A stretch of 64,000 nt of DNA from an uncultured bacterium (GTDB taxonomy: Bacteria > Abyssobacteria > SURF-5). The stretch lies in contig CAYVQZ010000003.1 in assembly GCA_964453435.1 (NCBI GenBank), positions 24,690 through 88,689 of the forward strand, given 5' to 3'. The notes beneath the pieces were generated by a model. That model saw only the letters and a program-made list of their open reading frames with translations. It did no database searches and had not been told where the DNA came from. The position numbers and the translations under genes are program-made. Within the stretch, counting starts at the first letter, position 1. Each line of letters starts with the position of its first letter. This document shows, one piece after another, positions 1 to 64,000 of the stretch.

Positions 1-2
1 TG

Positions 3-983
3 ATGACAAGCGGCCTTGAGTTCCGTATTCCCGACGAGGACTTTCGGCTGGCCGTTCAGGGCGCAACGCGCATAGGCACGGTTTCCGATGCCTGCCGCCT
101 GCAGTTTTTGGAGTATTGTTCGTCGAGGCAGGTCGATTCACCCGAGGCGGTCGTCGTGCATAACGGTATCCACGTTCCGAGCGGCAACGATGCCGAAACG
201 GTAATGAAGGAGCCGGTCCAACTCCTTGCCATTGGCAACTTGGCCCCCCACAAAGGATACGATTTTCTCATCGAGGCGTTGGGTCTGCTCACATCCCGGG
301 CGCGCGGAGCCGAGCTGACTGTCCTCGGTGATGGAGACTCCCGGTATTTCGCAAGACTTTGGGAGAAGGCCGAAGACACGGGCGTTGCCGAACGCATACA
401 TTTTCTCACGGCTCAGGCAGACACGGGCGGCTGGACACAAGAAGCAGACATCGTAGTGAATCCGTCCGTCGTGGAGAATTTTAGTCTTTCCGTTGCCGAG
501 GCCATGGCATACGCCAAGCCAATCATTGCCACTGACGTCGGCGCAATCCGCGAATTCTTTGTGGATGGGGAGACGGGATTGATTGTGCCGCCGGCGAATC
601 CCGATGCTCTGGCGCAGGCAATTCTTCGATTTATGGAAGACCCCCGGTTCGCGCGTGAATGCGGAGAACGAGCCAGGGACCATATTGCCCGGAACTTTCC
701 TCTGTCAAAACAGGTCGAGCGGATGGAGCGGCATTATCTCGAACTGGCCGACACCGCCACCGGCAAAGATGTTGACTGTCTTCCGCTGCTTGTGGACGGT
801 CTGATTTCCGTAAGCGAGAAAATCGCCGAACTGGAAAATGAAATCGAACGTCGACACGCCTTTCTGTCCGAATACCTTGAGAACGTGGAACGGGACATCA
901 GGACGCTGGAGGGCGTCGTTGATAACTTGCTGCAGAAGTTTCCTCTGAGGCTATACCGGAAAATAACGCGGTTGTTCAAATGA
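3..983 (+). CDS. Glycosyltransferase family 4 (GT1-fold), C-terminal part; 5' end lies off the window. Carries a C-terminal coiled-coil tail.
   Basis: ORF runs from the window edge. GT4 signature E-x7-E region (FSLSVAEAMAYAKPIIATDVGAIREF) and LGDGDSRYF motif are present. The C-terminal roughly 70 aa is heptad-like (IAELENEIERRHAFLSEYLENVERDIRTLEG). Confidence 0.8.
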   Translation: MTSGLEFRIPDEDFRLAVQGATRIGTVSDACRLQFLEYCSSRQVDSPEAVVVHNGIHVPSGNDAETVMKEPVQLLAIGNLAPHKGYDFLIEALGLLTSRARGAELTVLGDGDSRYFARLWEKAEDTGVAERIHFLTAQADTGGWTQEADIVVNPSVVENFSLSVAEAMAYAKPIIATDVGAIREFFVDGETGLIVPPANPDALAQAILRFMEDPRFARECGERARDHIARNFPLSKQVERMERHYLELADTATGKDVDCLPLLVDGLISVSEKIAELENEIERRHAFLSEYLENVERDIRTLEGVVDNLLQKFPLRLYRKITRLFK

Positions 984-1127
984 AGAACCTGATGCGTCGC
1001 GCATCCCGCGGCGACCCAAAGAGGGCGCAAACCGAGAGTATGAACAGACCAAAATCGGTTCGGATTCTCAACATTGCCGAAACGGTGACAGATAATCGAG
1101 CACGCTGTATGCCAGAAGGATAAAATC

Positions 1128-2471
1128 GTGAGAATCGGAATTGACGGAACTCTGCTTCATAGGAAGGTAACGGGCACGGAAAGATATATCCGGAACATTT
1201 TCTGGAGCCTGTGCCAGTTGGAGTCCGAGCACGAATTCGCTCTCTATAGCCGAACTCCTCTCTACTCTTCCAATGAGCTTCCCAAAAATGCGCAAGAGCG
1301 TTCGTTTCCGTCATCAATCGACATGGTGACGTCGGATTTCTTGCAAGATGAGGGCTGTGCGGTCGACCTCTACCACATGACATGGGTTGGAACACGGTTT
1401 GCGGATTTGCTTCCGCTGTATTTGGCGCCCGCATCGATGCTCACGGTGCTCGACCTGATGCTCTATCGGAATTCCTCCTATTTCGAGACCGACAATCTCC
1501 ACCAGGATTACCGACGACGGTGCGAACTTGCCATCGACCTCGCCGATTTTGTTGTCGCCATTTCACAGCACACAAAATCCGATGTTCTCGCCAATTTCGA
1601 TATCGAGCCGGACAAGGTCAAAGTGATTCTCTTGGCAAGCGACAGTCGATTCGGAAAACTCAATGACTCCCGGAGCATCGAGCGGGTCAAAAAGGAATAC
1701 GGAATCGACAAACCTTTTTTGTTCTATTTGGGGACAGATTACCCTCACAAAAATCACGAGAATCTCCTGTTGGCTTTTCGGTATCTCTTGAAAGAGCGGC
1801 GTCTGTCCGCGCAACTTGTGCTGGCAGGGGCCCGGCGATACTGTAAAGGCTCGGCTCACATAGAGCGTTTGATTTCCGAACTCCAACTGGGCAACCACCT
1901 TATATGGCTGGAGCACATAACGGATGAAGAACTGAATGTCCTGTATAATGCGGCAGAACTGTTTGTGTATCCTTCGCTGGATGAGGGATTTGGGATTCCC
2001 CTGCTCGAGGCGATGGCCTGCGGCACACCGGTGGTCGCTTCACGGGTCGCCTCCATGCCGGAAGTCGCCGGCGAGGCTGCCGTATACTTCGATCCCGCCG
2101 ACGTGAATGATATGGCGGCGGCAATAGAGCGGGTATGGTCTGACCCTGGTCTGAGACAGGAACTGGTCGAATTGGGCTACAGGCGGAATCGGGAATTCAC
2201 ATGGGAAAAGACCGCCCGGCAAACGCTTGCTCTCTATGAGGAAGCGAAACGGATTGTGAATGGCCGCCGCGACAGCTTTGCTACGGACGGCTATCTAACG
2301 AAGCTGATAGACGAAATGCTGAAGGAATACAAGAGGCTCGAGCAAGATCGCGCCAAATTGGAGAGGTCGCTCGAATTAAGAGAACGGCATTTGCGGATGC
2401 TTCTGGGGACAGGGGCTATTCAAACCTACCGCAAAGCCAGGGACACGATCCGAAGAATCACGGGACGCTGA
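1128..2471 (+). CDS. Glycosyltransferase family 4 with a C-terminal coiled-coil extension.
   Basis: N-terminus MRIGIDG, PHKNHENLL motif and GFGIPLLEAMACGTPVVAS motif are typical GT4. The last roughly 80 aa form a coiled coil (LKEYKRLEQDRAKLERSLELRERHLR). Confidence 0.85.
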   Translation: MRIGIDGTLLHRKVTGTERYIRNIFWSLCQLESEHEFALYSRTPLYSSNELPKNAQERSFPSSIDMVTSDFLQDEGCAVDLYHMTWVGTRFADLLPLYLAPASMLTVLDLMLYRNSSYFETDNLHQDYRRRCELAIDLADFVVAISQHTKSDVLANFDIEPDKVKVILLASDSRFGKLNDSRSIERVKKEYGIDKPFLFYLGTDYPHKNHENLLLAFRYLLKERRLSAQLVLAGARRYCKGSAHIERLISELQLGNHLIWLEHITDEELNVLYNAAELFVYPSLDEGFGIPLLEAMACGTPVVASRVASMPEVAGEAAVYFDPADVNDMAAAIERVWSDPGLRQELVELGYRRNREFTWEKTARQTLALYEEAKRIVNGRRDSFATDGYLTKLIDEMLKEYKRLEQDRAKLERSLELRERHLRMLLGTGAIQTYRKARDTIRRITGR

Positions 2472-2478
2472 AAATAGA

Positions 2479-3762
2479 ATGCCGATTGATTCAACACAAC
2501 TTGGTTCGCCTCCGGCAAGCCTGGTCATCACCAATTACAACGGCCGCCGTTTTCTTGAGAAATACCTCCCGAGCGTTGTCGCGGCCGCTGACCGGTACCG
2601 GGGCGAAACAGAGATAATCGTGGCGGACGATTGCAGCACCGACGACAGCGTCGCCTTCTTGCAGAAACATTATCCCGAGGTTCGCATTGTTTTAAAAGAG
2701 AAAAACTGCGGCTTTTTAAAAAATGCCAATCACGGGGTGAATTGTGCACGACATAAAATTGTAATTCTCCTGAACAATGACGTCAAAACAGAGGAGGACT
2801 TCATATCGCCATTGATAACTCATTTCCAGGACCCAAATGTTTTTTCCGTGAATCCCAAAGGCATCTTGCCAAGACTCGGATATGCCAATGAAAGTTTCAC
2901 CCGTGCTATTTTCAGAAACGGTGTGTTGCACCGCCTGCAGATGGGTATTGAACGAGATGACGATGAATTCTACACCGAACCGCAACCGTGTCTTTATGCA
3001 TGCGGAGGATATGCGGCTTATGACAAGGAAAAATTCCTGCTTCTCGGGGGATTTGACGAACTTTTCGCCCCGAATTTTGCAGAAGACTTCGACCTCGGCT
3101 ACATGGCATGGAAGGCAGGCTGGGAAAATCTCTACGAACCAAGAAGCGTCGTCTACCACGAGAGCCACGCAACCGTGGGAGACGACCCCGCACGCGAGGT
3201 CAGAAATCACATTCTTATCACATGGAAAAACACCGACGATGTTCGGCTATGGCTAAAACACGTCATCTTCTTCGCAGCGATTCATTTCATCGCTGTCATC
3301 TCGCAGAACCCATTTGCCGCATTGCACGCAAGACAATTTCGCTCTGCGCTTTCTCGCTTTCCGACAGCTATGCGGAGCCGGCGGAAAAGGAAGAAGATTC
3401 CCACAAAAAAAACCGACCGAGACATCTTAACCGCGCTGTCTGCTCCTCCTCGCGGGAAAGCGCGCTACCAAAACGCAGTTTATCACGGTCAGAAGCTTGG
3501 TACCCGCCAGGTCGGGAATTTGCTTAGGGAACAAGGTCCCTCAAAGAGCGCGATTACGGAGACTCTGAAACCACAATGGTCAGAATGGCTCGCGACATAT
3601 GCCGGAGACTATGAAGCTCGACTTGAACTCTTTCGCGCTCTTCGAAACGAGAAACAGCAGAGAGAAAGATACCTCAAAAGCCTTTTGGGAGAGCGACTAC
3701 TTCGCACCTATAAATTTTGGAAGCATAATCTTAGGAGAGTTTTGGACCTGATGAAGGCTTGA
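2479..3762 (+). CDS. Glycosyltransferase family 2 with a C-terminal basic and coiled-coil extension.
   Basis: LVITNYNGRRFLEKYLPSV...IVADDCSTDDS is the GT2 DxD region. It lies 8 nt after the preceding GT, so the two are probably co-transcribed. Confidence 0.8.
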   Translation: MPIDSTQLGSPPASLVITNYNGRRFLEKYLPSVVAAADRYRGETEIIVADDCSTDDSVAFLQKHYPEVRIVLKEKNCGFLKNANHGVNCARHKIVILLNNDVKTEEDFISPLITHFQDPNVFSVNPKGILPRLGYANESFTRAIFRNGVLHRLQMGIERDDDEFYTEPQPCLYACGGYAAYDKEKFLLLGGFDELFAPNFAEDFDLGYMAWKAGWENLYEPRSVVYHESHATVGDDPAREVRNHILITWKNTDDVRLWLKHVIFFAAIHFIAVISQNPFAALHARQFRSALSRFPTAMRSRRKRKKIPTKKTDRDILTALSAPPRGKARYQNAVYHGQKLGTRQVGNLLREQGPSKSAITETLKPQWSEWLATYAGDYEARLELFRALRNEKQQRERYLKSLLGERLLRTYKFWKHNLRRVLDLMKA

Positions 3763-3802
3763 TACAGACCGGCAGGGCTTGCTTCACGGAGTAAGAAAAC
3801 AA

Positions 3803-6058
3803 TTAAAAATAGCCAACAGCCCGTAACTGTTTCCTTAACTCTTCGTCGAGTTCCGTATTCTGATGTTTCTGCTTTCTGTATCTCTTGCTTTCCGCAGCGA
3901 AATCATGAATAGTTGAAAGCATTTCCTCCGCTCTCTCCTCGCCAATGCGGTTGACAGTCTCTGTGGGATCAAGGTGCAAATTATATAACTCGTCTCGGCG
4001 CTCGTCCAGGTTTGTGTGAAGATATGGTTTGATTGAATCTGCATAATGGATATAAACGTAAGAGTTGCGGTACAACGCCACAATGCCCAGTTCCGGCTGT
4101 TCAGTGACAATATCCCGCATCGAACCCATCGCCTTCGCTTTGGTATCGAAGGCGGAAACACCCTGAAATGTTTCCGGGACTGGCAAGCCACAAATATCGA
4201 GGATTGTGGGTGCAATATCAAGAGAGCTTATCCTCTCTTCGGTATATGCGCTGGTTCTCTCCGAAGAACCCGCCGGCAGCTTGAATATGAGAGGGACTCG
4301 CACCTGTTCTTCATAAGGGATATTTCGGTGATACCATGCAGTGAAATCCGAATCATGCACTTCGCCGAACGATTCTCCATGATCGGATGTGAAAACTATC
4401 AATGTATCGCGATACAACCCTTTGGATTTAAGATGGACCAAGAATTCCTCCAATTCTTTGTCGGTCACACTGACGGCTCCGTTATAGAGATTTTTAATAA
4501 ACTTGGAATCTGCTTCGCTGATATCATATTCTCTCAAATTAAAGCCTAACTTCTGCAATACTTTGCCGAAATTTGACATCCTGAACATTCCCTTGTAATC
4601 ATTATCGGAATACAGTTTGTGGTGGTCCCTCACGGCAACGTAATCATGTACCTCATAAGTATGGAGAAAGAGAAAGTGGCGAGTTTCTTCGTGATCGTTT
4701 ATCCAATGCCTAGCCCGATCGAAAATCTCCTTTGCCTCATTGGCTTTTCCCCCGATGTGTCGCTCATAATACGAATCAAACCCTTTGGAAAAGCCAAATC
4801 GAGACGAAATCCAGAGGTCCCCGGTAAACGCTGCGGTTGCATAATCGAAGCTCTGAAATATCTCCGAAAGGGTTGTCAAAGGAAATTCTCGCACTTCCAA
4901 GTTTGCATCATTTATACCGTGATAAGAGGGGTATAAAGAGGTCATTATGGACATGTGAGATGGCAATGTCCAAGTAGCAGGCGCAACTACATTCTTGAAA
5001 AGTATTCCGTCTTTTGCGAGCGCATCGATTCCCGGGGTCGACCTGAAGTGACCATACGCTCCGACATGGTCCGCCCGCAGCGTATCGATGGATATAAGTA
5101 TCACATTCGGGAACGTGGCATCGTTCCGGGCTACCATACGGGGCTGTGTGAATGCAATAAGGTATCCCGGCTCGAGCCAAGGGGGTTCCAAGCATTGCTT
5201 AAGTTTCTGCATCAATTCCACCGGCCTGCACTCAACTTCCACCGTCATTTCCTCTTCGCTCTCCAGACCGAGACCAAAGCGTACTTCTTGCCATGTATCG
5301 ACCATCTGGACTGACGCAGACTTTTTCTCGATGACATTGCCCCCCTCGTCTCTCAGGGTAATACTAACACGAAAATGCTTCTCCCAATCATCCAGAAAAT
5401 CTACAGGACCGACCGCGAGACAAAGCTTTCCTCCCGGGAGCGGCTTAATCTTCTTCGGAAACTTGTATGGCAGGCTTGGATGCCACGGAACCGCCCGCCG
5501 CGTTACATGGTCAATCGTCAAGTTAGCCCATTGTCCGGATTGTTTGTAAGCACGACGATATGATAGTTGATGCACATATAAGAGAAGCACGACGCCGACC
5601 AGAATCAAAAAGAGTCGGCCGCCGGAAAATACATGTTTGCGTTGGCCTGCATCCCACAAGACCTTTGCCAGCGCCACTCCTTGAGCTGCGAGAAACAAGA
5701 GGGAAACGAGAAGCGCCATGTGGCGGAAGCTGCTCTGCCAATCAAAGAACAGAATCTGCCTCGCCAAGGGATACAAGAAAAAAACGACTAGGCTGGCAAA
5801 GGGGAGTGAAAAAGATTTCCGCACTCCCTCCCTCGATTTGGCAAGCAAGTGTGCGAGGACAAAAGATTGCACCTCCCATATTAGATGCGCCGCAAGCGCG
5901 AAAAGAGCCATAAGAATGAGAAGTCGAACGTTTATGAGAGAATCAAAGCCACGCTCGAATTTGCGAAACTGAACGAAAAATCCCACTCCGCACCCGCCGA
6001 GAGCGGTCAAGAGAAAATAATAGGATCCAACCCCCTTTCGCTCTTTCGCCAAACGCAT
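3803..6058 (-). CDS. Membrane-anchored sulfatase-family (alkaline-phosphatase superfamily) protein, paralog 1 of 4. Resembles OpgB, LtaS or EptA phosphotransferases, with Thr at the nucleophile position.
   Basis: The N-terminal roughly 180 aa holds 4-5 hydrophobic helices. The core has ILISIDTLRADHVGAYGH and ATWTLPSHMSIMTSLYP. The sulfatase C-x-P-x-R is replaced by T-x-P-x-H. The protein ends in LRAVGYF. Confidence 0.8.
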   Translation of the reverse strand: MRLAKERKGVGSYYFLLTALGGCGVGFFVQFRKFERGFDSLINVRLLILMALFALAAHLIWEVQSFVLAHLLAKSREGVRKSFSLPFASLVVFFLYPLARQILFFDWQSSFRHMALLVSLLFLAAQGVALAKVLWDAGQRKHVFSGGRLFLILVGVVLLLYVHQLSYRRAYKQSGQWANLTIDHVTRRAVPWHPSLPYKFPKKIKPLPGGKLCLAVGPVDFLDDWEKHFRVSITLRDEGGNVIEKKSASVQMVDTWQEVRFGLGLESEEEMTVEVECRPVELMQKLKQCLEPPWLEPGYLIAFTQPRMVARNDATFPNVILISIDTLRADHVGAYGHFRSTPGIDALAKDGILFKNVVAPATWTLPSHMSIMTSLYPSYHGINDANLEVREFPLTTLSEIFQSFDYATAAFTGDLWISSRFGFSKGFDSYYERHIGGKANEAKEIFDRARHWINDHEETRHFLFLHTYEVHDYVAVRDHHKLYSDNDYKGMFRMSNFGKVLQKLGFNLREYDISEADSKFIKNLYNGAVSVTDKELEEFLVHLKSKGLYRDTLIVFTSDHGESFGEVHDSDFTAWYHRNIPYEEQVRVPLIFKLPAGSSERTSAYTEERISSLDIAPTILDICGLPVPETFQGVSAFDTKAKAMGSMRDIVTEQPELGIVALYRNSYVYIHYADSIKPYLHTNLDERRDELYNLHLDPTETVNRIGEERAEEMLSTIHDFAAESKRYRKQKHQNTELDEELRKQLRAVGYF

Positions 6059-6342
6059 CCTCCCGTCTCTATTTCTTCCTCATACTGCCTATCATGAAAG
6101 AGGATATGGTCAAATTGGAAAACGCAATGTCAAAAGGTCATGTTGGTGCGACAGCCAGCTATTGGCTTCAGTACTATACGTGCGGGACTCTATTTTTTTC
6201 CTGCTCTGTGAAACCGTATAGGACAGGTTGTTACGACCCGCGTAATTCATGCTTTGACAATGCGGTCATTTTTCAAATTGGTTTGAATGGGATAAAAATC
6301 TGCTCTCAGCATGACTTAACAAAAGAAAGCAGGAGCCTTTGC

Positions 6343-7371
6343 CTAAAAAACGCTTTTAATCCTTGCAAGTGTCTCTTCCATTTGCACAAGCAGTGTCATC
6401 CACTCGATATTATAATAGCGTGGATTCAAAAAATCGGTAAAACCATGCTCCAAGACCCGCTCGACCATATTTTCGGCTGATTCCTTCACCGGCATGGTTG
6501 GCTTGAAGCCGAGCACTGTTTCAATCTTCTGTCCGGTAACTCTATAACTCCGAGCTTTATAATGTGAATAGTCCACATTGATATCGAGTTTCACTCTGTG
6601 TTTGAGTGCCTCGCGTGTATAATGCGCAAGTTCCAAAATGCGGTAGTTTTTGAAAACAAGATTAAAAATTTGTCCTCTTACCTTGTCTTCCGGTGCCTCG
6701 ACGCAGCAGATGTGTGCCTTAGCAACGTCGGTCACATCAACTAATGGACGCCACATTTCTCCGCCGCAAAATACCGTGAGCGTCCCCTTTGTGAGCGCAT
6801 CCTTTACAAATGTGTTCACCACAAGGTCGTACCTCATGCGCGGACTGAACCCATAGACCGTCCCCTGTCTCAGGATTACCGGACAAAAATTTTCGTCGCA
6901 CAAATCGAGCAACATTTTCTCTGCCTCATAGTTTGAAATCGCATAGGCAGCCCGTGGTGCGACCTGAGCGTTTTCGTCATAGAGCAGGTCTTCGGCGAAT
7001 AGGCCGCGGTCATAAATCGAGCATGTTGAAGCAAACGTGAACCGCCTTATCCCCCGTTCCTTGCACGCTTTTGCGAGAACACCAGTGGCCACCGCATTCA
7101 TCTCGTGATTTGCGCTCGGGTTGAATTCGGCGGTAGGGTCATTAGATAAGCCGGCGAGGTGAACCACGGAGTCGATACCGTCAAGCCACTTCGGTTCGAT
7201 ATACCTGATGTCCCCTTGGACCAGGTCGATTTTGTCCCTGCAATCTTTCAGGCCTTCGTCGCCAAAGTAAAGCTTGTCCACTACCCTCACGGCCTCCCCT
7301 TTGGCAAGAAACTCCGCCACTAAAACACATCCAATATATCCCGCACCGCCAGTTACCAAGATCATAATCAA
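6343..7371 (-). CDS. NAD-dependent nucleotide-sugar epimerase/dehydratase (extended SDR).
   Basis: VTGGAGYIG Rossmann motif and YxxxK region (YAISNYEAEK) are present. Length is 342 aa. Confidence 0.85.
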   Translation of the reverse strand: MIMILVTGGAGYIGCVLVAEFLAKGEAVRVVDKLYFGDEGLKDCRDKIDLVQGDIRYIEPKWLDGIDSVVHLAGLSNDPTAEFNPSANHEMNAVATGVLAKACKERGIRRFTFASTCSIYDRGLFAEDLLYDENAQVAPRAAYAISNYEAEKMLLDLCDENFCPVILRQGTVYGFSPRMRYDLVVNTFVKDALTKGTLTVFCGGEMWRPLVDVTDVAKAHICCVEAPEDKVRGQIFNLVFKNYRILELAHYTREALKHRVKLDINVDYSHYKARSYRVTGQKIETVLGFKPTMPVKESAENMVERVLEHGFTDFLNPRYYNIEWMTLLVQMEETLARIKSVF

Positions 7372-7873
7372 GCCTCTATTTGCTTTTTCCTACTCGCCGA
7401 GGTTTTTTCATCTGCTTTTTTTCCAAAGCATATTCATCGCCATAACATGCCGGAAAATTTTATTAAACCAATTTGCGCTCACTTTAGCAGATAAATAAAG
7501 AAAAGTCAAAGATCTGTGATGGCAAAGCATGTTTCTTGAAATCAACATTTTTGACAGCCACTGCTTACCTCGGCCATCCTTGCCCGAACTCATGAATGAA
7601 TCGTGAAGATTCGGACTGTGGCAATATGGCGAACTCTTGCGCATCGAGAGCTTAACGGGTGGAATTGGGGGAAAAAATCATATAGAATAAAGCACACCAA
7701 TGGCCAGGTCCTGCGGCAGAAATCATTCATCCTCAATGCAAGTGTATTTATTAAAATGAATTCCGAGAAGGACCTCTCGCTGATTGTGGTAACGGTCACA
7801 TCCCGCAAGCGAAGCCGCAACTCTCGGACCGCGCCTTTTTTACAACGTCGTTAGACAAGAGGGGAAAAGTTCC

Positions 7874-9241
7874 ATGAAAGTCGGGATCGATGGAAGACTC
7901 TTATTCAGGAACATAACCGGCCAGGAGCGATATGTATGGAACCTGTGTAGCCATTTAAAGAATAGCCCTGGTGCCACGTTTGTGCTCTACACCACCAGTC
8001 CCTTTCCGCAAATCGAACAATTGCGGCCACGTTTTTCGGAAAGCGTTATAGGTGTTGGACCAAAACTCGCCGGTCGAGTTCTCTCCTGTGAGGAAAACAT
8101 CGACCTCTATCACCTCTGTTGGCCGGGCTACACGGTTATGGACAGCTTGCTGCTTCTCCTGATGCCTCGATCCATATACACCCCGCATGACCTTGTTCAA
8201 TATAAGAACCCACAGTATTTCCCGAGCCGATTCGCCCATGAGCGATACAGGCAGATGATTAGCCTGAGTTGCCGCTGGGCGGATAAGGTCATAACTGTCT
8301 CAAACCACTCGAGGCGCGACATCATTGAAACGCTGAAGATTCCTCCTGATAAAGTGAAGGTGATTTATGAAGGGGTGGACCCGAAATTCAAAGTCATCGA
8401 CGACAGGAGCAAGCTCGAGAAGGTTCGCAAGAAGTTCGAACTAAAGGGGAGGTTGATCTTTAATCTGGCAACTGATTATCCACACAAAAACGCCGGAAAT
8501 CTCATACGCGCCTTCAGCGAACTGTCACGGACAGAAGATGAACCGCTCGAGCTCATTATCGCAGGCCAGCGTTATGACCGGAAAGGGTCCGAGGAGATCA
8601 GCCGATTACTCGAGGAGGTTCCTTATCGCGAGAATATTCGGTGGCTCAATCATCTGGCCGACGACGACATCCTGTCGCTTTACAATATCGCCGATGTGTT
8701 CGTGAACCCTTCGCTGTTCGAGGGATTCGGGCTTACGGTGCTCGAGGCGATGGCCTGCGGCGCGCCGGTAGTGGTTTCCGACGCCACCTCGCTTCCGGAG
8801 GTGGCCGGTGACGCCGCGCTGACTGTAGATGCCCGCGATGTTGAAGAAATCGTTCAGGCAGTCAAGGAGCTGCTGCACAATCCCCTTTTGCGAAACAGCC
8901 TCATCGAGAAAGGCTTCAAACAAGTCGAACGATTCAGTTGGGAAAGAACAGCGAGAGAAACCCAGAGCGTATATGAAGACGTTTGCCGAACGACTCCCGC
9001 CCGTGGAACCGACGGACTGCCCGAACCAATGAAGCAATGGCTCCGCCGACATCTGGTCGTGGCCGCGGGGATGGAGGAAGAAATCGGCGTCTTAAGCGCT
9101 CGGATTGACCGTATCGACGCCAGGCTGGCCAGGCTTCGGGCATCCGTCCCCGGCCAAATGTACAGAACCGCGCGGCGCGCGGTTCGCCGAAGCAAGAACG
9201 ACGGTTCCGAGAGCCCGGCGAATAACAAAACGAGGGAATGA
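7874..9241 (+). CDS. Glycosyltransferase family 4 with a C-terminal coiled-coil extension.
   Basis: MKVGIDGRLL, PHKNAGNLI and EGFGLTVLEAMACGAPVVVSD motifs match GT4. The C-terminal helix reads EEEIGVLSARIDRIDARLARLRAS. Confidence 0.85.
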   Translation: MKVGIDGRLLFRNITGQERYVWNLCSHLKNSPGATFVLYTTSPFPQIEQLRPRFSESVIGVGPKLAGRVLSCEENIDLYHLCWPGYTVMDSLLLLLMPRSIYTPHDLVQYKNPQYFPSRFAHERYRQMISLSCRWADKVITVSNHSRRDIIETLKIPPDKVKVIYEGVDPKFKVIDDRSKLEKVRKKFELKGRLIFNLATDYPHKNAGNLIRAFSELSRTEDEPLELIIAGQRYDRKGSEEISRLLEEVPYRENIRWLNHLADDDILSLYNIADVFVNPSLFEGFGLTVLEAMACGAPVVVSDATSLPEVAGDAALTVDARDVEEIVQAVKELLHNPLLRNSLIEKGFKQVERFSWERTARETQSVYEDVCRTTPARGTDGLPEPMKQWLRRHLVVAAGMEEEIGVLSARIDRIDARLARLRASVPGQMYRTARRAVRRSKNDGSESPANNKTRE

Positions 9242-9367
9242 AATCCCATGAGCAGGTCGAAGGCGCTGTCGCTGATTGTCTCGCTTCTTTCGGTTCGGGC
9301 CGGTCTCATTTCCCACGCGCGTGAGAATACTTAGGACAGTTGGGTGTGGTCAGCCGCGGAATATTCA

Positions 9368-9397
9368 TTGACATCCACATTTCGCGTTGAGTAGAAT
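9368..9397 (+). promoter_or_regulatory. Putative sigma-70-type promoter (TTGACA-N18-TAGAAT) upstream of sulfatase-family paralog 2.
   Basis: TTGACA at 9368-9373, an 18 nt spacer, and TAGAAT at 9392-9397. This lies 55 nt upstream of the ATG at 9452. Confidence 0.35.
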
Positions 9398-9451
9398 TTT
9401 TTTGCTGAAAAGCATTGAGAAAGGCACATCGAAAGGCCGGAGCTTTTTTCG

Positions 9452-11692
9452 ATGAGAGGAAAAACATTCCGTAGCTCATATTGTTACCTGGCGATTATAG
9501 TCGGCGGTTCAGGAGTCGGCTTCCTTGTCCAGTGCCGAAAATTCGAGGGCGGATTCGACTCCCTTCTGAATGTGCGGCTGTTCATCCTCATGGCTTTTTT
9601 TTCGTTGGCGACATACCTTGCATGGGAACTTGAATCTCTTGTTCTCGCACGCTTGTTTGCCCTATCGCGACAGGAGGTCAAAAAGTGGTTTTCCCTGAGC
9701 TTTCTGGCGCTTGCCATGTGCTTCCTGTACCCCTTGGCGCGACGCCTTGTATTTACAAATTGGCAGACCGGCTTCCGATACATGGCGCTTTCTGTTTTCC
9801 TGTTGTTTCTGGTGGCGCAGACGATTGCGTTCGCCCGCATTATGCGGATTGCGAGGAAACGGAGAGAGACATTTTACTGGGGACACCTCATCATGATTGT
9901 GCTCTGCATGGCAGGGCTTTATTCGATTCATCAGATGTCCTACTCTCGCGCCCACAGTGGAACATGGTCTGACGTGACGATTGACCATGTCACTCGGCGC
10001 GCCGTTATTTGGTGTGCGGGCAAGCCATACAGATTTTTCCACAATGTCAAACACCGCCCCGAAGCGGAGTTTTGTTTCGCTGTCGGTCCTGTGAAGATGT
10101 CCGGCGCACAGAACGAACAGTTTCGGCTTGAACTCACGTTGAGAAACAAAGACGGCGCTCGCATCGAGAAAAAATCTCTCACAATGCAAATGGGCGACCA
10201 GTGGGAGGAAGTGAGTTTTGAAATCGGGGTGAAGCAAGAGAACGAAATCTCGGCGGAAATTCGCTTCACCCCCGCGGGAGTCCTGCAGAAAATGCAACAA
10301 CTGGTGGCGGGGCTACCCTGGCGCGAGCCGGAAGGATTGATCGCATTCACTCAGCCTCGAATGGTGGCGCGACAGAGTAACGCTTTCCCGAATGTTGTTC
10401 TCATATCGATTGACACATTGCGCGCCGATCATGTCGGAGCATACGGGCATTTCAGGGCAACGCCGGGGATCGATATGCTCGCGAAGGACGGCATGGTTTT
10501 CACTAACGTAATTTCGGCGGCCACGTGGACGCTGCCTTCTCATATGTCAATGATGACTTCCTTATATCCCGCATATCATGGTTTGAACAAATATGAATCT
10601 CAGGTATCGAATCTGCCCTATGAGACTCTGGCTGGTGTATTCCAAGCTAATGGATACGCATGCGCGGCCTTCACCGGAGCAGCGCTTGTTTCTTCGAAAT
10701 ACGGGTTCTCGAAGGGTTTTGACTCATATTATGAGGAGAAGAAGCTCGGAAGGGAAGCGAACGAGGCGGAGGAAGTTTTCCGTCGGACGACGGAGTGGAT
10801 GGGAAAGCACGGACGGAGGCGGTTTTTTCTCTTTGTGCACACATTCGAGGCGCATGATTATCCGGCGGTAAAAGAAGCCCACAGTATATTCACAGACCCT
10901 GCCTACCAAGGTATCTTTCAGGAACCCTTCCTGTGGGTTCTCGAGAGGTTTCGCGTGTGGTGGAAGGGGAGTTACGATACGGTCTCGTACGGAATCACAG
11001 AAGAAGATGTCACACATGTAAAGGACCTATACGACGGTGGAATCAGAGTCACGGACAGAGAATTGCAGAAATTTCTGATTTTTCTCCGCACGCGGGACCT
11101 ATATGAGAATACACTTATTGTTCTTACCTCCGACCACGGCGAATCATTTGGAGACCCACACAACAACGCGAGCATTACGGCATGGAATCATATCAATATT
11201 CCGTACAGGGAACAAGTATGGGTGCCACTGGTGATGAAGCCACCCTCCACCCTGGGAATTTCCCAGGGAATGTCATTCGACGAGCGGATAAGCTCGCTTG
11301 ATATCGCGCCGAGTATATTAGAAATTTGCGGCCTATCAATTCCCGAACAGTTCATGGGTATTCCTGTTGTGGATGCGCTGCTCGAGGGGAACTATGATTC
11401 GAAACGGAGCCTTTTCGCGGAGGAACCACTGTGGGGCGCTGTCGCGCTGTATACCGACACCACGGCGTACATACATTATCCCGACCGCGATCGCGACGAC
11501 GAACTCTACGACATGCAGAATGACCCGAATCAAACACGAAACCTCATCGACACGGTCCAAGCGAAGCCGGAGCTGGAAATCCTCAAGCAACACCTCCGCG
11601 AGGGCACAGGTTACAGAGAAGAAATGCTGGAGACGGTTGAGGAGATGGACGCGGAGCTTGAGAAGAATTTGAGAGCCCTCGGTTACCTGTGA
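9452..11692 (+). CDS. Membrane-anchored sulfatase-family protein, paralog 2 of 4 (closest to paralog 1).
   Basis: N-terminal transmembrane region and GFLVQCRKFEGGFDSL motif. Core has VLISIDTLRADHVGAYGH and ATWTLPSHMSMMTSLYP. Ends in LRALGYL. Confidence 0.8.
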   Translation: MRGKTFRSSYCYLAIIVGGSGVGFLVQCRKFEGGFDSLLNVRLFILMAFFSLATYLAWELESLVLARLFALSRQEVKKWFSLSFLALAMCFLYPLARRLVFTNWQTGFRYMALSVFLLFLVAQTIAFARIMRIARKRRETFYWGHLIMIVLCMAGLYSIHQMSYSRAHSGTWSDVTIDHVTRRAVIWCAGKPYRFFHNVKHRPEAEFCFAVGPVKMSGAQNEQFRLELTLRNKDGARIEKKSLTMQMGDQWEEVSFEIGVKQENEISAEIRFTPAGVLQKMQQLVAGLPWREPEGLIAFTQPRMVARQSNAFPNVVLISIDTLRADHVGAYGHFRATPGIDMLAKDGMVFTNVISAATWTLPSHMSMMTSLYPAYHGLNKYESQVSNLPYETLAGVFQANGYACAAFTGAALVSSKYGFSKGFDSYYEEKKLGREANEAEEVFRRTTEWMGKHGRRRFFLFVHTFEAHDYPAVKEAHSIFTDPAYQGIFQEPFLWVLERFRVWWKGSYDTVSYGITEEDVTHVKDLYDGGIRVTDRELQKFLIFLRTRDLYENTLIVLTSDHGESFGDPHNNASITAWNHINIPYREQVWVPLVMKPPSTLGISQGMSFDERISSLDIAPSILEICGLSIPEQFMGIPVVDALLEGNYDSKRSLFAEEPLWGAVALYTDTTAYIHYPDRDRDDELYDMQNDPNQTRNLIDTVQAKPELEILKQHLREGTGYREEMLETVEEMDAELEKNLRALGYL

Positions 11693-11873
11693 TGAATCAC
11701 TTAAATAGAGAAATGCTTGACAGCGCTCCTGGGGGCCGATTGCTGTTGGCTTTGCGCACTGCAAAGAAGCGCCACCGTGCACGGCGTAATTGTGCGGGCA
11801 GAATCGATAAAACAGTGTTTCGTACCGGCAGACCAAGGAAAACGAGAAGCGGGCACAGGGGCGGGGGGAAATT

Positions 11874-14135
11874 TTGATGCGTCCCGACGGAGCGCCGATG
11901 GCGCGCGGAGCCGAGCATGCGAAGTGTTTAATCACCGCTCTGTTGGCCGGCGCGGCCCTTGGATTTGTTGTTCAGTACCGCAAATATGAGAAGGGGAACG
12001 ACACGCTGGTGAACTGGTCGCTGCCCATTCTCATTATTACGTTTGCGGTTTGCCTTGTGTGCGGGTGGATGCTGTGGACGCGCGTTCTGCAACATGTCTC
12101 TTCCAGATCGTCTCTAGAAGCGCACAAGGCCGCATCAAAACCGTTTCTTCCGGCAATCCTGCTCTTTCTGTACCCCCTTTTCGGATTCATGCCTGTGGAA
12201 ATACGATTTAAGGTTGCCGTTCTCGGCGCCGGAGCGGCAGGCATGTTGGTAGCGGCCGTGGACCTGATAAGGAACCGCAACGGATTAAGAGCAATCAGCG
12301 CTCGGCAGATGGTGGCGCTTTCACTGCTCTTTCCGGCATCCGCAGGCTCTGCCGTTGCCGGAAATATTGTGCACAATCTCCAGAAGAATCTGGCTTGCGC
12401 GCGGACAGAGGTTCGAGAATTGAATGCTCTATCCCGTGACCTCGAAGACCTGTCGATTGAACGCAATATTCGAAGCGTCTTCACGGTGAACAGGCAGACC
12501 GCTTTCAACCTTCAGGCCCAATTAAAACAGAAGCCGTTTCTCGTGTTCAGTTTGGCATCGAGGAATCCGGACCATGCACCGGATTACTATCGCGTGCGCA
12601 TCGATGTGGAAACGGAAACGGGTGAAGAAGAGTTTTTGATTGACGCGGTATCAGCGGATAAATGGGATGATTTCATCTATGACTTGGGCAATTTTGAAAA
12701 TCAGGCGGCGGGCTTTCGCTTTCGGGTGTTTATTAACCAATCGCTTCCACGACACGGCTTATTGACTCCTGCGTGGAATTGGCAAAAGGAAAAGTGCTTC
12801 AACCTGGCAATGACACCACCTCGAATCATTCATGGACTTGCTTCGGACAAAGATTTTAATGTCGTTCTAATCAGCTTGGACACCCTTCGGGCCGACCATC
12901 TCTCCGTTTACGGTTATTCGCGAGACACCAGCCCGAATCTGGCGCAATTAGCTGAAGAGGGAATTGTCTTCACCAATTTCTTCAGCCCCTCCACGTGGAC
13001 ATTGCCCGCGCATGTTTCGCTTTTTACTTCTCTTTATCCCTCTGCCCACCGTGTCCACAACCCCCAGAAGGAGGTCAAGAGTCTGAATTTCCAGACGCTG
13101 GCCCACCTTCTCCGCGGCGGTGGCTATTATACCGTCGCGTTCACCGATTCCGGATTCGTGGGTTCGGCATACAAATTTCACCACGGCTTCGACCAGTTCG
13201 ACGAAAGGGGATATGGCATCGAGGAAAATGTCGATAAGGCGTGTCATTGGGTAAGAAATAGCGGAGGGCTCAAGTTTTTCTTATTTTTGCATACATTCGA
13301 AATCCACGATTACTTCTTCCTGCGACCCGAGCACCGAAATCCATACGCGTCGCATTACGATGGCAGAATCAAAGACAGTTTCCGCGATTTCGCGACCCAG
13401 CCGAAAGTCAGAAAAGCATTCGAGCTGCGTCCTGAAGACATCCAATTTATGATTGACCTCTACGATGGAGCTATTCGATATACGGATGAGGCGCTCCGGA
13501 AGTTCTTTGAATGTCTAAAGCATACAACTGTGTATGATGACACGATGATACTTGTTCTCTCCGACCACGGAGAGTCATTCAACGAATTTCACAATAACGG
13601 CAGGTCCGTGGCGTGGCATCACGGCGGGCTTCCCTACGAGAGCATGATACACGTTCCCATGGTCATGAAACCACCGCTCCATTTGGGGGTCGAGCAAAAG
13701 GTTCTCGAGGGACCGTATTCGCTCATCGACATCATGCCGACTCTCGCAGAACTTCTGAACCTGCAGCCTGAAAACCAAGTGCAGGGGGTCTCCTTTGCGT
13801 CTGCTCTCTTTGGGAGAGAAAGCGGCGAAAGCCGTCCGGTTATCTCGCTGCCCGCCCAGGAACGGTTGAATGCCGTTTTGGGCGTGAGAACAAACGATCT
13901 TAAATATATCGCGCACGGCAGCGGGCGAAAAGAATTATATAACCTGAGGAACGACAAGCGGGAACAGGTCAACCTGGCGGATGATGAAAACTTCGAAAGT
14001 GAGCTGCAAACCTTTTCGGCGATTCTCGACTCTTACCTGGAAGACTGTGAAGGTTTTGACAGGCACGCGGAGTTTGGAGAAGAAATACCCGAAAATGTGA
14101 GGGCCGAACTGAAAGCTCTTGGATATCTTCAATAA
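11874..14135 (+). CDS. Membrane-anchored sulfatase-family protein, paralog 3 of 4. The true start may be the Met at about 11898.
   Basis: LLAGAALGFVVQYRKYEKG, LISLDTLRADHLSVYGYSRDTSPNLAQLAEEGIVF and STWTLPAHVSLFTSLYP motifs. Ends in LKALGYLQ. Confidence 0.8.
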   Translation: MMRPDGAPMARGAEHAKCLITALLAGAALGFVVQYRKYEKGNDTLVNWSLPILIITFAVCLVCGWMLWTRVLQHVSSRSSLEAHKAASKPFLPAILLFLYPLFGFMPVEIRFKVAVLGAGAAGMLVAAVDLIRNRNGLRAISARQMVALSLLFPASAGSAVAGNIVHNLQKNLACARTEVRELNALSRDLEDLSIERNIRSVFTVNRQTAFNLQAQLKQKPFLVFSLASRNPDHAPDYYRVRIDVETETGEEEFLIDAVSADKWDDFIYDLGNFENQAAGFRFRVFINQSLPRHGLLTPAWNWQKEKCFNLAMTPPRIIHGLASDKDFNVVLISLDTLRADHLSVYGYSRDTSPNLAQLAEEGIVFTNFFSPSTWTLPAHVSLFTSLYPSAHRVHNPQKEVKSLNFQTLAHLLRGGGYYTVAFTDSGFVGSAYKFHHGFDQFDERGYGIEENVDKACHWVRNSGGLKFFLFLHTFEIHDYFFLRPEHRNPYASHYDGRIKDSFRDFATQPKVRKAFELRPEDIQFMIDLYDGAIRYTDEALRKFFECLKHTTVYDDTMILVLSDHGESFNEFHNNGRSVAWHHGGLPYESMIHVPMVMKPPLHLGVEQKVLEGPYSLIDIMPTLAELLNLQPENQVQGVSFASALFGRESGESRPVISLPAQERLNAVLGVRTNDLKYIAHGSGRKELYNLRNDKREQVNLADDENFESELQTFSAILDSYLEDCEGFDRHAEFGEEIPENVRAELKALGYLQ
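12909..13012 (+). repeat. Near-identical DNA tract shared with paralog 4 at 15388-15491. Gene-conversion footprint inside the catalytic core.
   Basis: About 76 nt are identical, followed by about 30 nt with 2 mismatches. The same amino acids, YGYSRDTSPNLAQLAEEGIVFTNFFSPSTWTLPAH, are encoded at both sites. The flanking sequence of the two genes has diverged. Confidence 0.7.
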
Positions 14136-14369
14136 CATCTTGAGCTACGGCGAGGCGCTTTATTTACGGTATTAGGCGGTTGCTTTTTTTATGTCTCGGT
14201 CTGCCAGCGCTCGTGGCAGTGGCATATGACGCCAGGGCGGACTCGAAGAACCGGATGTCGACCAAGTTCTACGGAACAGAATTTCGCACAGACCGGACAG
14301 GCGGGTATAAAGGTGGGGGAAAACTTGATTCACAGAGGTAGTTCGTCGGTGGCGCGCAGAGTGGAGCGC

Positions 14370-16625
14370 ATGAAATATTCCTCAGCTGTTTTGCTGGCCG
14401 GCGCGGCCCTCGGATTTGTTGTTCAGTACCGCAAATACGAACAGGGAATTGATGGGTTGTTCGATTGGTCTTTCCTTCCGCTTCTGCTGGCCTCAATCGC
14501 CGCCACGGCTTTTGCCTGGGGCTTTTGGTATACGGTCCTGGTGTATGCTTTCAAGAGAAGCGCTGATGAGGCGAAAGAATCGGCAACCATGGTATTTGTC
14601 CCGCTGTACCTGCTGTTCCTTTATCCCCTGTGCACACCCCTGAAAATGAAAGGGATATATTACATTGCGGGAACGATTGTTTTTGCCATCAGCGCTCTTG
14701 TCGCCGTAGCAGACCTGGCTCAAAGACGGGCAGGCGTCTCAAAGAAAATCTCTTTTCATCATTTATCGCTGATACTCCTCCTTTTCCTCGGGACCGCAGG
14801 CGCCATTCTTCTGGGAAATGCGTTCCATAATTTGGTTCGCCAGTTGGAACACGCGCGTTCGGAAAAGACCGAAACGCGGACCACGCTCACAGGCGTCAAG
14901 CTCGATTCTCAAGTAAGACCCGCTCTGAATGTCGGCAACGGAATCACATTCAAAACGGTTGAAGAACTCCAAGAGAACCCGTTTCTTGTTTTTAGTGTCG
15001 GCTCTGAACAGCAAAGCGCCTATCAAAGCCTGTCCATTACCATATCCGCAGAATCAGCCACTCATCAGACTTCCTATCGAATTCCAATGGACAGCGCATT
15101 TGAAGGGATTGGAGAAGTATGGAAAGACTTCATCTGGGACCTGAATGAATTCAAAAATCAGGAAGCCCGCCTTTCTCTTGGCCTTGGCATAAACAGGTTG
15201 AAGAGACTTTTTCAAATATTTGCACGAAAAAGAACGTTTTTCATCCCCGCCTGGAATTACATCCCTGATCGGTATTTGCTTTCCCTCTACGTGGCGCCTC
15301 CCCGGGTAATTCACAGTCCTGAAAAAGAAGAATTCAATATTTTGCTGATATCCTTGGACACCCTGCGGGCAGACCACCTTTCCGTATACGGTTATTCGCG
15401 AGACACCAGCCCGAATCTGGCGCAATTAGCTGAAGAGGGAATTGTCTTCACCAATTTCTTCAGTCCCTCCACCTGGACATTGCCCGCGCATATGTCGCTG
15501 TTCAGCTCTCTCTATCCGTCCGCGCATCGAGTGCATAACAAAGAACAATCAATTCGAGAACTGGACTTTCCGACTCTCCCGCAACTGTTAAAGACAGTGG
15601 GCTATTATAATGTGGCTTTGACTGACGGGGGTTTTGTTGGCTCGACATACGGATTCCACCTCGGTTTTGACTCGTATTACCAAAAAGGCGAGGATTTTGG
15701 CGTTCGAATCGGAAAGGCGATAGAATGCCTTAAGGAATACAGGGCCCTCAAATTCTTTCTCTTTCTTCACACATATGAGATACACAGTTATGTCACCATG
15801 AAGAACGTGCACCAATCCTATTATGCCAATGCGTACAATGGCGAAATTCGAGGTCACTTTCAAGACCTCGTGCGGCAGTTGGCTTTGGAGCAAGGCAGGT
15901 TATCCTCTAAAGACACGCAGTTTATCAAGGACATTTATGACGGGGCAATCCGTTACACCGACGAATGCCTGGGAGAACTGTTTCGCGCTTTGAAGGACAT
16001 CGGGCTTTATGACAACACGCTGATCATTGTCACCTCGGACCACGGTGAAGCATTTGGTCAAGAGCATGGGAATAGAGAATTCATTGAATGGGGGCATGGC
16101 AGGATACCGTATGAAACCCAAATTCATGTGCCTCTTATCGTGAAGATGCCGAAATCGTGGGGGGAGTATGAAGGACACATTTCCTCTGAACAGTCTCTGC
16201 TCGATATTGTGCCCACACTGGCGGATATTCTCGACATAAAGATATCGCACAAAGTTCAAGGGAGGTCGTGGCTGCCGCTCCTGAAAGAAGACGGTTTGCT
16301 GGACAGGCGAGCGTTGTTTGCCCTGCAAGCTCCTCACCACAGCCTGAATACTGCGATATCGGTACGACACGAGGGGCGCAAATATATTGTCTCAGATTAT
16401 GGTTCCGCCAGGCAGCGAGAGGAGCTGTATGACCTGGTGAACGACCCGACAGAGTTAAATAATATAGTTGACGTTCCGGATGTGGCTGAGGAGCGCCGCC
16501 GGCTGTCAGAGGCGGTCGACTCCTACCTTAAAGATTGTGCAGAATTCGGCAATCGGGTGAAGGTCGGAAACGAAATATCGGAAGAGGTAAAGGCGGAACT
16601 GAAGGCTCTTGGTTACCTGCAATAG
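14370..16625 (+). CDS. Membrane-anchored sulfatase-family protein, paralog 4 of 4. The start is taken at the internal Met (MKYSSAVLLAGAALGFVV). The longest ORF starts at 14226.
   Basis: Same architecture and motifs as paralog 3, including STWTLPAHMSLFSSLYP. Ends in LKALGYLQ. The N-terminal DNA segment 14392-14439 is nearly identical to 11943-11990. Confidence 0.8.
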   Translation: MKYSSAVLLAGAALGFVVQYRKYEQGIDGLFDWSFLPLLLASIAATAFAWGFWYTVLVYAFKRSADEAKESATMVFVPLYLLFLYPLCTPLKMKGIYYIAGTIVFAISALVAVADLAQRRAGVSKKISFHHLSLILLLFLGTAGAILLGNAFHNLVRQLEHARSEKTETRTTLTGVKLDSQVRPALNVGNGITFKTVEELQENPFLVFSVGSEQQSAYQSLSITISAESATHQTSYRIPMDSAFEGIGEVWKDFIWDLNEFKNQEARLSLGLGINRLKRLFQIFARKRTFFIPAWNYIPDRYLLSLYVAPPRVIHSPEKEEFNILLISLDTLRADHLSVYGYSRDTSPNLAQLAEEGIVFTNFFSPSTWTLPAHMSLFSSLYPSAHRVHNKEQSIRELDFPTLPQLLKTVGYYNVALTDGGFVGSTYGFHLGFDSYYQKGEDFGVRIGKAIECLKEYRALKFFLFLHTYEIHSYVTMKNVHQSYYANAYNGEIRGHFQDLVRQLALEQGRLSSKDTQFIKDIYDGAIRYTDECLGELFRALKDIGLYDNTLIIVTSDHGEAFGQEHGNREFIEWGHGRIPYETQIHVPLIVKMPKSWGEYEGHISSEQSLLDIVPTLADILDIKISHKVQGRSWLPLLKEDGLLDRRALFALQAPHHSLNTAISVRHEGRKYIVSDYGSARQREELYDLVNDPTELNNIVDVPDVAEERRRLSEAVDSYLKDCAEFGNRVKVGNEISEEVKAELKALGYLQ
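15388..15491 (+). repeat. Partner of the gene-conversion tract at 12909-13012.
   Basis: See the paired feature. Confidence 0.7.
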
Positions 16626-16686
16626 CGCCTCTGAATACAGTGGTCACTTGCTTCGCAGCGGGAAAACCAACCGCTTTTCAGAACCG

Positions 16687-17430
16687 CTACCCCTTGTTGT
16701 TTTCGCTTTTGGTTTCATTCACGAAGGCTCTCCTTTTCAGTTCACGAACCTCCGCATCCGACAGCAGCCGGTAGCTTCCGGTTGTGACTCCTTTGAGGCC
16801 GATGCCCGCAAAGTTCTCGCGCCGTAATTTCAGCACGGGATGGCCGACCGCTTCGCACATTCGTTTTATCTGCCTCTTTCGGCCCTCGCGAAGCGTGATT
16901 TCAAGAACAGAGCTCCGCGGATTTGACCGCACGAGCCGCACTCTGGCAGGCGCCGTGACGACTCCGCCGATGTGCAAACCTCGTGCCAGGGAACGTAACG
17001 ACTTCCGTGTCAGTTTTCCCGCGACCTCTGCGCGGTAGGTTTTTTCCACTCCGAATCGAGGATGCGTGAGGCGGTGGCACAGAGCCCCGTCATTCGTCAT
17101 CAGCAGCGCGCCTTCGGTATCCATATCGAGTCGCCCCACCGGATAAAGGCGAGCGGGCAAGTCCTTCACGAGGTCCGTCACAGTGCGGCGTCCATGGGTA
17201 TCGGTCACGGAAGTCACAAATCCCGCCGGCTTGTTCAAAACTACGTATACCTTTTTCTCGGATTCGACCTTCTTGCCGTCGACTTTCACGATGTCTCTCG
17301 CCGGGTCTACCTTCACGCCGAGTTCGGTGAGGACACGGTCATTCACCGAGACATGCCCCTGCTTTATCAGTTCCTCGGAACGACGACGCGAGGCCACTCC
17401 CGCAAGCGCAAGAAATCGCTGGAGTCTCAT
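16687..17430 (-). CDS. rluB: Pseudouridine synthase of the RsuA/RluB family (S4 domain plus catalytic domain).
   Basis: MRLQRFLALAGVASRRRSEELIKQGHVSVN is the S4 domain. VVLNKPAGFVTS...GRLDMDTEGALLMTNDG is the catalytic Asp motif. Confidence 0.85.
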   Translation of the reverse strand: MRLQRFLALAGVASRRRSEELIKQGHVSVNDRVLTELGVKVDPARDIVKVDGKKVESEKKVYVVLNKPAGFVTSVTDTHGRRTVTDLVKDLPARLYPVGRLDMDTEGALLMTNDGALCHRLTHPRFGVEKTYRAEVAGKLTRKSLRSLARGLHIGGVVTAPARVRLVRSNPRSSVLEITLREGRKRQIKRMCEAVGHPVLKLRRENFAGIGLKGVTTGSYRLLSDAEVRELKRRAFVNETKSENNKG

Positions 17431-18113
17431 TGGTCGGGATTAAGGGTCCGGAGCTCTTCAATGGAGGGAAGGTCGCTCAGCGCCTTCAGTCCGAAATGGA
17501 GGAGAAATTCATTGGTGGTCCCATATGTCGCGGGCTTCCCGATCACGTCTTTGAAGCCGACGATTTCCACGAGGTTTTTTTCCAGCAGGGTTCTGAGCGT
17601 GCTATCGACGTTGACGCCGCGGATCGCTTCGATTTCGGCTCGTGTGACCGGTTGTTTGTACGCGATGACCGCCAGCGTCTCCAAAGCTGCCTGGGAAAGC
17701 TTTGACGCTTTGACCTTTGGCGCATAAAACTTTCGCACCCATGGCGCATACTCGGGCCGCGTCGAGAGAACGTAACCGCCCGCCACCTGACGAACAGTGA
17801 ACGGGAACCCATGCTGGTCGAGCCGTTCTTGAATCCAGCCGAGAATCTCCTCGATCCTCTTGTTGTCGGGACCTTCGAGCACCTCGCCGATGCGCGAAGC
17901 GGAAAGGGGCCGGTCGCTCACCAGCAGGAGAACCTCCACGATGGAGCGAAGCTGCTCCTCGGGCAATCCTTCGGCGGAAAGTTTCTCAGAGGGGGCGGTA
18001 TCTTCCGGCGGCGCAGGTGTTCCCTCGTGGTCGTTTTCGGGCGCCGTCTCTTCAGGCTCCGCGGCGGGCGGACCCTGAATCGGCTCCATTAATTCATCGT
18101 ATTCTTCTGTCAT
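17427..18113 (-). CDS. scpB: Segregation and condensation protein B (ScpB) with a roughly 50 aa acidic, Pro-rich N-terminal extension.
   Basis: SIVEVLLLVSDRPLSASRIGEVL and the winged-helix tandem are present. There is a 4 nt overlap with the downstream rluB, a classic scpB-rluB arrangement. Confidence 0.8.
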   Translation of the reverse strand: MTEEYDELMEPIQGPPAAEPEETAPENDHEGTPAPPEDTAPSEKLSAEGLPEEQLRSIVEVLLLVSDRPLSASRIGEVLEGPDNKRIEEILGWIQERLDQHGFPFTVRQVAGGYVLSTRPEYAPWVRKFYAPKVKASKLSQAALETLAVIAYKQPVTRAEIEAIRGVNVDSTLRTLLEKNLVEIVGFKDVIGKPATYGTTNEFLLHFGLKALSDLPSIEELRTLNPDQ

Positions 18114-18128
18114 GGCGCACTCAATTTC

Positions 18129-19148
18129 CTATCCGAGAGTTCGTCCCATTGCTGCAACGAGCGGTTTGATCTCGGTCATCAAGGTGAAGTATCGTTTGGG
18201 CAACAGGGATTGAAAGCCGTCGGAAAACGCTTGCTCCGGGTGCGGATGCACCTCGATCATCAGCCCGTCCGCTCCTGCGGCAATCGAGGCTTTTGCCATG
18301 GGCAAAACCAAGTCCCACCGCCCGGTTCCATGGCTTGGGTCCACGATAAGCGGCAAATGACTCATCGCCTTGATCACAGGGACCGAATTCAAATCAAGGG
18401 TGCTGCGAGTGGCGGTCTCGAAGGTGCGTATGCCTCGCTCGCACAGGATAAGGCGATAGTTTCCCTCTGACAATATGTATTCGGCGGACATCAGGAATTC
18501 TTGAACGGTAGACATCATGCCCCTCTTTAAGAGGATGGGTTTTTCCACTTTCCCGAGACTCTTGAGCAGGGCAAAATTCTGCATGTTTCTTGCGCCCACC
18601 TGCAAGATGTCTGCGTATTCCGCCACAAGCTCCACATTGTGGCCGTCCATCACCTCCGTTATCACCTTCAGGCCGGTCCTCTCCCTCGCTTCCGCCAACA
18701 GCTTCAAGCCCTCCTTCTCCAGACCCTGGAAGCTGTAGGGCGACGTTCTTGGTTTGAAGGCGCCGCCCCGGAGAATCTTCGCGCCGCCCTGTTTCACGAT
18801 CTCCGCTATGTCCAATATCTGGTCCCGCGATTCCACGCTGCATGGCCCGGCAATTATCTGGACCTCGCGCCCACCGAGAACGACGCCGTCGATGTTTATT
18901 TCCGTGTTTTCCTGCTTCAGTTCTCGGCTGACAAGCTTGAACGGCTTCAAGATAGGGACAACATCCTCCACGCCCGGCAACGTACGGAGCGATTCGAGGC
19001 GGGCTTTGCCCCGCTCGTCTCCCACCGCTCCGACGACGGTGCGTTCGATTCCTCGTATGAGATGGGCTTTGTACCCGAGGTTCTCAATCACTTCCACCAC
19101 GTGGCCCAGATTCTCCTCGTTTGCGTCACGCTTCATCACGATAATCAT
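18129..19148 (-). CDS. 3-deoxy-7-phosphoheptulonate (DAHP) synthase, type I-beta, with an N-terminal ferredoxin-like or ACT regulatory domain.
   Basis: The core has [18 protein letters not shown] and GARNMQNF motifs of the DAH7PS/KDO8PS family. The N-terminal roughly 70 aa regulatory domain resembles that of Thermotoga-type enzymes. Confidence 0.85.
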
Positions 19149-19317
19149 TGAGTACTATGCCTTTTTCTTTTTATCTAAAATTGAGTTTTTGCCTGAATTA
19201 TCGCGCCCTAGTATATCGAGCGGCATGTTTTCTTGTCAAGAAAACACGGTCGCAGAAAACATTATGCCCGAACATATGCGTGTCGCGGCCGCGCGTTGCG
19301 GCGCCCTGCTTGCGCGT

Positions 19318-19447
19318 AACTGTCCCACGATTGCCCGGCGAAGGGGACTGTGAATCTGTCCCACGGTTGTATATTTTGCCGAACAACGAGCTTTGGGGGC
19401 TGTCCCCGACGCGGAACACCTTCAGCATGAATCGTGGGACAGTCTCC
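19318..19447. repeat. Cluster of ACTGTCCCACG / GGGAC-N-GTCCC palindromic motifs. Three copies lie within 130 bp, one of them inverted.
   Basis: AACTGTCCCACG at 19318, GGGAC-TGTGAATCT-GTCCCACGG at 19344-19366, GGGGGCTGTCCCCGACG at 19395, and the inverted CGTGGGACAGTCTCC at 19433. The region is intergenic, 419 bp, between DAHP synthase and the methyltransferase. Confidence 0.55.
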
Positions 19448-19567
19448 ATGGCTCCCTGCGCAGGAGTTTTCGGCTTCGCGGAAAAGGCGTCGTTGACCGA
19501 ATCGAGCGACGGTATTAAGCGCTTCTGCGCCGTTGCCAGTCATCCCTGAAATTTTTTAGAGATTTCT

Positions 19568-20254
19568 TCATCTCTTGTACGCGAGAATGAACAACTGTTT
19601 TCCCAAGATTCGGTGGGCGCAAGGAATCTTCAGATATGCTTTCACGAAGACTCTTCCTTTTGGATATTTGCTGCGGAATGTGTACGGCAGGAAACGTCCT
19701 TTCAGGATACCGATTTCGAAGCCGGAAGTTATGATAGCCTCGCGCATGCTCTCCTCGCTGAGAGCGATTTGATGGTCGAAGTAGTCCCAGTATTGCATGT
19801 ACAGATATTTGACATTCGGCTGTATGACGATAAGTTTTCCATTTGGGACAAGTATCCTCCTGATTTCCGCCAGGGTATCAATTATGGATTGGCGGCTGGG
19901 CAGGTGTTCGAAGAAATTCGACGCAAAAACGACGTCGATGGTTGAGTCCTCGATATCTATCGTGTTTTCATCTCGCGGGTGCATCACGGTTACGCCTTGC
20001 GCGGCGTACTTCTCCGTATCCGGATTGATGTCAACGGCATACTTTTGTCCGCAGTTGATGTTGTTAATGAACTCGCAGGTGCCTGCGCCCAGGTCGACCA
20101 CCGAATCGGAAGCCCCGATGAATTTTTGGAGAAAATCGCTGCAGATAACCTGCCAGACCTGGTTTTTCTGCTTCAGGGCGCGGGCATCGAATCGCTCGCG
20201 GTAAATTGCCACGAGGTTGGTCAGATTCGATGGGCGATTTTTGGTCTCTCCCAT
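19568..20254 (-). CDS. Class I SAM-dependent methyltransferase.
   Basis: Motif I is VVDLGAGTCEF. Length is 228 aa. Confidence 0.75.
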   Translation of the reverse strand: MGETKNRPSNLTNLVAIYRERFDARALKQKNQVWQVICSDFLQKFIGASDSVVDLGAGTCEFINNINCGQKYAVDINPDTEKYAAQGVTVMHPRDENTIDIEDSTIDVVFASNFFEHLPSRQSIIDTLAEIRRILVPNGKLIVIQPNVKYLYMQYWDYFDHQIALSEESMREAIITSGFEIGILKGRFLPYTFRSKYPKGRVFVKAYLKIPCAHRILGKQLFILAYKR

Positions 20255-20257
20255 GCG

Positions 20258-21583
20258 TTATTCCTTTTGAATGATCCCGGCAAGGGTTTTCGCCAACCCG
20301 ATCATCCCGCTGAGCGTTCGATCGGAGGGATACAATTGTGTGGAATCGATAAGGTAGAGTCCTTCGATGGGCGATTTTTGTTCGGGCACAACCTGAGAGA
20401 AATCCGTGGTGCAGATTGCCTGCGCGTAGGGGTCCCGAAAAACCCGCCAGTCGGCTATTGAAACAGGATTGAATCCGGAAGAAATAAGCCGCATGCATGA
20501 GGAGTATTCCCGTAAAAGCTCGTGGTCGCGGCAGGAATACCGTTCGTTGGTGGTTTCGAGATAAAAGGGGATGTAGGCAATCTTTCTCCCCTGGAGATCG
20601 GGCCGGGGATTCAGATTCGTGTATTCAATTACGCCGTTGAACGGGATGCGCCGGTCGTTGACATTGACCCAGAAACTGTCGGTTATGGGCCGGGCCAGCT
20701 TGAGGATCATGCACACGACACCTATGTATTTCACTTGTTCGAGGCGGCGGCGATAATCGGCGCATTCCGACGGAAGCATGCGGCACAACAACGGCAGCGC
20801 GACGGTTGAAACCACCGCATCGAAATTCAGCGTGCGGCCATCGCATTTCAAGCCGGTGGCCCTGCCATTGTTGACAAGGAGGGAACTCACCGCCGAGGCC
20901 AGTTTTATCTCCCCGCCGCGGCTCAGAATTTCTTCGGCAAGCATGTCAATCAGCATTTTTGAGCCGCCCGCCAGGTAGCCCAGTTCCTCCCGTTGCCTCA
21001 AACCTTTTCGCGATTTTGCCACACGGTGGATGCGATGCCACATCCACGACGCGGAGATGTCGTCGGCGTATTCGCCGAATTTGATTTTCAAGAGGGGTCT
21101 CCAGATTACGTCATACGCTTGTTCGCCGATATGGCGTGTTAGCCAGACGCTGGCGGGCTCCTTTTCGAGCTCTTGCCAGTTCTTGATCGATCTCGCATAC
21201 ATGATGTTAAAGCCGAATCGGAGTCTCGCCGCGAGACTGATTGGTTTAAAGAACAGGAGGTCGAAAGGGGAACCGAACGGATAGAGGTTGCCATCGCAGA
21301 AGAAGCTCATTTTGGTGGGGCGCCAGCGCAGTTTCTGATCGAGGCCGAGTTCCTTGCAGAGTTCGAGCAGGTCGTGATCGCCCAGGCAAATAAAATGATA
21401 ATACTTTTCAATGAAACTGCCGCCGAAATCGAACGAACCGGCAAGGCCGCCAAGTGTGTGGTCACGTTCGATGACGGTCACTTTGTGGCCCTGCTTTGAG
21501 AGGAAATATCCGGCGCTGAGACCGGAAATGCCGCCTCCGATAATCGCCAGATTCAATTTGCCGGCGTTGCTGCCTATCGCCAT
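20258..21583 (-). CDS. FAD/NAD(P)-binding oxidoreductase, amine-oxidase or protoporphyrinogen-oxidase-like. The start is taken at the internal Met; the longest ORF extends to 21682.
   Basis: LAIIGGGISGLSAGYFLSKQGHKVTVIERDHTLGG is a dinucleotide-binding GxGxxG motif. The stop lies 3 nt from the upstream methyltransferase start. Confidence 0.75.
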   Translation of the reverse strand: MAIGSNAGKLNLAIIGGGISGLSAGYFLSKQGHKVTVIERDHTLGGLAGSFDFGGSFIEKYYHFICLGDHDLLELCKELGLDQKLRWRPTKMSFFCDGNLYPFGSPFDLLFFKPISLAARLRFGFNIMYARSIKNWQELEKEPASVWLTRHIGEQAYDVIWRPLLKIKFGEYADDISASWMWHRIHRVAKSRKGLRQREELGYLAGGSKMLIDMLAEEILSRGGEIKLASAVSSLLVNNGRATGLKCDGRTLNFDAVVSTVALPLLCRMLPSECADYRRRLEQVKYIGVVCMILKLARPITDSFWVNVNDRRIPFNGVIEYTNLNPRPDLQGRKIAYIPFYLETTNERYSCRDHELLREYSSCMRLISSGFNPVSIADWRVFRDPYAQAICTTDFSQVVPEQKSPIEGLYLIDSTQLYPSDRTLSGMIGLAKTLAGIIQKE

Positions 21584-22638
21584 TGTTCGCCGTACCCGGT
21601 GTTGTTGATTATGCTGTCCCTCATCCTCCTGCCGCGAACCAGATAATACCAGCCGTAGTACCAGAGTCGCGCGCCCCAGCAACAGATTTGGAATATGGGG
21701 GTATCAAAAAAGAGCCATTTCATGAACGATTTTCTCAAGGCGAGTTCAACCCACGATACCAGGTTGTGACGCGCCGGCTTGAAGTTCAGATTGAGCGATA
21801 GGTCGTCGTCACCGACAACATCGATTTGGTCCGGATTTCCGACACCGAGCTCGAGCGAGTGACAGTTCTGTATGTGACGTATATCCAAAGGGTCGAAGCC
21901 CTGTATTTTTGCGGCGACGGTGTCCAGGGCCACGAAATCTCCCGATGCGAGAATGCGGTCGACCACTCGGGGCTCTCCGGACTTTGGGCTGTCACCCTCT
22001 AAGCCGACCGTCGCATCCATTACGGCAAACTTTGGGGTTACGGCGTTATTGATGTCGGCCAGCGCCTCGTTGAGCACCAGATGGTAATTATGCCTGAGTT
22101 TCGGCAGACATCCCCATTGGTTTTTGATCGCTCCCGTGATTGTAGTCTTGTTATGGGTCTTGAGCACGGGAATGGTAATGAGCTTCGTTCGGAGAAGAAT
22201 TTCGGGAACGCGAATTTCGTCGAATGCCATCCCGTTCGGCATTGGAACGGACCGGAATTCCATGTTGGTCATATTGACCCATGTCGCGCCGTATTGTCGG
22301 CAGACCACGTCGATGCGGGTTTGTCGGAGAGCCTTTTCGACATCGACCACCACCTGGTCCGACTCAACAACAAAAATGGAGCCAACATGCTCTTTGATCG
22401 TCTGTATGACTCCCTCGACGACCCATGGACTAGTCACCGCGCCGGGCAGGAACAGGTCCCATCCGAGATTCACCTTCAACGAAACATCGGCTCCCGGCGA
22501 AATAAAATCTTTCCAGCGAGCGAGTTCCATCGCTTCCCTGACAGCGTCATGGACTCCGTTCTTGATCCGAATTATGCTGACAGTCGATTTTGGGGTATCC
22601 AAGATGACCACATTTCTCCTTTGTCGTTTCGCATGCAC
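21574..22638 (-). CDS. DUF362-family protein. The start is uncertain, because the longest ORF overlaps the upstream gene by 67 nt.
   Basis: Conserved DUF362 N-terminal region (VVILDTPKSTVSIIRIKNG...VREAMELA) and VAMDATVGLEGDSP region. Confidence 0.6.
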   Translation of the reverse strand: MHAKRQRRNVVILDTPKSTVSIIRIKNGVHDAVREAMELARWKDFISPGADVSLKVNLGWDLFLPGAVTSPWVVEGVIQTIKEHVGSIFVVESDQVVVDVEKALRQTRIDVVCRQYGATWVNMTNMEFRSVPMPNGMAFDEIRVPEILLRTKLITIPVLKTHNKTTITGAIKNQWGCLPKLRHNYHLVLNEALADINNAVTPKFAVMDATVGLEGDSPKSGEPRVVDRILASGDFVALDTVAAKIQGFDPLDIRHIQNCHSLELGVGNPDQIDVVGDDDLSLNLNFKPARHNLVSWVELALRKSFMKWLFFDTPIFQICCWGARLWYYGWYYLVRGRRMRDSIINNTGYGEQWR

Positions 22639-23372
22639 TCACGAATATGAACGGGACGGTTGCTGATGACGACATCGACTCCAAGGTCGAACAGGTTTGC
22701 CGCATCAGTCGCCTCGTCGACGGTCCAAGTGACAACAAACCAGCGTTTGGCGCCTGCTTTTTGCACCAATTTGCCCGTTACGAGAGGATAGCGCGGGTGG
22801 ACTCCGTCGATTCGAATGATATGCGCTGCCCAAGCGCGCTTCAAGTGGACGGGCTGGTTGTCGGAAAAGAGGAGCCCAACCTTGAGCCGGGGGTCAATTC
22901 CAATGACACGCCTTATGGAAAAGGGGTTGAAGGAGGAAAGTATCACGGATGACTGCAATCCCATTTTTCGGATAATTTCGACCACTTTCCCCTCGAGACC
23001 GTTATTGGTGATGGAACGACTCTTCAATTCGACGTTTACAAGCATCCGGCCGCCAAGGAGTTCAAGAACTTCCTCGAGTGTCGGGATTTTTTGACCGCGG
23101 TAGCGCCCGCCGAAATGAGCGCCTGCATCCAATTCCCGAAGCTCTTCGAACGACAATTCGCTCACAAAACCCGTCCCGTCGGTCAGCTTATCGACACGGT
23201 CGTCATGAAACACGACAACTCGGCCGGTTTTGCACAGGCGAGCATCGAGTTCCACCCCGTCGAGGGCGAGCTCCACGGCCCGTTGAAAACCCGCAAGAGT
23301 ATTCTCGGGGGCCTCGTGCGGCGCCCCCCTGTGTCCGAAAATGAGTTTTTCGCGTCCCAATCGCTGCAACAT
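22572..23372 (-). CDS. Glycerophosphodiester phosphodiesterase (GDPD, UgpQ/GlpQ family). The start is taken at MLQRLG; the longest ORF extends to 23453.
   Basis: LIFGHRGAPHEAPENTLAGF...GVELDARLCKTGRVVVFHDD is the GDPD catalytic His/Arg motif. Confidence 0.8.
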   Translation of the reverse strand: MLQRLGREKLIFGHRGAPHEAPENTLAGFQRAVELALDGVELDARLCKTGRVVVFHDDRVDKLTDGTGFVSELSFEELRELDAGAHFGGRYRGQKIPTLEEVLELLGGRMLVNVELKSRSITNNGLEGKVVEIIRKMGLQSSVILSSFNPFSIRRVIGIDPRLKVGLLFSDNQPVHLKRAWAAHIIRIDGVHPRYPLVTGKLVQKAGAKRWFVVTWTVDEATDAANLFDLGVDVVISNRPVHIRECMRNDKGEMWSSWIPQNRLSA

Positions 23373-23534
23373 TGTATCGCGGAGCAAATCGTACGAATGC
23401 GGCCGGGTCCCGAAACGACGTTTATGATAGCACCCGAACTTTTTATGCGTCAAGGCTGTCTGATGTCGTCTGACGCAGTTTCATGGACGGCGATGCTGCT
23501 CGCCTTGCCGGGAAAAGAGCGTACGGATGACGAA

Positions 23535-25148
23535 TCAGGTCGCTTTCCTTGACTGTTCCAGCGCCGCCCGCGCGAAGTGATAAAACATCTTGGATGGTTT
23601 GTCAAGCGTTGATGTGAGTTCGGGATGGAACTGGCTGGCCATGAAGAAGGGGTGCTCTTTGAGTTCCACTATCTGCATAATAGGCTTGCCGCGGGCTTTC
23701 CCGGAAAAAACCAGGCCCGCTTTCTCCATCTGCTTAATGTACTTCGGATTCACTTCGTTCCGGTGGCGGAATCTTTTCCGGGTTTTGTTCCCGTACATCT
23801 CATAAGCGCGAGTGCCCTTCTTCACTACCACATCGTGCCCCCCGAGCCGCATCGTCCCGCCCTTGTAAGTGATTCCGATTTGTTCCGGCAGGTAGTCGAT
23901 CACGAGGTGTTTGGCGTCTTCCCGAATCTCGCGACTGTTTGCATCCTTGATTCCACAGACGTTTCTGGCATATTCAATAACGGCAAGCTGCAAACCGTAG
24001 CAGAGTCCGAGATACGGGAGCTTGTTCTCCCGCGCATATTTGACAACCGATATTTTGCCTTCCGCGCCGCGCGGTCCGAATCCGCCGGCGACGATAACGC
24101 CATTGACGCCGTCGAGCGCATTGTCCACGGCGACTTTTCCGCGCTCAATATCGGTTGTTTCGACCCATTTCTTGTTCACTTTGCAGTTCAAGTGAGCCGC
24201 GCTATGAACGAGCGCCTCCTCGATGCTGATATAGGAGTCGGCCAATTCGGTGTACTTTCCGCATATCGCGATGGTGATTTCCTGCTTTGGGTGCTTAATA
24301 TGGCTTACGAGTTTTTTCCATTCCCCGAGCCGATTGGGGATTCTGATTCCGAGTTGTTTCCCGAGAACGCGCCGAAGTCCTTCTTGTTCAAAAATGAGCG
24401 GCAATTCGTAAACGGTATCGAGATATGGATCGCTTATCACATTCTGTTGAGGCACATTGCAGAGCCAATGGATTTTCAGTTTGGTACGGTCGGTCAACTT
24501 TTCCCTCGAGCGGCCGATTATGATTTGGGGGAAAATGCCTCGCTCTCGAAGAAAGAGAATGCTCTGCTGGATGGGTTTTGTTTTTTGCTGTCCCAGTTCA
24601 TCGAGGACGGGAACAAGGCCGAGGTGGACATACACGATGTCTTTCGGCCCGACGTCCGCGCTCAGCTCGCGAACCGCCTCGAGGAACCACAGGTTCTCGA
24701 TGTCACCGACCGTCCCGCCTATCTCGACGAGCACGACGTCAGCTTTTTCTTTTCGGGCGATCCGCTTCAAGCGTTTTCGAATTTCTCCCGTGACGTGAGG
24801 TATAACCTGCACGGTCCTTCCGAGAAAGTCGCCGCGCCGTTCTTTCTCCACAAGGGCCTGAAAGATTTTCCCGGATGTGAGGTTCCACTCGGATTTGCAG
24901 TGAATGTTCAAAAACCTCTCGTAATGTCCGAAATCAAGGTCTACTTCCCCGCCGTCGTCGAGCACGAAGACCTCGCCGTGCTCGATGGGGTTCATCGTGC
25001 CGGGGTCAACGTTCAGATAGCCGTCACACTTAATCAGGACGACTCGGTAGGTCGGAACAAGCAGTCTGGCAATGGAGGCTGAAACGACCCCTTTGCCCAA
25101 GCCGGATAACACGCCGCCGGTCACAACGATCCACTTCGTATTTGTCAT
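23535..25148 (-). CDS. pyrG: CTP synthase.
   Basis: MTNTKWIVVTGGVLSGLGKG N-terminus. The C-terminal GATase domain has GLCYGLQ (Cys) and the His/Glu triad. The start is at MTNTK, and the ORF track adds 3 codons. Confidence 0.95.
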   Translation of the reverse strand: MTNTKWIVVTGGVLSGLGKGVVSASIARLLVPTYRVVLIKCDGYLNVDPGTMNPIEHGEVFVLDDGGEVDLDFGHYERFLNIHCKSEWNLTSGKIFQALVEKERRGDFLGRTVQVIPHVTGEIRKRLKRIARKEKADVVLVEIGGTVGDIENLWFLEAVRELSADVGPKDIVYVHLGLVPVLDELGQQKTKPIQQSILFLRERGIFPQIIIGRSREKLTDRTKLKIHWLCNVPQQNVISDPYLDTVYELPLIFEQEGLRRVLGKQLGIRIPNRLGEWKKLVSHIKHPKQEITIAICGKYTELADSYISIEEALVHSAAHLNCKVNKKWVETTDIERGKVAVDNALDGVNGVIVAGGFGPRGAEGKISVVKYARENKLPYLGLCYGLQLAVIEYARNVCGIKDANSREIREDAKHLVIDYLPEQIGITYKGGTMRLGGHDVVVKKGTRAYEMYGNKTRKRFRHRNEVNPKYIKQMEKAGLVFSGKARGKPIMQIVELKEHPFFMASQFHPELTSTLDKPSKMFYHFARAALEQSRKAT

Positions 25149-25245
25149 GAAGAACACCGAATAAGGCTAGAGGAACACCATATATCGGTACATAATGTAG
25201 CATACGTCCGACATCTTGTCAAAATCGGAGATATGCAGAAAAAAA

Positions 25246-25274
25246 TTGACCTGAAGGCCGCACTCATGTATGAT
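25246..25274 (+). promoter_or_regulatory. Near-consensus sigma-70 promoter, TTGACC-N17-TATGAT.
   Basis: TTGACC at 25246-25251, a 17 nt spacer, and TATGAT at 25269-25274. This lies 66 nt upstream of the radical SAM gene and is divergent from pyrG. Confidence 0.45.
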
Positions 25275-25339
25275 GAATTAACCGTTTTTTTCCTCCTTGA
25301 GAATGCACTGACAATTGAAGTTCACGGAGAGAGGCTACA

Positions 25340-26833
25340 TTGAAAAAAATAATTTTTGTCGAACCGAAGGCGCCCGGTTTTCACATATTCAGCAAGTGGA
25401 GTCTGCCCCGGCTTGGAACGGTGATGCTGGCAACAATACTCCGGGACCTCGGGCACGACGTCAAGGTCTATATCGAGGAAATTCAGAAAGCGGACAAGGA
25501 AGAACTGCGCGGCGCCGACCTTGTTGGCATCTCGACTATCACGTCGACCGCTCCCCGGGCGTATGCGCTGGGAGACGAACTGCGCGCCAGCGGCGTTCCC
25601 GTGGCAATGGGAGGGGCGCATCCCACATTTCTTTCCGATGAAGCAATGGAGCATGCCGACTTCGTCGTTCGCGGTGAAGGCGAGGAAGCCATTGTCGAAC
25701 TCCTCGAAGCTCTTGACGGGAAACGGGGCCTGCATACGATTGCGGGGCTCACCTATCGGGACAACGGCGCCGTAATCCATAATCCGGCGCGGCGGTTGTG
25801 TCCCGACCTCAACTCGCATCCGTCGCCCGACCTTTCGCTGATCGCGGGGTTCGGCTCGGGCACACGCAGTTTTTTCAGACACAACCCCATCATTCCGGTG
25901 TTGACATCGAGGGGCTGCCCATTCAACTGCAAGTTCTGTTCGGTGACTACGATGTTCGGCCGCAAGTACCGTTTCCGTTCTCCCGAGAAGGTGCTCGAGG
26001 ATATTCGTCCCTACGCGGGCAGGACAATCTTCTTCTATGACGACAATTTTGCCGCGAATAAACAACGGACAAAGGCGTTGTTGCGGCTGATGATCGAGGA
26101 GGGCGTCACACCGCAATGGACGGCCCAAGTGCGCGTGGAGGTGGCGAAGGACGAAGAATTGCTCGACCTGATGGAGCGCTCGAATTGTTTCGCGGTGTAT
26201 GTGGGAATCGAATCCATCAATCCTCAGACGCTTGAATTGTACTCGAAGGGACAGACGCTCGAAGATATCACGGAGAGCATACGGAAATTTCACGAACACG
26301 GAATCCGTATACATGGGATGTTTGTTTTGGGGTCCGACGAAGACGACGTGCGCATCATCCGGGAAACGGCGAAGTTCGCAAAACGGGTGAAGATCGACTC
26401 GGTCCAGTTCATGATTCTTACGCCGATTCCGGGGTCCGAGATTTTCGCGGAATTCTGCAAGGAAAAGAAGATATTCACCTATGACTGGACGTTCTATGAT
26501 GGGCACCACGTCGTGTTCAAACCGAAGAAAATGGTTCCCATCGTGCTTCAGAAAGAAGCGGTGCGCGCCATGAAGAAATTCTTCTCGCGGGCGCAGATGC
26601 TCAAGGGGCTGTTCCGAGGCGACTTGCACGGAGCAATGTTGAGAGGATACGGGAATCGAATCATCAAGAAGTGGGAGCGATTCAACAAGGATTTCTACTA
26701 CAACCTGAAGCATGAATTATATGGTGAATTGAACTCGCAGCTCAGCAAGATCACCGGGAAGTTCCGGCAACCGGATTTCATACGATTGAACACTCAGGAC
26801 GAGGACCAGCAGGCTATTTCCGACAAGGTTTGA
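25340..26833 (+). CDS. B12-binding domain / radical SAM protein (class B radical SAM-like).
   Basis: N-terminal B12-binding fold (KKIIFVEP...LGTVMLATILRDLGHDVKVYIEE). Radical SAM cluster motif GCPFNCKFCSV. Confidence 0.85.
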   Translation: MKKIIFVEPKAPGFHIFSKWSLPRLGTVMLATILRDLGHDVKVYIEEIQKADKEELRGADLVGISTITSTAPRAYALGDELRASGVPVAMGGAHPTFLSDEAMEHADFVVRGEGEEAIVELLEALDGKRGLHTIAGLTYRDNGAVIHNPARRLCPDLNSHPSPDLSLIAGFGSGTRSFFRHNPIIPVLTSRGCPFNCKFCSVTTMFGRKYRFRSPEKVLEDIRPYAGRTIFFYDDNFAANKQRTKALLRLMIEEGVTPQWTAQVRVEVAKDEELLDLMERSNCFAVYVGIESINPQTLELYSKGQTLEDITESIRKFHEHGIRIHGMFVLGSDEDDVRIIRETAKFAKRVKIDSVQFMILTPIPGSEIFAEFCKEKKIFTYDWTFYDGHHVVFKPKKMVPIVLQKEAVRAMKKFFSRAQMLKGLFRGDLHGAMLRGYGNRIIKKWERFNKDFYYNLKHELYGELNSQLSKITGKFRQPDFIRLNTQDEDQQAISDKV

Positions 26834-26948
26834 CTCCAAAAACGATTGCCCACGAAACGGGCCTTCATATGGCCGCAGCAAAAGTCCGAAATGGCGACAT
26901 TTTGGGCTTTTTCTTTTTTCGGACTGATGGCGAGGGGAGGTTCTCTCG

Positions 26949-29774
26949 ATGAAAAGCAGGCATCTGGTGGTGGTCCCGCATACCCACTGGGACCGGGAAT
27001 GGTACATGCCCTTTGAAGAGTTTCGCAAACGGCTTGTCGCCATGATGGACCGCTTGTTGCGCACGCTGGAAAGCGACAGCGATTTCCGGTACTTCGAGCT
27101 CGACGGGCAAACAATCGTTCTGTCCGATTATCTGGAAATCAGGCCGGACCAGGAGAAGAAGCTCAAAAAATTGATTCGGCAGGGCCGTATTCGGATAGGG
27201 CCCTGGTATGTGCAGCCGGACGAATTTTTGGTGAGCGGCGAAGCGCTCATTCGAAATCTTCGGCGGGGAATCAGGCATGCCAGAGAGTTCGGTAAGCCTT
27301 CCATGGTCGGCTACCTGCCGGACCAGTTCGGTCACATAGCTCAAATGCCACAGATTCTGGCCGGCTTCGGCGTTCGCTCGGCTGTCGTCTGGCGTGGTGT
27401 CGGCGACAGCGTTGACCAGAGCCAATTTCTGTGGGAATCTCCCGACGGCACACGCCTGTTCACGGTATATCTGGCCGATTCATATGGAAACGGCGCCTTT
27501 CTCCCCCTCGAACCGGCAAAGCTGCGATCCCGTTTGCTCGACCTGATAACGAGGCAGGAAGGATATTCTATCATCAGAAGCCTCTTGATAATGAATGGAT
27601 TGGATCACCTGGAACCGCAAGACGGCCTGCCGATAGCGCTGGAGAAGGCGGTAAGCGAGATGGAAGGCGTCACCTGCGAGATGGGCAACCTGGAGGTATA
27701 CATTCGGCAGGCGAGGGAGCAAGCCAATGCCCTGCCGACTCACCGGGGAGAATTTCGGAGTTCGCAGCGCGCGCCGCTCATTCCCAACGTTGCCTCCGCA
27801 CGGATTGCCCAGAAACAGCGGGATTTCGAGAATTGTCGATTACTCGAAAAATACGTTGAACCGCTCTGCGCGTGGGCGGAGCTCCTTGGCGACACCAGGC
27901 CCTATCGCGGTTTTATCGATTACGCATGGCGCATTACGCTGAACAATCACCCGCACGACAGCATTTGCGGATGCAGTGTGGATGCTGTTCACAGGGAGAT
28001 GGAAACACGATTTGACAAAGCGCGTCAGGTGGGAGAAACTCTCCGGAACGACGCTCTCTCCTTCCTCGCCTCCCACTCGGACTCTTCCTGCCTTCCGGCG
28101 GACGAACCCGTGCTATGCGTATACAATCCCCTGTCGGCTCGCACCCATGTTATCGACGTAGTGGCGGACCTCAAAGACCCTGACATGGCACGCTCCGTCC
28201 GAGATGCCGGCGGGCGCATTCTGGCGCTCCAGAAACAGGCGGGCGAACGCGAACTTTTTATTGCCATGCAGGATTCAGCCGAATCGATTCGAGCGATGGT
28301 TGCCGGTATCGAAAGCAGAGAATTGTTAGGTCTCTATATCAACGATATTTTCTGGCGGCGCGAGGGCAAAACACTCAAACTGACCTTGATCATGGGCCGT
28401 GCCGAAACGGGAGAGGTCGACTTCGAACAGAGGAGGGCTCAACTTCTCGAGGTGTTGAGCGACCCGTCTGTCGAAACAGTCGATGTGAAAGGAGTCGCCG
28501 GCGCGAGAACAAGGTTGAGTTTCTGTGCGGACGACCTGTCACCCGCGGGTTTGACCCTCTTTTCGCTGTCCTCGGCCGAATCGCTCCCACATGAAGCCGA
28601 GAAAATGCTGACAGTCTCTCCGGATATAATAGAAAACGATTTCTATCTTGTCACGATACGCCGCGACGGCGTCATTGATATTCTGGATAAGCAATCGGAT
28701 ATGAAGTTTCCTCGGTGCCTCCAATTTATAGACGAGGGAGACCGCGGGGACAGCTACACGTTCGATGAAGTTCCCGGAAGTAAACCAATCGATTCTTCAA
28801 GCAGCGCAGCGGACGTTTCCATCGAGGAAACCGGGCCGGTTCGGGCGAGCGTAAGAATCGAGATACGGCTGAATATTCCCGAGAAACTTGTGGAATCGAG
28901 AGATGCACGGTATGAGAATCAGGTATCCAACCGGATAATAACATACGTCTCACTGTATCGAAGTCTTAAACGCATTGATTTTCGAACGGAGGTGAACAAC
29001 CAGTGCGAGGACCACAGGTTGAGGGTCCGTTTTAACGCCCCGTTCGCGGCTCCGGTCGCGCATGTTGAGAGCGCTTTCGCGACGGTGATCCGTCCGTCGA
29101 AGGTTGAAGAATTCGGAAACCACTTTGAGAAACCGACCGGAACCGGCCCCCAGAAAACGTTCTCCTGTGTGGAGAACGGAAATTATGGCATGGCTCTCTT
29201 TAATCGCGGCATCCCGGAAATCGAACCACTGGCGGAAGAGAATAGCACGTCGCTTTTTCTGACGCTTATTCGGTCGGTCGGCTGGCTTTCCCGCGATGAC
29301 CTGGTGGCGCGGCCGGCTGCGGCCGGGCCGCAATTGCCGGCCCTCGGAGCCCAATCGAAGGGACGCCACACTTTCGAATACGCATTCACAAGCTATGAGG
29401 GAAATTACGTGGACGCCGATATTGTAAACCAGGCGCATGCGTACGCCTTTCCACCAATTGCAACAATAACAAACAGACACGAGGGAGCGCTCATGAGCGG
29501 GACGTCCCTGGCTACTTCAAGCAATCCGGCGGTGATAATCAGCGCACTGGAGAAGCCCGGTCCCGGGAAGACCTACTCGGTCAGGCTATATAACATAACC
29601 GACAAGGGTCAAAAAACGAACGTCGCTTTCTGGGGGAAAAATGCCACGGCATGCGAGGTGGACCTGCTGGGCAGACAAAGCAAGAGAAAGCGACCTCTCA
29701 TGGAAGGTGACAAAATGCAAGTGTCGTTTCGACGGGCAGAGATTAAGACATTTCATGTGATGCTGGGGCAATGA
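26949..29774 (+). CDS. Glycoside hydrolase family 38 alpha-mannosidase, possibly a mannosylglycerate hydrolase-type enzyme.
   Basis: VVVPHTHWDREWYMPFEEFR is the GH38 N-terminal signature. At 941 aa the length is typical. Confidence 0.85.
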   Translation: MKSRHLVVVPHTHWDREWYMPFEEFRKRLVAMMDRLLRTLESDSDFRYFELDGQTIVLSDYLEIRPDQEKKLKKLIRQGRIRIGPWYVQPDEFLVSGEALIRNLRRGIRHAREFGKPSMVGYLPDQFGHIAQMPQILAGFGVRSAVVWRGVGDSVDQSQFLWESPDGTRLFTVYLADSYGNGAFLPLEPAKLRSRLLDLITRQEGYSIIRSLLIMNGLDHLEPQDGLPIALEKAVSEMEGVTCEMGNLEVYIRQAREQANALPTHRGEFRSSQRAPLIPNVASARIAQKQRDFENCRLLEKYVEPLCAWAELLGDTRPYRGFIDYAWRITLNNHPHDSICGCSVDAVHREMETRFDKARQVGETLRNDALSFLASHSDSSCLPADEPVLCVYNPLSARTHVIDVVADLKDPDMARSVRDAGGRILALQKQAGERELFIAMQDSAESIRAMVAGIESRELLGLYINDIFWRREGKTLKLTLIMGRAETGEVDFEQRRAQLLEVLSDPSVETVDVKGVAGARTRLSFCADDLSPAGLTLFSLSSAESLPHEAEKMLTVSPDIIENDFYLVTIRRDGVIDILDKQSDMKFPRCLQFIDEGDRGDSYTFDEVPGSKPIDSSSSAADVSIEETGPVRASVRIEIRLNIPEKLVESRDARYENQVSNRIITYVSLYRSLKRIDFRTEVNNQCEDHRLRVRFNAPFAAPVAHVESAFATVIRPSKVEEFGNHFEKPTGTGPQKTFSCVENGNYGMALFNRGIPEIEPLAEENSTSLFLTLIRSVGWLSRDDLVARPAAAGPQLPALGAQSKGRHTFEYAFTSYEGNYVDADIVNQAHAYAFPPIATITNRHEGALMSGTSLATSSNPAVIISALEKPGPGKTYSVRLYNITDKGQKTNVAFWGKNATACEVDLLGRQSKRKRPLMEGDKMQVSFRRAEIKTFHVMLGQ

Positions 29775-30457
29775 TTCCCATACGTGACAAGAATCCGACC
29801 GACCTTTTTCCGCTGGTCACGATTTCCCTAATAATCGCGAATATCGTGGCTTTCACCTACGAACTTCTGCAACTGCTCCATGGAACGCAATATTTCGAAG
29901 CGTTCATCAGAACCTACGCGATCGTGCCGAGGGCGTTCATAGCGAACCCGCTGGCGCCCGCGCAGCTGACTTCAATGTTCACGAGCATGTTCCTCCACGG
30001 CGGCGTGCTTCACCTGGGGGGAAACATGCTGTTTCTGTGGATTTTCGGGAATAATGTGGAAGACTATCTCGGGCACTTCAAATTTGCGCTCTTCTACCTT
30101 GCGTGCGGGGTGGGTGCCACGTTGACTCACGTCGTTACTCAAACGAATTCACCGATACCCGTAATCGGGGCCAGCGGAGCGATTTCAGGGGTTCTGGGCG
30201 CATATTTACTGCTTTTCCCGAGAGCGCGCGTGCTGACGGTGGTGCCCGTAATCGTTTTTTTGTACTTTATCGAGGTGCCCGCCTTCTTCTTCCTCGGCGT
30301 GTACATCATTTTTCAAATCTTGTATGGCATTTCCGATTCACCTGACGCAGCACAGAACATAGCCTGGTTTGCTCACATCGGAGGGTTCTTCGCGGGGATT
30401 CTTCTGCTTTTCTTCTTCCGCAAACGGCGTGGTTTCCGCAAACGTGTGCCGTACTGA
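29771..30457 (+). CDS. Rhomboid-family intramembrane serine protease.
   Basis: GASGAISGVLGAY carries the catalytic Ser and AHIGGFFAGILL carries the catalytic His. There are six hydrophobic segments. The start overlaps the GH38 stop in an ATGA arrangement. Confidence 0.8.
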   Translation: MIPIRDKNPTDLFPLVTISLIIANIVAFTYELLQLLHGTQYFEAFIRTYAIVPRAFIANPLAPAQLTSMFTSMFLHGGVLHLGGNMLFLWIFGNNVEDYLGHFKFALFYLACGVGATLTHVVTQTNSPIPVIGASGAISGVLGAYLLLFPRARVLTVVPVIVFLYFIEVPAFFFLGVYIIFQILYGISDSPDAAQNIAWFAHIGGFFAGILLLFFFRKRRGFRKRVPY

Positions 30458-30469
30458 CCGCCCGGCGAG

Positions 30470-31966
30470 TCAGGCGCGCCCGTAGGTTTCGGTCATCGAG
30501 CGGAGTTTTTCGGTCACGCCGGGAGTCAGGTGGTCGGCCCGAAGGCGCCACTGCCAATTGCCCTGCTGGGTAGCGGGAAGGTTCATTCGGGCTTCGCCCC
30601 CCAGCCCGAGGATATCCTGTATCGGGAAAATGGCGGTGTTCGCCACAGACATCATGACAAGCCGTATTAATTCCCAATGCAATTGCTCGGCTGCGACCTC
30701 ACGTCCGAGATACTCAAAAAGTCGTTTCTTTTCATCCGCTGTCGCTGTTTTTTCGAACCATCCGCGGACAGTGTCGTTGTCATGCGTGCCCGTATACGCG
30801 ATGCAATTTTTCGTCAGGTTATGAGGGATGTACGGATTTTGCGGCATGTCGCTGCCGAATGCGAACAGCAGCAGCTTCATGCCGGGAAAACCGAAGTGGC
30901 TCATGACTTCCCGCACGTCGGGAGTAATGATTCCGAGGTCTTCCGCGACGATGGGCAACTGCGTGAATTTCCGTTCGAGATGGCGGAAGAAGTCCATGGC
31001 CGGAGCTTCAACCCATCGTCCGTTCATAGCGGTTTTCTCGGTGGCGGGAACTTCCCAAAAAGCGACAAGTCCTCGAAAATGGTCGATTCGGACATAGTCG
31101 AAAAGCTCGATGTTATGCGCTATTCGTTTGACCCACCAGTCGTATTCCTGCTCCTTCAGAACATCCCAGCGGTAAATGGGATTCCCCCACAATTGACCGG
31201 TCTGACTGAAATAATCGGGCGGCACACCGGCAACCACATAGGGCCGTTTCTCCTCGTCCAGCTTGAACAGCTCGGGATGGCTCCAGACCTCCACGCTGTC
31301 GTGGTCCACATAAATCGGGATATCCCCGAAAAGCCGAATGCCCTTGGCGTTGCAATATTGCTTCAGCGCCGTCCATTGTTTGAAAAAGACAAACTGCAGG
31401 AATTTCTCCTTCTCGATTCGGTCGGCGAACTCTTTCTCGACCGAACGGACAGCCTCGGGCCGCCTGTCTCGCAGCTCTTTTGGCCATTCGCTCCACGCTC
31501 TCCCTTCGAAATTCGACTTGAGAGTCATGAACAGCGCAAACTCGTGAAGCCAGTGTGAATGCTTCGAGAGAAACCGGTCGTATTCGGGGTCCTTCCCCCC
31601 GTTCTTGAAACGGTCATAAGCTTGCGCCAGAAGCCTTTTCTTGTATTCGGCCACAGAGGAAAAATCCACCCGCTCGGGAGGAAAATCCGGCGTCCCTTCC
31701 AACTCGCTCATCCCGAGAAGCCCCTCCTGCGCCAACAGTTCGGGGCTGATCAGGAGAGGATTGAACGCGAAAGCGGAGGTGCTGTGATAGGGAGAATTGT
31801 AATGAATAAGGTCGGTTGGGTTGAGCGGGAGAATTTGCCATATGGTTTGTCTGGCTTCCGACAGGAAATCGACCCATCGACAGGCGGACGGGCCAAGATC
31901 ACCGATTCCGAAAGGTGAAGGCAGGGATGTCATATGGAGCAGAATGCCGCTTCCTCGAGTTCTCAT
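30470..31966 (-). CDS. malQ: 4-alpha-glucanotransferase (amylomaltase, GH77).
   Basis: MRTRGSGILLHMTSLPSPFGIGDLG is the GH77 start. Length is 498 aa. Confidence 0.9.
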   Translation of the reverse strand: MRTRGSGILLHMTSLPSPFGIGDLGPSACRWVDFLSEARQTIWQILPLNPTDLIHYNSPYHSTSAFAFNPLLISPELLAQEGLLGMSELEGTPDFPPERVDFSSVAEYKKRLLAQAYDRFKNGGKDPEYDRFLSKHSHWLHEFALFMTLKSNFEGRAWSEWPKELRDRRPEAVRSVEKEFADRIEKEKFLQFVFFKQWTALKQYCNAKGIRLFGDIPIYVDHDSVEVWSHPELFKLDEEKRPYVVAGVPPDYFSQTGQLWGNPIYRWDVLKEQEYDWWVKRIAHNIELFDYVRIDHFRGLVAFWEVPATEKTAMNGRWVEAPAMDFFRHLERKFTQLPIVAEDLGIITPDVREVMSHFGFPGMKLLLFAFGSDMPQNPYIPHNLTKNCIAYTGTHDNDTVRGWFEKTATADEKKRLFEYLGREVAAEQLHWELIRLVMMSVANTAIFPIQDILGLGGEARMNLPATQQGNWQWRLRADHLTPGVTEKLRSMTETYGRA

Positions 31967-34765
31967 TCAATTCACCTCGCTGATGAGTAAAGCAACGGGA
32001 AAATGTTCAAAGACCTTTCCAATATTGAGTTCGCCTTCTCCTGTCACTCGCTGTTTTGTGATCGCGTTTCTCCACATCCGAGGAGCTTCGGCGGGAATTG
32101 CGAGCTGCGTATTCGACCACGTTTCCTCGCCGAGCGGAAGGGCCCCTTCTTTGACAAGCGAGGCCAAGAACCGAGGGACGACTGTCAACGCCCATCTCTC
32201 CACATGGTTTCTCGCAAAGGCGACCACGTTCTCCCTGTGCTTTCCGCTGACCTCGAGGGGAATATACTTTCCCGACCGGAAGATTTCAACATTATCTTTT
32301 CGGGCTTGAAGAGCCTGGTGGGTCAGAAAAAGCTTGACCCGTCCGTCTTCCCTGGCCTGCAACAACTCTTGAATGAGGGCAATGATATCCGAGCGAATCC
32401 CCTTTCGTATTTCTTCGAGGAGATTCCTTCTCCGAAAAAAATCGACCGGCCGCCGGTTGTCGGGGTCCACGAGGCTGAAATCCCACAGTTCTGTTCCTTG
32501 GTAGAAATCCGGAATCCCGGGAGAGGCGATTTTCAAAAGAACCTGAGACAGCGAATTAAAGACCCCGTAATGAGCGACTTTTTTTTGAAATGGTAGAAAG
32601 TCCTGAAGGAACGGATTCCTATCCGCGGGGTTTAGAATCTCGGAAACAAATGAAAGGAAGGCCTCTTCATACGCGAGGTCGGGCTTCAACCATGCGGTGT
32701 GTACTTTTGCCTCTCTCACGGCTTTGATGACATAAGCTTTGATTCGCTTGACAAATTCGGGGTGCTCGGTTTCATTGAAAGGAAACGCCCCGAGCAAGGT
32801 TTGATATAGAAAATATTCATCGTTTTTGTCGGGGACGCTCACGCCATCGAGCCTCTTTTTTCTCTTGCGGTTGAGTCTGCTCCACGATTTCAGGTTTTTC
32901 TCCCATTCTTTTGGGATTTCCGAGAGCACATTGATCCTGGCCCGCACATCCTCACCGCGTTTTGTGTCGTGTGTCGAGGTGGCGTTCAGGGAGTACGGCC
33001 ACAAGCGTCCCCTGTTCTCGTTGAACTCATGGAATTCGTTCGTCGAACGGCCAAACGTTTCGGGACTGCTTCCGACCTCGTTCAGAGAGATAAGCCTGTT
33101 ATATACGTACAACGTCGTGTCTTCGAATCCTTTTGCCATCAGCGGAGCGGTAAATTGCTGAAACCTCATAACGAAGTGGAGACACTGCTCCTGCTCATCC
33201 GCAGAGAGATAATCCTTCAATTCCAGGAGGAGCAGTCGTCCGATGTACGCGATTTCATTCAAGAGCGAGGGGTTGTCCCGCATTGCCCTCGCCACTGCCG
33301 TCTCGGTAAATGCGCGGTCTGTTTGCCGGGCGCCATTGGCGCCGCAGTAGGTTCTGTAGACGGGAAATCGGGACATGATTTCGATGAGCGCGTTCTTGAG
33401 TCCGTAAATAGTGATGTCGCTTCCATACCGGTCTCGGCTCGAAATGCCTTTTATGAGATTCGCAAGGTTGTCGATATCGCCGGCCATTAAATTCGTGATG
33501 ATAAGCTTTTTCTTCTCGATGAGAAGTTCGTCGTATGGCGTTTTCATGTCGGCGAAATTGAGGTATATCCTCGTAAAGTCGCGTTGATTCGCCTGCTCAC
33601 AAAAGATGCCGTTGACGCGGTTCAGGAAATCGTAACCCGTTGTGCCCTGCACGGGCCAGGAGGTCGGCAGCTCCTCTCCGGGATCGAGTATCTTCTCCAC
33701 CACGAAGTAGCTATCCGGTGCGCGCTCCCTCATTCTGAACAGGTAGGCAGTGGGATCGTAGAGCCCGTCGATGTGATCGATTCGCAACCCGCTGAAACGG
33801 CCCTTTCCCACCAGGTCGAAAACGAGAGAATGCACATGGTCGAACACTTGGGCGTCCTCGACCCGCAGTGAGATGATCTCGTTGATGTTGAAAAATCGCC
33901 GGTAGTTGATTTCCTCGGCGGCGACTTTCCAGAAGGACAACCTGAACAGTTGCTCGGCGAGGAGCGAATCAAGGAGTGTGAAGCTTTCCGGTTTGCCCCG
34001 TATGCCGTTAAAGGTTTCCAGGTTCCTTTCAATGAAAGCCTTTATCTCCGGATTCTGCGTGTACAGTTCCCACAGAGCTCTCTTGACAAAACGGGTCTGG
34101 TTGTATCGTTCACTCGCATCTTCGCCGACGGGCAATGTTTTGAGCACATAGAGCACGCCGAGAAGCTTTATAAAGTCGGGATGATTTTCCCCCAGTTCCC
34201 TCCTGAGCGTGGTGAGGTCATGCGTGAAAAAGCGACCGTAAGACTCGATTTTCAGAGGGAAAACAGTATCGTAGTAGCTAACGGTTAAGCCATTGGCATC
34301 GTAGCGCAGCCGGATGTCGCCGTTTTCCAGGGCCTCGCCGTAGAACGTGCCGAGGAATGGAGACAGGAGGCGATCCCTGATGCTCTCATACGGGTGATTC
34401 CACTGGATGTCGAAGAAACCGAAAAACCGAGAGCTTGGCCCGTTTTCCAATACGTCCCAAAGCATTGCGTTTTCATGATGGAAGGCCAGGTGATTTGGCA
34501 CGATGTCCTGGAGCCATCCCAAACCGCGTTTCTCCAGCTCCCCGGCGAGTTCATCGAAATCCTCGCGGGAACCCAACTCCGGGTTCAACTGATTTGGGTC
34601 GACGACATCGTATCCGTGCGGGCTTCCCTGCCGTGGCTTGAAAATTGGTGAAGCATAAAGGTGCGTAATCCCCAAATCGGAGAGGTATCCTGCAATATCG
34701 CCGGCCTTGCGGAATCCGAAATCGGGATTCAGTTGTATTCGATACGTTGAAATCGGGGTGAACAC
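31967..34765 (-). CDS. treY: Malto-oligosyltrehalose synthase (GH13_26).
   Basis: MFTPISTYRIQLNPDFGF...LGITHLYASPIFK...GYDVVDPNQLNPELG matches the TreY N-terminus. Length is 932 aa. Confidence 0.9.
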   Translation of the reverse strand: MFTPISTYRIQLNPDFGFRKAGDIAGYLSDLGITHLYASPIFKPRQGSPHGYDVVDPNQLNPELGSREDFDELAGELEKRGLGWLQDIVPNHLAFHHENAMLWDVLENGPSSRFFGFFDIQWNHPYESIRDRLLSPFLGTFYGEALENGDIRLRYDANGLTVSYYDTVFPLKIESYGRFFTHDLTTLRRELGENHPDFIKLLGVLYVLKTLPVGEDASERYNQTRFVKRALWELYTQNPEIKAFIERNLETFNGIRGKPESFTLLDSLLAEQLFRLSFWKVAAEEINYRRFFNINEIISLRVEDAQVFDHVHSLVFDLVGKGRFSGLRIDHIDGLYDPTAYLFRMRERAPDSYFVVEKILDPGEELPTSWPVQGTTGYDFLNRVNGIFCEQANQRDFTRIYLNFADMKTPYDELLIEKKKLIITNLMAGDIDNLANLIKGISSRDRYGSDITIYGLKNALIEIMSRFPVYRTYCGANGARQTDRAFTETAVARAMRDNPSLLNEIAYIGRLLLLELKDYLSADEQEQCLHFVMRFQQFTAPLMAKGFEDTTLYVYNRLISLNEVGSSPETFGRSTNEFHEFNENRGRLWPYSLNATSTHDTKRGEDVRARINVLSEIPKEWEKNLKSWSRLNRKRKKRLDGVSVPDKNDEYFLYQTLLGAFPFNETEHPEFVKRIKAYVIKAVREAKVHTAWLKPDLAYEEAFLSFVSEILNPADRNPFLQDFLPFQKKVAHYGVFNSLSQVLLKIASPGIPDFYQGTELWDFSLVDPDNRRPVDFFRRRNLLEEIRKGIRSDIIALIQELLQAREDGRVKLFLTHQALQARKDNVEIFRSGKYIPLEVSGKHRENVVAFARNHVERWALTVVPRFLASLVKEGALPLGEETWSNTQLAIPAEAPRMWRNAITKQRVTGEGELNIGKVFEHFPVALLISEVN

Positions 34766-34816
34766 GGCTTTGTCCTTTGTTGTATTCGATGAAAGCGGCT
34801 TCGTTCAGCCTTTTGT

Positions 34817-37321
34817 TTAGCTCTTCATTGAAGAAGGTTGTGGTGCAGGCGCCTTTGGTAATTTTGTCCACAGTTTCTCGCTGAGGGCGGAGAAATGTTC
34901 GATTAATTCACGCGCAGTTTCGTTACCTTTTTTCGCCTCCGACTGAAATTCGTCGTATTTCGTCTGAACTACCTCATAAAAGATATTCTGCACTCTCCAG
35001 AGGTTGATGGCAAAAGGGACCGCCGTGAGCAAACTCAGGAGGGATTCCAGCCTGCGGGCAATAGACAAGTCTGAAGGGTTTGACAGAAGCATTTGGGCCA
35101 CGCGCTCGATGTTTTTCCTCAGTGCGTATTCCAGCGCTCCGGCGTCGAGGGTTACTCCCGTGAGGTCGGTCTCCTTCAGCAGGCTCTCGACTTCGTCGAT
35201 GTCCAATTCCTCTTTCTCGAAGGCCCTGCGAAGGCTGCTGTTCAGGACGAAATCGGCGGCAGAGTACAACGGTCGAGGTATGGGAATGGCCGAATCCTTC
35301 AGGAACCGCATCATTGGCTCATTCCGCCTGTACAATTGGCGATAAACCGCCGCGGCTTCGCTCAGCGCCGATTCCAATATTCTGTCGAGGATTCTTCGTT
35401 GCTCATCTCGGAACAACGATTGAAGCGAATAGGTCGATGAGCCGAAATGCTTGTCAAGCATCCGGAGCGTATCGGGAAAATTCGCGCGGTCAAATGCGGA
35501 TGAGACCTCCGCAACCATTTCGCGGAAAGCCTTTTCCCCCTGGAACACGCGCACGCCGCAATTCAGATTGTGGCCGCCGAAATGGAGAACTCCGAAGCAC
35601 AGGCACGCCGACTCTCTCGTTATTTCCGAAGCGATCCTGGCACGCCCGAGAGCCAGAACGGAATACCCTATCTCCGTTTTCTGGTGGAACTCCCGGTCAA
35701 CGGTAAAACAGAAGATCGAAGCCCGCTCGTCATAGTCATGGAAAACCGAACTGATGGCGTAATGGGCGGCTACTTTCTGCAAATCGACCATCGCAGGTCG
35801 CACGAACTTCTCGTAAGTTCTTGAGCCGTCTCCGTGTTGAGGAATATTGCTCTTCGCTTGCTCGAGCAATCCGAGAAACGCCTTTTCCAAGCTATCGCCG
35901 AACAACTCATGTGCGAGCTGAATGGCTCTGCCGGCATATTGCATGACCTGCACGGTCTCGATCCCCGAACTGTCGTCGAAGAACCACCCGCAACTCGTGT
36001 ACATAAGCATGAGATGCCGCTGAAGTTCAAGTGCTTTGAGAACCGTTTCCTTCTCGGATTCGTTCAGCGGCCTCGCCGCATGGTGTGTGAGAAACCGGTC
36101 GAGGGTGTTTTCCGACCTGTCCAATATAAGCCGGATGTAGTCATTGCGAGCGGCCCATGGATCATTCAGAAACTCCGAGGCCTTCCGTTCAAAGCGGGGC
36201 GCCAGGCTGTCTCGCAAATAGTCGAAGCCTTCCCTGAGAGACGCCCTCCACGCCTGCTGCCATCCCGGATGCCCGCCCGTGTTGCAACCGCAGTTGCTCC
36301 TCCATCGCTCGATCCCGTGAACACAGCTCCAGGAACTGTTCTCGAATATCTCGACCTCGCAGGTGGGAGGGTGTTTTTCGAGATATTCGGCATAATTCGT
36401 GAGGCGGGCCAGCTTCTTCGACTCGATGTAATTCAAGGCGTACGCCAGCGCCATGTCGCCAAACCGATGGTGATGTCCGTAGGTTTCGCCGTCCGTGGCG
36501 ATATGAACAATCTGGGGCCATTCGCGCTTATCCGAAAAGCCTCCGAGCAGCCTCCGCGCAAAGGTTTCTCCTCTGCTCAGCAGTTTTTCGAAGGCGACAG
36601 CCCGGGAAATGGGGCCATCGTAAAAGAACAGGGAAATCGTCCTGCCCGACGGAAGCTTCAACAAATAGGGCATCGTGGGATCGATTCTTTCCCCTCTGAT
36701 ATCCTCCCATTCTTCCTGTATCAGAGGCCTGATTCGACTCGCTTGTCGCGGCGCAAGTATTGTGAAGAGGATGTCCTGTTCTGCGAGAATGTCGAGCGTC
36801 TCGAGGTCCACGGCGGTTTCGGGCAGCCACATGCCTTCCGGCCTGCGCTTGAATCGGCGCTCGAAATCATGGATTCCCCACAAAACCTGTGTGTGCTTGT
36901 CCCTCCGATTGGCCAACGGAAGAATCATGTGGTTATAGGCCTGCGCCAGCGCCGAGCCGTGGCCGGAGAAATTTCGCTGACTTTCCTGGTCGGCGGTCAA
37001 TATGGCTTGATAGAGGTCCGGCGTTTTCGCCTCCACCCACGCCAGCAACGTGGGACCAAAGTTGAAGCTTATTTTCTGATAATTGTTCACGATCTGGGCG
37101 ATTCGGTCATTCTCGTCCAAGATACGAGAGGTGGCGTTTGTCGCATAACATTCAGAGGTAATTCGCTCGTTCCAATCATGGTAGGGAAAGGCCGAGTCCT
37201 GTAGTTCGATCGCCTCCAGCCACGGGTTCTCACGCGGGGGCTGATAGAAATGCGCGTGGATGCATATGTATCGGTCCATGAATTCAATACCTCGCTTCCC
37301 GAACGAAGAAAACGCACTCAT
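34817..37321 (-). CDS. Glycoside hydrolase family 57 protein (alpha-amylase or glucanotransferase type) with a long C-terminal domain. The start may be the Met 14 codons in, at 37279.
   Basis: YICIHAHFYQPPRENPW matches the GH57 N-terminal signature. The 834 aa length is consistent with a GH57 plus C-terminal-domain architecture. Confidence 0.8.
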   Translation of the reverse strand: MSAFSSFGKRGIEFMDRYICIHAHFYQPPRENPWLEAIELQDSAFPYHDWNERITSECYATNATSRILDENDRIAQIVNNYQKISFNFGPTLLAWVEAKTPDLYQAILTADQESQRNFSGHGSALAQAYNHMILPLANRRDKHTQVLWGIHDFERRFKRRPEGMWLPETAVDLETLDILAEQDILFTILAPRQASRIRPLIQEEWEDIRGERIDPTMPYLLKLPSGRTISLFFYDGPISRAVAFEKLLSRGETFARRLLGGFSDKREWPQIVHIATDGETYGHHHRFGDMALAYALNYIESKKLARLTNYAEYLEKHPPTCEVEIFENSSWSCVHGIERWRSNCGCNTGGHPGWQQAWRASLREGFDYLRDSLAPRFERKASEFLNDPWAARNDYIRLILDRSENTLDRFLTHHAARPLNESEKETVLKALELQRHLMLMYTSCGWFFDDSSGIETVQVMQYAGRAIQLAHELFGDSLEKAFLGLLEQAKSNIPQHGDGSRTYEKFVRPAMVDLQKVAAHYAISSVFHDYDERASIFCFTVDREFHQKTEIGYSVLALGRARIASEITRESACLCFGVLHFGGHNLNCGVRVFQGEKAFREMVAEVSSAFDRANFPDTLRMLDKHFGSSTYSLQSLFRDEQRRILDRILESALSEAAAVYRQLYRRNEPMMRFLKDSAIPIPRPLYSAADFVLNSSLRRAFEKEELDIDEVESLLKETDLTGVTLDAGALEYALRKNIERVAQMLLSNPSDLSIARRLESLLSLLTAVPFAINLWRVQNIFYEVVQTKYDEFQSEAKKGNETARELIEHFSALSEKLWTKLPKAPAPQPSSMKS

Positions 37322-39131
37322 GAGGTTGGAGGTTCAGTTTTTCGCGTCCGGTGGAAACGATGTTGTCCGGAATGTTGCTGCCCGGCCCTTGCCACCGTGG
37401 TTCCGATGAATCCAATTGTTTGCTCCACGAACCCGCGGGCAACTCGAGCTCGGCCGTTTTTCGGGTTGCGCCGAAATGAAGCGCCAGCAGACCCTCACAA
37501 TTTCCTTTCCAGCGGCGTACGGTCAGGACATCGGTTGATTGATATTCGAAAACCTCCATGTGCTCCTTTCTCAGGCAAGTCAACGCCGGCACGGTCTTTC
37601 TAAGACGAATCAATTCCTTGTAGAAATCGAACAGGACGGCGTGGCGTCCCTCGCGCCGCAGATTGTGATTCAGGCGGGTGCCGACGAATGTTTGCTCATC
37701 CTGAGGGTCAGGGGGTTGGCCCCGCCATTGGAACTGGGCAAATTCCTCTTGTCTGCCCTTTCGCACCGCCTCCACAAGTTCGGGGTCCAAATGGCTCACG
37801 AAATACGGGAAGCGGGCCGTCTCGGCGTACTCTTCCCCCATGAACAGCAACGGAATAGAAGGCGAAAGCAATACCGCTGTGGCTGCCAGCTTCAGGGCTT
37901 CAAAGGGCACCAGCTCGCTCAGGCGCTCGCCCATCATTCGGTTTCCGACCTGGTCGTGGTTCTGGTTGAAGACCACAAACCGGTTTGGATCGATATCGCG
38001 AGAGGAATTGCCGTGGCGTCGACGCCGAAATCGCGAATACCTGCCCGAGTAGACGTAGCCCTCGCGAAAAGCCGTTGCCAGGTCCGTCAATTCCCCAAAA
38101 TCCTGGTAATAGCCGTCTTCCTCTTCTGTGAGCAACGCATGCAAGGCATGATGGAAGTCGTCGTTCCACTGGGCGTCCAGACCAAGCCCCCCGAATTCTC
38201 TCGACCGAATGATTCCGGCGTCGTTCAAATCGCTTTCCGCAATAAGGTAGACTTTTCGGCCCAGACGCTCAGCATGCGCACGCACGGCAAGCGCAAGCTG
38301 TTCGAGGAACGGCTGCGCCGAAAAGTCCAGTATGGCGTGCACCGCGTCAATGCGCAGCGCATCGATGTGAAATTCCGCAATCCAATAGATTGCATTTTCG
38401 ATGAAGAAGTGGCGAACGCCGTCGCTGTATTCGCCGTCGTAATTTACCGCTGCTCCCCACGGGGTCTTGTATCGGTCGGTGAAATACGGGCCATAATCCC
38501 GGAGATAGTTTCCTTCAGGCCCCAGGTGATTGTACACCACGTCCAGGACAACCGCCAGCCCCTTTGCGTGGGCCGCGTTCACGAGCCGCTTCAGCCCTGC
38601 GGGTCCGCCATACGAATTCTGAACGGCAAACGGGTAAGCACCGTCATAGCCCCAATTACGACTGCCCGGAAACTGAGCGACCGGCATAAGTTCTATCGCG
38701 GTTATGTCCAGTTCCTTCAAGTATTCGAGGCGCCGGATAACGGCGTCGAAGACGCCCTCTTGCGAGAAGGTTCCCACATGGACCTCATAGAGTATGTACT
38801 CATCGATGGAAAGGCCGGTCCACCGACCGTCGGTCCAGTCAAATCGGGGATCAATTACCTGCGACGGCTTATGAACGCCTTCCGGTTGAAAACGGGAGGC
38901 CGGGTCGGGACGCTCGATGTTCTCATCCAGCCGGTACAGGTATCGTGTTCCCGGATTCACGCCGTCAACAACCGCCTCATGATAGCCCCATTCGTTATTG
39001 CTCAATGGAACGAGGCGCTCGCGGGGGGCGAGGAGGCGCACCTCGACCCTGTGTGCGAGAGGAGCCCACACGCGAAAGCAACAGCGATTCCCTCCCAGGT
39101 AGTTCGCCCCAAGGCTGACAATCGAGTTCAT
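37284..39131 (-). CDS. treZ: Malto-oligosyltrehalose trehalohydrolase (GH13_10).
   Basis: N-terminal CBM48-like region ([15 protein letters not shown]). The GH13 core has GFDGWRFDAV-like and [13 protein letters not shown] motifs. Length is 615 aa. Confidence 0.9.
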
Positions 39132-41056
39132 ATGTCCTCGCCTTCGCCCTTCAAGAAGAGCGCACCGAGCGGGGGCAGGCTGAGATTCAGGGCATAAGGC
39201 CGTCCGTGGACTTGAACCGGCGCCGCCTCGACTCCTCCCATATTTCCGAAGCCGCTCCCTCCGTACTGCGACGAGTCGCTGTTTAACGCCTCTTTCCAGA
39301 AGCCTCCATGCGGCGCGCCTACCCGGTAATTCTGGCGCGGCACCGGTGTAAAATTCATGACAACAATCACATTATCAGCCGGTGAACGCCCCTTCCTCAG
39401 CAGACTGAGGATGGACTGCTCGGAGTCGTTGCAATCTATCCACTCGAATCCCGCAGGCTCAAAGTCCAATTCGTGGAGCGCCGGCTCGTTTTTGTAAAGG
39501 CTGTTCAAGTCTTCGACCCAGTGTTTCAGTCCCTGATGAGCGGGATAATCCAGCAGGTTCCACTGCAGTCCCTGTTCGTGATACCACTCGTCCCATTGGC
39601 CGAACTCTCCACCCATGAAAAGCAATTTCTTGCCCGGCTGAGAATACATGTATCCGTAAAGTAGTCGCAGGTTCGCAAATTTCTGCCAATCATCGCCCGG
39701 CATCTTTCTCAAGAGAGACCCTTTGCCGTGGACGATCTCATCGTGTGAGAGCGGCAGGACGAAATTTTCGTGGAACGCATACAGCAGGCGGAAAGTCAGC
39801 CGGTTGTGATGGAACTTTCGAAAAACGGGGTCTTTCGACATGTAGTCGAGCGTGTCGTGCATCCACCCCATGTCCCACTTCATGCCGAAGCCTAAACCTC
39901 CGACGTAGGTTGGTGTGGAGACCATCGGCCACGCCGTGGACTCCTCTGCGATGGTCTGGGCCTCGGGAAAGTTTTTGTAGATTTCTTCGTTGAACCGACG
40001 CAGAAACGCTATGGCCTCGAGGTTCTCGTTTCCGCCGTATTTGTTTGGAATCCATTCTCCCTGTCTGCGCGAATAGTCGAGATAAAGCATCGAGGCGACA
40101 GCATCCACGCGGAGGCCGTCGGCATGGTACACATCGAGCCAGAAGAGGGCGCTGCTCAGGAGAAAGCTCTGCACTTCGTCGCGCCCGTAATTGAACACGA
40201 GGCTGTTCCAATCGGGGTGAATGCCTTGTCGGGGGTCGCTGTGTTCATACAGGTGCGTGCCGTCGAAGTAGCCAAGGCCGTGTTCATCGCTCGGGAAATG
40301 AGAAGGCACCCAATCCAGAATCACGCCGATGCCATGCTGGTGAAGGCAATCGATCAGATACATGAAATCCTGGGGGGAGCCATAGCGGCTTGTGGGCGCG
40401 AAGTAACCGAGGCTCTGATATCCCCACGAGCCGTAAAACGGATGTTCCATGACCGGCAGCAATTCCACGTGGGTGTATCCCATGTTCTTCACATACTCCG
40501 CCAGTCTGGGAGCGAGTTCCCGGTAGGAGAGCGACCTGTTTTCCTCCTGGGGCAATCGCATCCATGACCCGACATGAACTTCGTAGGTAGCGAGCGCCGA
40601 ATCGGTCGAATTGTTTCTGCCGCGGTTCTTCATCCATTCTTCATCGCCCCAGGAATAATTCAGGTCCCAGATTATTGAGGCTGTATTGGGGGAAACCTCA
40701 TTGCAGAATGCGAAAGGGTCGGACTTATCGACTCGATAGTTGTTGAATCGTGAGACGATATGATATTTGTATTTTGTTCCGGTGGCGATTGCCGGGATAA
40801 ATCCTTCCCAGATGCCTGAAGCGCCTCGCGCTCGCAATGGATGGCTCGATTTATTCCAATCGTTGAAGTCACCTATGACGGAGACCTTTTCGGCGTTTGG
40901 CGCCCATAGGGCGAACAGGGTTCCTGTCACTTCGTTCTTTTCGCGCATAACGTGCGCGCCCAGTTTATTGTACAGGCGAAAGTGACTGCCCTCGTTGAAC
41001 AGGTATAGGTCGTCCTCCGTCAAGAGGGAAATATCGTATCGCATAAATCCTCCCAT
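39128..41056 (-). CDS. glgB: 1,4-alpha-glucan branching enzyme (GH13_9).
   Basis: [22 protein letters not shown] and [13 protein letters not shown] motifs. Length is 642 aa. There is a 4 nt overlap with treZ. Confidence 0.9.
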
Positions 41057-41102
41057 TTTGTTTGCTCGGTTTGTGAATCCTTTCAGATACTTGTTTCGGC
41101 TA

Positions 41103-44100
41103 TCATCCTTCGGTTTGCAGAAGTTGTTGAATGCCGCGAAGCGGAATCTTCACCCAGTCCGGCCTGTTGTTCAATTCGTAACCGAGCTCATAGATGGATT
41201 TCTCGAGCAGATATGTGTCAAGCAGCATTTTGACCTCCTCCTTCTCGGTGGGAAGGAAACCATCCCGAGCGGCGAAACTCATGTACGACTTGAGAAAGGC
41301 TACGCAAACCCATGCGTGCCAGGCGCCCGCAACATGTTCCAAATATTCGAAATCTTCTTCGCGAAGAATTCCGCTGTCGCGCAGTTGATACAGGGCGGAA
41401 TACGCGGCATAGTGGAACGACCGCAACATGCCGGCGACGTCTCGCAACGGTGAGCGCTTGATTCGGCGTTCGCTCAGAGGGCGCGCGGGCTCTCCCTCGA
41501 AATCGATTATGACAAAATCATTCCCCGTGTACAGCACCTGTCCAAGGTGGTAATCTCCGTGACACCGTATTCGCATAGCCGTTATTTTCTTTTCGAGAAC
41601 CCTTTGAAACCGCTCCAGAATATCTGTCTCGGCCGCCAGAACCGACTGCGCCTCGTCCCGCAGTCCTTCCGGAAGATGCTTCATCCTTCTGCGTAAAAGC
41701 TGACACACTTTTCCGGTAAGGCTGCGAAAGGACTGATAGAGTGACCGTTGATACAACTTTGTAAATGATTCGGGCGCGAAGTCGGAGTCTTCTTTATCCG
41801 TTGCAAGCGCGAGGTGCAGCTCGGCGGTGCGCTGGCCCAAAAGGTAAGCGGACCTCCCGTATGGTCCGACGAGCTCGATGACATTGTCGGACGGGTCCTC
41901 CTGAATGAGGTCCATGAACGCCCGCTCGGGAACATCGAGCTTATCGACTCTGTGGGCCAGGACGTTTTCGAACGTCTGGTTCAGAACGTCTTTGGTGTAT
42001 TCCCAAGCGTCACCCTGGTTTGACACATACCCGTGCAGAATGGCGAGGGTCACAGGTTCGGCCCGTCTTCTCCCGAGTTCGATATGCCCGGCGACCGGCG
42101 GGATGTGCTCGAATTTCTTTTGGGTAAGGAACTTGCCGATCTGAAGGTCGGGATTTATGCCGGGCTCGAGACGCCGGATGAGCTTCAGGATAAGACGCTC
42201 TCCGAAAACAACGGATGTGTTGCTCTGCTCGGCTCTCATGACGGACGGCTCGAGCGGGGATTCGCCGGAACGCAAAATTCGCCGCAGCAGCGGAGTGGAA
42301 GCGGCGACTATTTCTCCTTCTGTGTCCTTCCGGCGGCGGCGCTTCGTTATCGCCTGCAGAAGCGCCTCACAGAATCCTTTGTCCGCCACGGCATCATAGA
42401 GGATTCCACTTGTCTTTCCATCTTTCGTCTCCAGGCGAGCCACGACGGAGAAGGGGGCTTCTTCCATGAGCTTCTCTGCCTGCTCTCCTTCGGCGAACGT
42501 GAGAGGAAGCAGATACGTTTCCGCGTCTCCGTCAAGATAATCGACGTTCAGAAAGACAAAATACGCCGGATGGAGATCTCCCGGCATGGGAAGCGCGTCT
42601 TTGACTGTCACAGCCTTAAGGGGGCGTCCTTTTCCGCCAAACCAGCGGCACACCTGCAGGTAATCGGGCAGGGTCGCCTGGAGCGCGGCCTTTTGTCTGC
42701 CGCGGAACACGGTCTGCCATTCTCCCGCAATGGAAAGAGAGGGCAAGCGGGAAACATATGTGGAGACGTCAATGTTTTCAGTCGCGACACGCTGCGGCCG
42801 CAGCGAGAACCAGTAGAAAGTGTGTGGCCCGAGGGTGAGAAGATACGGCAAATCGCCTATTTGCGGAAACTCCGTTTGACCGAACAGTTCGACGGGAACC
42901 ATGCCTTTGTATGCGTGCAAGTCCAATTCGACGTACTGGACAAACCTCGACAGGTTCGCCACGACAAGAATGCATTCGTCATCATGACAGCGGATGAAGG
43001 CCAATATTTTCCTGTTTTCCGGGTGCAGGAATTCTATGGAGCCCCGTCCGAAGGCCTTGTGTTGCTTTCTCATGGCGATGATGCGTTTCATCCACCAGAG
43101 CAAAGAATGGGGGTTACTCTGCTGCGCTTCGACGTTGATTGCGTCGAAGTGGTATTCGGGTTCAATGATGACGGGCAGATACAATTTCTGCGGACTTGAC
43201 GAGGAGAACCCGGCGTTGCGGTCGGAACTCCACTGCATAGGGGTTCGCACGCCGTTCCGGTCACCGAGGTACACGTTATCTCCCATTCCGATTTCGTCGC
43301 CATAATAGATAACGGGTGTCCCTGGCAGCGAGTAGAGCAACCCGTGCATGATCTCGATTCGTTTGCGGTCATTCCCGAGGAGAGGCGCCAGCCGCCTGCG
43401 GATACCCAGATTGATCCTCATTTGGGAGTCCTGAGCGTAGACCCGGTACATGTAATCGCGTTCCTCATCGGTGACCATTTCCAAAGTGAGTTCATCGTGA
43501 TTGCGCAGAAACAGCGCCCACTGACAAGAATCGGGGATAGCCGGTGTCTGTTCCAGGATGTCGATAATGGGAAAGCGGTCTTCCATACGAAGCGCCATGA
43601 ACAGGCGCGGCATGAGCGGGAAATGAAAAGCCATATGGCATGCATCGTCGTCGCCGAAATAGGCAACGGCGTCTTCCGGCCATTGATTCGCCTCGGCGAG
43701 AATCATTCGGTTTGTAAACCTCTCGTCGACGTGAGCCCGCAGCTTTTTCAGGAAGTCATACGTCTCAGCCAAGTTTTCGCAGTTTGTCCCTTCCCGCTCA
43801 TAGAGATAGGGCACGGCATCCAGCCGCAGGCCGTCCACCCCCGTTTGGAACCAGAAATCAATGACCCGAAGGATTGCCCTCTGCACCTCGGGATTATCGT
43901 AATTCAGGTCTGGCTGGTGAGAATAGAACCGGTGCCAATAGTATGCTTTCGCGACAGGGTCCCACGTCCAGTTCGACGACTCGAAGTCTTTGAAAATGAT
44001 GCGCGCCTCTTTGTAGCGGTCCGGCGTTTCGCTCCACACGTAGAAATCGCGCCAGCGGCTTCCCCTCCTGGCGCGACGGGCCCGCTGATACCACGGATGC

Positions 44101-44456
44101 TGGTCGGAGGTGTGGTTCACGACCAGTTCGGTGATGACACGCAGGCCGCGCCTGTGGGCCTCCCGCAAAAACGCCCTGAAGTCGCGTATTGTTCCATACG
44201 ATGGATGGATCCCCCGATAGTAGGATATGTCATAGCCGTCATCCTTCAAAGGCGACGGGCAGAACGGCAGCAGCCAGATTGCGCCGACACCCAGGTCGTG
44301 AAGGTAGTCAAGTTTTTCGATCAGCCCCTTGAAATCACCTATGCCGTCGCCGTCGCTGTCCCGAAACGCTTTGACATGCAGTTCATAAATCACGCTGTCT
44401 TTGTACCACAGGGGATCGTCTTCCAATGCCGTTAATTCGGCCTTTCGGTCGGCCAT
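41103..44456 (-). CDS. treS: Trehalose synthase (maltose alpha-D-glucosyltransferase) fused to maltokinase (Pep2/Mak).
   Basis: The N-terminal roughly 600 aa matches TreS ([28 protein letters not shown]...[11 protein letters not shown]). The C-terminal roughly 450 aa is aminoglycoside-kinase-like maltokinase. Total length is 1117 aa. Confidence 0.9.
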
Positions 44457-44471
44457 ATCAACTCCTGAGTT

Positions 44472-46529
44472 CTACATGAAATAATCGAAGTCACGCTCGG
44501 TTCGAATCCGCCGCCTCACTTTGAAGATGTGAGCCGGCGCCACTTGGGGATTGACCTCCACGTAATTACTCGAGCCGTACCAGAGGTAGCGCGAATCGCT
44601 CAACAGGTCGTGCACTTGATAGGGTTGATGTAGGTCAAACCCGAAGGAGGAAACAGGGAGTTCGAGCCACCCCGCATGCGTGTGATGGGGGTCCAGATTC
44701 ACGACCACCAGGATAATGTTGGTCAAGTCGTCGGTGTGCTTGCTGTAACATATCAGTTGTTCGCTGTCTATCTCATGAAATTCGAGATTCGCGTCGCTTT
44801 GCAGCGCGATGTTTTCGCGGCGTATCCGGTTCACGCGCCTGATGATTCCCCTGAGACTGTCGGAACGCTCGATGTCCCAGTGCCTGACTTGATACTTTTC
44901 GGAATCCAGATACTCCTCGCTCCCAAACTCGCGGGCCCGGTTCTCGCACAGTTCGAAGGCAGGCCCGTAGACTCCATAATTGGAGCCGAGCGTTGCGGCA
45001 AGTATCAGGCGGGCGATGAAAGCCGGCCGTCCTCCCATCTGGAGATATTCCGTTAGAATATCCGGTGTGTTTGGCCACAGGTTAGGCCGGAAATATTCCC
45101 GCACCCCGGAATCCGAGAGGTGCGTGAAATATTCCATAAGTTCCCACTTCGTATTCCGCCAGGCGAAATACGTGTAGGACTGGCTAAATCCCGACTTGGC
45201 AAGTCGATACATCACCTTGGGGCGGGTGAACGCCTCAGAGAGAAAAACAGTCTCCGGATAGTCTCTTTTCACCCCCTCGATGAGCCATTCCCAAAAAGGA
45301 AGCGGCTTTGTATGTGGATTGTCCACTCGGAAGACACGGATACCTTTATCGATCCAGAAAAGCACGACACTCTTCAGCTCTTCCCAGAGCTCCTTCCAGT
45401 TATCGGTCTCAAAACAGAATGGGTAGATGTCTTCATACTTTTTGGGCGGATTCTCGGCGTACTGAATGGAGCCGTCCGGACGGAGCAGAAACCACTCCGG
45501 ATGCTCTTTTACATAGGGATGGTCCGGGGTACACTGAAACGCAATGTCGATCGCAACCTCGATGCCGTACTCACGGGCTTTGCGCACAAGGCTCACCATG
45601 TCGTTTATGGCGCCGAGTTGGGGATGCACGGCCATGTGTCCTCCTTCGGCGGAGCCAATCGCCCACGGACTACCCGGGTCATCCGGTTCGGCAACCGGCG
45701 CATTATTCTTCCCCTTCCGGTTTGTCTCGCCGATGGGATGTATGGGTGGCAGATAAAGCACATCGAATCCCATTCCCGCAATGTAAGGCAGGCGAGCCTC
45801 GCAATCTTTCAGGGTTCCGTGCGTACCGGGTTCGGGAGCGCAGGACCGCGGAAACATTTCGTACCAGGCGCTGAAACGCGCCCTCTCTCGGTCCACAACC
45901 ACTTGAAGCTCCTTGTACGTCGTCGCGAATGAGATGGCCTGATAGTCTGACATCAGGGATGCCAATTCATCGCTGAAGGCGACCTCCGCAACGCTGTCCG
46001 GCCGGTCGCCAGAGCGCAGCAATCCCGCATATTCGCGGAGCTTGTCCCCGGCTGACCTCGGGGCGCGCAACGCCGCTTGTTCGACCATCTCGGCGCCGAA
46101 AAGGAGATCAACCGAGACTTCGAGGCCGGCTTCGACTTTCTTCTCGAGCCCGCGCCGCCATGTCTTGAATCCGTCAACGCACGCCCGCACCGTGTATACA
46201 TATCTGCCGATATAGGCGACTTCGAAGCAACCACGCCATCGGTCATTCAGCAAAAAATGCATCGGCGTCTCGCTCCAGCTCGAGGCCGATTCCGTTCGGT
46301 AAAGCAGCGAACAGGAAAGAGAGTCGTTGCTGTCCGCAAAAATGTCGGCTTCGACAACCACTTGCTCGCCGACCGCTCGCTTTATGGGAAAACGGCCACA
46401 ATCGATTTCTGGTGTAACTCCCTCTATTACGACACGCTTACGACCTTCTTCCGGCGCCATATCCTCCCTTCCTTTTTTGAATCCGCTTCGACCGGCGCAT
46501 AACGACGATTTCATTGAAGTATAGCACAC
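44472..46529 (-). CDS. glgE: Alpha-1,4-glucan:maltose-1-phosphate maltosyltransferase. The start may be the internal MAPEEG at about 46460.
   Basis: CGRFPIKRAVGE N-domain and LPPIHPIGETNRKGKNN...GSPWAIGS GlgE signature region. Length is 685 aa. Confidence 0.9.
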   Translation of the reverse strand: MCYTSMKSSLCAGRSGFKKGREDMAPEEGRKRVVIEGVTPEIDCGRFPIKRAVGEQVVVEADIFADSNDSLSCSLLYRTESASSWSETPMHFLLNDRWRGCFEVAYIGRYVYTVRACVDGFKTWRRGLEKKVEAGLEVSVDLLFGAEMVEQAALRAPRSAGDKLREYAGLLRSGDRPDSVAEVAFSDELASLMSDYQAISFATTYKELQVVVDRERARFSAWYEMFPRSCAPEPGTHGTLKDCEARLPYIAGMGFDVLYLPPIHPIGETNRKGKNNAPVAEPDDPGSPWAIGSAEGGHMAVHPQLGAINDMVSLVRKAREYGIEVAIDIAFQCTPDHPYVKEHPEWFLLRPDGSIQYAENPPKKYEDIYPFCFETDNWKELWEELKSVVLFWIDKGIRVFRVDNPHTKPLPFWEWLIEGVKRDYPETVFLSEAFTRPKVMYRLAKSGFSQSYTYFAWRNTKWELMEYFTHLSDSGVREYFRPNLWPNTPDILTEYLQMGGRPAFIARLILAATLGSNYGVYGPAFELCENRAREFGSEEYLDSEKYQVRHWDIERSDSLRGIIRRVNRIRRENIALQSDANLEFHEIDSEQLICYSKHTDDLTNIILVVVNLDPHHTHAGWLELPVSSFGFDLHQPYQVHDLLSDSRYLWYGSSNYVEVNPQVAPAHIFKVRRRIRTERDFDYFM

Positions 46530-46641
46530 ACCTGCCGGTCGCTTCTAATGAAACGGTCCCCAGACAATCGCTCGCAACGCGGCAAAACGGGCAATCTTGG
46601 GACTCTTTCATAGCGCCTCCTGCGCACGCTTCAGAATCGGC

Positions 46642-47700
46642 TTATTGAGCGATTTGCCGGAATTCTGCGCGCATCTTCGGCAAACTGTCGGGATAGTTTC
46701 TCTGCACAAACTCGATGAGTTTCTCTCTCACGATGCATCGGAGCTCCCAGGCGCTCGATGAATCCGAGGCGCTCACAAGAGCTCGCAGCTCCACTGTTCT
46801 TTCCGTGCTGTTCGTTACCTGCAGCACGCATACCTTGCCGTCCCACTTGTCCGAGCTTTTCACAATCTGGTGCAACTGCTCCCGTATTTCCCCGGTCGGA
46901 ACGGTATAGTCGACATAAAGAAAAACTGCGCCAAGCAGGTCGGCGGAGACGCGGGTCCAGTTCTGGAACGGTTTTTCGAGAAAATAAGTGATCGGCACGA
47001 CCAAGCGTCTCAGGTCCCAGATGCGAACAACCACATATGTGAGCGTAATTTCCTCGATTCGTCCCCACTCGTTTTCGACTATGACAACGTCATCGATACG
47101 AATGGGACCGGTCATGGCAATCTGAAAGCCGGCCAAAAGCGTCGCGATCGTTCTCTGTGCCGCAAAACCGATGATGATACCCGCAATACCCGCCGAGGCC
47201 AGGATGCTGGTACCCAGTTGCCGGACTTTGTCAAACGTCATCAAGACAACAGCCAAGGCGAGCACTCCTACCACAACCATAACCACTCTTTTCAGCATCT
47301 GAATCTGTGTATGAATTTTCCGGGCTTGAAGATTGTCTTTCACGTCGACCCTGTACTGACTGAGAATGATGTCTTCCCCAACATACGCCAGCTTGATGAT
47401 AAGCCAGGCGACGGAAAGGATCAGGACGACGCTGAACGCCTGGTTGAGAAACACCCCGATGTTGGGAGAAACCGCAACCAGCGGCAGCAAAAGGTGAATG
47501 ACAACAAGGGGGATAATCACTCGCGACGGTGCGCGACAGTGCTTTACGAATGACGTGCCGAGAGTCGACTTGGTTCTTTCCGAAACTGTCCGAAAAATTT
47601 TGAAAATAACATAGTGGGCTATCAACCCCAAAACGACTGCCACACCGAGAATAACGACCGGTCGTAACAACTCTTCCCAATCCAAGAGCAGGTCTTTCAT
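46642..47700 (-). CDS. mscS: Small-conductance mechanosensitive channel (MscS family).
   Basis: The pore-lining helix region IIIGFAAQRTIATLLAGFQIAMTG is followed by the beta-domain DDVVIVENEWGRIEEITLTYVVVRIWD. Confidence 0.8.
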   Translation of the reverse strand: MKDLLLDWEELLRPVVILGVAVVLGLIAHYVIFKIFRTVSERTKSTLGTSFVKHCRAPSRVIIPLVVIHLLLPLVAVSPNIGVFLNQAFSVVLILSVAWLIIKLAYVGEDIILSQYRVDVKDNLQARKIHTQIQMLKRVVMVVVGVLALAVVLMTFDKVRQLGTSILASAGIAGIIIGFAAQRTIATLLAGFQIAMTGPIRIDDVVIVENEWGRIEEITLTYVVVRIWDLRRLVVPITYFLEKPFQNWTRVSADLLGAVFLYVDYTVPTGEIREQLHQIVKSSDKWDGKVCVLQVTNSTERTVELRALVSASDSSSAWELRCIVREKLIEFVQRNYPDSLPKMRAEFRQIAQ

Positions 47701-48132
47701 TTTTCTCTCTCCTTGATATTTCTCCCGTCTTTCCGAGCGCCCTTATAATCAATACGCGTCAACACTCTTCTTCCGAGCGGTTTGCTTAAACTTATCGAAT
47801 TTCCAATTCGAACGCAAACAGGGCAAAGAAGGTAACGAAATGAATTCCCTGCGGGAAAAGGCAAGCGGGAACATCCTGCCAATTGGATTGCGGTTGCCAT
47901 CGGGGGTTGGGACCAACTACTCGACAAACTTGACACTTCCGCGCCGGGCTCGATAGAATGAACCATCGGAAGCCATCAGCCCCCGCTGATTCTATCTTAA
48001 ATAGAATTTAATTATTGAAAACAACCACTCTCCGGTTTTTTCCGGGCGCCTTGATCAGGGTAACGGGAGATAGCGATCAATCGTCAACAATACATTCTCA
48101 TAGTCGATGCCGATAAGCACTCGCAAAATCGA

Positions 48133-49425
48133 ATGAAGGCCGCATTGCGAGACGAAAACACCGCCTGTGATTGCGTTGCGGATTTCCTGTCGGCTGTGAA
48201 AATGCTTTCGAAGAAGACATACGACCTGGTTCTCACCGAGCTGAGCCTTCCGGACAGGGCCGGGCAAGAACTTGTCAAGTTGATAGCCGAGAAAAGCCCT
48301 TCCACTCAGATTCTTGTTGTCACATCTTCCGGCGATTCCCGTAAAGTCAGCGAATGCATGGAAATAGGGGCCTTCAATTATCTGCGCAAACCCTTCAAGC
48401 CCGGTCAGCTTCGGTTTCTGGCCAAGACGGCCTTCGACACGCAGCCGCCGAAAAGCGAAAACCTGTTTCTCGAGGGAAGGGAGGCCTTCAGCCAAACAGA
48501 CAACCTGGTTGGGAGAAGCCGGGCCATGCAGAAGGTATACGGACAGATACGCCTTGCGGCGAGCACCGATATTGATGTCCTCCTCACCGGGGAAAGCGGT
48601 ACGGGCAAAGAACTTGTGGCCCGCTCCATTCACCGCGAGAGCAAGCGGTGTGAGGGACCATTCATCGCGGTGAACACGGGCGCCATCGAGTCCAACCTGA
48701 TTTCCAGCGAACTGTTCGGACATGTGAGAGGCGCGTTCACCGGCGCCAGGAACACCCGGAAGGGAATGTTCGAGATGGCGCATGGCGGCACCCTGTTTCT
48801 CGATGAACTCAGCACAATGGACGAACAGACCCAGATAAGCCTTCTTCGCGTATTGGATAACAAGGTGATCACTCGCGTCGGCGGCTCCAAACCAATAAAG
48901 GTGGATGTGCGGATAATAGCCGCCTCAAATGCAATTCTGGAACAAGAGGTTGAATCCGCCCGTTTTCGGGAGGATGTGTATCATCGCCTGAACGTATTCA
49001 CGGTCCACATGCCGCCTCTGCGCAAGCGCACATCCGACATCAAGATTCTTGCCGCCGTCTTCGTCGACCAGTTTTCCCGCGAATTCAATAAGAATATCCG
49101 GGGCATTTCAGAAGAGGCGCTCGCGCTTCTGGAAAATTACGCGTGGCCCGGCAATGTGCGAGAATTGAAAAACTCGATTCAACGGGCTGTGTTGTTGGCT
49201 GAGAGCGATATGATCATTCCGTCCGTGCTGCCGGACCGGTTGCACAGGAAACGTGATGTCTCAACAGGGGTTGCGCTGAAAGTCGGGATGACATTGGAAG
49301 AGGCGGAGCGCGCTCTGATTGCGGCAACGCTTTCGCACGTGAACGGGAACAAGAAGAAGGCTTCGGAGATTTTGGGGATAAGCCGCAAGTGCATGTATAA
49401 CAAGATTAGCAAGTACGCCCTTTGA
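48133..49425 (+). CDS. Sigma-54-dependent transcriptional activator (NtrC-family enhancer-binding protein) with an atypical, N-terminally ambiguous receiver domain.
   Basis: AAA+ domain with GESGTGKE Walker A and the GAFTGA motif. C-terminal Fis-type HTH (ASEILGISRKCMYNKI). Receiver residues are encoded upstream of the annotated ATG, see findings. Confidence 0.85.
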   Translation: MKAALRDENTACDCVADFLSAVKMLSKKTYDLVLTELSLPDRAGQELVKLIAEKSPSTQILVVTSSGDSRKVSECMEIGAFNYLRKPFKPGQLRFLAKTAFDTQPPKSENLFLEGREAFSQTDNLVGRSRAMQKVYGQIRLAASTDIDVLLTGESGTGKELVARSIHRESKRCEGPFIAVNTGAIESNLISSELFGHVRGAFTGARNTRKGMFEMAHGGTLFLDELSTMDEQTQISLLRVLDNKVITRVGGSKPIKVDVRIIAASNAILEQEVESARFREDVYHRLNVFTVHMPPLRKRTSDIKILAAVFVDQFSREFNKNIRGISEEALALLENYAWPGNVRELKNSIQRAVLLAESDMIIPSVLPDRLHRKRDVSTGVALKVGMTLEEAERALIAATLSHVNGNKKKASEILGISRKCMYNKISKYAL

Positions 49426-49704
49426 TTGTATATTTATTACACAGAACTCTCGAACATCGCGCCGCCGGTTGTTTTTTCCGTTATATCAGCGATTTTTGAC
49501 AGGCCAAAAAATCGGGGATGTGAAGAATGTGCTCATTTTTTTCGGATATATCGATTATGAGTATTATTTATACATACTACCCCATAATTTTCCCGCATTA
49601 ACGCCGTTCCAACTCTCCTTCCGCAGGATTTTCAACTTTTTCAAAATTAGAACCTCTTTCTTTTCACAGGGTTAGCAGAGGGGCTTCTTAAGAGACCCGC
49701 TCTT

Positions 49705-57985: not shown

Positions 57986-59523
57986 CCGAGTATTTCGAGT
58001 TTTTTCTATCCCGTTCGCCGGAAATCGCCTGGCTCACGGTCGAGCACATACGGATAACCCTGGTCTCGGTGGCGCTGGCGGTGCTGCTCGGCGTGCCGAC
58101 CGGAATCATCCTCGTGAGAATCCGGCGGCTGGCCACGCCTGTCATTGGGGCGACGAGCGTAATCCAGACGATTCCGAGCCTCGCCCTTCTCGGTTTCATG
58201 ATTCCCTTGCTCGGAATCGGCGTCAAACCGGCCATCGTGGCGCTGTTTCTTTACGCTCTGCTGCCAATAGTCAGAAACACATATACGGGGGTCGACCAGG
58301 TGGACCCGGCGCTGATAGAGGCCGGCATCGGGATGGGAATGACGAACCGTCAAATGCTGCGGAGGGTGCAAATTCCGCTTTCATTGCCCGTGATAATGGC
58401 GGGAGTCAGAACCTCGACAGTCATCAATGTGGGCGTAGCCACGCTGTGCGCGCTCATCGGCGCCGGCGGGCTTGGCGAGCTTATCTTCCGCGGAATCGCG
58501 ATGGTGAACAGCCAGATGATTATTGCGGGAGCCCTGCCGGCCGCCCTCTTGGCGCTCGTTTTCGACGGAGTACTCGGACTCATCGAGAAAGGGCTCATGG
58601 CGAGGAAACGCTTTTCGCCGAAGCTCCTGGCGGGTGTCGGTTTCTCGAGCTTGCTCTTCCTCGCGGCTCTTATCCCGTCCGAGTACGCGAAAAAAGATGC
58701 GCGGAAAATCACAATCGGGTCCAAGGAATTCACCGAACAAATTATCCTGGGTGAGATCATGGCCCAGTTGATTGAATCAAACACCGACGTGTCCGTGACC
58801 AGAAAGTTCGGACTGGGCGGCACTATGGTCTGTTTCAACGCCTTGACAAATGGCGACATCGACGTGTATCCCGAATACACCGGCACCGGCTTGACGGCGA
58901 TCCTGGCCCGGCAGGCAATCTCGGACCCGAAAGAGGTGTTTCGTATCGTAAGCGAGGAGTTCGAGCGCGAATACAACCTGGTCTGGCTGAGTCCGTTCGG
59001 TTTTAACAACACGTATGCGCTCGCCATGAGAGAACAACACGCCGAAAAGCTCGGAATCGAGAAAATAAGCGATTTGGCCGGGCATGGGCAAAGACTGCGG
59101 CCGGGCTTCACCCAGGAATTCCTCGAACGGCCCGACGGGTATCCGGGCCTCAGGCGGCATTACGGTCTGGCCTTCGCCCGCGAACCCAAGGGAATGGACC
59201 CCGGAATCATGTATATCGCGCTCAGGGAAAGAGATGTCGATCTTATTTGTGCATTCGCCACGGACGGGCGCATTCCGGCTTTCAACTTGCGGGTTCTCGA
59301 GGATGACAAGCACTATTTTCCTCCGTATTATGCAGCCCCCCTCGTGCGCGGGGAGACGCTTGCTCGCATCCCCGAACTGAGCGGCGTTTTGGGCAAGCTG
59401 GCCGGCCTCATCGACGACGCAAAGATGGCCGAACTGAATTATGAGGTGGACGAGCAGGGACGGTCGCCCGAGGCGGTCGCTTCCGCCTTTCTCCAAGAGG
59501 CGGGGTTGACCACAAACGGATGA
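57982..59523 (+). CDS. Fused ABC permease plus substrate-binding protein (OpuCB-OpuCC-like) for quaternary ammonium compatible solutes.
   Basis: The N-terminal roughly 210 aa is a BPD-type permease with the EAA loop IEAGIGMGMTNRQMLRRVQIPLSLP. The C-terminal roughly 300 aa is an OpuAC-type binding domain (DIDVYPEYTGTG). Confidence 0.85.
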   Translation: MTEYFEFFLSRSPEIAWLTVEHIRITLVSVALAVLLGVPTGIILVRIRRLATPVIGATSVIQTIPSLALLGFMIPLLGIGVKPAIVALFLYALLPIVRNTYTGVDQVDPALIEAGIGMGMTNRQMLRRVQIPLSLPVIMAGVRTSTVINVGVATLCALIGAGGLGELIFRGIAMVNSQMIIAGALPAALLALVFDGVLGLIEKGLMARKRFSPKLLAGVGFSSLLFLAALIPSEYAKKDARKITIGSKEFTEQIILGEIMAQLIESNTDVSVTRKFGLGGTMVCFNALTNGDIDVYPEYTGTGLTAILARQAISDPKEVFRIVSEEFEREYNLVWLSPFGFNNTYALAMREQHAEKLGIEKISDLAGHGQRLRPGFTQEFLERPDGYPGLRRHYGLAFAREPKGMDPGIMYIALRERDVDLICAFATDGRIPAFNLRVLEDDKHYFPPYYAAPLVRGETLARIPELSGVLGKLAGLIDDAKMAELNYEVDEQGRSPEAVASAFLQEAGLTTNG

Positions 59524-59560
59524 ACGGTGAACGTACTTTGCAGACGGAAAGGAGTTGCAG

Positions 59561-61051
59561 ATGAGCGGCATCATAGCGATATATGGTCCCGACGCGGAGA
59601 ACGAGAAGGAACTCGCCGAAGAAATGCTTTCGAGAATAAGGCATCGCGGGCCGAGTTTCGCCAATATCTTTTCTGACACCGGCGTAATCCTGGGTTTTGT
59701 GGGAAAAGGAACGCCTTCGGAATCCTCCGGTTTGCCGTATCGGGACAAGAACGGCTCTCAGGCGGTTACATGTGACGCCGAGATATACAATGCCGACACG
59801 CTTCTGTCGGCCTCGCAAACGGATGCGTCCTTCGAAGCCAACAGCGCACGGGCAATCGTGAATGCGTATAAGCAGGACGGCGAAACCTTTGTGAGGAATC
59901 TCGACGGCCAGTTCAGTTTCGTCCTTTTCGACAACGGCGACCTTGTCGCGGCGCGGGACCCTCTCGGTGTCATTCCCCTTTATACTGCTGAACGAGACGG
60001 ACTGAAATTATTCTCATCGGAACTGAAATGCCTGAGCGGGCTGGCATCGAACATACAAGAATTTCCCCCGGGAAGGCTATTCCATTCCCGGTCGGGTTTC
60101 CGCCGATATTGCAGCCTGGAGCCGGAAATCTCGGAGAATCAATCCGTTGATTCGCTGTGCGCACAATTGAGGGAGTTGCTCGAGGTTGCGGTTCGAAAGC
60201 GGCTGGAGTGCTGCGACAAGAAAAAAGGAGTGTTCTTGAGCGGAGGGGTGGACAGCAGCGTTATCGCGGCGGTGGTGAGCAAGTTCCTGCCGGGAGTCGA
60301 TTCCTTCACCGTCGGCATGGAGAACGGCGAAGATGTTCCGAATGCCCGACTCGTGGCAAAGCATTTGGGGACGAATTCCCATGTACATATTTTTGAGATC
60401 GCTGAGGTTCTCGAAGTCCTTCCGAAGGTACTATATCACCTCGAATCGTTCGACGCGCCGCTGGTGCGCAGCGCGACCGCAAACTACATAGCGAGTGGTA
60501 TGGCGTCACAGGTTGTCGACACGATATTAATCGGGGAAGGCGGAGATGAGAACTTCGGAGGGTACCATCATGTGAAAAGGTTCAAATCGCCCGAAGAACA
60601 GCAGAAAGAGTTCATAAACCTTATGTTGGCTCTTCACAACATGGGCTTCATGAGAACCGACCGAATGAACTGGGCGCATTCCTTAAATGTGAGAGCACCG
60701 TTTTTCGACTCGGCGGTCGTGAACCTGGCCATGAGCATTCATCCCAAGCTGAAACTGTACGGTGATGAACAAATCGAGAAATGGATTTTGCGGAAAGCGT
60801 TCGAAGACTATCTTCCCGAGGAGGTCGTCTGGCGTCCCAAGAAGCAGTTTGCGCGCGGCTCCGGCTCCGATGACCTTCTCACGCGACATGCGGAAAGCGA
60901 AATCAGCGATTCGGACTTCGACAATGGCAAAAGACGTTACCCCGACATCGAGTTCCGCTGGAAAGAGGAATGGTGGTACTTCACGATTTTCAGGGAGCGC
61001 TTCGGCGACGACCCCTCAACGCTGTCCACGGTGGGCCGCTGGTACGAGTAG
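59561..61051 (+). CDS. Asparagine synthetase (glutamine-hydrolysing)-like amidotransferase, paralog 1, with Ser instead of the catalytic Cys at position 1.
   Basis: The start is ATG at 59561, with GGAG 6 nt upstream. The ORF track's TTG at 59555 is rejected. The protein begins MSGIIAIYG, where class II GATases begin MCG. Asn-synthetase PP-loop is SGGVDSS. Confidence 0.8.
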   Translation: MSGIIAIYGPDAENEKELAEEMLSRIRHRGPSFANIFSDTGVILGFVGKGTPSESSGLPYRDKNGSQAVTCDAEIYNADTLLSASQTDASFEANSARAIVNAYKQDGETFVRNLDGQFSFVLFDNGDLVAARDPLGVIPLYTAERDGLKLFSSELKCLSGLASNIQEFPPGRLFHSRSGFRRYCSLEPEISENQSVDSLCAQLRELLEVAVRKRLECCDKKKGVFLSGGVDSSVIAAVVSKFLPGVDSFTVGMENGEDVPNARLVAKHLGTNSHVHIFEIAEVLEVLPKVLYHLESFDAPLVRSATANYIASGMASQVVDTILIGEGGDENFGGYHHVKRFKSPEEQQKEFINLMLALHNMGFMRTDRMNWAHSLNVRAPFFDSAVVNLAMSIHPKLKLYGDEQIEKWILRKAFEDYLPEEVVWRPKKQFARGSGSDDLLTRHAESEISDSDFDNGKRRYPDIEFRWKEEWWYFTIFRERFGDDPSTLSTVGRWYE

Positions 61052-61204
61052 CATGTGGCCGGTGGGCGCAGCATGAGTGGCAACGAGAGTGTTCAAATCG
61101 TCGCGACAAGAATTCATCATAATCACGAATCATAAATACGGCAGGCCGCGCCGACAGTTGACGGAGGGGCCCGCAGTTCGCCGATTGGAAAGGAGCATCG
61201 AACA

Positions 61205-62686
61205 GTGTGTGGAATAGCAGGAGTATGGGGCGAAGAGAATCCTTATCTTGTCCGGAAAATGTTGTCGAAGCTCACGCACCGGGGCCCGGACGATGAGGGA
61301 ATACATTGCGACCACAACATCACGCTCGGGCACACCCGGTTGTCGATTATCGATGTTCAGAGGGGACGCCAGCCCTTGTTCAACGAAGACAAGAGTATCG
61401 TTCTGGTCTGCAACGGCGAGATATACAATCACAATGCCCTCCGCAACGAATTGGCGCACCACACGTTTCAAACGCGCAGCGACTCCGAAGTGATACTCCA
61501 CCTGTACGAGGACCTGGGTCCCGCGTGCGTTGAAAAACTGGACGGCATGTTCAGTTTCGTGCTCTGCGACGGCGCCGACATGATGGTTGCGCGCGATCCT
61601 CTCGGCATCAAGCCGCTCTACTACAGCGAGCATCTCGGCCGGTGGTATTTCGCTTCGGAAATCAAGGCTGTGATGGGGCTTGTCGAGGATATTGCGGAAT
61701 TCCCGAACGGTCACTATTACTATTCTCCTTCCGGTTTCCACAGGTACTATTCATTGCCGCGCCACCCACCGAAAATCGCCGATGTCGATGAGGCCGTTGT
61801 CGGCGTGAGAAAACTGTTTGAGAAGGCGGTCGTCAAGCGACTCATGGCGGATGTTCCGCTGGGAGTCTTGCTGAGCGGCGGATTAGACAGCAGCCTGGTG
61901 AGCGCCGTCGCCTCGAAACACAAGAAGAATATGAATTCTTTCAGCGTAGGCGTTGAAGGAAGCGCCGACATCGAGGCCGCCCGGCTCATGGCCGACTTTC
62001 TGGATGTCAACCATCATGAATATGTCTACACGATAGACGAGATGCTCGATATCCTGCCGACCGTCATCTATTATCTCGAATCGTACGACGCGCCGCTGGT
62101 GCGAAGCGCGATACCCACGTATTTCGTGTCGAGACTCGCGCGTCGGTATGTGAAGGTCATTCTCAGCGGCGAGGGCTCGGACGAACTGTTCAGCGGATAC
62201 CACTATTACAAGAAGTGTCCGGAAGATTTGCTTCATGACGAACTCGTGCGGAGCGTTGACGGTTTGCACAATATCAATCTGCAGCGCCTGGACCGCCTGT
62301 CCATGGCTCACTCGCTAGAAGCGCGCGTGCCGTTTCTCGACATCGACTTCGTGGAATATGCGTTGCAGCTCAGCGCTTCCTTGAAGATCGACCGGCAAAC
62401 CGGTACCGAGAAATGGATTCTGAGAAAAGCCTTCGAGGGGGTGCTTCCCGATGAGATCGTGTGGAGAGTGAAGACACAATTCGCGAAGGGCTGCGGCTCC
62501 GCCGGGCTGATTGAAAATCATGTGGAAAACCTTATTTCTGACAGGGAATACCGGGAAACGCTCGAGATGGACCCGCATTGCCGCGCGCGTTCCAAGGAAG
62601 AGTTGTTCTACTACCGAATGTTCAAGGAACACTTCGGCAACGAAAGTGTGGTAAAATCGGTCGGCCGTTGGGAAGAGATTTATTAG
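61205..62686 (+). CDS. Asparagine synthetase (glutamine-hydrolysing)-like amidotransferase, paralog 2, with canonical Cys1.
   Basis: GTG start giving MCGIAGVWG. PP-loop is SGGLDSS. GGAG lies 9 nt upstream. Confidence 0.85.
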   Translation: MCGIAGVWGEENPYLVRKMLSKLTHRGPDDEGIHCDHNITLGHTRLSIIDVQRGRQPLFNEDKSIVLVCNGEIYNHNALRNELAHHTFQTRSDSEVILHLYEDLGPACVEKLDGMFSFVLCDGADMMVARDPLGIKPLYYSEHLGRWYFASEIKAVMGLVEDIAEFPNGHYYYSPSGFHRYYSLPRHPPKIADVDEAVVGVRKLFEKAVVKRLMADVPLGVLLSGGLDSSLVSAVASKHKKNMNSFSVGVEGSADIEAARLMADFLDVNHHEYVYTIDEMLDILPTVIYYLESYDAPLVRSAIPTYFVSRLARRYVKVILSGEGSDELFSGYHYYKKCPEDLLHDELVRSVDGLHNINLQRLDRLSMAHSLEARVPFLDIDFVEYALQLSASLKIDRQTGTEKWILRKAFEGVLPDEIVWRVKTQFAKGCGSAGLIENHVENLISDREYRETLEMDPHCRARSKEELFYYRMFKEHFGNESVVKSVGRWEEIY

Positions 62687-62738
62687 CTTTTAACATGGCC
62701 TTTCGAGCGGATGTCCGCACCCCGAATGATAGACGTCA

Positions 62739-63638
62739 GTGATTGAATCTCACATTATGGCTTACATCGTCATTGTATCCGCTGTCGGCGTCATCGTGAT
62801 TTGGTGGCTGCGCCGAACCATAACCATGGTCGAGGAGCAGCGGCGGAAGCGACTGCAAACGCTGAATCGCTTCGACGCAGCCGTGCACACGGAATCTCCG
62901 CATGAGAATCCCCTCATCCAGGCGCGCAAGCTGGCGCTCGAAAGCCTCAGCAGCCGCTTCAGTATTCTCAGGCGTTTGCTCATTCCGGCGGTCTTCCTGC
63001 TCTGGCTCGTCGCGCTCGCTTACCCCTTCCTCGGGAACGTGCCTGCAAACGTCGTGTCGCTCATGGTGGCGGCCGCCACGGTGATCGTCGGTATCGCCGC
63101 GAAACCCTATGTCGAGAATCTTATCTCCGGAATCGTCATATCGTTTTCGCGCCTTGTGCGCATCGGCGACACCCTGCTGATTGATGGCAATTATGGAACC
63201 GTCGAAGACATCACCATCACGCACACGCTCGTGAAGATATGGGACTGGAGACGGTACATCATTCCGAACTCGCGCATGCTCGAAAAAGAATTCATCAATT
63301 ACTCCATCGTCGACACATACCAGTGGGCGTACGTCGAGTTCTGGGTGGATCATGACGCGGACATCGAGCGGGTCCGGGAGATTGCCGTACGGGCCGCGTC
63401 CTCGAGCGACCATTTCGCAAATTATGAGGCTCCCCGGTTCTGGCTCATGGAGATGGGCAAAGAGGGAATAAAGTGCTGGGTGGCGGCATGGGCGCAATCG
63501 CCCGCAGACGCCTGGCTGCTCAAAAACGAGATTCGCACCGAACTGGTTCGAGAATTGGCACAGGCCGGAATTCGGACCCATACCTATCGGATAGATGGCT
63601 TGGAGGCTTTGAAGGACACTATGGAACCGCGGAAGTGA
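62739..63638 (+). CDS. MscS-family mechanosensitive channel paralog, a shorter form.
   Basis: IVGIAAKPYVENLISGIVISFSRLVRIGDTLLIDGNYGTVEDITITHTLVKIWD is homologous to the pore and beta-domain of the channel at 46642-47700. Confidence 0.7.
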   Translation: MIESHIMAYIVIVSAVGVIVIWWLRRTITMVEEQRRKRLQTLNRFDAAVHTESPHENPLIQARKLALESLSSRFSILRRLLIPAVFLLWLVALAYPFLGNVPANVVSLMVAAATVIVGIAAKPYVENLISGIVISFSRLVRIGDTLLIDGNYGTVEDITITHTLVKIWDWRRYIIPNSRMLEKEFINYSIVDTYQWAYVEFWVDHDADIERVREIAVRAASSSDHFANYEAPRFWLMEMGKEGIKCWVAAWAQSPADAWLLKNEIRTELVRELAQAGIRTHTYRIDGLEALKDTMEPRK

Positions 63639-63639
63639 C

Positions 63640-63860
63640 CGTGAATCTGTCCGACAATTATGAATGTCAGCGAAAACGAGCGCAGGGTGCTGTACCCAAT
63701 TTCGGAATCGCCCCGTCCTTCAGCGTAGGGGACTGTCCCGGATTTACGGGCACGAAGGCGCCGTAGAATCGGGACTGTCCCCGGAGCGACCCGCTTTCCT
63801 TCGCTGAGCGGAGCGACGTCCCGCGCATTCGCGGGATAGATCGGCGGACTGCCCCCGAAG
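63640..63860. repeat. Second locus of the GGGAC-T-GTCCC palindromic repeat family.
   Basis: Perfect palindrome GGGACTGTCCC at 63729-63739 and again at 63771-63781. Degenerate copies at 63641 (GTGAATCTGTCC) and 63846 (GGCGGACTGCCCCCG). These share a core with the 19318-19447 cluster. Confidence 0.5.
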
Positions 63861-64000
63861 CGCAGGACATGGAATTATCGGACGGACTCACCGTGCGGGT
63901 TTTCCGATTCCATTCACGGCCTTCGGCAAAGGCGTCCTTTTCCCCGGATGAGAGCGATACAGAAGAGCGCGGCGCAGATTCATCTGGCCGTTCTCTTTTT

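What the first reader, a model, noticed from the sequence alone, without database searches (positions are those of the whole stretch)
3803..16625. Four paralogous 750-800 aa membrane-anchored sulfatase-fold proteins with Thr/His replacing the sulfatase Cys/Arg, embedded in a glycosyltransferase locus
All four share an N-terminal polytopic membrane domain with a conserved GF(V/L)VQ(Y/C/F)RK(Y/F)E motif and an alkaline-phosphatase-superfamily core. In that core the formylglycine motif C-x-P-x-R reads T-L-P-(S/A)-H. A Thr nucleophile is the hallmark of phosphotransferases of this fold (LtaS, EptA, OpgB-type phosphoglycerol or phosphoethanolamine transferases), not of sulfatases. The architecture and size match OpgB. 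Four copies, three in tandem and one divergent, sit among three GT4s, one GT2 and a sugar epimerase. This suggests combinatorial phospho-substituent decoration (phosphoglycerol, phosphoethanolamine or phosphocholine) of a secreted or periplasmic glycan. The specific substituents and the polymer are unknown.
Basis: partly seen in the sequence, partly recalled or inferred. Interest (0 to 1): 0.75.

Follow-up and report, generated by a model that had tools for sequence, protein, structure and literature searches.

The report
Membrane-anchored threonine-type sulfatase-fold enzymes, four copies
Four related membrane enzymes in a sugar-polymer gene cluster look like sulfatases, but the residues that make a sulfatase are replaced by a threonine and histidines, so they most likely add or remove phosphate-linked (possibly sulfate) groups on a cell-envelope glycan, and they belong to a large unstudied group that databases mislabel as sulfatases.

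Summary
Four paralogues (A 3803-6058 on the minus strand, B 9452-11692, C 11874-14135, D 14226-16625) share 30-51% identity. Each has five N-terminal transmembrane helices, a beta-sandwich and a PF00884 plus PF16347 sulfatase-fold domain. W-T-L-P-(S/A)-H sits exactly on the formylglycine C/S-x-P-x-R motif.

- The catalytic residues D, T, H, D, H, H align with those of the phosphoethanolamine transferase EptA.
- The positive-inside rule puts the catalytic domain outside the cytoplasm.
- Family members elsewhere also sit, often in several copies, in glycosyltransferase-rich loci.

Three points go against it.
- The architecture is not OpgB-like.
- The N-terminal module has no relatives beyond 8 of 1.84 billion representative proteins.

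The catalytic domain belongs to a large uncharacterised Thr-nucleophile clade, with at least 580 genome loci in uncultured bacteria and in haloarchaea, mostly annotated "sulfatase".

My best explanation (about 0.45) is extracytoplasmic phospho-group transferases that decorate the locus glycan. The serious rival is sulfatase-fold sulfotransferases, like Halobacterium Agl30/Agl31. I rate it a new variant of a known kind, interest about 0.6.

The parts
3..983 (+). GT4 glycosyltransferase, cut by the window start (439 aa on the overlapping contig L085)
   Evidence: Pfam PF00534/PF13692; full gene seen in L085
1128..2471 (+). GT4 glycosyltransferase
   Evidence: Pfam PF00534 E 3e-36. NCBIfam gives only sub-threshold generic GT4 matches.
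2479..3762 (+). GT2 glycosyltransferase, 427 aa, with one hydrophobic segment at about aa 257-275
   Evidence: Pfam PF00535/PF13641; hydropathy
3803..6058 (-). Paralogue A (751 aa, subtype II): five transmembrane helices, beta-sandwich, Thr-type sulfatase-fold domain. WTLPSH at 4955-4972, Thr364 codon at 4967-4969, loop-1 motif GFFVQFRKFE at 5954-5983.
6343..7371 (-). NAD-dependent sugar epimerase/dehydratase
   Evidence: Pfam PF01370 E 1e-37; sub-threshold GalE-like match
7874..9241 (+). GT4 glycosyltransferase, first gene of the GT4-B-C-D same-strand run
   Evidence: Pfam PF00534/PF13439
9452..11692 (+). Paralogue B (746 aa, subtype II). WTLPSH at 10526-10543, Thr360 codon at 10529-10531.
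11874..14135 (+). Paralogue C (753 aa, subtype I). Transmembrane module 11874-12431, beta-sandwich 12441-12743, catalytic domain 12804-14132. WTLPAH at 12996-13013, Thr376 codon at 12999-13001.
14226..16625 (+). Paralogue D (799 aa from ATG 14226, or 758 aa from GTG 14349; subtype I). WTLPAH at 15474-15491, Thr418 codon at 15477-15479.

Best explanation
A-D are inner-membrane enzymes. A five-helix anchor of an otherwise unknown type and a beta-sandwich hold an S1-sulfatase-like alkaline-phosphatase-superfamily domain on the outer face of the cytoplasmic membrane.

In the active site the formylglycine is replaced by Thr. The sulfate-binding Arg and Lys are replaced by His, and the GKWH Lys/His motif is absent. 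What remains is the residue set of Thr-nucleophile metallo-phosphoryl-transfer enzymes: an Asp/Thr/Asp/His metal site plus two His, with further clade-conserved His nearby.

The most likely reaction is attack of the metal-activated Thr on a phosphodiester. The donor is probably a membrane phospholipid head group or another lipid-linked phosphate. A covalent phospho-substituent-Thr intermediate forms and is passed to a hydroxyl of the glycan or glycolipid built by the adjacent GT4/GT2 enzymes.

Four paralogues of two subtypes would give different donor or acceptor specificities, or sequential priming and extension steps.

Shown here: fold, residue replacements, membrane anchoring, recurrence in glycosyltransferase loci. 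Inferred: topology, metal, phosphoryl rather than sulfuryl chemistry, transfer rather than hydrolysis, and the identities of donor and acceptor.
For: - Thr lies at the nucleophile column and His at the Arg column in all four paralogues and in 120 of 120 best homologues; 96 of 120 read T-x-P-x-H.
- D336, T337, T376, H478, D564, H565 and H583 are invariant across 113 clade members.
- hhalign to E. coli EptA (98.1%, E 1e-13) puts D336, T376, H478, D564/H565 and H583 on E244, T282, H385, D455/H456 and H468.
- The sulfatase GKWH Lys/His region reads GFxxGFD, and the second sulfatase Lys aligns next to the invariant H583.
- Five long helices and a confident three-domain model: pLDDT 91.5, pTM 0.86.
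- Net positive charge is concentrated on the N-terminus and loops 2 and 4 across 11 family members, which places the catalytic domain outside.
- Many clade relatives are ~450 aa with a single N-terminal hydrophobic segment, or carry 5-7 transmembrane helices.
- Family members in other organisms lie in GT-rich loci, some with tandem paralogues (L001, L088, L090). The locus here holds at least 8 GT genes.
- All four paralogues keep every catalytic residue.
Against: - There are no biochemical data for any member of this Thr clade.
- The whole-domain fold and profile similarity are much closer to true sulfatases than to any phosphotransferase.
- Sulfatase-fold proteins Agl30 and Agl31 in a haloarchaeal glycosylation cluster mediate sulfation (PMC11980604).
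- The closest hits among the plasmid records searched are haloarchaeal Thr-type proteins in comparable GT loci.
- The transmembrane module shows no similarity to the lipid-binding modules of EptA, LtaS or PbgA, so use of a phospholipid donor is only an analogy.
- Immediate neighbours across the wider clade show no single conserved partner, and one family member (L002) has no glycan genes nearby.
- Topology rests on the positive-inside rule only.
Confidence: 0.45

Rival explanations
1. They are sulfatase-fold sulfo-group transferases that sulfate the glycan made by the locus, as proposed for Halobacterium salinarum Agl30 (membrane-bound) and Agl31 (soluble).
For: - PMC11980604: alkaline-phosphatase-superfamily "sulfatase" proteins in the aglB cluster are needed for sulfation of the N-glycan. 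They also confer a +80 Da modification on the Haloferax glycan.
- The best plasmid-collection hits to paralogue C are haloarchaeal loci with 3-4 Thr-type "sulfatase" genes interleaved with GT4s, epimerases, flippase, AglF and AglM.
- The core is closest to S1 sulfatases.
- Methyltransferases accompany the loci, and the Halobacterium glycan is methylated and sulfated.
Against: - The Agl30/Agl31 sequences could not be retrieved, so it is unknown whether they carry Thr.
- The compared haloarchaeal relatives lack any N-terminal hydrophobic segment and are probably cytoplasmic. A-D are predicted to face outward, where no activated sulfate donor is known (established knowledge).
- The cationic sulfate-binding Arg and Lys are replaced by His.
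- No sulfate-activation genes were found in the window or in 49 kb around the Haladaptatus locus.
Confidence: 0.2
2. They are extracytoplasmic hydrolases (phosphodiesterases or phosphatases) that trim, release or recycle phosphate-linked groups on envelope polymers or lipids, or scavenge phosphate, rather than transferases.
For: - The same active-site evidence applies as for the best explanation.
- Many clade members are small, apparently secreted proteins with no glycan-gene neighbours.
- L002 has no GT context.
Against: - A polytopic anchor with an invariant loop motif facing the same side as the catalytic domain is typical of lipid-using transferases (analogy only).
- Placement inside biosynthetic GT loci recurs, with several paralogues each time.
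Confidence: 0.2
3. They are non-enzymatic or weakly enzymatic envelope sensors or regulators of the PbgA/YejM type: five transmembrane helices plus a periplasmic alkaline-phosphatase-fold domain that binds a lipid or glycolipid.
Against: - All catalytic and metal residues are invariant in all four paralogues and across the clade.
- NCBIfam scores (17-32 bits) are far below the 825-bit cut-off.
Confidence: 0.05
4. They are genuine sulfatases, as database names for relatives suggest.
For: Pfam Sulfatase and SGSH_C hits; best NCBIfam hit is arylsulfatase; sources name relatives "sulfatase" or "arylsulfatase A-like enzyme".
Against: - There is no Cys or Ser to be converted to formylglycine, and no C/S-x-P-x-R anywhere.
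- The Arg and the Lys/His motif are lost.
- NCBIfam scores (132-142 bits) are far below the 481-bit cut-off.
- PMC5066984 states that formylglycine has never been shown to arise from Thr.
- The radical-SAM/SPASM neighbours of some relatives are not sulfatase maturases.
Confidence: 0.03

Closest known systems
S1 formylglycine-dependent sulfatases and phosphonate monoester hydrolases (e.g. BT1918 7oz8, FA22250 6hr5, BT1596 5g2t, 4uph)
   Different: The nucleophile is Thr, not Cys/Ser-derived formylglycine. Arg becomes His, the second Asp becomes Thr, the GKWH Lys/His motif is absent, and His takes the place of the second Lys. A polytopic membrane anchor and a beta-sandwich are added.
Phosphoethanolamine transferases EptA/MCR-1 (also EptC, BcsG)
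   Same: Inner-membrane protein with five N-terminal helices and an outward-facing PF00884 domain. It has a Thr nucleophile, and all six catalytic or metal residues have aligned equivalents, including the SDHGE...HG motif.
Lipoteichoic acid synthases LtaS/LtaP (and the four LtaS paralogues of Bacillus subtilis; the Bacillus point is from my own knowledge)
   Different: A different nucleophile motif: the Thr-containing PF00884 seed sequences described in PMC5066984 carry T-x-N-x-E (that these are LtaS-type is my own inference), against T-x-P-x-H here. NCBIfam LtaS scores are 26-43 bits against a 970-bit cut-off. No sequence relation of the membrane part is detectable.
OpgB (MdoB) phosphoglycerol transferase I
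   Same: Similar length (763 aa), membrane-anchored, with a PF00884 core.
   Different: The OpgB core lies at residues 163-446 and is followed by DUF7024. It has no SGSH_C and no beta-sandwich. The hhalign match covers only the core (95%, E 4e-8) and the nucleophile motif is not convincingly aligned. No NCBIfam OpgB hit.
Agl30 and Agl31 of Halobacterium salinarum (sulfatase-fold proteins required for N-glycan sulfation; PMC11980604)
   Same: Alkaline-phosphatase-superfamily "sulfatase" proteins encoded inside a glycan-assembly cluster. One is membrane-bound. Several paralogues have distinct target sugars. Their best structural matches (5G2U, 6HHM) also rank among the top matches here.
   Different: Their sequences and nucleophile residue are unknown to me. 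They are archaeal, with a single predicted helix or none. The group transferred is sulfate. Membership could not be tested.
PbgA/YejM (LapC)
   Different: It acts as a regulator or LPS sensor. The NCBIfam score is far below the cut-off, and the membrane module adds nothing to the structural score.

Membership tests
S1 formylglycine-dependent sulfatases | C/S-x-P-x-R motif supplying the formylglycine nucleophile and the Arg | tested here: not met
   The aligned column reads T-L-P-(S/A)-H in all four paralogues. No such motif occurs elsewhere.
S1 formylglycine-dependent sulfatases | Sulfate-binding Lys/His (G-K-x-W/H-H motif) and second Lys | tested here: not met
   The region reads GFxxGFD, and the second Lys aligns next to the invariant H583.
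S1 formylglycine-dependent sulfatases | Two-subdomain sulfatase fold with C-terminal subdomain | tested here: met
S1 formylglycine-dependent sulfatases | Curated family score (NCBIfam arylsulfatase, choline-sulfatase, PehA) | tested here: not met
   68-142 bits against cut-offs of 433-900.
EptA/MCR phosphoethanolamine transferases | Thr nucleophile with Glu/Asp, Asp-His and two further His around the metal site | tested here: met
   The hhalign alignment to E. coli EptA puts D336, T376, H478, D564, H565, H583 on E244, T282, H385, D455, H456, H468.
EptA/MCR phosphoethanolamine transferases | EptA-type N-terminal membrane domain, and curated family score | tested here: not met
   No Pfam hit for the N-terminal 310 aa. 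hhalign of the N-module against EptA gives probability 0.4%. NCBIfam scores are 15-52 bits against cut-offs of 500 or more.
LtaS lipoteichoic acid synthases | Five transmembrane helices plus an extracellular Thr-type PF00884 domain | tested here: met
   Five helices and a Thr-type domain are present. This is an architectural resemblance only.
LtaS lipoteichoic acid synthases | Family-level sequence score and LtaS-type nucleophile motif | tested here: not met
   NCBIfam LtaS scores are 26-43 bits against a 970-bit cut-off. The motif is T-x-P-x-H, not the T-x-N-x-E that PMC5066984 reports in Thr-containing PF00884 seed sequences (that these are LtaS-type is my own inference).
OpgB phosphoglycerol transferase I | Core followed by a C-terminal DUF7024 domain; equivalog-level similarity | tested here: not met
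   E. coli OpgB has PF00884 at 163-446 plus DUF7024 at 616-759. A-D have no DUF7024. hhalign matches the core only. No NCBIfam hit.
NPP/ENPP type I phosphodiesterases (PF01663) | Full-length PF01663 domain with a bimetallo Zn site | tested here: not met
Agl30/Agl31 sulfatase-fold sulfotransferases | Alkaline-phosphatase-superfamily sulfatase-like protein encoded within a glycan-assembly gene cluster | tested here: met
   compared with the description in PMC11980604.
Agl30/Agl31 sulfatase-fold sulfotransferases | Sequence relatedness to VNG1056C/VNG1057C and the same nucleophile residue | not testable with these tools
   The sequences are not in any reachable collection. A search from a haloarchaeal relative returned no Halobacterium salinarum entry.
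PbgA/YejM (LapC) | Curated family score | tested here: not met
   17-32 bits against a cut-off of 825.

The most novel reading that the evidence does not exclude
The Thr-for-formylglycine branch of the S1 sulfatase family has at least 580 genome loci in uncultured bacterial phyla, plus relatives in haloarchaea, and is routinely called "sulfatase". It could be a previously unrecognised class of glycan-modifying group transferases (phospho-alcohol and/or sulfate). On this reading, the window's subfamily, with its orphan five-helix membrane module, works on the outer face of the membrane. Its four paralogues would either decorate one envelope glycan combinatorially, or act as a primase-plus-polymerase set that builds a teichoic-acid-like phosphodiester polymer on a GT4-made glycolipid in a member of Candidatus Abyssobacteria.
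Probability: 0.25. Interest if true: 0.8.

Novelty: new variant of a known kind. Interest (0 to 1): 0.6.

Why it matters
If these enzymes are group transferases, three things follow.
- They would add a new architectural class to the small set of enzymes known to put phosphate-linked or sulfate substituents on bacterial envelope glycans. Such substituents control surface charge, phage and antimicrobial-peptide sensitivity, and biofilm properties.
- They would show a nucleophile swap (formylglycine to Thr) within the sulfatase lineage. That is a clear natural case for studying how the alkaline-phosphatase superfamily changes chemistry.
- There is a practical consequence whatever the mechanism. 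Hundreds of genes in Aminicenantes, Acidobacteriota, Planctomycetota, Omnitrophota and haloarchaea annotated as "sulfatase" cannot make formylglycine. Metagenomic inferences of sulfated-polysaccharide degradation that count PF00884 hits would therefore be inflated.

It may also explain mechanistically the recently reported sulfatase-fold "sulfotransferases" of archaeal N-glycosylation.

Tried and rejected
- OpgB-like architecture: rejected after fetching E. coli OpgB.
- Homology of the N-terminal module to known membrane domains: none found. Pfam gave nothing significant, a PDB profile search gave only a chance hit (E 0.15), and hhalign against EptA gave probability 0.4%. An exhaustive phmmer of 1.84 billion representative proteins found only the family itself.
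- Thr being oxidised by an adjacent radical-SAM/SPASM maturase, by analogy with anaerobic sulfatase maturases: dropped. The rSAM neighbours in L090, L012, L026, L033 and L056 do not match the sulfatase maturase model. Their best matches are sub-threshold, to "tungsten cofactor oxidoreductase rSAM maturase". There is also no such gene beside A-D.
- A conserved operon partner across the wider clade: none. The most frequent immediate neighbours were PMT_2 in 7 of 117, PF01663 in 6, radical SAM in 5 and GT2 in 4.
- Finding the window's own contig or organism by exact look-up of C or P0001: failed. Taxonomy was obtained from PyrG instead.
- Retrieving Agl30 and Agl31: failed.
- Rfam scan of the whole window: no hit. 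Promoter and terminator consensus scans were not above shuffled expectation.
- The afdb50 fold library was unavailable.
- Specific naming of the GTs by NCBIfam: only generic sub-threshold hits.
Full report
**1. What is there**

The region holds four long ORFs:
- A, 3803-6058 on the minus strand, 751 aa
- B, 9452-11692, 746 aa
- C, 11874-14135, 753 aa
- D, 14226-16625, 799 aa, or 758 aa from GTG 14349

They are clear paralogues in two subtypes. A/B share 51% identity, C/D share 44%, and the cross-pair values are 30-31% over more than 700 aligned residues.

Each hits Pfam Sulfatase PF00884 over the whole profile (E 1e-37 to 4e-45). Each also hits the sulfatase C-terminal subdomain PF16347. For B, C and D the best match to type I phosphodiesterase PF01663 covers only the first ~62 profile positions; A matches positions 1-222. 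No NCBIfam model reaches its cut-off. The best is arylsulfatase at 132-142 bits against 481. EptA-type and LtaS models score 15-52 bits against cut-offs of 500 or more, and there is no OpgB hit.

After D come housekeeping genes, namely RluB-like, ScpB and DAHP synthase.

An overlapping metagenome contig that carries identical A and the same gene order shows that the locus runs on upstream of the window. It adds a GT2, a GT1, a double GT4 and two methyltransferases (L085).

**2. Active site**

In HMMER alignments to solved sulfatases, the Thr of W-T-L-P-(S/A)-H lies on the formylglycine residue and the His lies on the Arg of C/S-x-P-x-R. No alternative C/S-x-P/A-x-R is conserved anywhere in the four proteins.

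All 120 best database homologues of C have Thr in this column, and 96 read T-x-P-x-H. In a 113-sequence alignment, D336, T337, T376, G438, H478, Y530, D538, D564, H565 and H583 are invariant. R339, D341, H380, H392, H473, E567 and H573 are nearly so (numbering of C).

Compared with sulfatases, four things change:
- the second metal Asp becomes Thr
- the Arg becomes His
- the G-K-W-H Lys/His motif is replaced by GFxxGFD
- the second Lys aligns next to the invariant H583

A profile-sequence alignment to E. coli EptA (probability 98.1%, E 1e-13) puts D336, T376, H478, D564, H565 and H583 on E244, T282, H385, D455, H456 and H468. These are the metal and catalytic residues of phosphoethanolamine transferases. 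All four paralogues keep every one of these residues.

From my own knowledge, T-x-P-x-H and I-S-x-D-x-x-R also resemble the NPP signatures. That fits the partial PF01663 hit, but I did not test it.

**3. Architecture and topology**

With a 113-sequence alignment, AlphaFold gives a confident model (pLDDT 91.5, pTM 0.86). It shows five long helices (residues 8-177), a beta-sandwich (191-287) and the catalytic domain (311-753).

Across 11 family members, net positive charge sits on the N-terminus (+1.6), loop 2 (+2.1) and loop 4 (+2.5). Loops 1 and 3 carry +0.4 and +0.3. This places the N-terminus inside and the catalytic domain outside. It also puts the invariant loop-1 motif (Q-x-R-K-x-E-x-x-x-D-x-x-x-N) on the same side as the catalytic domain.

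Relatives that share only the catalytic domain come in several forms:
- proteins of about 450 aa with one N-terminal hydrophobic segment
- proteins with 5-7 transmembrane helices
- proteins with long N-terminal extensions

The first two forms fit an extracytoplasmic domain in bacteria. I rate the topology as likely, not shown.

**4. Structural and sequence neighbours**

- PbgA/YejM, 34
- LtaP 32.4, VP1736 32.3, LtaS 29.8
- EptC 28.6, EptA 26.1, MCR-1 24.9
- NPP 24.6, BcsG 22.7, GacH 19.7

A profile of the Thr clade matches S1 sulfatases at E down to 1e-71. Foldseek agrees.

The domain is therefore a sulfatase-type fold with a phosphotransferase-type residue set. It is not an LtaS-, EptA- or OpgB-type domain.

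E. coli OpgB was fetched and compared. Its core lies at 163-446 and is followed by DUF7024. Only the core aligns (95%, E 4e-8). The resemblance in length is coincidental.

The N-terminal 310 residues have no Pfam, PDB or EptA similarity. An exhaustive search of 1.84 billion representative proteins found only 8 proteins, all members of this family. Full-length PbgA and EptA score no better than their soluble domains, so the membrane modules do not superpose.

**5. Distribution and context**

PyrG in the window is 84% identical to that of Candidatus Abyssobacteria bacterium SURF_5. The window also carries a sigma-54-dependent response regulator, GlgE-pathway genes and an MttB-corrinoid-betaine transporter cluster.

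Only about nine database proteins share the full architecture. Their contexts are:
- L001 (P0003): a GT2-methyltransferase fusion and a GT4 lie directly upstream.
- L088 (P0010): a tandem 787-aa paralogue that shares the transmembrane module; four further PF00884 ORFs, one a Thr-type gene of 418 aa and the others partial or fragmentary; a PMT-type GT-C; two GT2; two GT4; B12-radical-SAM enzymes; and a methyltransferase.
- L090 (P0004): a methyltransferase, a radical-SAM/SPASM protein, two epimerases, a UDP-sugar pyrophosphorylase and an acyltransferase.
- L002 (P0002): no glycan genes.

The link to glycoconjugate loci, and the multiplicity of copies, therefore recur.

The catalytic-domain clade is large. 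At least 580 loci occur in GTDB species representatives, in Aminicenantes, Acidobacteriota, Planctomycetota, Omnitrophota, Thermodesulfobacteriota and others. Tandem copies occur in 24 of 79 loci. Immediate neighbours show no single conserved partner.

**6. The haloarchaeal lead**

A tblastn of C's catalytic domain against plasmids gave mainly haloarchaeal megaplasmids. In Halolamina pCBA1230-02 and a Haladaptatus plasmid, three to four "sulfatase" or "sulfatase-like hydrolase/transferase" genes are interleaved with GT4s, epimerases, a flippase, O-antigen-ligase-like genes, AglF and AglM.

These proteins have Thr at the nucleophile column (WTKPVG, WTRPVS, WTVPAH, GTTPSF). They also share the D-x-L-R-x-D, H-x-P-Y and (S/G)DHGE motifs and the C-terminal L-x-x-L-G-Y motif. 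The three aligned without N-terminal residues ahead of the catalytic core (L091:8001, L092:8031, L092:11243) start directly at the core and are probably cytoplasmic; the others carry only short N-terminal extensions.

A 2025 paper (PMC11980604) shows that two alkaline-phosphatase-superfamily "sulfatase" proteins in the Halobacterium salinarum N-glycosylation cluster, Agl30 and Agl31, are needed for sulfation of two sugars. They also confer a +80 Da modification in Haloferax. The authors call them sulfotransferases and do not discuss the catalytic residues.

I could not obtain their sequences. Whether they belong to the Thr clade is therefore open. This creates a serious rival reading.

**7. 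Weighing the explanations**

For phosphoryl-group chemistry:
- residue-for-residue equivalence to EptA
- loss of the cationic sulfate-binding residues
- a His-rich site
- a predicted outward-facing domain, where phospholipid head groups are available and activated sulfate is not

For sulfuryl chemistry:
- closeness to sulfatases
- the Agl30/Agl31 precedent in very similar loci

Transfer and hydrolysis cannot be separated by sequence. The polytopic anchor, the invariant outward-facing loop motif and the biosynthetic context favour transfer, by analogy with LtaS, EptA, OpgB and BcsG.

My confidences are:
- phospho-group transferase, about 0.45
- sulfotransferase, about 0.2
- phosphodiesterase or other hydrolase, about 0.2
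- PbgA-like regulator, about 0.05
- true sulfatase, about 0.03

**8. Novelty**

That PF00884 contains Thr-type non-sulfatases is known. PMC5066984 notes it for T-x-N-x-E proteins, and NCBI names a relative "sulfatase-like hydrolase/transferase".

My literature searches found no characterised member of the following:
- an S1-like, SGSH_C-bearing T-x-P-x-H clade
- the five-helix plus beta-sandwich module
- the repeated occurrence of several such paralogues inside glycosyltransferase loci in both bacteria and haloarchaea

I classify it as a new variant of a known kind and score interest at 0.6.

Noticed in passing
L004-L082 (genome loci); P0011-P0120: A very large clade of proteins annotated "sulfatase" or "arylsulfatase A-like enzyme" has Thr, not Cys or Ser, at the formylglycine position (120 of 120 checked). 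It occurs in Aminicenantes, Acidobacteriota, Planctomycetota, Omnitrophota, Thermodesulfobacteriota and some archaea. Counts of "sulfatases" in such genomes are probably inflated. Tandem copies occur in 24 of 79 loci.
   Followed up: partly
L012 8283-9302, L026 8373-9350, L033 4716-5693, L056 8286-9257; L090 1619-2764: Radical-SAM/SPASM genes lie directly upstream of Thr-type sulfatase-like genes. In four syntenic loci (two labelled Aminicenantes, two "uncultured Eubacteriales") a GltP-like transporter is found further upstream in L012 (same-sized ORFs at that position in L026, L033 and L056), and an Agl23/PMT_2-like gene lies downstream in L012. The rSAM genes are not anaerobic sulfatase maturases by NCBIfam. 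Their role is unexplained.
   Followed up: partly
L091 (Halolamina pCBA1230-02) and L092/L093 (Haladaptatus caseinilyticus plasmid): Haloarchaeal polysaccharide/agl-type loci carry 3-4 Thr-type sulfatase-like genes interleaved with GT4s, flippase, O-antigen-ligase-like genes, AglF and AglM. The three whose alignments begin at the catalytic core lack any N-terminal hydrophobic segment. There may be a link to the sulfatase-fold sulfotransferases Agl30 and Agl31.
   Followed up: partly
L001 9391-16281: Next to the P0003 family member lie inositol-1-phosphate synthase, an NTP-transferase/CDP-alcohol phosphatidyltransferase fusion, GH130, GT4 and a PfkB kinase. This looks like an inositol-phosphate (di-myo-inositol-phosphate or inositol lipid) cluster. 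Any relation to the Thr-type enzyme is unknown.
   Followed up: no
window 50281-59523: A methyltransferase system: corrinoid protein (50281-50967), a protein with a B12 methionine-synthase activation-domain match (50964-51599), two uninterrupted MttB-family genes (51688-53184, 54003-55535), a pterin-binding methyltransferase (53185-53994), and a glycine-betaine-type ABC transporter (56819-59523). This suggests anaerobic betaine or quaternary-amine demethylation.
   Followed up: no
window 26949-46529: A large alpha-glucan metabolism block: GH38, GH77, GH13 family members, GH57-DUF3536, GlgB-like, a TreS-maltokinase fusion (41103-44456) and GlgE (44472-46529).
   Followed up: no
window 25322-26833: Two long overlapping ORFs lie on opposite strands. 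The plus-strand ORF (25340-26833) is a B12-binding radical SAM enzyme by Pfam, and the minus-strand ORF (25322-26713) has no hit and is probably a shadow ORF. B12-radical-SAM genes also occur in the L088 family locus.
   Followed up: partly
window 22572-23453: A glycerophosphodiester phosphodiesterase (GDPD) gene lies about 6 kb downstream of paralogue D, separated from it by housekeeping genes. No link is shown.
   Followed up: no
window 9368-9397: The best sigma-70-like consensus match in the region (11 of 12) lies just upstream of paralogue B. Overall, promoter-like matches are not above shuffled expectation.
   Followed up: no

What the first reader, a model, noticed from the sequence alone, without database searches (positions are those of the whole stretch)
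48060..48330. Sigma-54 activator whose receiver has Glu at the phospho-acceptor site and no canonical start codon
The residues encoded upstream of the annotated ATG (YILIVDADKHSQNR-M-KAAL...TYDLVLTELSLPD) form a textbook receiver beta1/acid pocket. The only in-frame sense stretch between an upstream TAA and ILIVDAD contains no ATG, GTG or TTG, only ATA, ATC or ATT. So either translation starts at a rare codon or the protein begins in helix 1 and lacks beta1. The phospho-acceptor position reads E (DLVLTE) where D is expected. In NtrC the D54E substitution gives partial phosphorylation-independent activity. This suggests an EBP that has escaped histidine-kinase control, and no kinase gene is nearby.
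Basis: seen in the sequence. Interest (0 to 1): 0.6.

Follow-up and report, generated by a model that had tools for sequence, protein, structure and literature searches.

The report
Kinase-free sigma-54 activator missing its ATG
This is a real sigma-54 transcription activator from a small Hydrogenedentota lineage whose "receiver" switch domain has glutamate instead of the phosphorylatable aspartate in every relative, and this genome's copy has also lost its normal start codon; it is an ordinary kind of degenerate receiver with one unresolved local oddity.

Summary
Strand beta1 of the receiver (YILIVDAD, 48091-48114) lies upstream of the first ATG (48133). Between the in-frame TAA (48061-63) and that ATG there is no ATG, GTG or TTG. 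The phospho-acceptor position is Glu (GAG 48238-40). Two independent assemblies from other read sets are identical here, so this is not an assembly error.

The Glu is not a private mutation. All 10 clade members found (61-78% identity, Hydrogenedentota) have Glu, encoded by GAA or GAG. All 8 in which the beta1 region is present, this window included, lack the second acid-pocket Asp. Thr and Lys are kept in most. This is the commonest type of aspartate-less (pseudo-) receiver.

No histidine kinase lies in the 64-kb window or in the ortholog loci examined. Full-length orthologs start with ATG (one GTG) about 14 codons before beta1, so only this genome lacks a canonical start.

The candidates are ATC 48076, which sits 6 nt after a GGGAG; a truncated product from ATG 48133 or TTG 48145; or a frameshifted ancestral start at TTG 48051.

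The activator's likely target is a conserved sigma-54 promoter (49705-49720) with three upstream repeats. It drives a second, stand-alone Glu-type pseudo-receiver (49818-50180) and a corrinoid/MttB methyltransferase cluster. Interest is low to moderate.

The parts
47930..47959 (+). Sigma-70-type promoter of the activator gene (TTGACA-18-TAGAAT, 11 of 12 matches)
   Evidence: Promoter scan. The same CTTGACA...TAnAAT element lies upstream of the orthologs in L003, L084, L085 and L087.
48051..48116 (+). Out-of-frame 21-codon ORF, TTG...TAA (MIRVTGDSDQSSTIHSHSRCR*). It is a possible relic of the ancestral start, or a uORF ending 17 nt before ATG 48133.
   Evidence: Translation. TTG lies 46 nt before the LIVD codons, against 42 nt in four orthologs. 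Codons 6-8 (GGA GAT AGC) resemble GAA AAT AGT at codons 6-8 of L084. The similarity is not statistically significant (p=0.14).
48061..48063 (+). In-frame TAA that bounds the activator reading frame upstream
48065..48069 (+). Shine-Dalgarno-like GGGAG, 6 nt before ATC 48076
   Evidence: Many genes of this window carry AGGAG or GGAGG 4-10 nt before their start. The background frequency of GGAG/GAGG at 5-9 nt is 4.2%.
48076..48078 (+). ATC, the best candidate for a near-cognate start codon. The product would be 449 aa, beginning M-NRQQYILIVDAD.
   Evidence: Inference from the SD spacing. AUC initiates at about 1-2% of AUG in E. coli and gives N-terminal Met (bioRxiv 10.1101/063800).
48088..48114 (+). 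Beta1 strand and remnant acid pocket (QYILIV-D11-A12-D13). The second acidic residue has been lost.
   Evidence: Pfam alignment, AF2 secondary structure, ortholog alignment.
48133..48135 (+). First canonical ATG (Met20). It is an internal alpha1 residue, not an ancestral start.
   Evidence: There is no SD upstream.
48145..48147 (+). TTG used by the database gene call (426-aa P0001). A weak AAGG lies 5 nt upstream.
48238..48240 (+). GAG = Glu55 at the phospho-acceptor position
48076..49425 (+). Sigma-54 activator gene. Layout: pseudo-receiver (to about 48440), linker, AAA+ sigma-54 interaction domain (about 48505-49005, with GAFTGA at 48730-47 and Walker A at 48589), lid, HTH_8 (about 49291-49416), stop at 49423-25.
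   Evidence: Pfam, NCBIfam, PDB match to NtrC1 4L4U at 313 bits.
49427..49443 (+). Upstream repeat 1 (TGTATATTTATTACACA), a putative enhancer site
   Evidence: Equivalent sites sit directly after the activator stop codon in L003, L085, L088 and L170.
49519..49535 (+). Upstream repeat 2 (TGTGAAGAATGTGCTCA, one mismatch to the motif)
   Evidence: Read from the sequence. Its spacing to repeat 3 is 39 nt, against 39-41 nt in orthologs.
49558..49574 (-). Upstream repeat 3 (TGTATAAATAATACTCA on the minus strand)
49705..49720 (+). Sigma-54 promoter TGGCGC-N5-GTGCA (-24/-12), 113 nt before the ATG of the small gene
   Evidence: There is one TGGCNN-N5-NTGC element per intergenic region, 82-92 nt before the small gene, in L003, L085/L086, L087 and L088. 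A matching element in L170 was read by eye.
49818..50180 (+). Stand-alone 120-aa pseudo-receiver. It has Glu at the acceptor-equivalent position, no acid pocket and no Lys. The block E54-E64 (EQDTYEMDCLE) is almost entirely invariant.
   Evidence: 67% identity to the neighbour of the L003 ortholog. Sub-threshold Response_reg hits in 4 of 4 members. Alignment A4. AF2 pLDDT 85.7 with (beta/alpha)5 topology. Foldseek TM 0.75-0.82 to receiver domains. The family is a single 50%-identity cluster among 1.84 billion representatives.
50281..59523 (+). Downstream same-strand cluster, probably co-transcribed. Contents: corrinoid protein, MetH-activation-like protein, MttB-family methyltransferase x2, pterin-binding methyltransferase, SAM methyltransferase, OpuA-type betaine ABC transporter.
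   Evidence: Pfam. The same order follows the small gene in L088, L170 and a 16-kb JGI contig. No terminator or conserved element lies in the 100-nt gap.

Best explanation
The gene encodes a functional sigma-54 enhancer-binding protein of a small Hydrogenedentota-restricted clade. Its N-terminal domain is an inherited pseudo-receiver. It has Glu at the acceptor and has lost the Mg2+-binding Asp, while Thr and Lys are retained. It therefore cannot take a phosphoryl group from a histidine kinase and must be controlled in some other way.

It is transcribed from a conserved sigma-70-type promoter. It most likely binds three 17-bp TGT-N11-(A/T)CA-type repeats just after its own stop codon. From there it would activate a conserved sigma-54 promoter 280 nt downstream. 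That promoter expresses a second, stand-alone Glu-type pseudo-receiver and, in this genome and at least three others, a corrinoid/MttB-type methyltransferase plus betaine-transporter cluster.

In this genome alone, the canonical start codon of the activator has been lost by mutation. The most likely present-day start is the near-cognate ATC at 48076, served by GGGAG 6 nt upstream. This would give a low level of full-length protein.

Shown: domain architecture; Glu and pocket loss across the clade; absence of a kinase nearby; conservation of promoter, repeats and small gene; reproducibility of the sequence.

Inferred: DNA binding to the repeats; activation of that promoter; use of ATC; the mode of control.
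For: Architecture and intact catalytic motifs: Pfam Sigma54_activat 3e-66, lid, HTH_8 and Response_reg 4.7e-22; GAFTGA and Walker A/B present; best solved relative is NtrC1 at 313 bits.

Glu clade: 10 of 10 relatives have Glu, with both GAA and GAG codons. The second pocket Asp is replaced by A, N, T, G or S in all relatives where that region is present. Of the 120 nearest activators, 86 keep D with a [DE]D[DEQ]/[TS]/K signature.

No kinase in 64 kb, nor among the called genes of the ortholog loci L003, L085, L087, L088 and L170.

Target: one -24/-12 element per intergenic region at a fixed distance from the small gene in five independent loci (regex), and in a sixth by eye (L170). Seven specified bases give about 0.02 expected per 400 nt. 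There are 2-3 copies of the 17-bp motif at conserved spacing.

Start: sequence identical in three assemblies. GGGAG-N6-ATC matches the SD usage of the window's genes against a 4.2% background. The beta1 codons still spell the clade motif although the closest full-length relative is only 73% identical. That is expected if the segment is still translated. AUC initiates at about 1-2% of AUG.
Against: No experiment or expression data support any start.

The SD-like motif could be fortuitous. Four near-cognate codons are available, so the chance that one has an SD is roughly 10-15%.

Orthologs carry about 14 residues before LIVD, but an ATC start would leave only 7.

The TTG 48051 frame has the ortholog-like distance and a faint N-terminal resemblance. 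This favours a frameshift origin, in which GGGAG is merely codons Thr-Gly-Asp.

The repeat motif was derived from the same sequences in which it was then counted.

Co-transcription of the methyltransferase cluster is inferred only from synteny and the lack of a terminator. In L003 the small gene is followed by unrelated genes.
Confidence: 0.55

Rival explanations
1. The protein is made from ATG 48133, or from TTG 48145 as in the database gene call. It therefore lacks beta1, the beta1-alpha1 loop and most or all of alpha1. The pseudo-receiver cannot fold. The AAA+ and DNA-binding part acts alone: constitutively active if the domain is normally inhibitory (as in NtrC1 and DctD), or inactive if it is normally required (as in NtrC).
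For: These are the only canonical start codons in frame. TTG 48145 has a weak AAGG 5 nt upstream and was chosen by the gene caller. The out-of-frame ORF from TTG 48051 ends 17 nt before ATG 48133, which would permit termination-reinitiation. The best solved relative is NtrC1. From my own knowledge, removal of the NtrC1 receiver activates the protein.
Against: ATG 48133 has no SD, whereas most genes here have one. Met20 is an internal alpha1 residue shared with P0002, which starts normally. If the upstream 57-70 nt had been untranslated for long, the ILIVD codons should have decayed, yet they are intact. The rest of the pseudo-receiver is the most conserved part of the clade alignment (TYDLVLTELxLPDxxGxELVKLIAEKSPSTQI), which argues that the domain matters.
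Confidence: 0.28
2. The ancestral start corresponds to TTG 48051, and an insertion of 1 nt (or 4 nt) near 48081 shifted the frame. The gene is then a recently frameshifted allele. It would be a pseudogene in the making, rescued only by reinitiation, near-cognate initiation or rare +1 frameshifting.
For: TTG 48051 lies 46 nt before the LIVD codons, against 42 nt in four orthologs. Removing T 48081 gives MIRVTGDSDQRQQYILIVD, compared with MARTSTDVSMRKFILIVD in L170 and P0004. Codons 6-8 (GGA GAT AGC) compare with GAA AAT AGT in L084.
Against: The N-terminal similarity is not significant (empirical p=0.14). TTG has no SD, and all but one of the full-length orthologs use ATG (L087 is called with GTG). 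The scenario needs two mutations. The remaining 430 codons, the promoter, the repeats and the sigma-54 promoter are all intact. The allele is identical in three read sets.
Confidence: 0.14
3. The missing start is a sequencing or assembly error, and the real gene has a normal ATG.
For: The window appears to come from a metagenome assembly. A single base change (ATC to ATG) would repair the gene.
Against: Two independent assemblies from other runs are base-for-base identical over 47960-48160. The region has no homopolymer longer than 3 nt around 48060-48135.
Confidence: 0.03

Closest known systems
Aspartate-less receivers (ALR) / pseudo-receivers with Glu at the acceptor, e.g. Chlamydia ChxR (PMC4395418, PMC12632262)
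   Same: The domain is recognised as a receiver, with the acceptor Asp replaced by Glu. The first acidic residue is kept and the second is lost. Thr and Lys are kept. There is no partner kinase. This is exactly the modal ALR substitution pattern.
   Different: ChxR is an OmpR-type DNA binder. Here the output is an AAA+ sigma-54 activator, and a second stand-alone pseudo-receiver is encoded under its presumed control.
NtrC D54E (Klose, Weiss and Kustu 1993, cited in PMC4395418)
   Same: Glu at the phosphorylation site of a sigma-54 activator. In NtrC it gives partial phosphorylation-independent activity.
   Different: That is an engineered change in an otherwise intact pocket with a cognate kinase. 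Here the Glu is natural, clade-wide and accompanied by loss of the Mg2+-binding Asp. The closest solved relative is NtrC1 rather than enteric NtrC. Whether Glu55 activates is untested, and Glu replacement has been shown not to explain activity in some pseudo-receivers.
Pseudomonas FleQ (with FleN) and Vibrio VpsR
   Same: Sigma-54-type activators whose N-terminal receiver-like domain is not phosphorylated and which are controlled by a partner protein or ligand (PMC12632262; PDB hits 8p53 and 7v2b).
   Different: The N-terminal domains of FleQ and VpsR are covered by separate Pfam models, and their AAA+ domains bind c-di-GMP. The window protein scores as a normal Response_reg domain at 78.7 bits and shows no FleQ or VpsR domain match. 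The partner here would be a receiver-fold protein, not a MinD-like ATPase.
Aquifex aeolicus NtrC1 (PDB 1NY5, 4L4U)
   Same: Best solved relative over the full length. The receiver, linker and AAA+ domain align almost without gaps.
   Different: NtrC1 has the acceptor Asp and a continuous helical linker. Here the acceptor is Glu, and the linker carries a clade-conserved QPP and is modelled at low confidence (pLDDT about 56).
Genes with non-AUG/GUG/UUG starts, e.g. E. coli infC and pcnB (AUU)
   Same: A near-cognate ATH codon preceded by a good SD would give weak initiation.
   Different: In infC the AUU is conserved and regulatory (own knowledge). Here all but one of the full-length orthologs use ATG (the other is called with GTG), so the ATC, if used, is a recent makeshift and not an evolved device.

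Membership tests
Bacterial enhancer-binding protein (sigma-54 activator, NtrC family) | AAA+ sigma-54 interaction domain with Walker A, Walker B and the GAFTGA loop | tested here: met
   PF00158 at 3e-66. GESGTGKE, LFLDE and GAFTGA are present.
Bacterial enhancer-binding protein (sigma-54 activator, NtrC family) | C-terminal Fis-type HTH DNA-binding domain | tested here: met
   PF02954 at 5.9e-12.
Bacterial enhancer-binding protein (sigma-54 activator, NtrC family) | A -24/-12 promoter with upstream enhancer sites as target | tested here: met
   TGGCGC-N5-GTGCA at 49705-20 is conserved in five further loci, and 17-bp repeats lie upstream. Binding and activation are not testable here.
Bacterial enhancer-binding protein (sigma-54 activator, NtrC family) | ATP-dependent open-complex formation with sigma-54 RNA polymerase | not testable with these tools
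   Needs biochemistry. The presence of rpoN in this genome could not be checked from the window.
Canonical two-component response regulator (phospho-accepting receiver) | Receiver (CheY-like) fold | tested here: met
   PF00072 at 78.7 bits. The AF2 model is (beta/alpha)5 with pLDDT above 90 over residues 11-120.
Canonical two-component response regulator (phospho-accepting receiver) | Asp at the end of beta3 as phospho-acceptor | tested here: not met
   Glu55 (GAG 48238-40). Glu is present in 10 of 10 clade members.
Canonical two-component response regulator (phospho-accepting receiver) | Two acidic residues after beta1 that bind Mg2+ | tested here: not met
   The sequence is D11-A12. The second position is A, N, T, G or S across the clade, against [DE]D in 86 canonical relatives.
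Canonical two-component response regulator (phospho-accepting receiver) | Conserved Thr/Ser (beta4) and Lys (beta5) | tested here: met
   T83 and K105-P106.
Canonical two-component response regulator (phospho-accepting receiver) | Cognate histidine kinase, usually adjacent | tested here: not met
   No HisKA or HATPase_c domain in the 50 scanned ORFs of the window or among the called genes of ortholog loci. A distant orphan kinase cannot be excluded.
Aspartate-less receiver / pseudo-receiver | Scores as a receiver domain but lacks the phosphorylatable Asp | tested here: met
   The substitution pattern matches the ALR statistics of PMC4395418.
NtrC1/DctD-type negatively regulated activators | Continuous coiled-coil linker joining alpha5 to the AAA+ domain and holding an inactive dimer | tested here: inconclusive
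   The linker aligns to that of NtrC1 with a single one-residue gap. However, it contains a conserved QPP and is modelled as broken helices at pLDDT about 56.
Genes with an evolved non-canonical start codon (infC type) | The non-canonical codon is conserved among orthologs | tested here: not met
   Orthologs start with ATG, and one is called with GTG.
Genes with an evolved non-canonical start codon (infC type) | Experimentally determined N-terminus at that codon | not testable with these tools
   Needs proteomics or ribosome profiling.

The most novel reading that the evidence does not exclude
The activator's Glu-type pseudo-receiver and the small Glu-type pseudo-receiver it induces form a kinase-free, receiver-on-receiver regulatory pair. 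Both conserve the beta3-alpha3 face almost invariantly (TYDLVLTELxLPDxxGxELVKLIAEKSPSTQ in the activator; LLxVE[QE]DTYEMDCLEL in the small protein). The small protein would bind the activator's receiver, or a ligand or metal through its E/D/E/D/C loop, and so feed back on sigma-54-dependent expression of a quaternary-amine (betaine-type) demethylation operon. In this genome, loss of the ATG would then be a way of lowering or uncoupling the activator within that circuit.
Probability: 0.2. Interest if true: 0.55.

Novelty: new member of a known kind. Interest (0 to 1): 0.3.

Why it matters
The finding shows that the Glu is a stable, selected state of a lineage-specific sigma-54 activator and not a sequencing quirk or a one-off activating mutation. 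It also gives a concrete, testable regulon: a conserved sigma-54 promoter, three enhancer-like repeats, a partner pseudo-receiver and a corrinoid/MttB methyltransferase cluster, all in an uncultured phylum (Hydrogenedentota).

Pseudo-receivers are common, but their control mechanisms are largely unknown (PMC12632262). A tightly linked pair of them around an AAA+ activator is a convenient system in which to ask how such domains are regulated.

The missing start codon matters mainly for annotation. The current gene call (426 aa from TTG) cuts off beta1 and alpha1. It should be flagged as having a non-canonical start or a disrupted 5' end.

Tried and rejected
(1) A genome-contig scan with the protein returned only generic activators of 43% identity or less, mostly from Myxococcota. 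It found no orthologs, so it was useless for the start-codon question.

(2) A metagenome-contig scan found one close relative (L089, 78% identity), but it is 5'-truncated at residue 51. It only added another Glu acceptor.

(3) A permutation test asked whether the TTG 48051 peptide resembles ortholog N-termini. It gave p=0.14. The true orthologs themselves reach only p=0.005-0.11, so the tails are too variable to decide.

(4) An RNA fold of the leader and start region (47966-48160) gave z=0.01, with no special structure. Rfam found nothing in the leader or intergenic regions.

(5) Programmed +1 frameshifting from the TTG 48051 frame was considered because GGGAG precedes the shift zone. It was rejected as a main explanation, because there is no slippery codon or in-frame stop of the prfB type at the right place.

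(6) Assembly error was rejected on the basis of three identical assemblies.

(7) An FleQ/VpsR-type N-terminal domain was rejected, because the domain scores as an ordinary Response_reg.

(8) A search for a terminator or second promoter between the small gene and the corrinoid gene found none.
Full report
**Observation**

The activator reading frame is that of ATG 48133 and ends at 49425. Upstream, the nearest in-frame stop is TAA 48061-63. The 23 codons between them read REIAINRQQYILIVDADKHSQNR and contain no ATG, GTG or TTG.

The Pfam receiver profile aligns from its first position to the Ile at 48094. In an AlphaFold model numbered from ATC 48076, beta1 is residues 5-10 and alpha1 is residues 14-23. 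The first ATG (Met20) therefore lies inside alpha1. The TTG at 48145, which the public gene call P0001 (426 aa) uses, lies just after alpha1.

The acceptor position is Glu55, GAG 48238-40. Two independent assemblies from other sequencing runs are identical to the window over 47960-48160.

**What the gene is**

The protein has the full architecture of a sigma-54 enhancer-binding protein. It has a receiver (78.7 bits), a sigma-54 interaction AAA+ domain (3e-66), a lid and a Fis-type HTH. Walker A, Walker B and GAFTGA are intact. It falls below every NCBIfam equivalog cut-off, so it belongs to no named subfamily. Its best solved relative is Aquifex NtrC1, at 313 bits, aligned from ILIVDAD to the C-terminus with Glu55 opposite the NtrC1 acceptor Asp.

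**The Glu is a clade character**

Only a handful of close relatives exist among 5.8 billion proteins. They are P0002-P0009 (61-74% identity), one of which is annotated as coming from a Candidatus Hydrogenedentota bacterium (P0003; contig CP070779.1, 3.5 Mb). Two more came from loci L089 and L170.

Every one that covers the site has Glu, written TEL, IEL, VEL or VET and encoded by either GAA or GAG. In all those whose N-terminus is present, the second acid-pocket residue is A, N, T, G or S. The first Asp and the Lys are kept in all, and the Thr in all but one (P0003 has Ala).

Among the 120 nearest activators, 86 have Asp at the acceptor with a [DE]D[DEQ] pocket plus Thr/Ser and Lys. The 9 with Glu are this window's protein and 8 clade members. 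A separate group of 21 has Ser at the acceptor and has also lost Lys.

The clade's pattern is the modal pattern of aspartate-less receivers. Glu is the commonest replacement (26%). The first acidic residue is retained in 65% and the second in only 29% (PMC4395418). [quoted passage not shown]

No histidine-kinase domain occurs in any of the 50 large ORFs of the window that were scanned. None occurs among the called genes around the orthologs. It is an old, inherited state, however, and not a recent D-to-E event.

**The start codon**

All full-length orthologs begin with ATG about 14 codons before LIVD (one is called with GTG). The lack of a canonical start is private to this genome. Three readings remain.

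(A) Near-cognate initiation at ATC 48076.
- GGGAG (48065-69) lies 6 nt upstream.
- Many genes in the window carry AGGAG or GGAGG 4-10 nt before their start.
- Such motifs precede only 4.2% of arbitrary positions.
- In E. coli, AUA, AUC, AUU and CUG initiate at about 1-2% of AUG, and AUC gives an N-terminal Met (bioRxiv 10.1101/063800).
- The beta1 codons still spell the clade motif although the nearest full-length relative is only 73% identical. This is easier to explain if the segment is still under selection.

(B) A truncated product from ATG 48133 or TTG 48145.
- The ATG has no SD, and it corresponds to an internal M/I/V position of alpha1 in orthologs.
- The TTG has only a weak AAGG upstream.
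- Such a product would lack the central strand of the sheet.

(C) A frameshift origin.
- TTG 48051 opens a 21-codon ORF in another frame.
- It lies 46 nt before the LIVD codons, against 42 nt in orthologs.
- Deleting T 48081 would give MIRVTGDSDQRQQYILIVD, compared with MARTSTDVSMRKFILIVD in L170.
- The resemblance is not significant (p=0.14).

I put roughly 0.45 on A as the main source of protein, 0.28 on B, 0.14 on C as the history (C is compatible with A or B as the present mechanism), and 0.03 on error. Sequence alone cannot decide.

**Target and partner**

In every locus where downstream DNA is available, the activator is followed after about 350-460 nt by a 117-121-aa gene. This holds for the window, L003, L085/L086, L087, L088 and L170.

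Each intergenic region contains exactly one -24/-12 element, 82-113 nt before that gene. The window has TGGCGC-N5-GTGCA, and the orthologs have TGGCA[CT]-N5-[GA]TGC[AG]. About 0.02 such elements are expected per region.

Upstream lie three 17-bp quasi-palindromic repeats of the TGT-N8-[TA]AC[ACT]C[AG] type at conserved spacing:
- The first begins within about 10 nt of the activator stop codon.
- The second lies about 90-105 nt further on.
- The third lies 39-41 nt after the second.

In the window these are 49427-43, 49519-35 (one mismatch) and 49558-74. The motif was defined from these same regions, so only its positional conservation counts as evidence.

The small protein gives sub-threshold receiver hits in 4 of 4 members. 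It is modelled as a (beta/alpha)5 fold (pLDDT 85.7) and matches solved receiver domains at TM 0.75-0.82. It has Glu at the acceptor-equivalent position, no acid pocket and no Lys. The block E54-E64 (EQDTYEMDCLE) is almost entirely invariant. The family is a single 50%-identity cluster among 1.84 billion representatives, and the next hits are generic receivers.

In the window, in L088, in L170 and on a 16-kb JGI contig, the small gene is followed on the same strand by a corrinoid protein, a MetH-activation-like protein, an MttB-family methyltransferase and a pterin-binding methyltransferase. The window adds a second MttB, a SAM methyltransferase and an OpuA-type betaine ABC transporter. No terminator or conserved element lies in the 100-nt gap.

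My inference is that the activator drives a sigma-54 operon for quaternary-amine demethylation, and that the first gene product of that operon is a candidate feedback partner.

**Comparison and novelty**

Functionally, this resembles the known activators with non-phosphorylated receiver-like domains, namely FleQ with FleN and VpsR. It also resembles Glu-type pseudo-receivers such as ChxR. From my own knowledge, the idea of an operon-encoded modulator recalls PspA acting on PspF and HrpV acting on HrpS.

As to membership, the protein meets the tests for an enhancer-binding protein and for an aspartate-less receiver. It fails the tests for a canonical response regulator: the acceptor Asp, the metal-binding Asp and the adjacent kinase are all absent. 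It also fails the test for an evolved non-canonical start, because orthologs use ATG.

It is therefore a new member of a known kind. The paired pseudo-receivers are the only potentially new feature, and they remain untested.

**Verdict**

The Glu is ordinary for its class. The missing start is a genuine but unresolved local lesion or makeshift. Interest is 0.3.

Noticed in passing
window 52687-52786 (+), inside the MttB-family gene 51688-53184: Sub-threshold Rfam match to PYLIS_3, the pyrrolysine insertion sequence of mttB (33.9 bits against a gathering score of 38; E=5e-4). It begins at about codon 334, where Pyl-type MttB has its UAG. This ORF has no in-frame stop there, so it is a non-Pyl MttB homologue, and the hit probably reflects coding homology.
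   Followed up: partly
window 16973-16988 (-): A perfect sigma-54 consensus, TGGCACGAGGTTTGCA, is the only zero-mismatch hit in the window. It lies inside the pseudouridine-synthase ORF 16687-17430 (-). No obvious downstream gene on that strand was identified.
   Followed up: no
Proteins P0044, P0046, P0049-P0054 and others: A second, larger group of related activators also lacks the acceptor Asp. These have Ser at the acceptor, a D[KE]G pocket and Leu instead of the conserved Lys, and account for 21 of the 120 best hits. Loss of the phospho-acceptor has therefore happened repeatedly among these activators.
   Followed up: partly
window 49977-50009 (small protein residues 54-64): The block EQDTYEMDCLE in the beta3-alpha3 loop of the stand-alone pseudo-receiver is invariant except at its second residue (Q or E) across all 17 family members. 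Being rich in acidic residues plus one Cys, it suggests a binding, metal or redox site.
   Followed up: partly
window 30470-46529 (-): A long minus-strand alpha-glucan cluster lies upstream. It contains GH77 4-alpha-glucanotransferase, several alpha-amylase-family proteins, GH57, GlgB-like, a TreS-maltokinase fusion (1117 aa) and GlgE. An MscS-like channel follows at 46642-47700, and a second MscS-like gene lies at 62739-63638. Together with the betaine transporter, the neighbourhood looks geared to osmoadaptation.
   Followed up: partly
window 3803-6058 (-) and 9452-16625 (+): Four paralogous sulfatase-domain proteins of about 750-800 aa, three of them in tandem, sit next to glycosyltransferase genes.
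   Followed up: no
window 59561-61051 and 61205-62686 (+): Two tandem asparagine-synthase (glutamine-hydrolysing) paralogues lie directly after the betaine ABC transporter.
   Followed up: no
window 47975-47990 and 48033-48046 (+), 5' leader of the activator: Two small hairpins lie in the leader. ATCAGCCCCCGCTGAT, just after the predicted transcription start, was flagged as terminator-like. The other is the palindrome CCGGTTTTTTCCGG. The whole leader folds no better than shuffled sequence (z=0.01).
   Followed up: partly
window 48055-48783 (-) and 53991-55307 (-): Long antisense ORFs of 242 aa and 438 aa overlap the activator and the second MttB gene. They are most likely shadow ORFs of the coding strand.
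   Followed up: no

What the first reader, a model, noticed from the sequence alone, without database searches (positions are those of the whole stretch)
59561..62686. Tandem AsnB-like amidotransferases, one with Ser replacing the Ntn Cys, following the osmolyte transporter
The first copy starts MSGII. The ATG at 59561 is supported by an RBS, and the track's TTG start is rejected. It therefore lacks the glutamine-hydrolysing Cys1, whereas the second copy, with a GTG start giving MCGIAG, is canonical. Both keep the synthetase PP-loop. Duplicated AsnB homologs next to a compatible-solute importer suggest amidation of an acidic osmolyte or betaine-pathway intermediate. AsnO in N-acetylglutaminylglutamine amide synthesis is an analogy. 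The Ser1 paralog would be ammonia-dependent or a non-catalytic partner.
Basis: partly seen in the sequence, partly recalled or inferred. Interest (0 to 1): 0.55.

Follow-up and report, generated by a model that had tools for sequence, protein, structure and literature searches.

The report
Cys-less asparagine synthetase in methyl-osmolyte operon
Two neighbouring asparagine-synthetase genes, one of an old family that has lost its glutamine-splitting site, turn out to be standard parts of a widespread, undescribed operon that most likely makes (or possibly breaks down) a methylated, amide-bearing salt-protection compound.

Summary
Window 59561-61051 encodes a 496-aa AsnB homologue starting MSGII, and 61205-62686 (GTG start) encodes a canonical MCGIAG AsnB. 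They are 42% identical.

Ser1 is not a miscall. The other glutaminase residues are also replaced, a 98%-identical variant from another sample reads the same, and the protein belongs to a monophyletic Cys-less family (98/100 bootstrap). All 31 members have N74D and a small residue at position 384, and all keep the adenylation residues.

The context is larger than "next to an importer". Scans starting from AsnB, from MttB2 and from the methyltransferase all recover one operon in many anaerobic phyla: MetH-activation domain, MttB1, pterin methyltransferase, MttB2, corrinoid protein, 420-aa SAM methyltransferase, Cys-less AsnB and/or AsnB, and an Opu ABC importer.

Marine cyanobacteria and Scalindua carry a reduced module of AsnB, the methyltransferase and Opu. 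Some operons also hold MetK and AhcY. The window copy lies between trehalose genes and two MscS channels.

Best reading (about 0.45): biosynthesis of an N-methylated asparagine-type osmolyte, with the Cys-less enzyme using free ammonia. The main rival is catabolism of an imported methylated amine. The AsnO/NAGGN analogy is not supported.

The parts
59561..61051 (+). AsnB' : Cys-less (Ser1), glutaminase-dead AsnB-family amide synthetase, 496 aa
   Evidence: Pfam Asn_synthase+GATase_7. Below the AsnB equivalog cut-off (417<499). C1S, R49G, N74D, G75A, D98S. SGGVDSS, E348, D351, E352, Y357, R387, K429 and K449 are kept. D384-equivalent is Gly. AF2 pLDDT 85.7 with a folded N-domain.
61205..62686 (+). 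canonical short-type glutamine-dependent asparagine synthetase B, GTG start, MCGIAG, 493 aa
   Evidence: NF006949 603 bits (cut-off 499). All glutaminase and synthetase residues present. RBS AAGGAG 9 nt upstream of the GTG.
55532..56803 (+). 420-aa class I SAM-dependent methyltransferase-like protein ('MT-like'), the constant partner of AsnB/AsnB'
   Evidence: Methyltransf_25/31. AF2 pLDDT 87.8. Fold neighbours are amine N-methyltransferases (GSMT, GNMT, CcbJ, NmbA, MtfA, CypM). Adjacent to AsnB-family genes in anaerobes, cyanobacteria and Scalindua.
56819..57985 (+). Opu-type ABC ATPase with CBS domains
   Evidence: TIGR01186 proV subfamily, 380 bits > 327.
57982..59523 (+). fused permease + OpuAC-type substrate-binding protein (OpuC/OpuF-like quaternary-amine importer)
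   Evidence: closest solved relatives are Thermoanaerobacter OpuBC (iNicSnFR scaffold), Lmo1422, OpuCC, EgtUC and ProX.
54003..55535 (+). MttB2: non-Pyl MttB-superfamily protein of an uncharacterised subfamily
   Evidence: PF06253. MtgB glycine-betaine residues Y97/R312/H348/F356 are replaced by S/Y/Y(C)/T(N) in about 23-102 orthologues.
53185..53994 (+). pterin-binding (methyl-THF:corrinoid) methyltransferase
   Evidence: PF00809 Pterin_bind; conserved position in the operon.
51688..53184 (+). MttB1: non-Pyl MttB-superfamily protein; MtgB 2QNE is its best solved-structure match (E=3e-81) but it lacks the MtgB binding residues
   Evidence: Y97->G/T, R312->Y, H348->D, F356->A/C.
50964..51599 (+). 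MetH activation-domain-like protein (Met_synt_B12)
   Evidence: conserved at the operon start in most loci.
50281..50967 (+). corrinoid (B12-binding) protein
   Evidence: PF02607+PF02310.
62757..63638 (+). MscS-type mechanosensitive channel directly downstream
48133..49425 (+). sigma-54-dependent response-regulator activator upstream of the operon
   Evidence: a sigma-54 activator also follows AsnB' in L002.
46642..47700 (-). second MscS-like channel
30470..46529 (-). trehalose/alpha-glucan gene block (MalQ, TreY, GH57, TreZ, GlgB, TreS-Mak, GlgE): osmoadaptation context

Best explanation
Copy 2 is an ordinary glutamine-dependent asparagine synthetase.

Copy 1 (AsnB') belongs to an old, monophyletic AsnB sister family. 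That family has lost glutamine hydrolysis but keeps the complete ATP/aspartyl-adenylate site. It most likely makes the carboxamide of aspartate, or of an N-methylated aspartate, from free ammonium.

Both genes are pathway enzymes of a conserved operon rather than stray housekeeping genes. The operon combines amide formation (AsnB'/AsnB), a SAM-dependent amine N-methyltransferase-like enzyme, a corrinoid/methyl-THF methyl-handling module (two novel MttB paralogues, corrinoid protein, pterin methyltransferase, MetH-type activation domain) and an Opu importer.

The most likely role is synthesis, with recapture, of an N-methylated asparagine-type compatible solute, for example asparagine betaine. 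AsnB/AsnB' provide a dedicated amide supply. The methyltransferase installs N-methyl groups. The corrinoid module either recycles homocysteine and methyl groups for the SAM cycle or carries out the first N-methylations directly from methyl-THF.

Shown: gene anatomy, residue patterns, phylogeny and synteny. Inferred: substrate, product and direction of the pathway.
For: AsnB' residues. All 31 Cys-less sequences keep SGGxDS, D279, E348, D351, E352, Y357, R387, K429 and K449. All lack Cys1 and R49. Residue roles are taken from PMC6748925.

Only two positions switch to a new conserved residue: N74 to D (31/31) and position 384 to G/A (31/31). Position 384 is Asp-400 of the human amino-group pocket.

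Phylogeny and fold. Monophyly has 98/100 bootstrap support. The N-domain is still folded but less constrained than the C-domain.

Synteny from three independent starting points:
- From AsnB, about 28 of 80 genome loci carry MttB-type or corrinoid-protein genes nearby, and 15 have a Cys1 plus Cys-less tandem.
- From MttB2, 22 of 37 informative metagenome loci have an AsnB-family gene within 1.5 kb after the methyltransferase, often 17-53 bp away, and most are the Cys-less type.
- From the methyltransferase, Scalindua, Nodularia and Leptolyngbya carry AsnB, methyltransferase and Opu ABC.

Evidence for a biosynthetic direction:
- MetK and AhcY lie inside or next to the operon in L171 and L117. 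Betaine-synthesis clusters show the same feature (PMC7824335).
- Fold neighbours of the methyltransferase are amine N-methyltransferases, including GSMT.
- The reduced module occurs in aerobes without any MttB.
- The taxa involved are marine or halotolerant.
- The window operon lies between trehalose genes and two MscS channels, and L171 lies beside TrkAH and MscS.
- Both MttB subfamilies lack the aromatic pair and the Arg that bind quaternary acidic amines in MtgB.
Against: - No product is known. No paper in the searched library mentions asparagine betaine or a similar compound.
- Nodularia spumigena, which carries the reduced module, accumulated only sucrose in the laboratory (PMC3610870).
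- Every characterised MttB-superfamily enzyme is catabolic.
- It would be unusual for an importer of quaternary amines plus two MttB proteins to serve biosynthesis.
- Canonical AsnB features do not prove that the asparagine made feeds the methyltransferase.
- The thermodynamic argument for methyl-THF-driven N-methylation rests on values I recall, not on a computation done here.
Confidence: 0.45

Rival explanations
1. Catabolic methylotrophy. The Opu system imports a methylated amine. AsnB'/AsnB, and perhaps the methyltransferase, first derivatise it or an intermediate by amidating a carboxylate. MttB1 and MttB2 then pass its methyl groups through the corrinoid protein and pterin methyltransferase to THF for energy and carbon.
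For: - All characterised MttB members demethylate substrates.
- A pre-derivatisation precedent exists: phosphocholine is the substrate of MthB (choline pathway paper listed).
- Both MttB subfamilies replace the carboxylate-binding Arg312 with Tyr, which would fit a non-acidic, for example amidated, substrate.
- RACo-type activases occur in some loci.
- A CN_hydrolase lies inside the operon in L005.
Against: - It does not explain a SAM-consuming methyltransferase, or MetK/AhcY, inside a demethylation operon.
- It does not explain the MttB-free AsnB, methyltransferase and Opu module in cyanobacteria and Scalindua.
- The aromatic cation-pi pair for quaternary nitrogen is also missing.
- AsnB' keeps the aspartate-type amino pocket.
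Confidence: 0.27
2. Plain nitrogen metabolism. The pair are two isozymes of housekeeping asparagine synthesis, glutamine-dependent AsnB and an ammonia-dependent derivative that plays the role of AsnA. They are co-located with the methyl-amine operon only because that pathway releases or needs nitrogen.
For: - Copy 2 passes the AsnB equivalog cut-off.
- The AsnB' synthetase site is nearly identical to that of AsnB.
- Either type can occur alone in the operon.
- Ammonium-rich anoxic habitats would favour an ammonia-dependent form.
Against: - Gene order is conserved across many phyla, with 17-53 bp spacing after the methyltransferase.
- The link to the same methyltransferase and Opu genes persists in cyanobacteria and anammox bacteria.
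- The conserved change at position 384 in the amino pocket argues for functional coupling and an altered substrate.
Confidence: 0.15
3. NAGGN-like dipeptide-amide osmolyte synthesis, with the AsnB homologues acting like AsnO.
For: Only the general idea that AsnB-family enzymes amidate osmolytes. There is a weak TIGR03104 hit.
Against: TIGR03104 scores are 144 and 275 against a cut-off of 570. The operon partners found in the window and related loci are different genes, and none is an Ngg-type partner.
Confidence: 0.02
4. Sequencing or assembly error, or a decaying pseudogene copy.
For: None beyond the unusual Ser1.
Against: The sequence is identical in independent assemblies. A 98% variant has the same start. 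The family is monophyletic with invariant synthetase residues. The reading frame is intact and the model is confident.
Confidence: 0.01

Closest known systems
Asparagine synthetase B (E. coli AsnB, human ASNS; NCBIfam NF006949 / TIGR01536)
   Same: Two-domain architecture, PP-loop, E348/D351/E352 amino pocket, R387, K429 and K449. Copy 2 is a full member. E. coli AsnB (1CT9) is the best solved-structure match of copy 1, E=2e-68.
   Different: Copy 1 lacks Cys1 and R49, has N74D, has lost E398 (human Glu-414) and has Gly at position 384. It scores below the AsnB equivalog cut-off. It cannot hydrolyse glutamine by the Ntn mechanism.
AsnA (ammonia-dependent asparagine synthetase)
   Same: Probable working analogy: asparagine-type amide formation from free ammonia alongside a glutamine-dependent AsnB.
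   Different: Unrelated fold (class II aaRS-like). This is an analogy only, with no homology. Basis: established knowledge.
Cys-less AsnB-like enzymes: beta-lactam synthetase, CarA, lasso-peptide cyclases
   Same: AsnB scaffold with a dead glutaminase domain that uses adenylation chemistry.
   Different: Much more distant: 1JGT E=1e-22, 1Q15 E=1e-17, NF033535 142 bits against a cut-off of 525. Those enzymes cyclise intramolecularly and lack the AsnB amino pocket. There is no natural-product context here.
AsnO / NAGGN amidotransferase (TIGR03104)
   Same: An AsnB-family enzyme that amidates an osmolyte.
   Different: Scores lie far below the cut-off and the partner genes are different ones.
Glycine-betaine biosynthesis clusters GMT-DMT-MAT-SAHase(-MTHFR) of Halorhodospira and Ectothiorhodospira
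   Same: A SAM N-methyltransferase clustered with MetK/AhcY and methyl-THF-linked genes, in halophiles, with betaine transporters (PMC7824335; L171 and L117).
   Different: The methyltransferase is a different 420-aa family. An asparagine synthetase pair and MttB/corrinoid modules are present. The product is presumably not glycine betaine.
MtgBCA / MtgBCD glycine-betaine:corrinoid:THF methyltransferase systems and split methionine synthase
   Same: MttB-superfamily TIM barrel, corrinoid protein and pterin methyltransferase. A bidirectional pterin methyltransferase and a link to methionine synthesis are documented (PMC12478193).
   Different: Neither MttB keeps Y97, R312, H348 or F356 of MtgB. 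There are two paralogues per operon. No homocysteine-binding PF02574 module is present in the window.

Membership tests
Asparagine synthetase B, glutamine-hydrolysing (copy 2, 61205-62686) | N-terminal Cys1 nucleophile after Met removal | tested here: met
   GTG-TGT start, MCGIAG.
Asparagine synthetase B, glutamine-hydrolysing (copy 2) | Glutamine-site residues R49, N74, G75, E76, D98, plus PP-loop, E348, D351, K449 | tested here: met
   Residue table.
Asparagine synthetase B, glutamine-hydrolysing (copy 2) | Score above the curated equivalog cut-off | tested here: met
   NF006949 603.1 > 499; TIGR01536 461.7 > 267.1.
Asparagine synthetase B, glutamine-hydrolysing (copy 2) | Catalyses Asp + Gln + ATP -> Asn | not testable with these tools
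   Needs an enzyme assay.
Asparagine synthetase B, glutamine-hydrolysing (copy 1, 59561-61051) | N-terminal Cys1 nucleophile | tested here: not met
   Ser1. S/A/G/K/T in all 31 relatives.
Asparagine synthetase B, glutamine-hydrolysing (copy 1) | Glutamine-binding and oxyanion residues R49, N74, G75, D98 | tested here: not met
   G, D, A, S.
Asparagine synthetase B, glutamine-hydrolysing (copy 1) | Synthetase site: SGGxDS, E348, D351, E352, R387, K429, K449 | tested here: met
   All conserved.
Asparagine synthetase B, glutamine-hydrolysing (copy 1) | Score above the AsnB equivalog cut-off | tested here: not met
   NF006949 416.7 < 499. The broader TIGR01536 model passes narrowly, 287.1 > 267.1.
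AsnO / NAGGN amidotransferase (TIGR03104) | Score above cut-off and an adjacent Ngg-type partner | tested here: not met
   143.6 and 275 against 570. The flanking genes are the OpuC/OpuF importer and MscS, not an Ngg-type partner.
Lasso-peptide cyclase / beta-lactam synthetase / CarA | Family-model score or close similarity; natural-product cluster context | tested here: not met
   NF033535 142 < 525; NF033561 54 < 300. PDB 1JGT and 1Q15 are only distant. The context is methyl-transfer and Opu genes.
MtgB glycine betaine:corrinoid methyltransferase (for MttB1 and MttB2) | Glycine-betaine-binding residues Y97, R312, H348, F356 | tested here: not met
   MttB1 has G/T, Y, D, A/C. MttB2 has S, Y, Y/C, T/N (residues from PMC13080624).
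MttB superfamily (PF06253), non-pyrrolysine branch | Pfam domain and an uninterrupted ORF without in-frame TAG | tested here: met
   PF06253 is 191 bits for MttB2. MttB1 matches MtgB 2QNE at E=3e-81.
OpuC/OpuF-type quaternary-amine ABC importer | OpuAC substrate-binding domain fused to a permease; CBS-containing ATPase | tested here: met
CpcM phycobiliprotein asparagine methyltransferase (for the 420-aa methyltransferase) | Universal presence in phycobilisome-containing cyanobacteria | tested here: inconclusive
   The architecture resembles Sll0487 (402 aa, PF13649 at 58-155). However, cyanobacterial homologues are patchy, marine or halotolerant, and up to 62% identical to Scalindua proteins. 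No CpcM sequence was available for direct comparison.

The most novel reading that the evidence does not exclude
The operon is a SAM-sparing biosynthetic route to a so far undescribed compatible solute, N-methylated asparagine or asparagine betaine. Two MttB-superfamily enzymes would run in the synthetic direction, methylating a primary and then a secondary amine from methyl-THF through a corrinoid protein. The 420-aa SAM enzyme would perform only the final quaternisation. A glutaminase-less AsnB family would supply the amide from free ammonium, possibly acting on N-methylated aspartate.
Probability: 0.15. Interest if true: 0.85.

Novelty: new variant of a known kind. Interest (0 to 1): 0.66.

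Why it matters
It matters for four reasons.

- It defines a widespread family of asparagine-synthetase relatives that have given up glutamine hydrolysis but keep the adenylation chemistry. Only two positions switch to a new conserved residue (N74D and a small residue at 384), and both are directly testable.
- It ties two uncharacterised MttB subfamilies, which are abundant in marine, saline and sediment metagenomes, to a defined partner set: a SAM methyltransferase, AsnB'/AsnB and Opu. MttB paralogues are numerous in anaerobes and most have no known substrate.
- If the biosynthetic reading is right, there is an unrecognised nitrogen-rich methylated osmolyte in marine cyanobacteria (Crocosphaera, Nodularia, Rivularia, Coleofasciculus), anammox bacteria and many sediment anaerobes. 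That would bear on marine methylated-amine and methane-precursor budgets.
- If the catabolic reading is right, it reveals a new derivatise-then-demethylate route.

Tried and rejected
1. Miscall or pseudogene. Rejected on the basis of independent assemblies, a 98% variant and a conserved family.
2. Recent tandem duplication. Rejected: copy 1 never groups with copy 2 (0/100), and all Cys-less sequences are monophyletic (98/100).
3. AsnO/NAGGN, lasso cyclase, beta-lactam synthetase. Rejected on model scores and context.
4. MttB1/MttB2 as MtgB orthologues, which would make this a glycine-betaine demethylation operon. Rejected at the residue level.
5. The 420-aa methyltransferase as CpcM. Considered because of similar size and domain layout. 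Judged unlikely from its patchy, marine and HGT-like distribution, but not tested directly.
6. A riboswitch, T-box or terminator in the 153-bp spacer between the two genes. No Rfam hit was found in the scanned operon region (47000-64000) other than a sub-threshold PYLIS_3 match inside MttB1. No convincing same-strand terminator was found.
7. Sigma-54 promoter search. The motif count is no higher than chance (21 found, 26.7 expected). One well-placed candidate lies at 49705-49720.
8. Literature. No paper links MttB with asparagine synthetase in a meaningful way, names asparagine or aspartate betaine, mentions cce_2878, or describes an AsnB plus methyltransferase osmolyte cluster.
9. Contexts of four stand-alone Cys-less homologues (L015, L039, L053, L087). 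These were uninformative, except that L087 again lies directly after an Opu ABC system.
10. An AsnB/AsnB' heterodimer could not be tested because no multimer prediction was available. It is not required, since AsnB' often occurs without AsnB.


Full report
**1. The observation**

For the first, GGAG at 59551-59554 lies 6 nt before ATG 59561 and directly abuts TTG 59555. All close homologues begin MSG, MGG or MAG, so the ATG start and Ser at position 1 are correct. For the second, AAGGAG lies 9 nt before GTG 61205, which is followed by TGT, giving fMet-Cys-Gly-Ile-Ala-Gly.

Both proteins carry Pfam Asn_synthase plus GATase_7. They are 42% identical over their full length, E=1e-127. Copy 2 exceeds the NCBIfam AsnB equivalog cut-off (603 against 499). 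Copy 1 does not (417), although it narrowly passes the broader TIGR01536 model.

**2. Ser1 is real and is part of a complete loss of the glutaminase site**

I aligned the proteins to E. coli AsnB (1CT9). Residue roles come from the human ASNS structure paper (PMC6748925).

- In copy 1, C1 is S, R49 is G, N74 is D, G75 is A and D98 is S. The conserved interdomain Glu (E398 in E. coli, Glu-414 in human) is N.
- The PP-loop, D279, E348, D351, E352, Y357, R387, K429 and K449 are all kept.
- The identical protein is on three contigs from NCBI and Logan assemblies.
- A 98%-identical variant from another sample also starts MSGII.
- An AlphaFold model (pLDDT 85.7) folds the N-domain confidently. The only low-confidence stretch within the two domains is 51-55, the former glutamine-binding loop.

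**3. A family, not an accident**

Twelve relatives at 46-100% identity all lack Cys1. In 15 further genomes a Cys1 AsnB sits next to a second paralogue that also lacks Cys1. Four stand-alone Cys-less homologues were also found.

In an NJ tree all 31 Cys-less sequences are monophyletic in 98 of 100 bootstraps. Copy 1 never groups with copy 2. The split is therefore ancient.

Comparing the 31 Cys-less sequences with 26 Cys1 short AsnBs gives the following:

- Only two positions change to a new conserved residue. N74 becomes D in 31/31. Position 384 becomes G or A in 31/31. Position 384 is Asn in the short AsnBs and Asp in E. coli and human enzymes, where it is part of the pocket for the substrate amino group.
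- H47, R49, I52, D54 and E398 simply lose constraint.

The ratio of N-domain to C-domain identity is 0.71-0.81 in the Cys-less family and 0.92 in canonical AsnBs. The reading is a functional adenylating amide synthetase that cannot use glutamine. Its former glutamine pocket is now more acidic, and it has more room beside the substrate amino group.

**4. The context is a conserved operon**

The window genes, in order, are:

| Window coordinates | Gene product |
|---|---|
| 50281-50967 | corrinoid protein |
| 50964-51599 | MetH-activation-domain protein |
| 51688-53184 | MttB1 |
| 53185-53994 | pterin methyltransferase |
| 54003-55535 | MttB2 |
| 55532-56803 | 420-aa SAM methyltransferase-like protein |
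| 56819-57985 | Opu ATPase |
| 57982-59523 | Opu permease-SBP fusion |
| 59561-61051 | AsnB' |
| 61205-62686 | AsnB |
| 62757-63638 | MscS |

These assignments rest. The same set surrounds the closest AsnB' relatives in other lineages.

Three independent scans recover the association:

- **From AsnB.** A scan of species-representative genomes with the AsnB' profile returned 80 AsnB-family loci. About 28 carry MttB-type or corrinoid-protein genes within 10 kb (the full MttB1-pterin-MttB2-corrinoid set in about half of them). These come from Spirochaetota, Desulfobacterota, Chloroflexota, Planctomycetota, Nitrospirota, Lentisphaerota and Bacillota.
- **From MttB2.** An unbiased scan of metagenome contigs returned 80 loci with the order MetSynB12-MttB1-PterinB-MttB2-CoP-methyltransferase. 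Of 37 loci with at least 1.8 kb after the methyltransferase, 22 have an AsnB-family gene starting within 1.5 kb, often 17-53 bp away. Twenty-eight have one somewhere in the locus. The Cys-less type is the commoner partner.
- **From the methyltransferase.** Scalindua rubra, Nodularia spumigena CCY9414 and Leptolyngbya PCC 7375 show Cys1 AsnB, methyltransferase and Opu ABC with no MttB. Crocosphaera, Cyanothece, Coleofasciculus and Leptolyngbya add a 650-aa tandem glutaminase.

**5. The partners**

*The methyltransferase.* Sources name it only as a class I SAM-dependent methyltransferase. Its model (pLDDT 87.8) has as fold neighbours glycine-sarcosine N-methyltransferase, GNMT, CcbJ, NmbA, MtfA and CypM. 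These are amine N-methyltransferases, though the matches are weak. Its cyanobacterial homologues are patchy and marine or halotolerant, and up to 62% identical to Scalindua proteins.

*MttB1 and MttB2.* Both are non-pyrrolysine MttB-superfamily proteins. Neither keeps the glycine-betaine-binding residues of MtgB. Y97 and F356 form the cation-pi pair. R312 and H348 bind the carboxylate, and R312 is reported as conserved in all characterised members (PMC13080624).

- MttB1 orthologues have G/T, Y, D and A/C at these positions.
- MttB2 orthologues have S, Y, Y/C and T/N.
- Both subfamilies share newly conserved Asp, His, Tyr and His residues, and MttB2 adds two Cys residues. What these residues bind is unexplained; a metal site is possible.

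*The substrate-binding domain.* It is closest to OpuBC, OpuCC, EgtUC and ProX proteins, which bind trimethylammonium compounds.

**6. Direction of the pathway**

Several observations point to biosynthesis:

- MetK and AhcY lie inside or next to the operon in L171 (...methyltransferase-AsnB-AsnB'-MetK-AhcY-TrkH-TrkA, with an MscS upstream) and in L117 (methyltransferase-AhcY-MetK-AsnB'). Halorhodospira and Ectothiorhodospira betaine-synthesis clusters likewise include MAT, SAHase and MTHFR (PMC7824335).
- The reduced module exists in aerobes without any MttB.
- The window operon lies between a trehalose/alpha-glucan block (MalQ, TreY, GH57, TreZ, GlgB, TreS-Mak, GlgE) plus an MscS-like gene on one side and a second MscS on the other.
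- The operon carries three of the four MetH modules. A shared corrinoid and bidirectional pterin methyltransferase serving both methionine synthesis and betaine demethylation has a precedent (PMC12478193).

From my own recollection of standard free energies (not computed here), transferring a methyl group from methyl-THF to a primary or secondary amine is favourable, whereas forming a quaternary amine is not. That would fit two corrinoid-dependent steps followed by one SAM-dependent step. The alternative is that the corrinoid module regenerates methionine for the SAM cycle.

Against biosynthesis:

- No such compound is described.
- Nodularia made only sucrose in culture.
- Every characterised MttB enzyme is catabolic.

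**7. Verdict**

The anatomical claims are secure. Functionally, I put about 0.45 on a biosynthetic methylated-amide osmolyte operon, with AsnB' as an ammonia-dependent asparagine-type synthetase that possibly accepts N-methylated aspartate. I put about 0.27 on catabolism of an imported methylated amine with prior amidation, about 0.15 on plain asparagine isozymes, and very little on NAGGN-like chemistry or artefact.

The glutaminase-dead, probably ammonia-dependent copy and the link to osmolyte or betaine metabolism stand. The AsnO analogy does not, and the true unit is a much larger conserved operon. I found no description of this operon or of the Cys-less family in the searchable literature.

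Noticed in passing
window 30470-46529 (- strand): A contiguous trehalose/alpha-glucan gene block: MalQ (GH77), TreY-like, GH57/DUF3536, TreZ-like, GlgB, TreS-maltokinase fusion and GlgE. It lies directly upstream of the operon region and adds to the impression of an osmoadaptation island.
   Followed up: partly
window 46642-47700 (-) and 62757-63638 (+): Two MscS-type mechanosensitive channel genes bracket the methyl-transfer/AsnB operon. A BON-MscS gene and TrkH/TrkA also flank the operon in L171.
   Followed up: partly
window 48133-49425 (+) and 49705-49720 (+): A sigma-54-dependent response-regulator activator lies just upstream. A -24/-12-like motif, TGGCGC-N5-GTGCA, sits about 100 bp before the first small ORF (49818-50180, no Pfam hit). 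The motif count in the window is not above chance, so this is only a positional hint.
   Followed up: partly
window 52687-52786 (+), inside MttB1: A sub-threshold Rfam hit to PYLIS_3, the mttB pyrrolysine insertion element (33.9 bits against a gathering score of 38), in a gene with no in-frame TAG. It probably reflects residual coding-sequence homology to Pyl-type mttB.
   Followed up: no
MttB1 51688-53184 and MttB2 54003-55535; orthologues in L003-L167: Both MttB subfamilies share newly conserved residues where MtgB has H149, C163, R312 and L347: D166/D180, H180/H194, Y329/Y344 and H364/H379. MttB2 also has invariant C233 and C332. This could be a metal site or a new substrate pocket. It is unexplained.
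   Followed up: partly
L013, L017, L023, L031, L032, L170 (also L011, about 8 kb from AsnB, no methyltransferase seen in the locus): A 650-aa protein with two tandem glutaminase (PF04960) domains sits between or beside AsnB and the methyltransferase in Crocosphaera, Cyanothece, Coleofasciculus and Leptolyngbya.
   Followed up: partly
L005 15389-16237: A CN_hydrolase (nitrilase-superfamily amidase) gene lies inside the operon of a Deltaproteobacteria MAG that has AsnB' but no Cys1 AsnB nearby. It could be a stand-alone ammonia-supplying glutaminase or an amidase.
   Followed up: no
L002 6371-8957 (- strand): In the Hydrogenedentota relative, OpuAC and AsnB' sit next to a homocysteine S-methyltransferase domain protein (PF02574), a Met_synt_B12 protein and a URO-D (MtaA-like) methyltransferase. 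This is another link to methionine and methyl cycling.
   Followed up: no
window 3803-6058 (-), 9452-11692, 11874-14135, 14226-16625 (+): Four paralogous proteins of about 750-800 aa, each with a C-terminal sulfatase/phosphodiesterase domain (LtaS-like architecture), lie among glycosyltransferase genes. This looks like a cell-envelope cluster unrelated to the finding.
   Followed up: no
window 25340-26833 (+): A B12-binding radical SAM protein. A similar gene lies at the edge of related locus L003.
   Followed up: no
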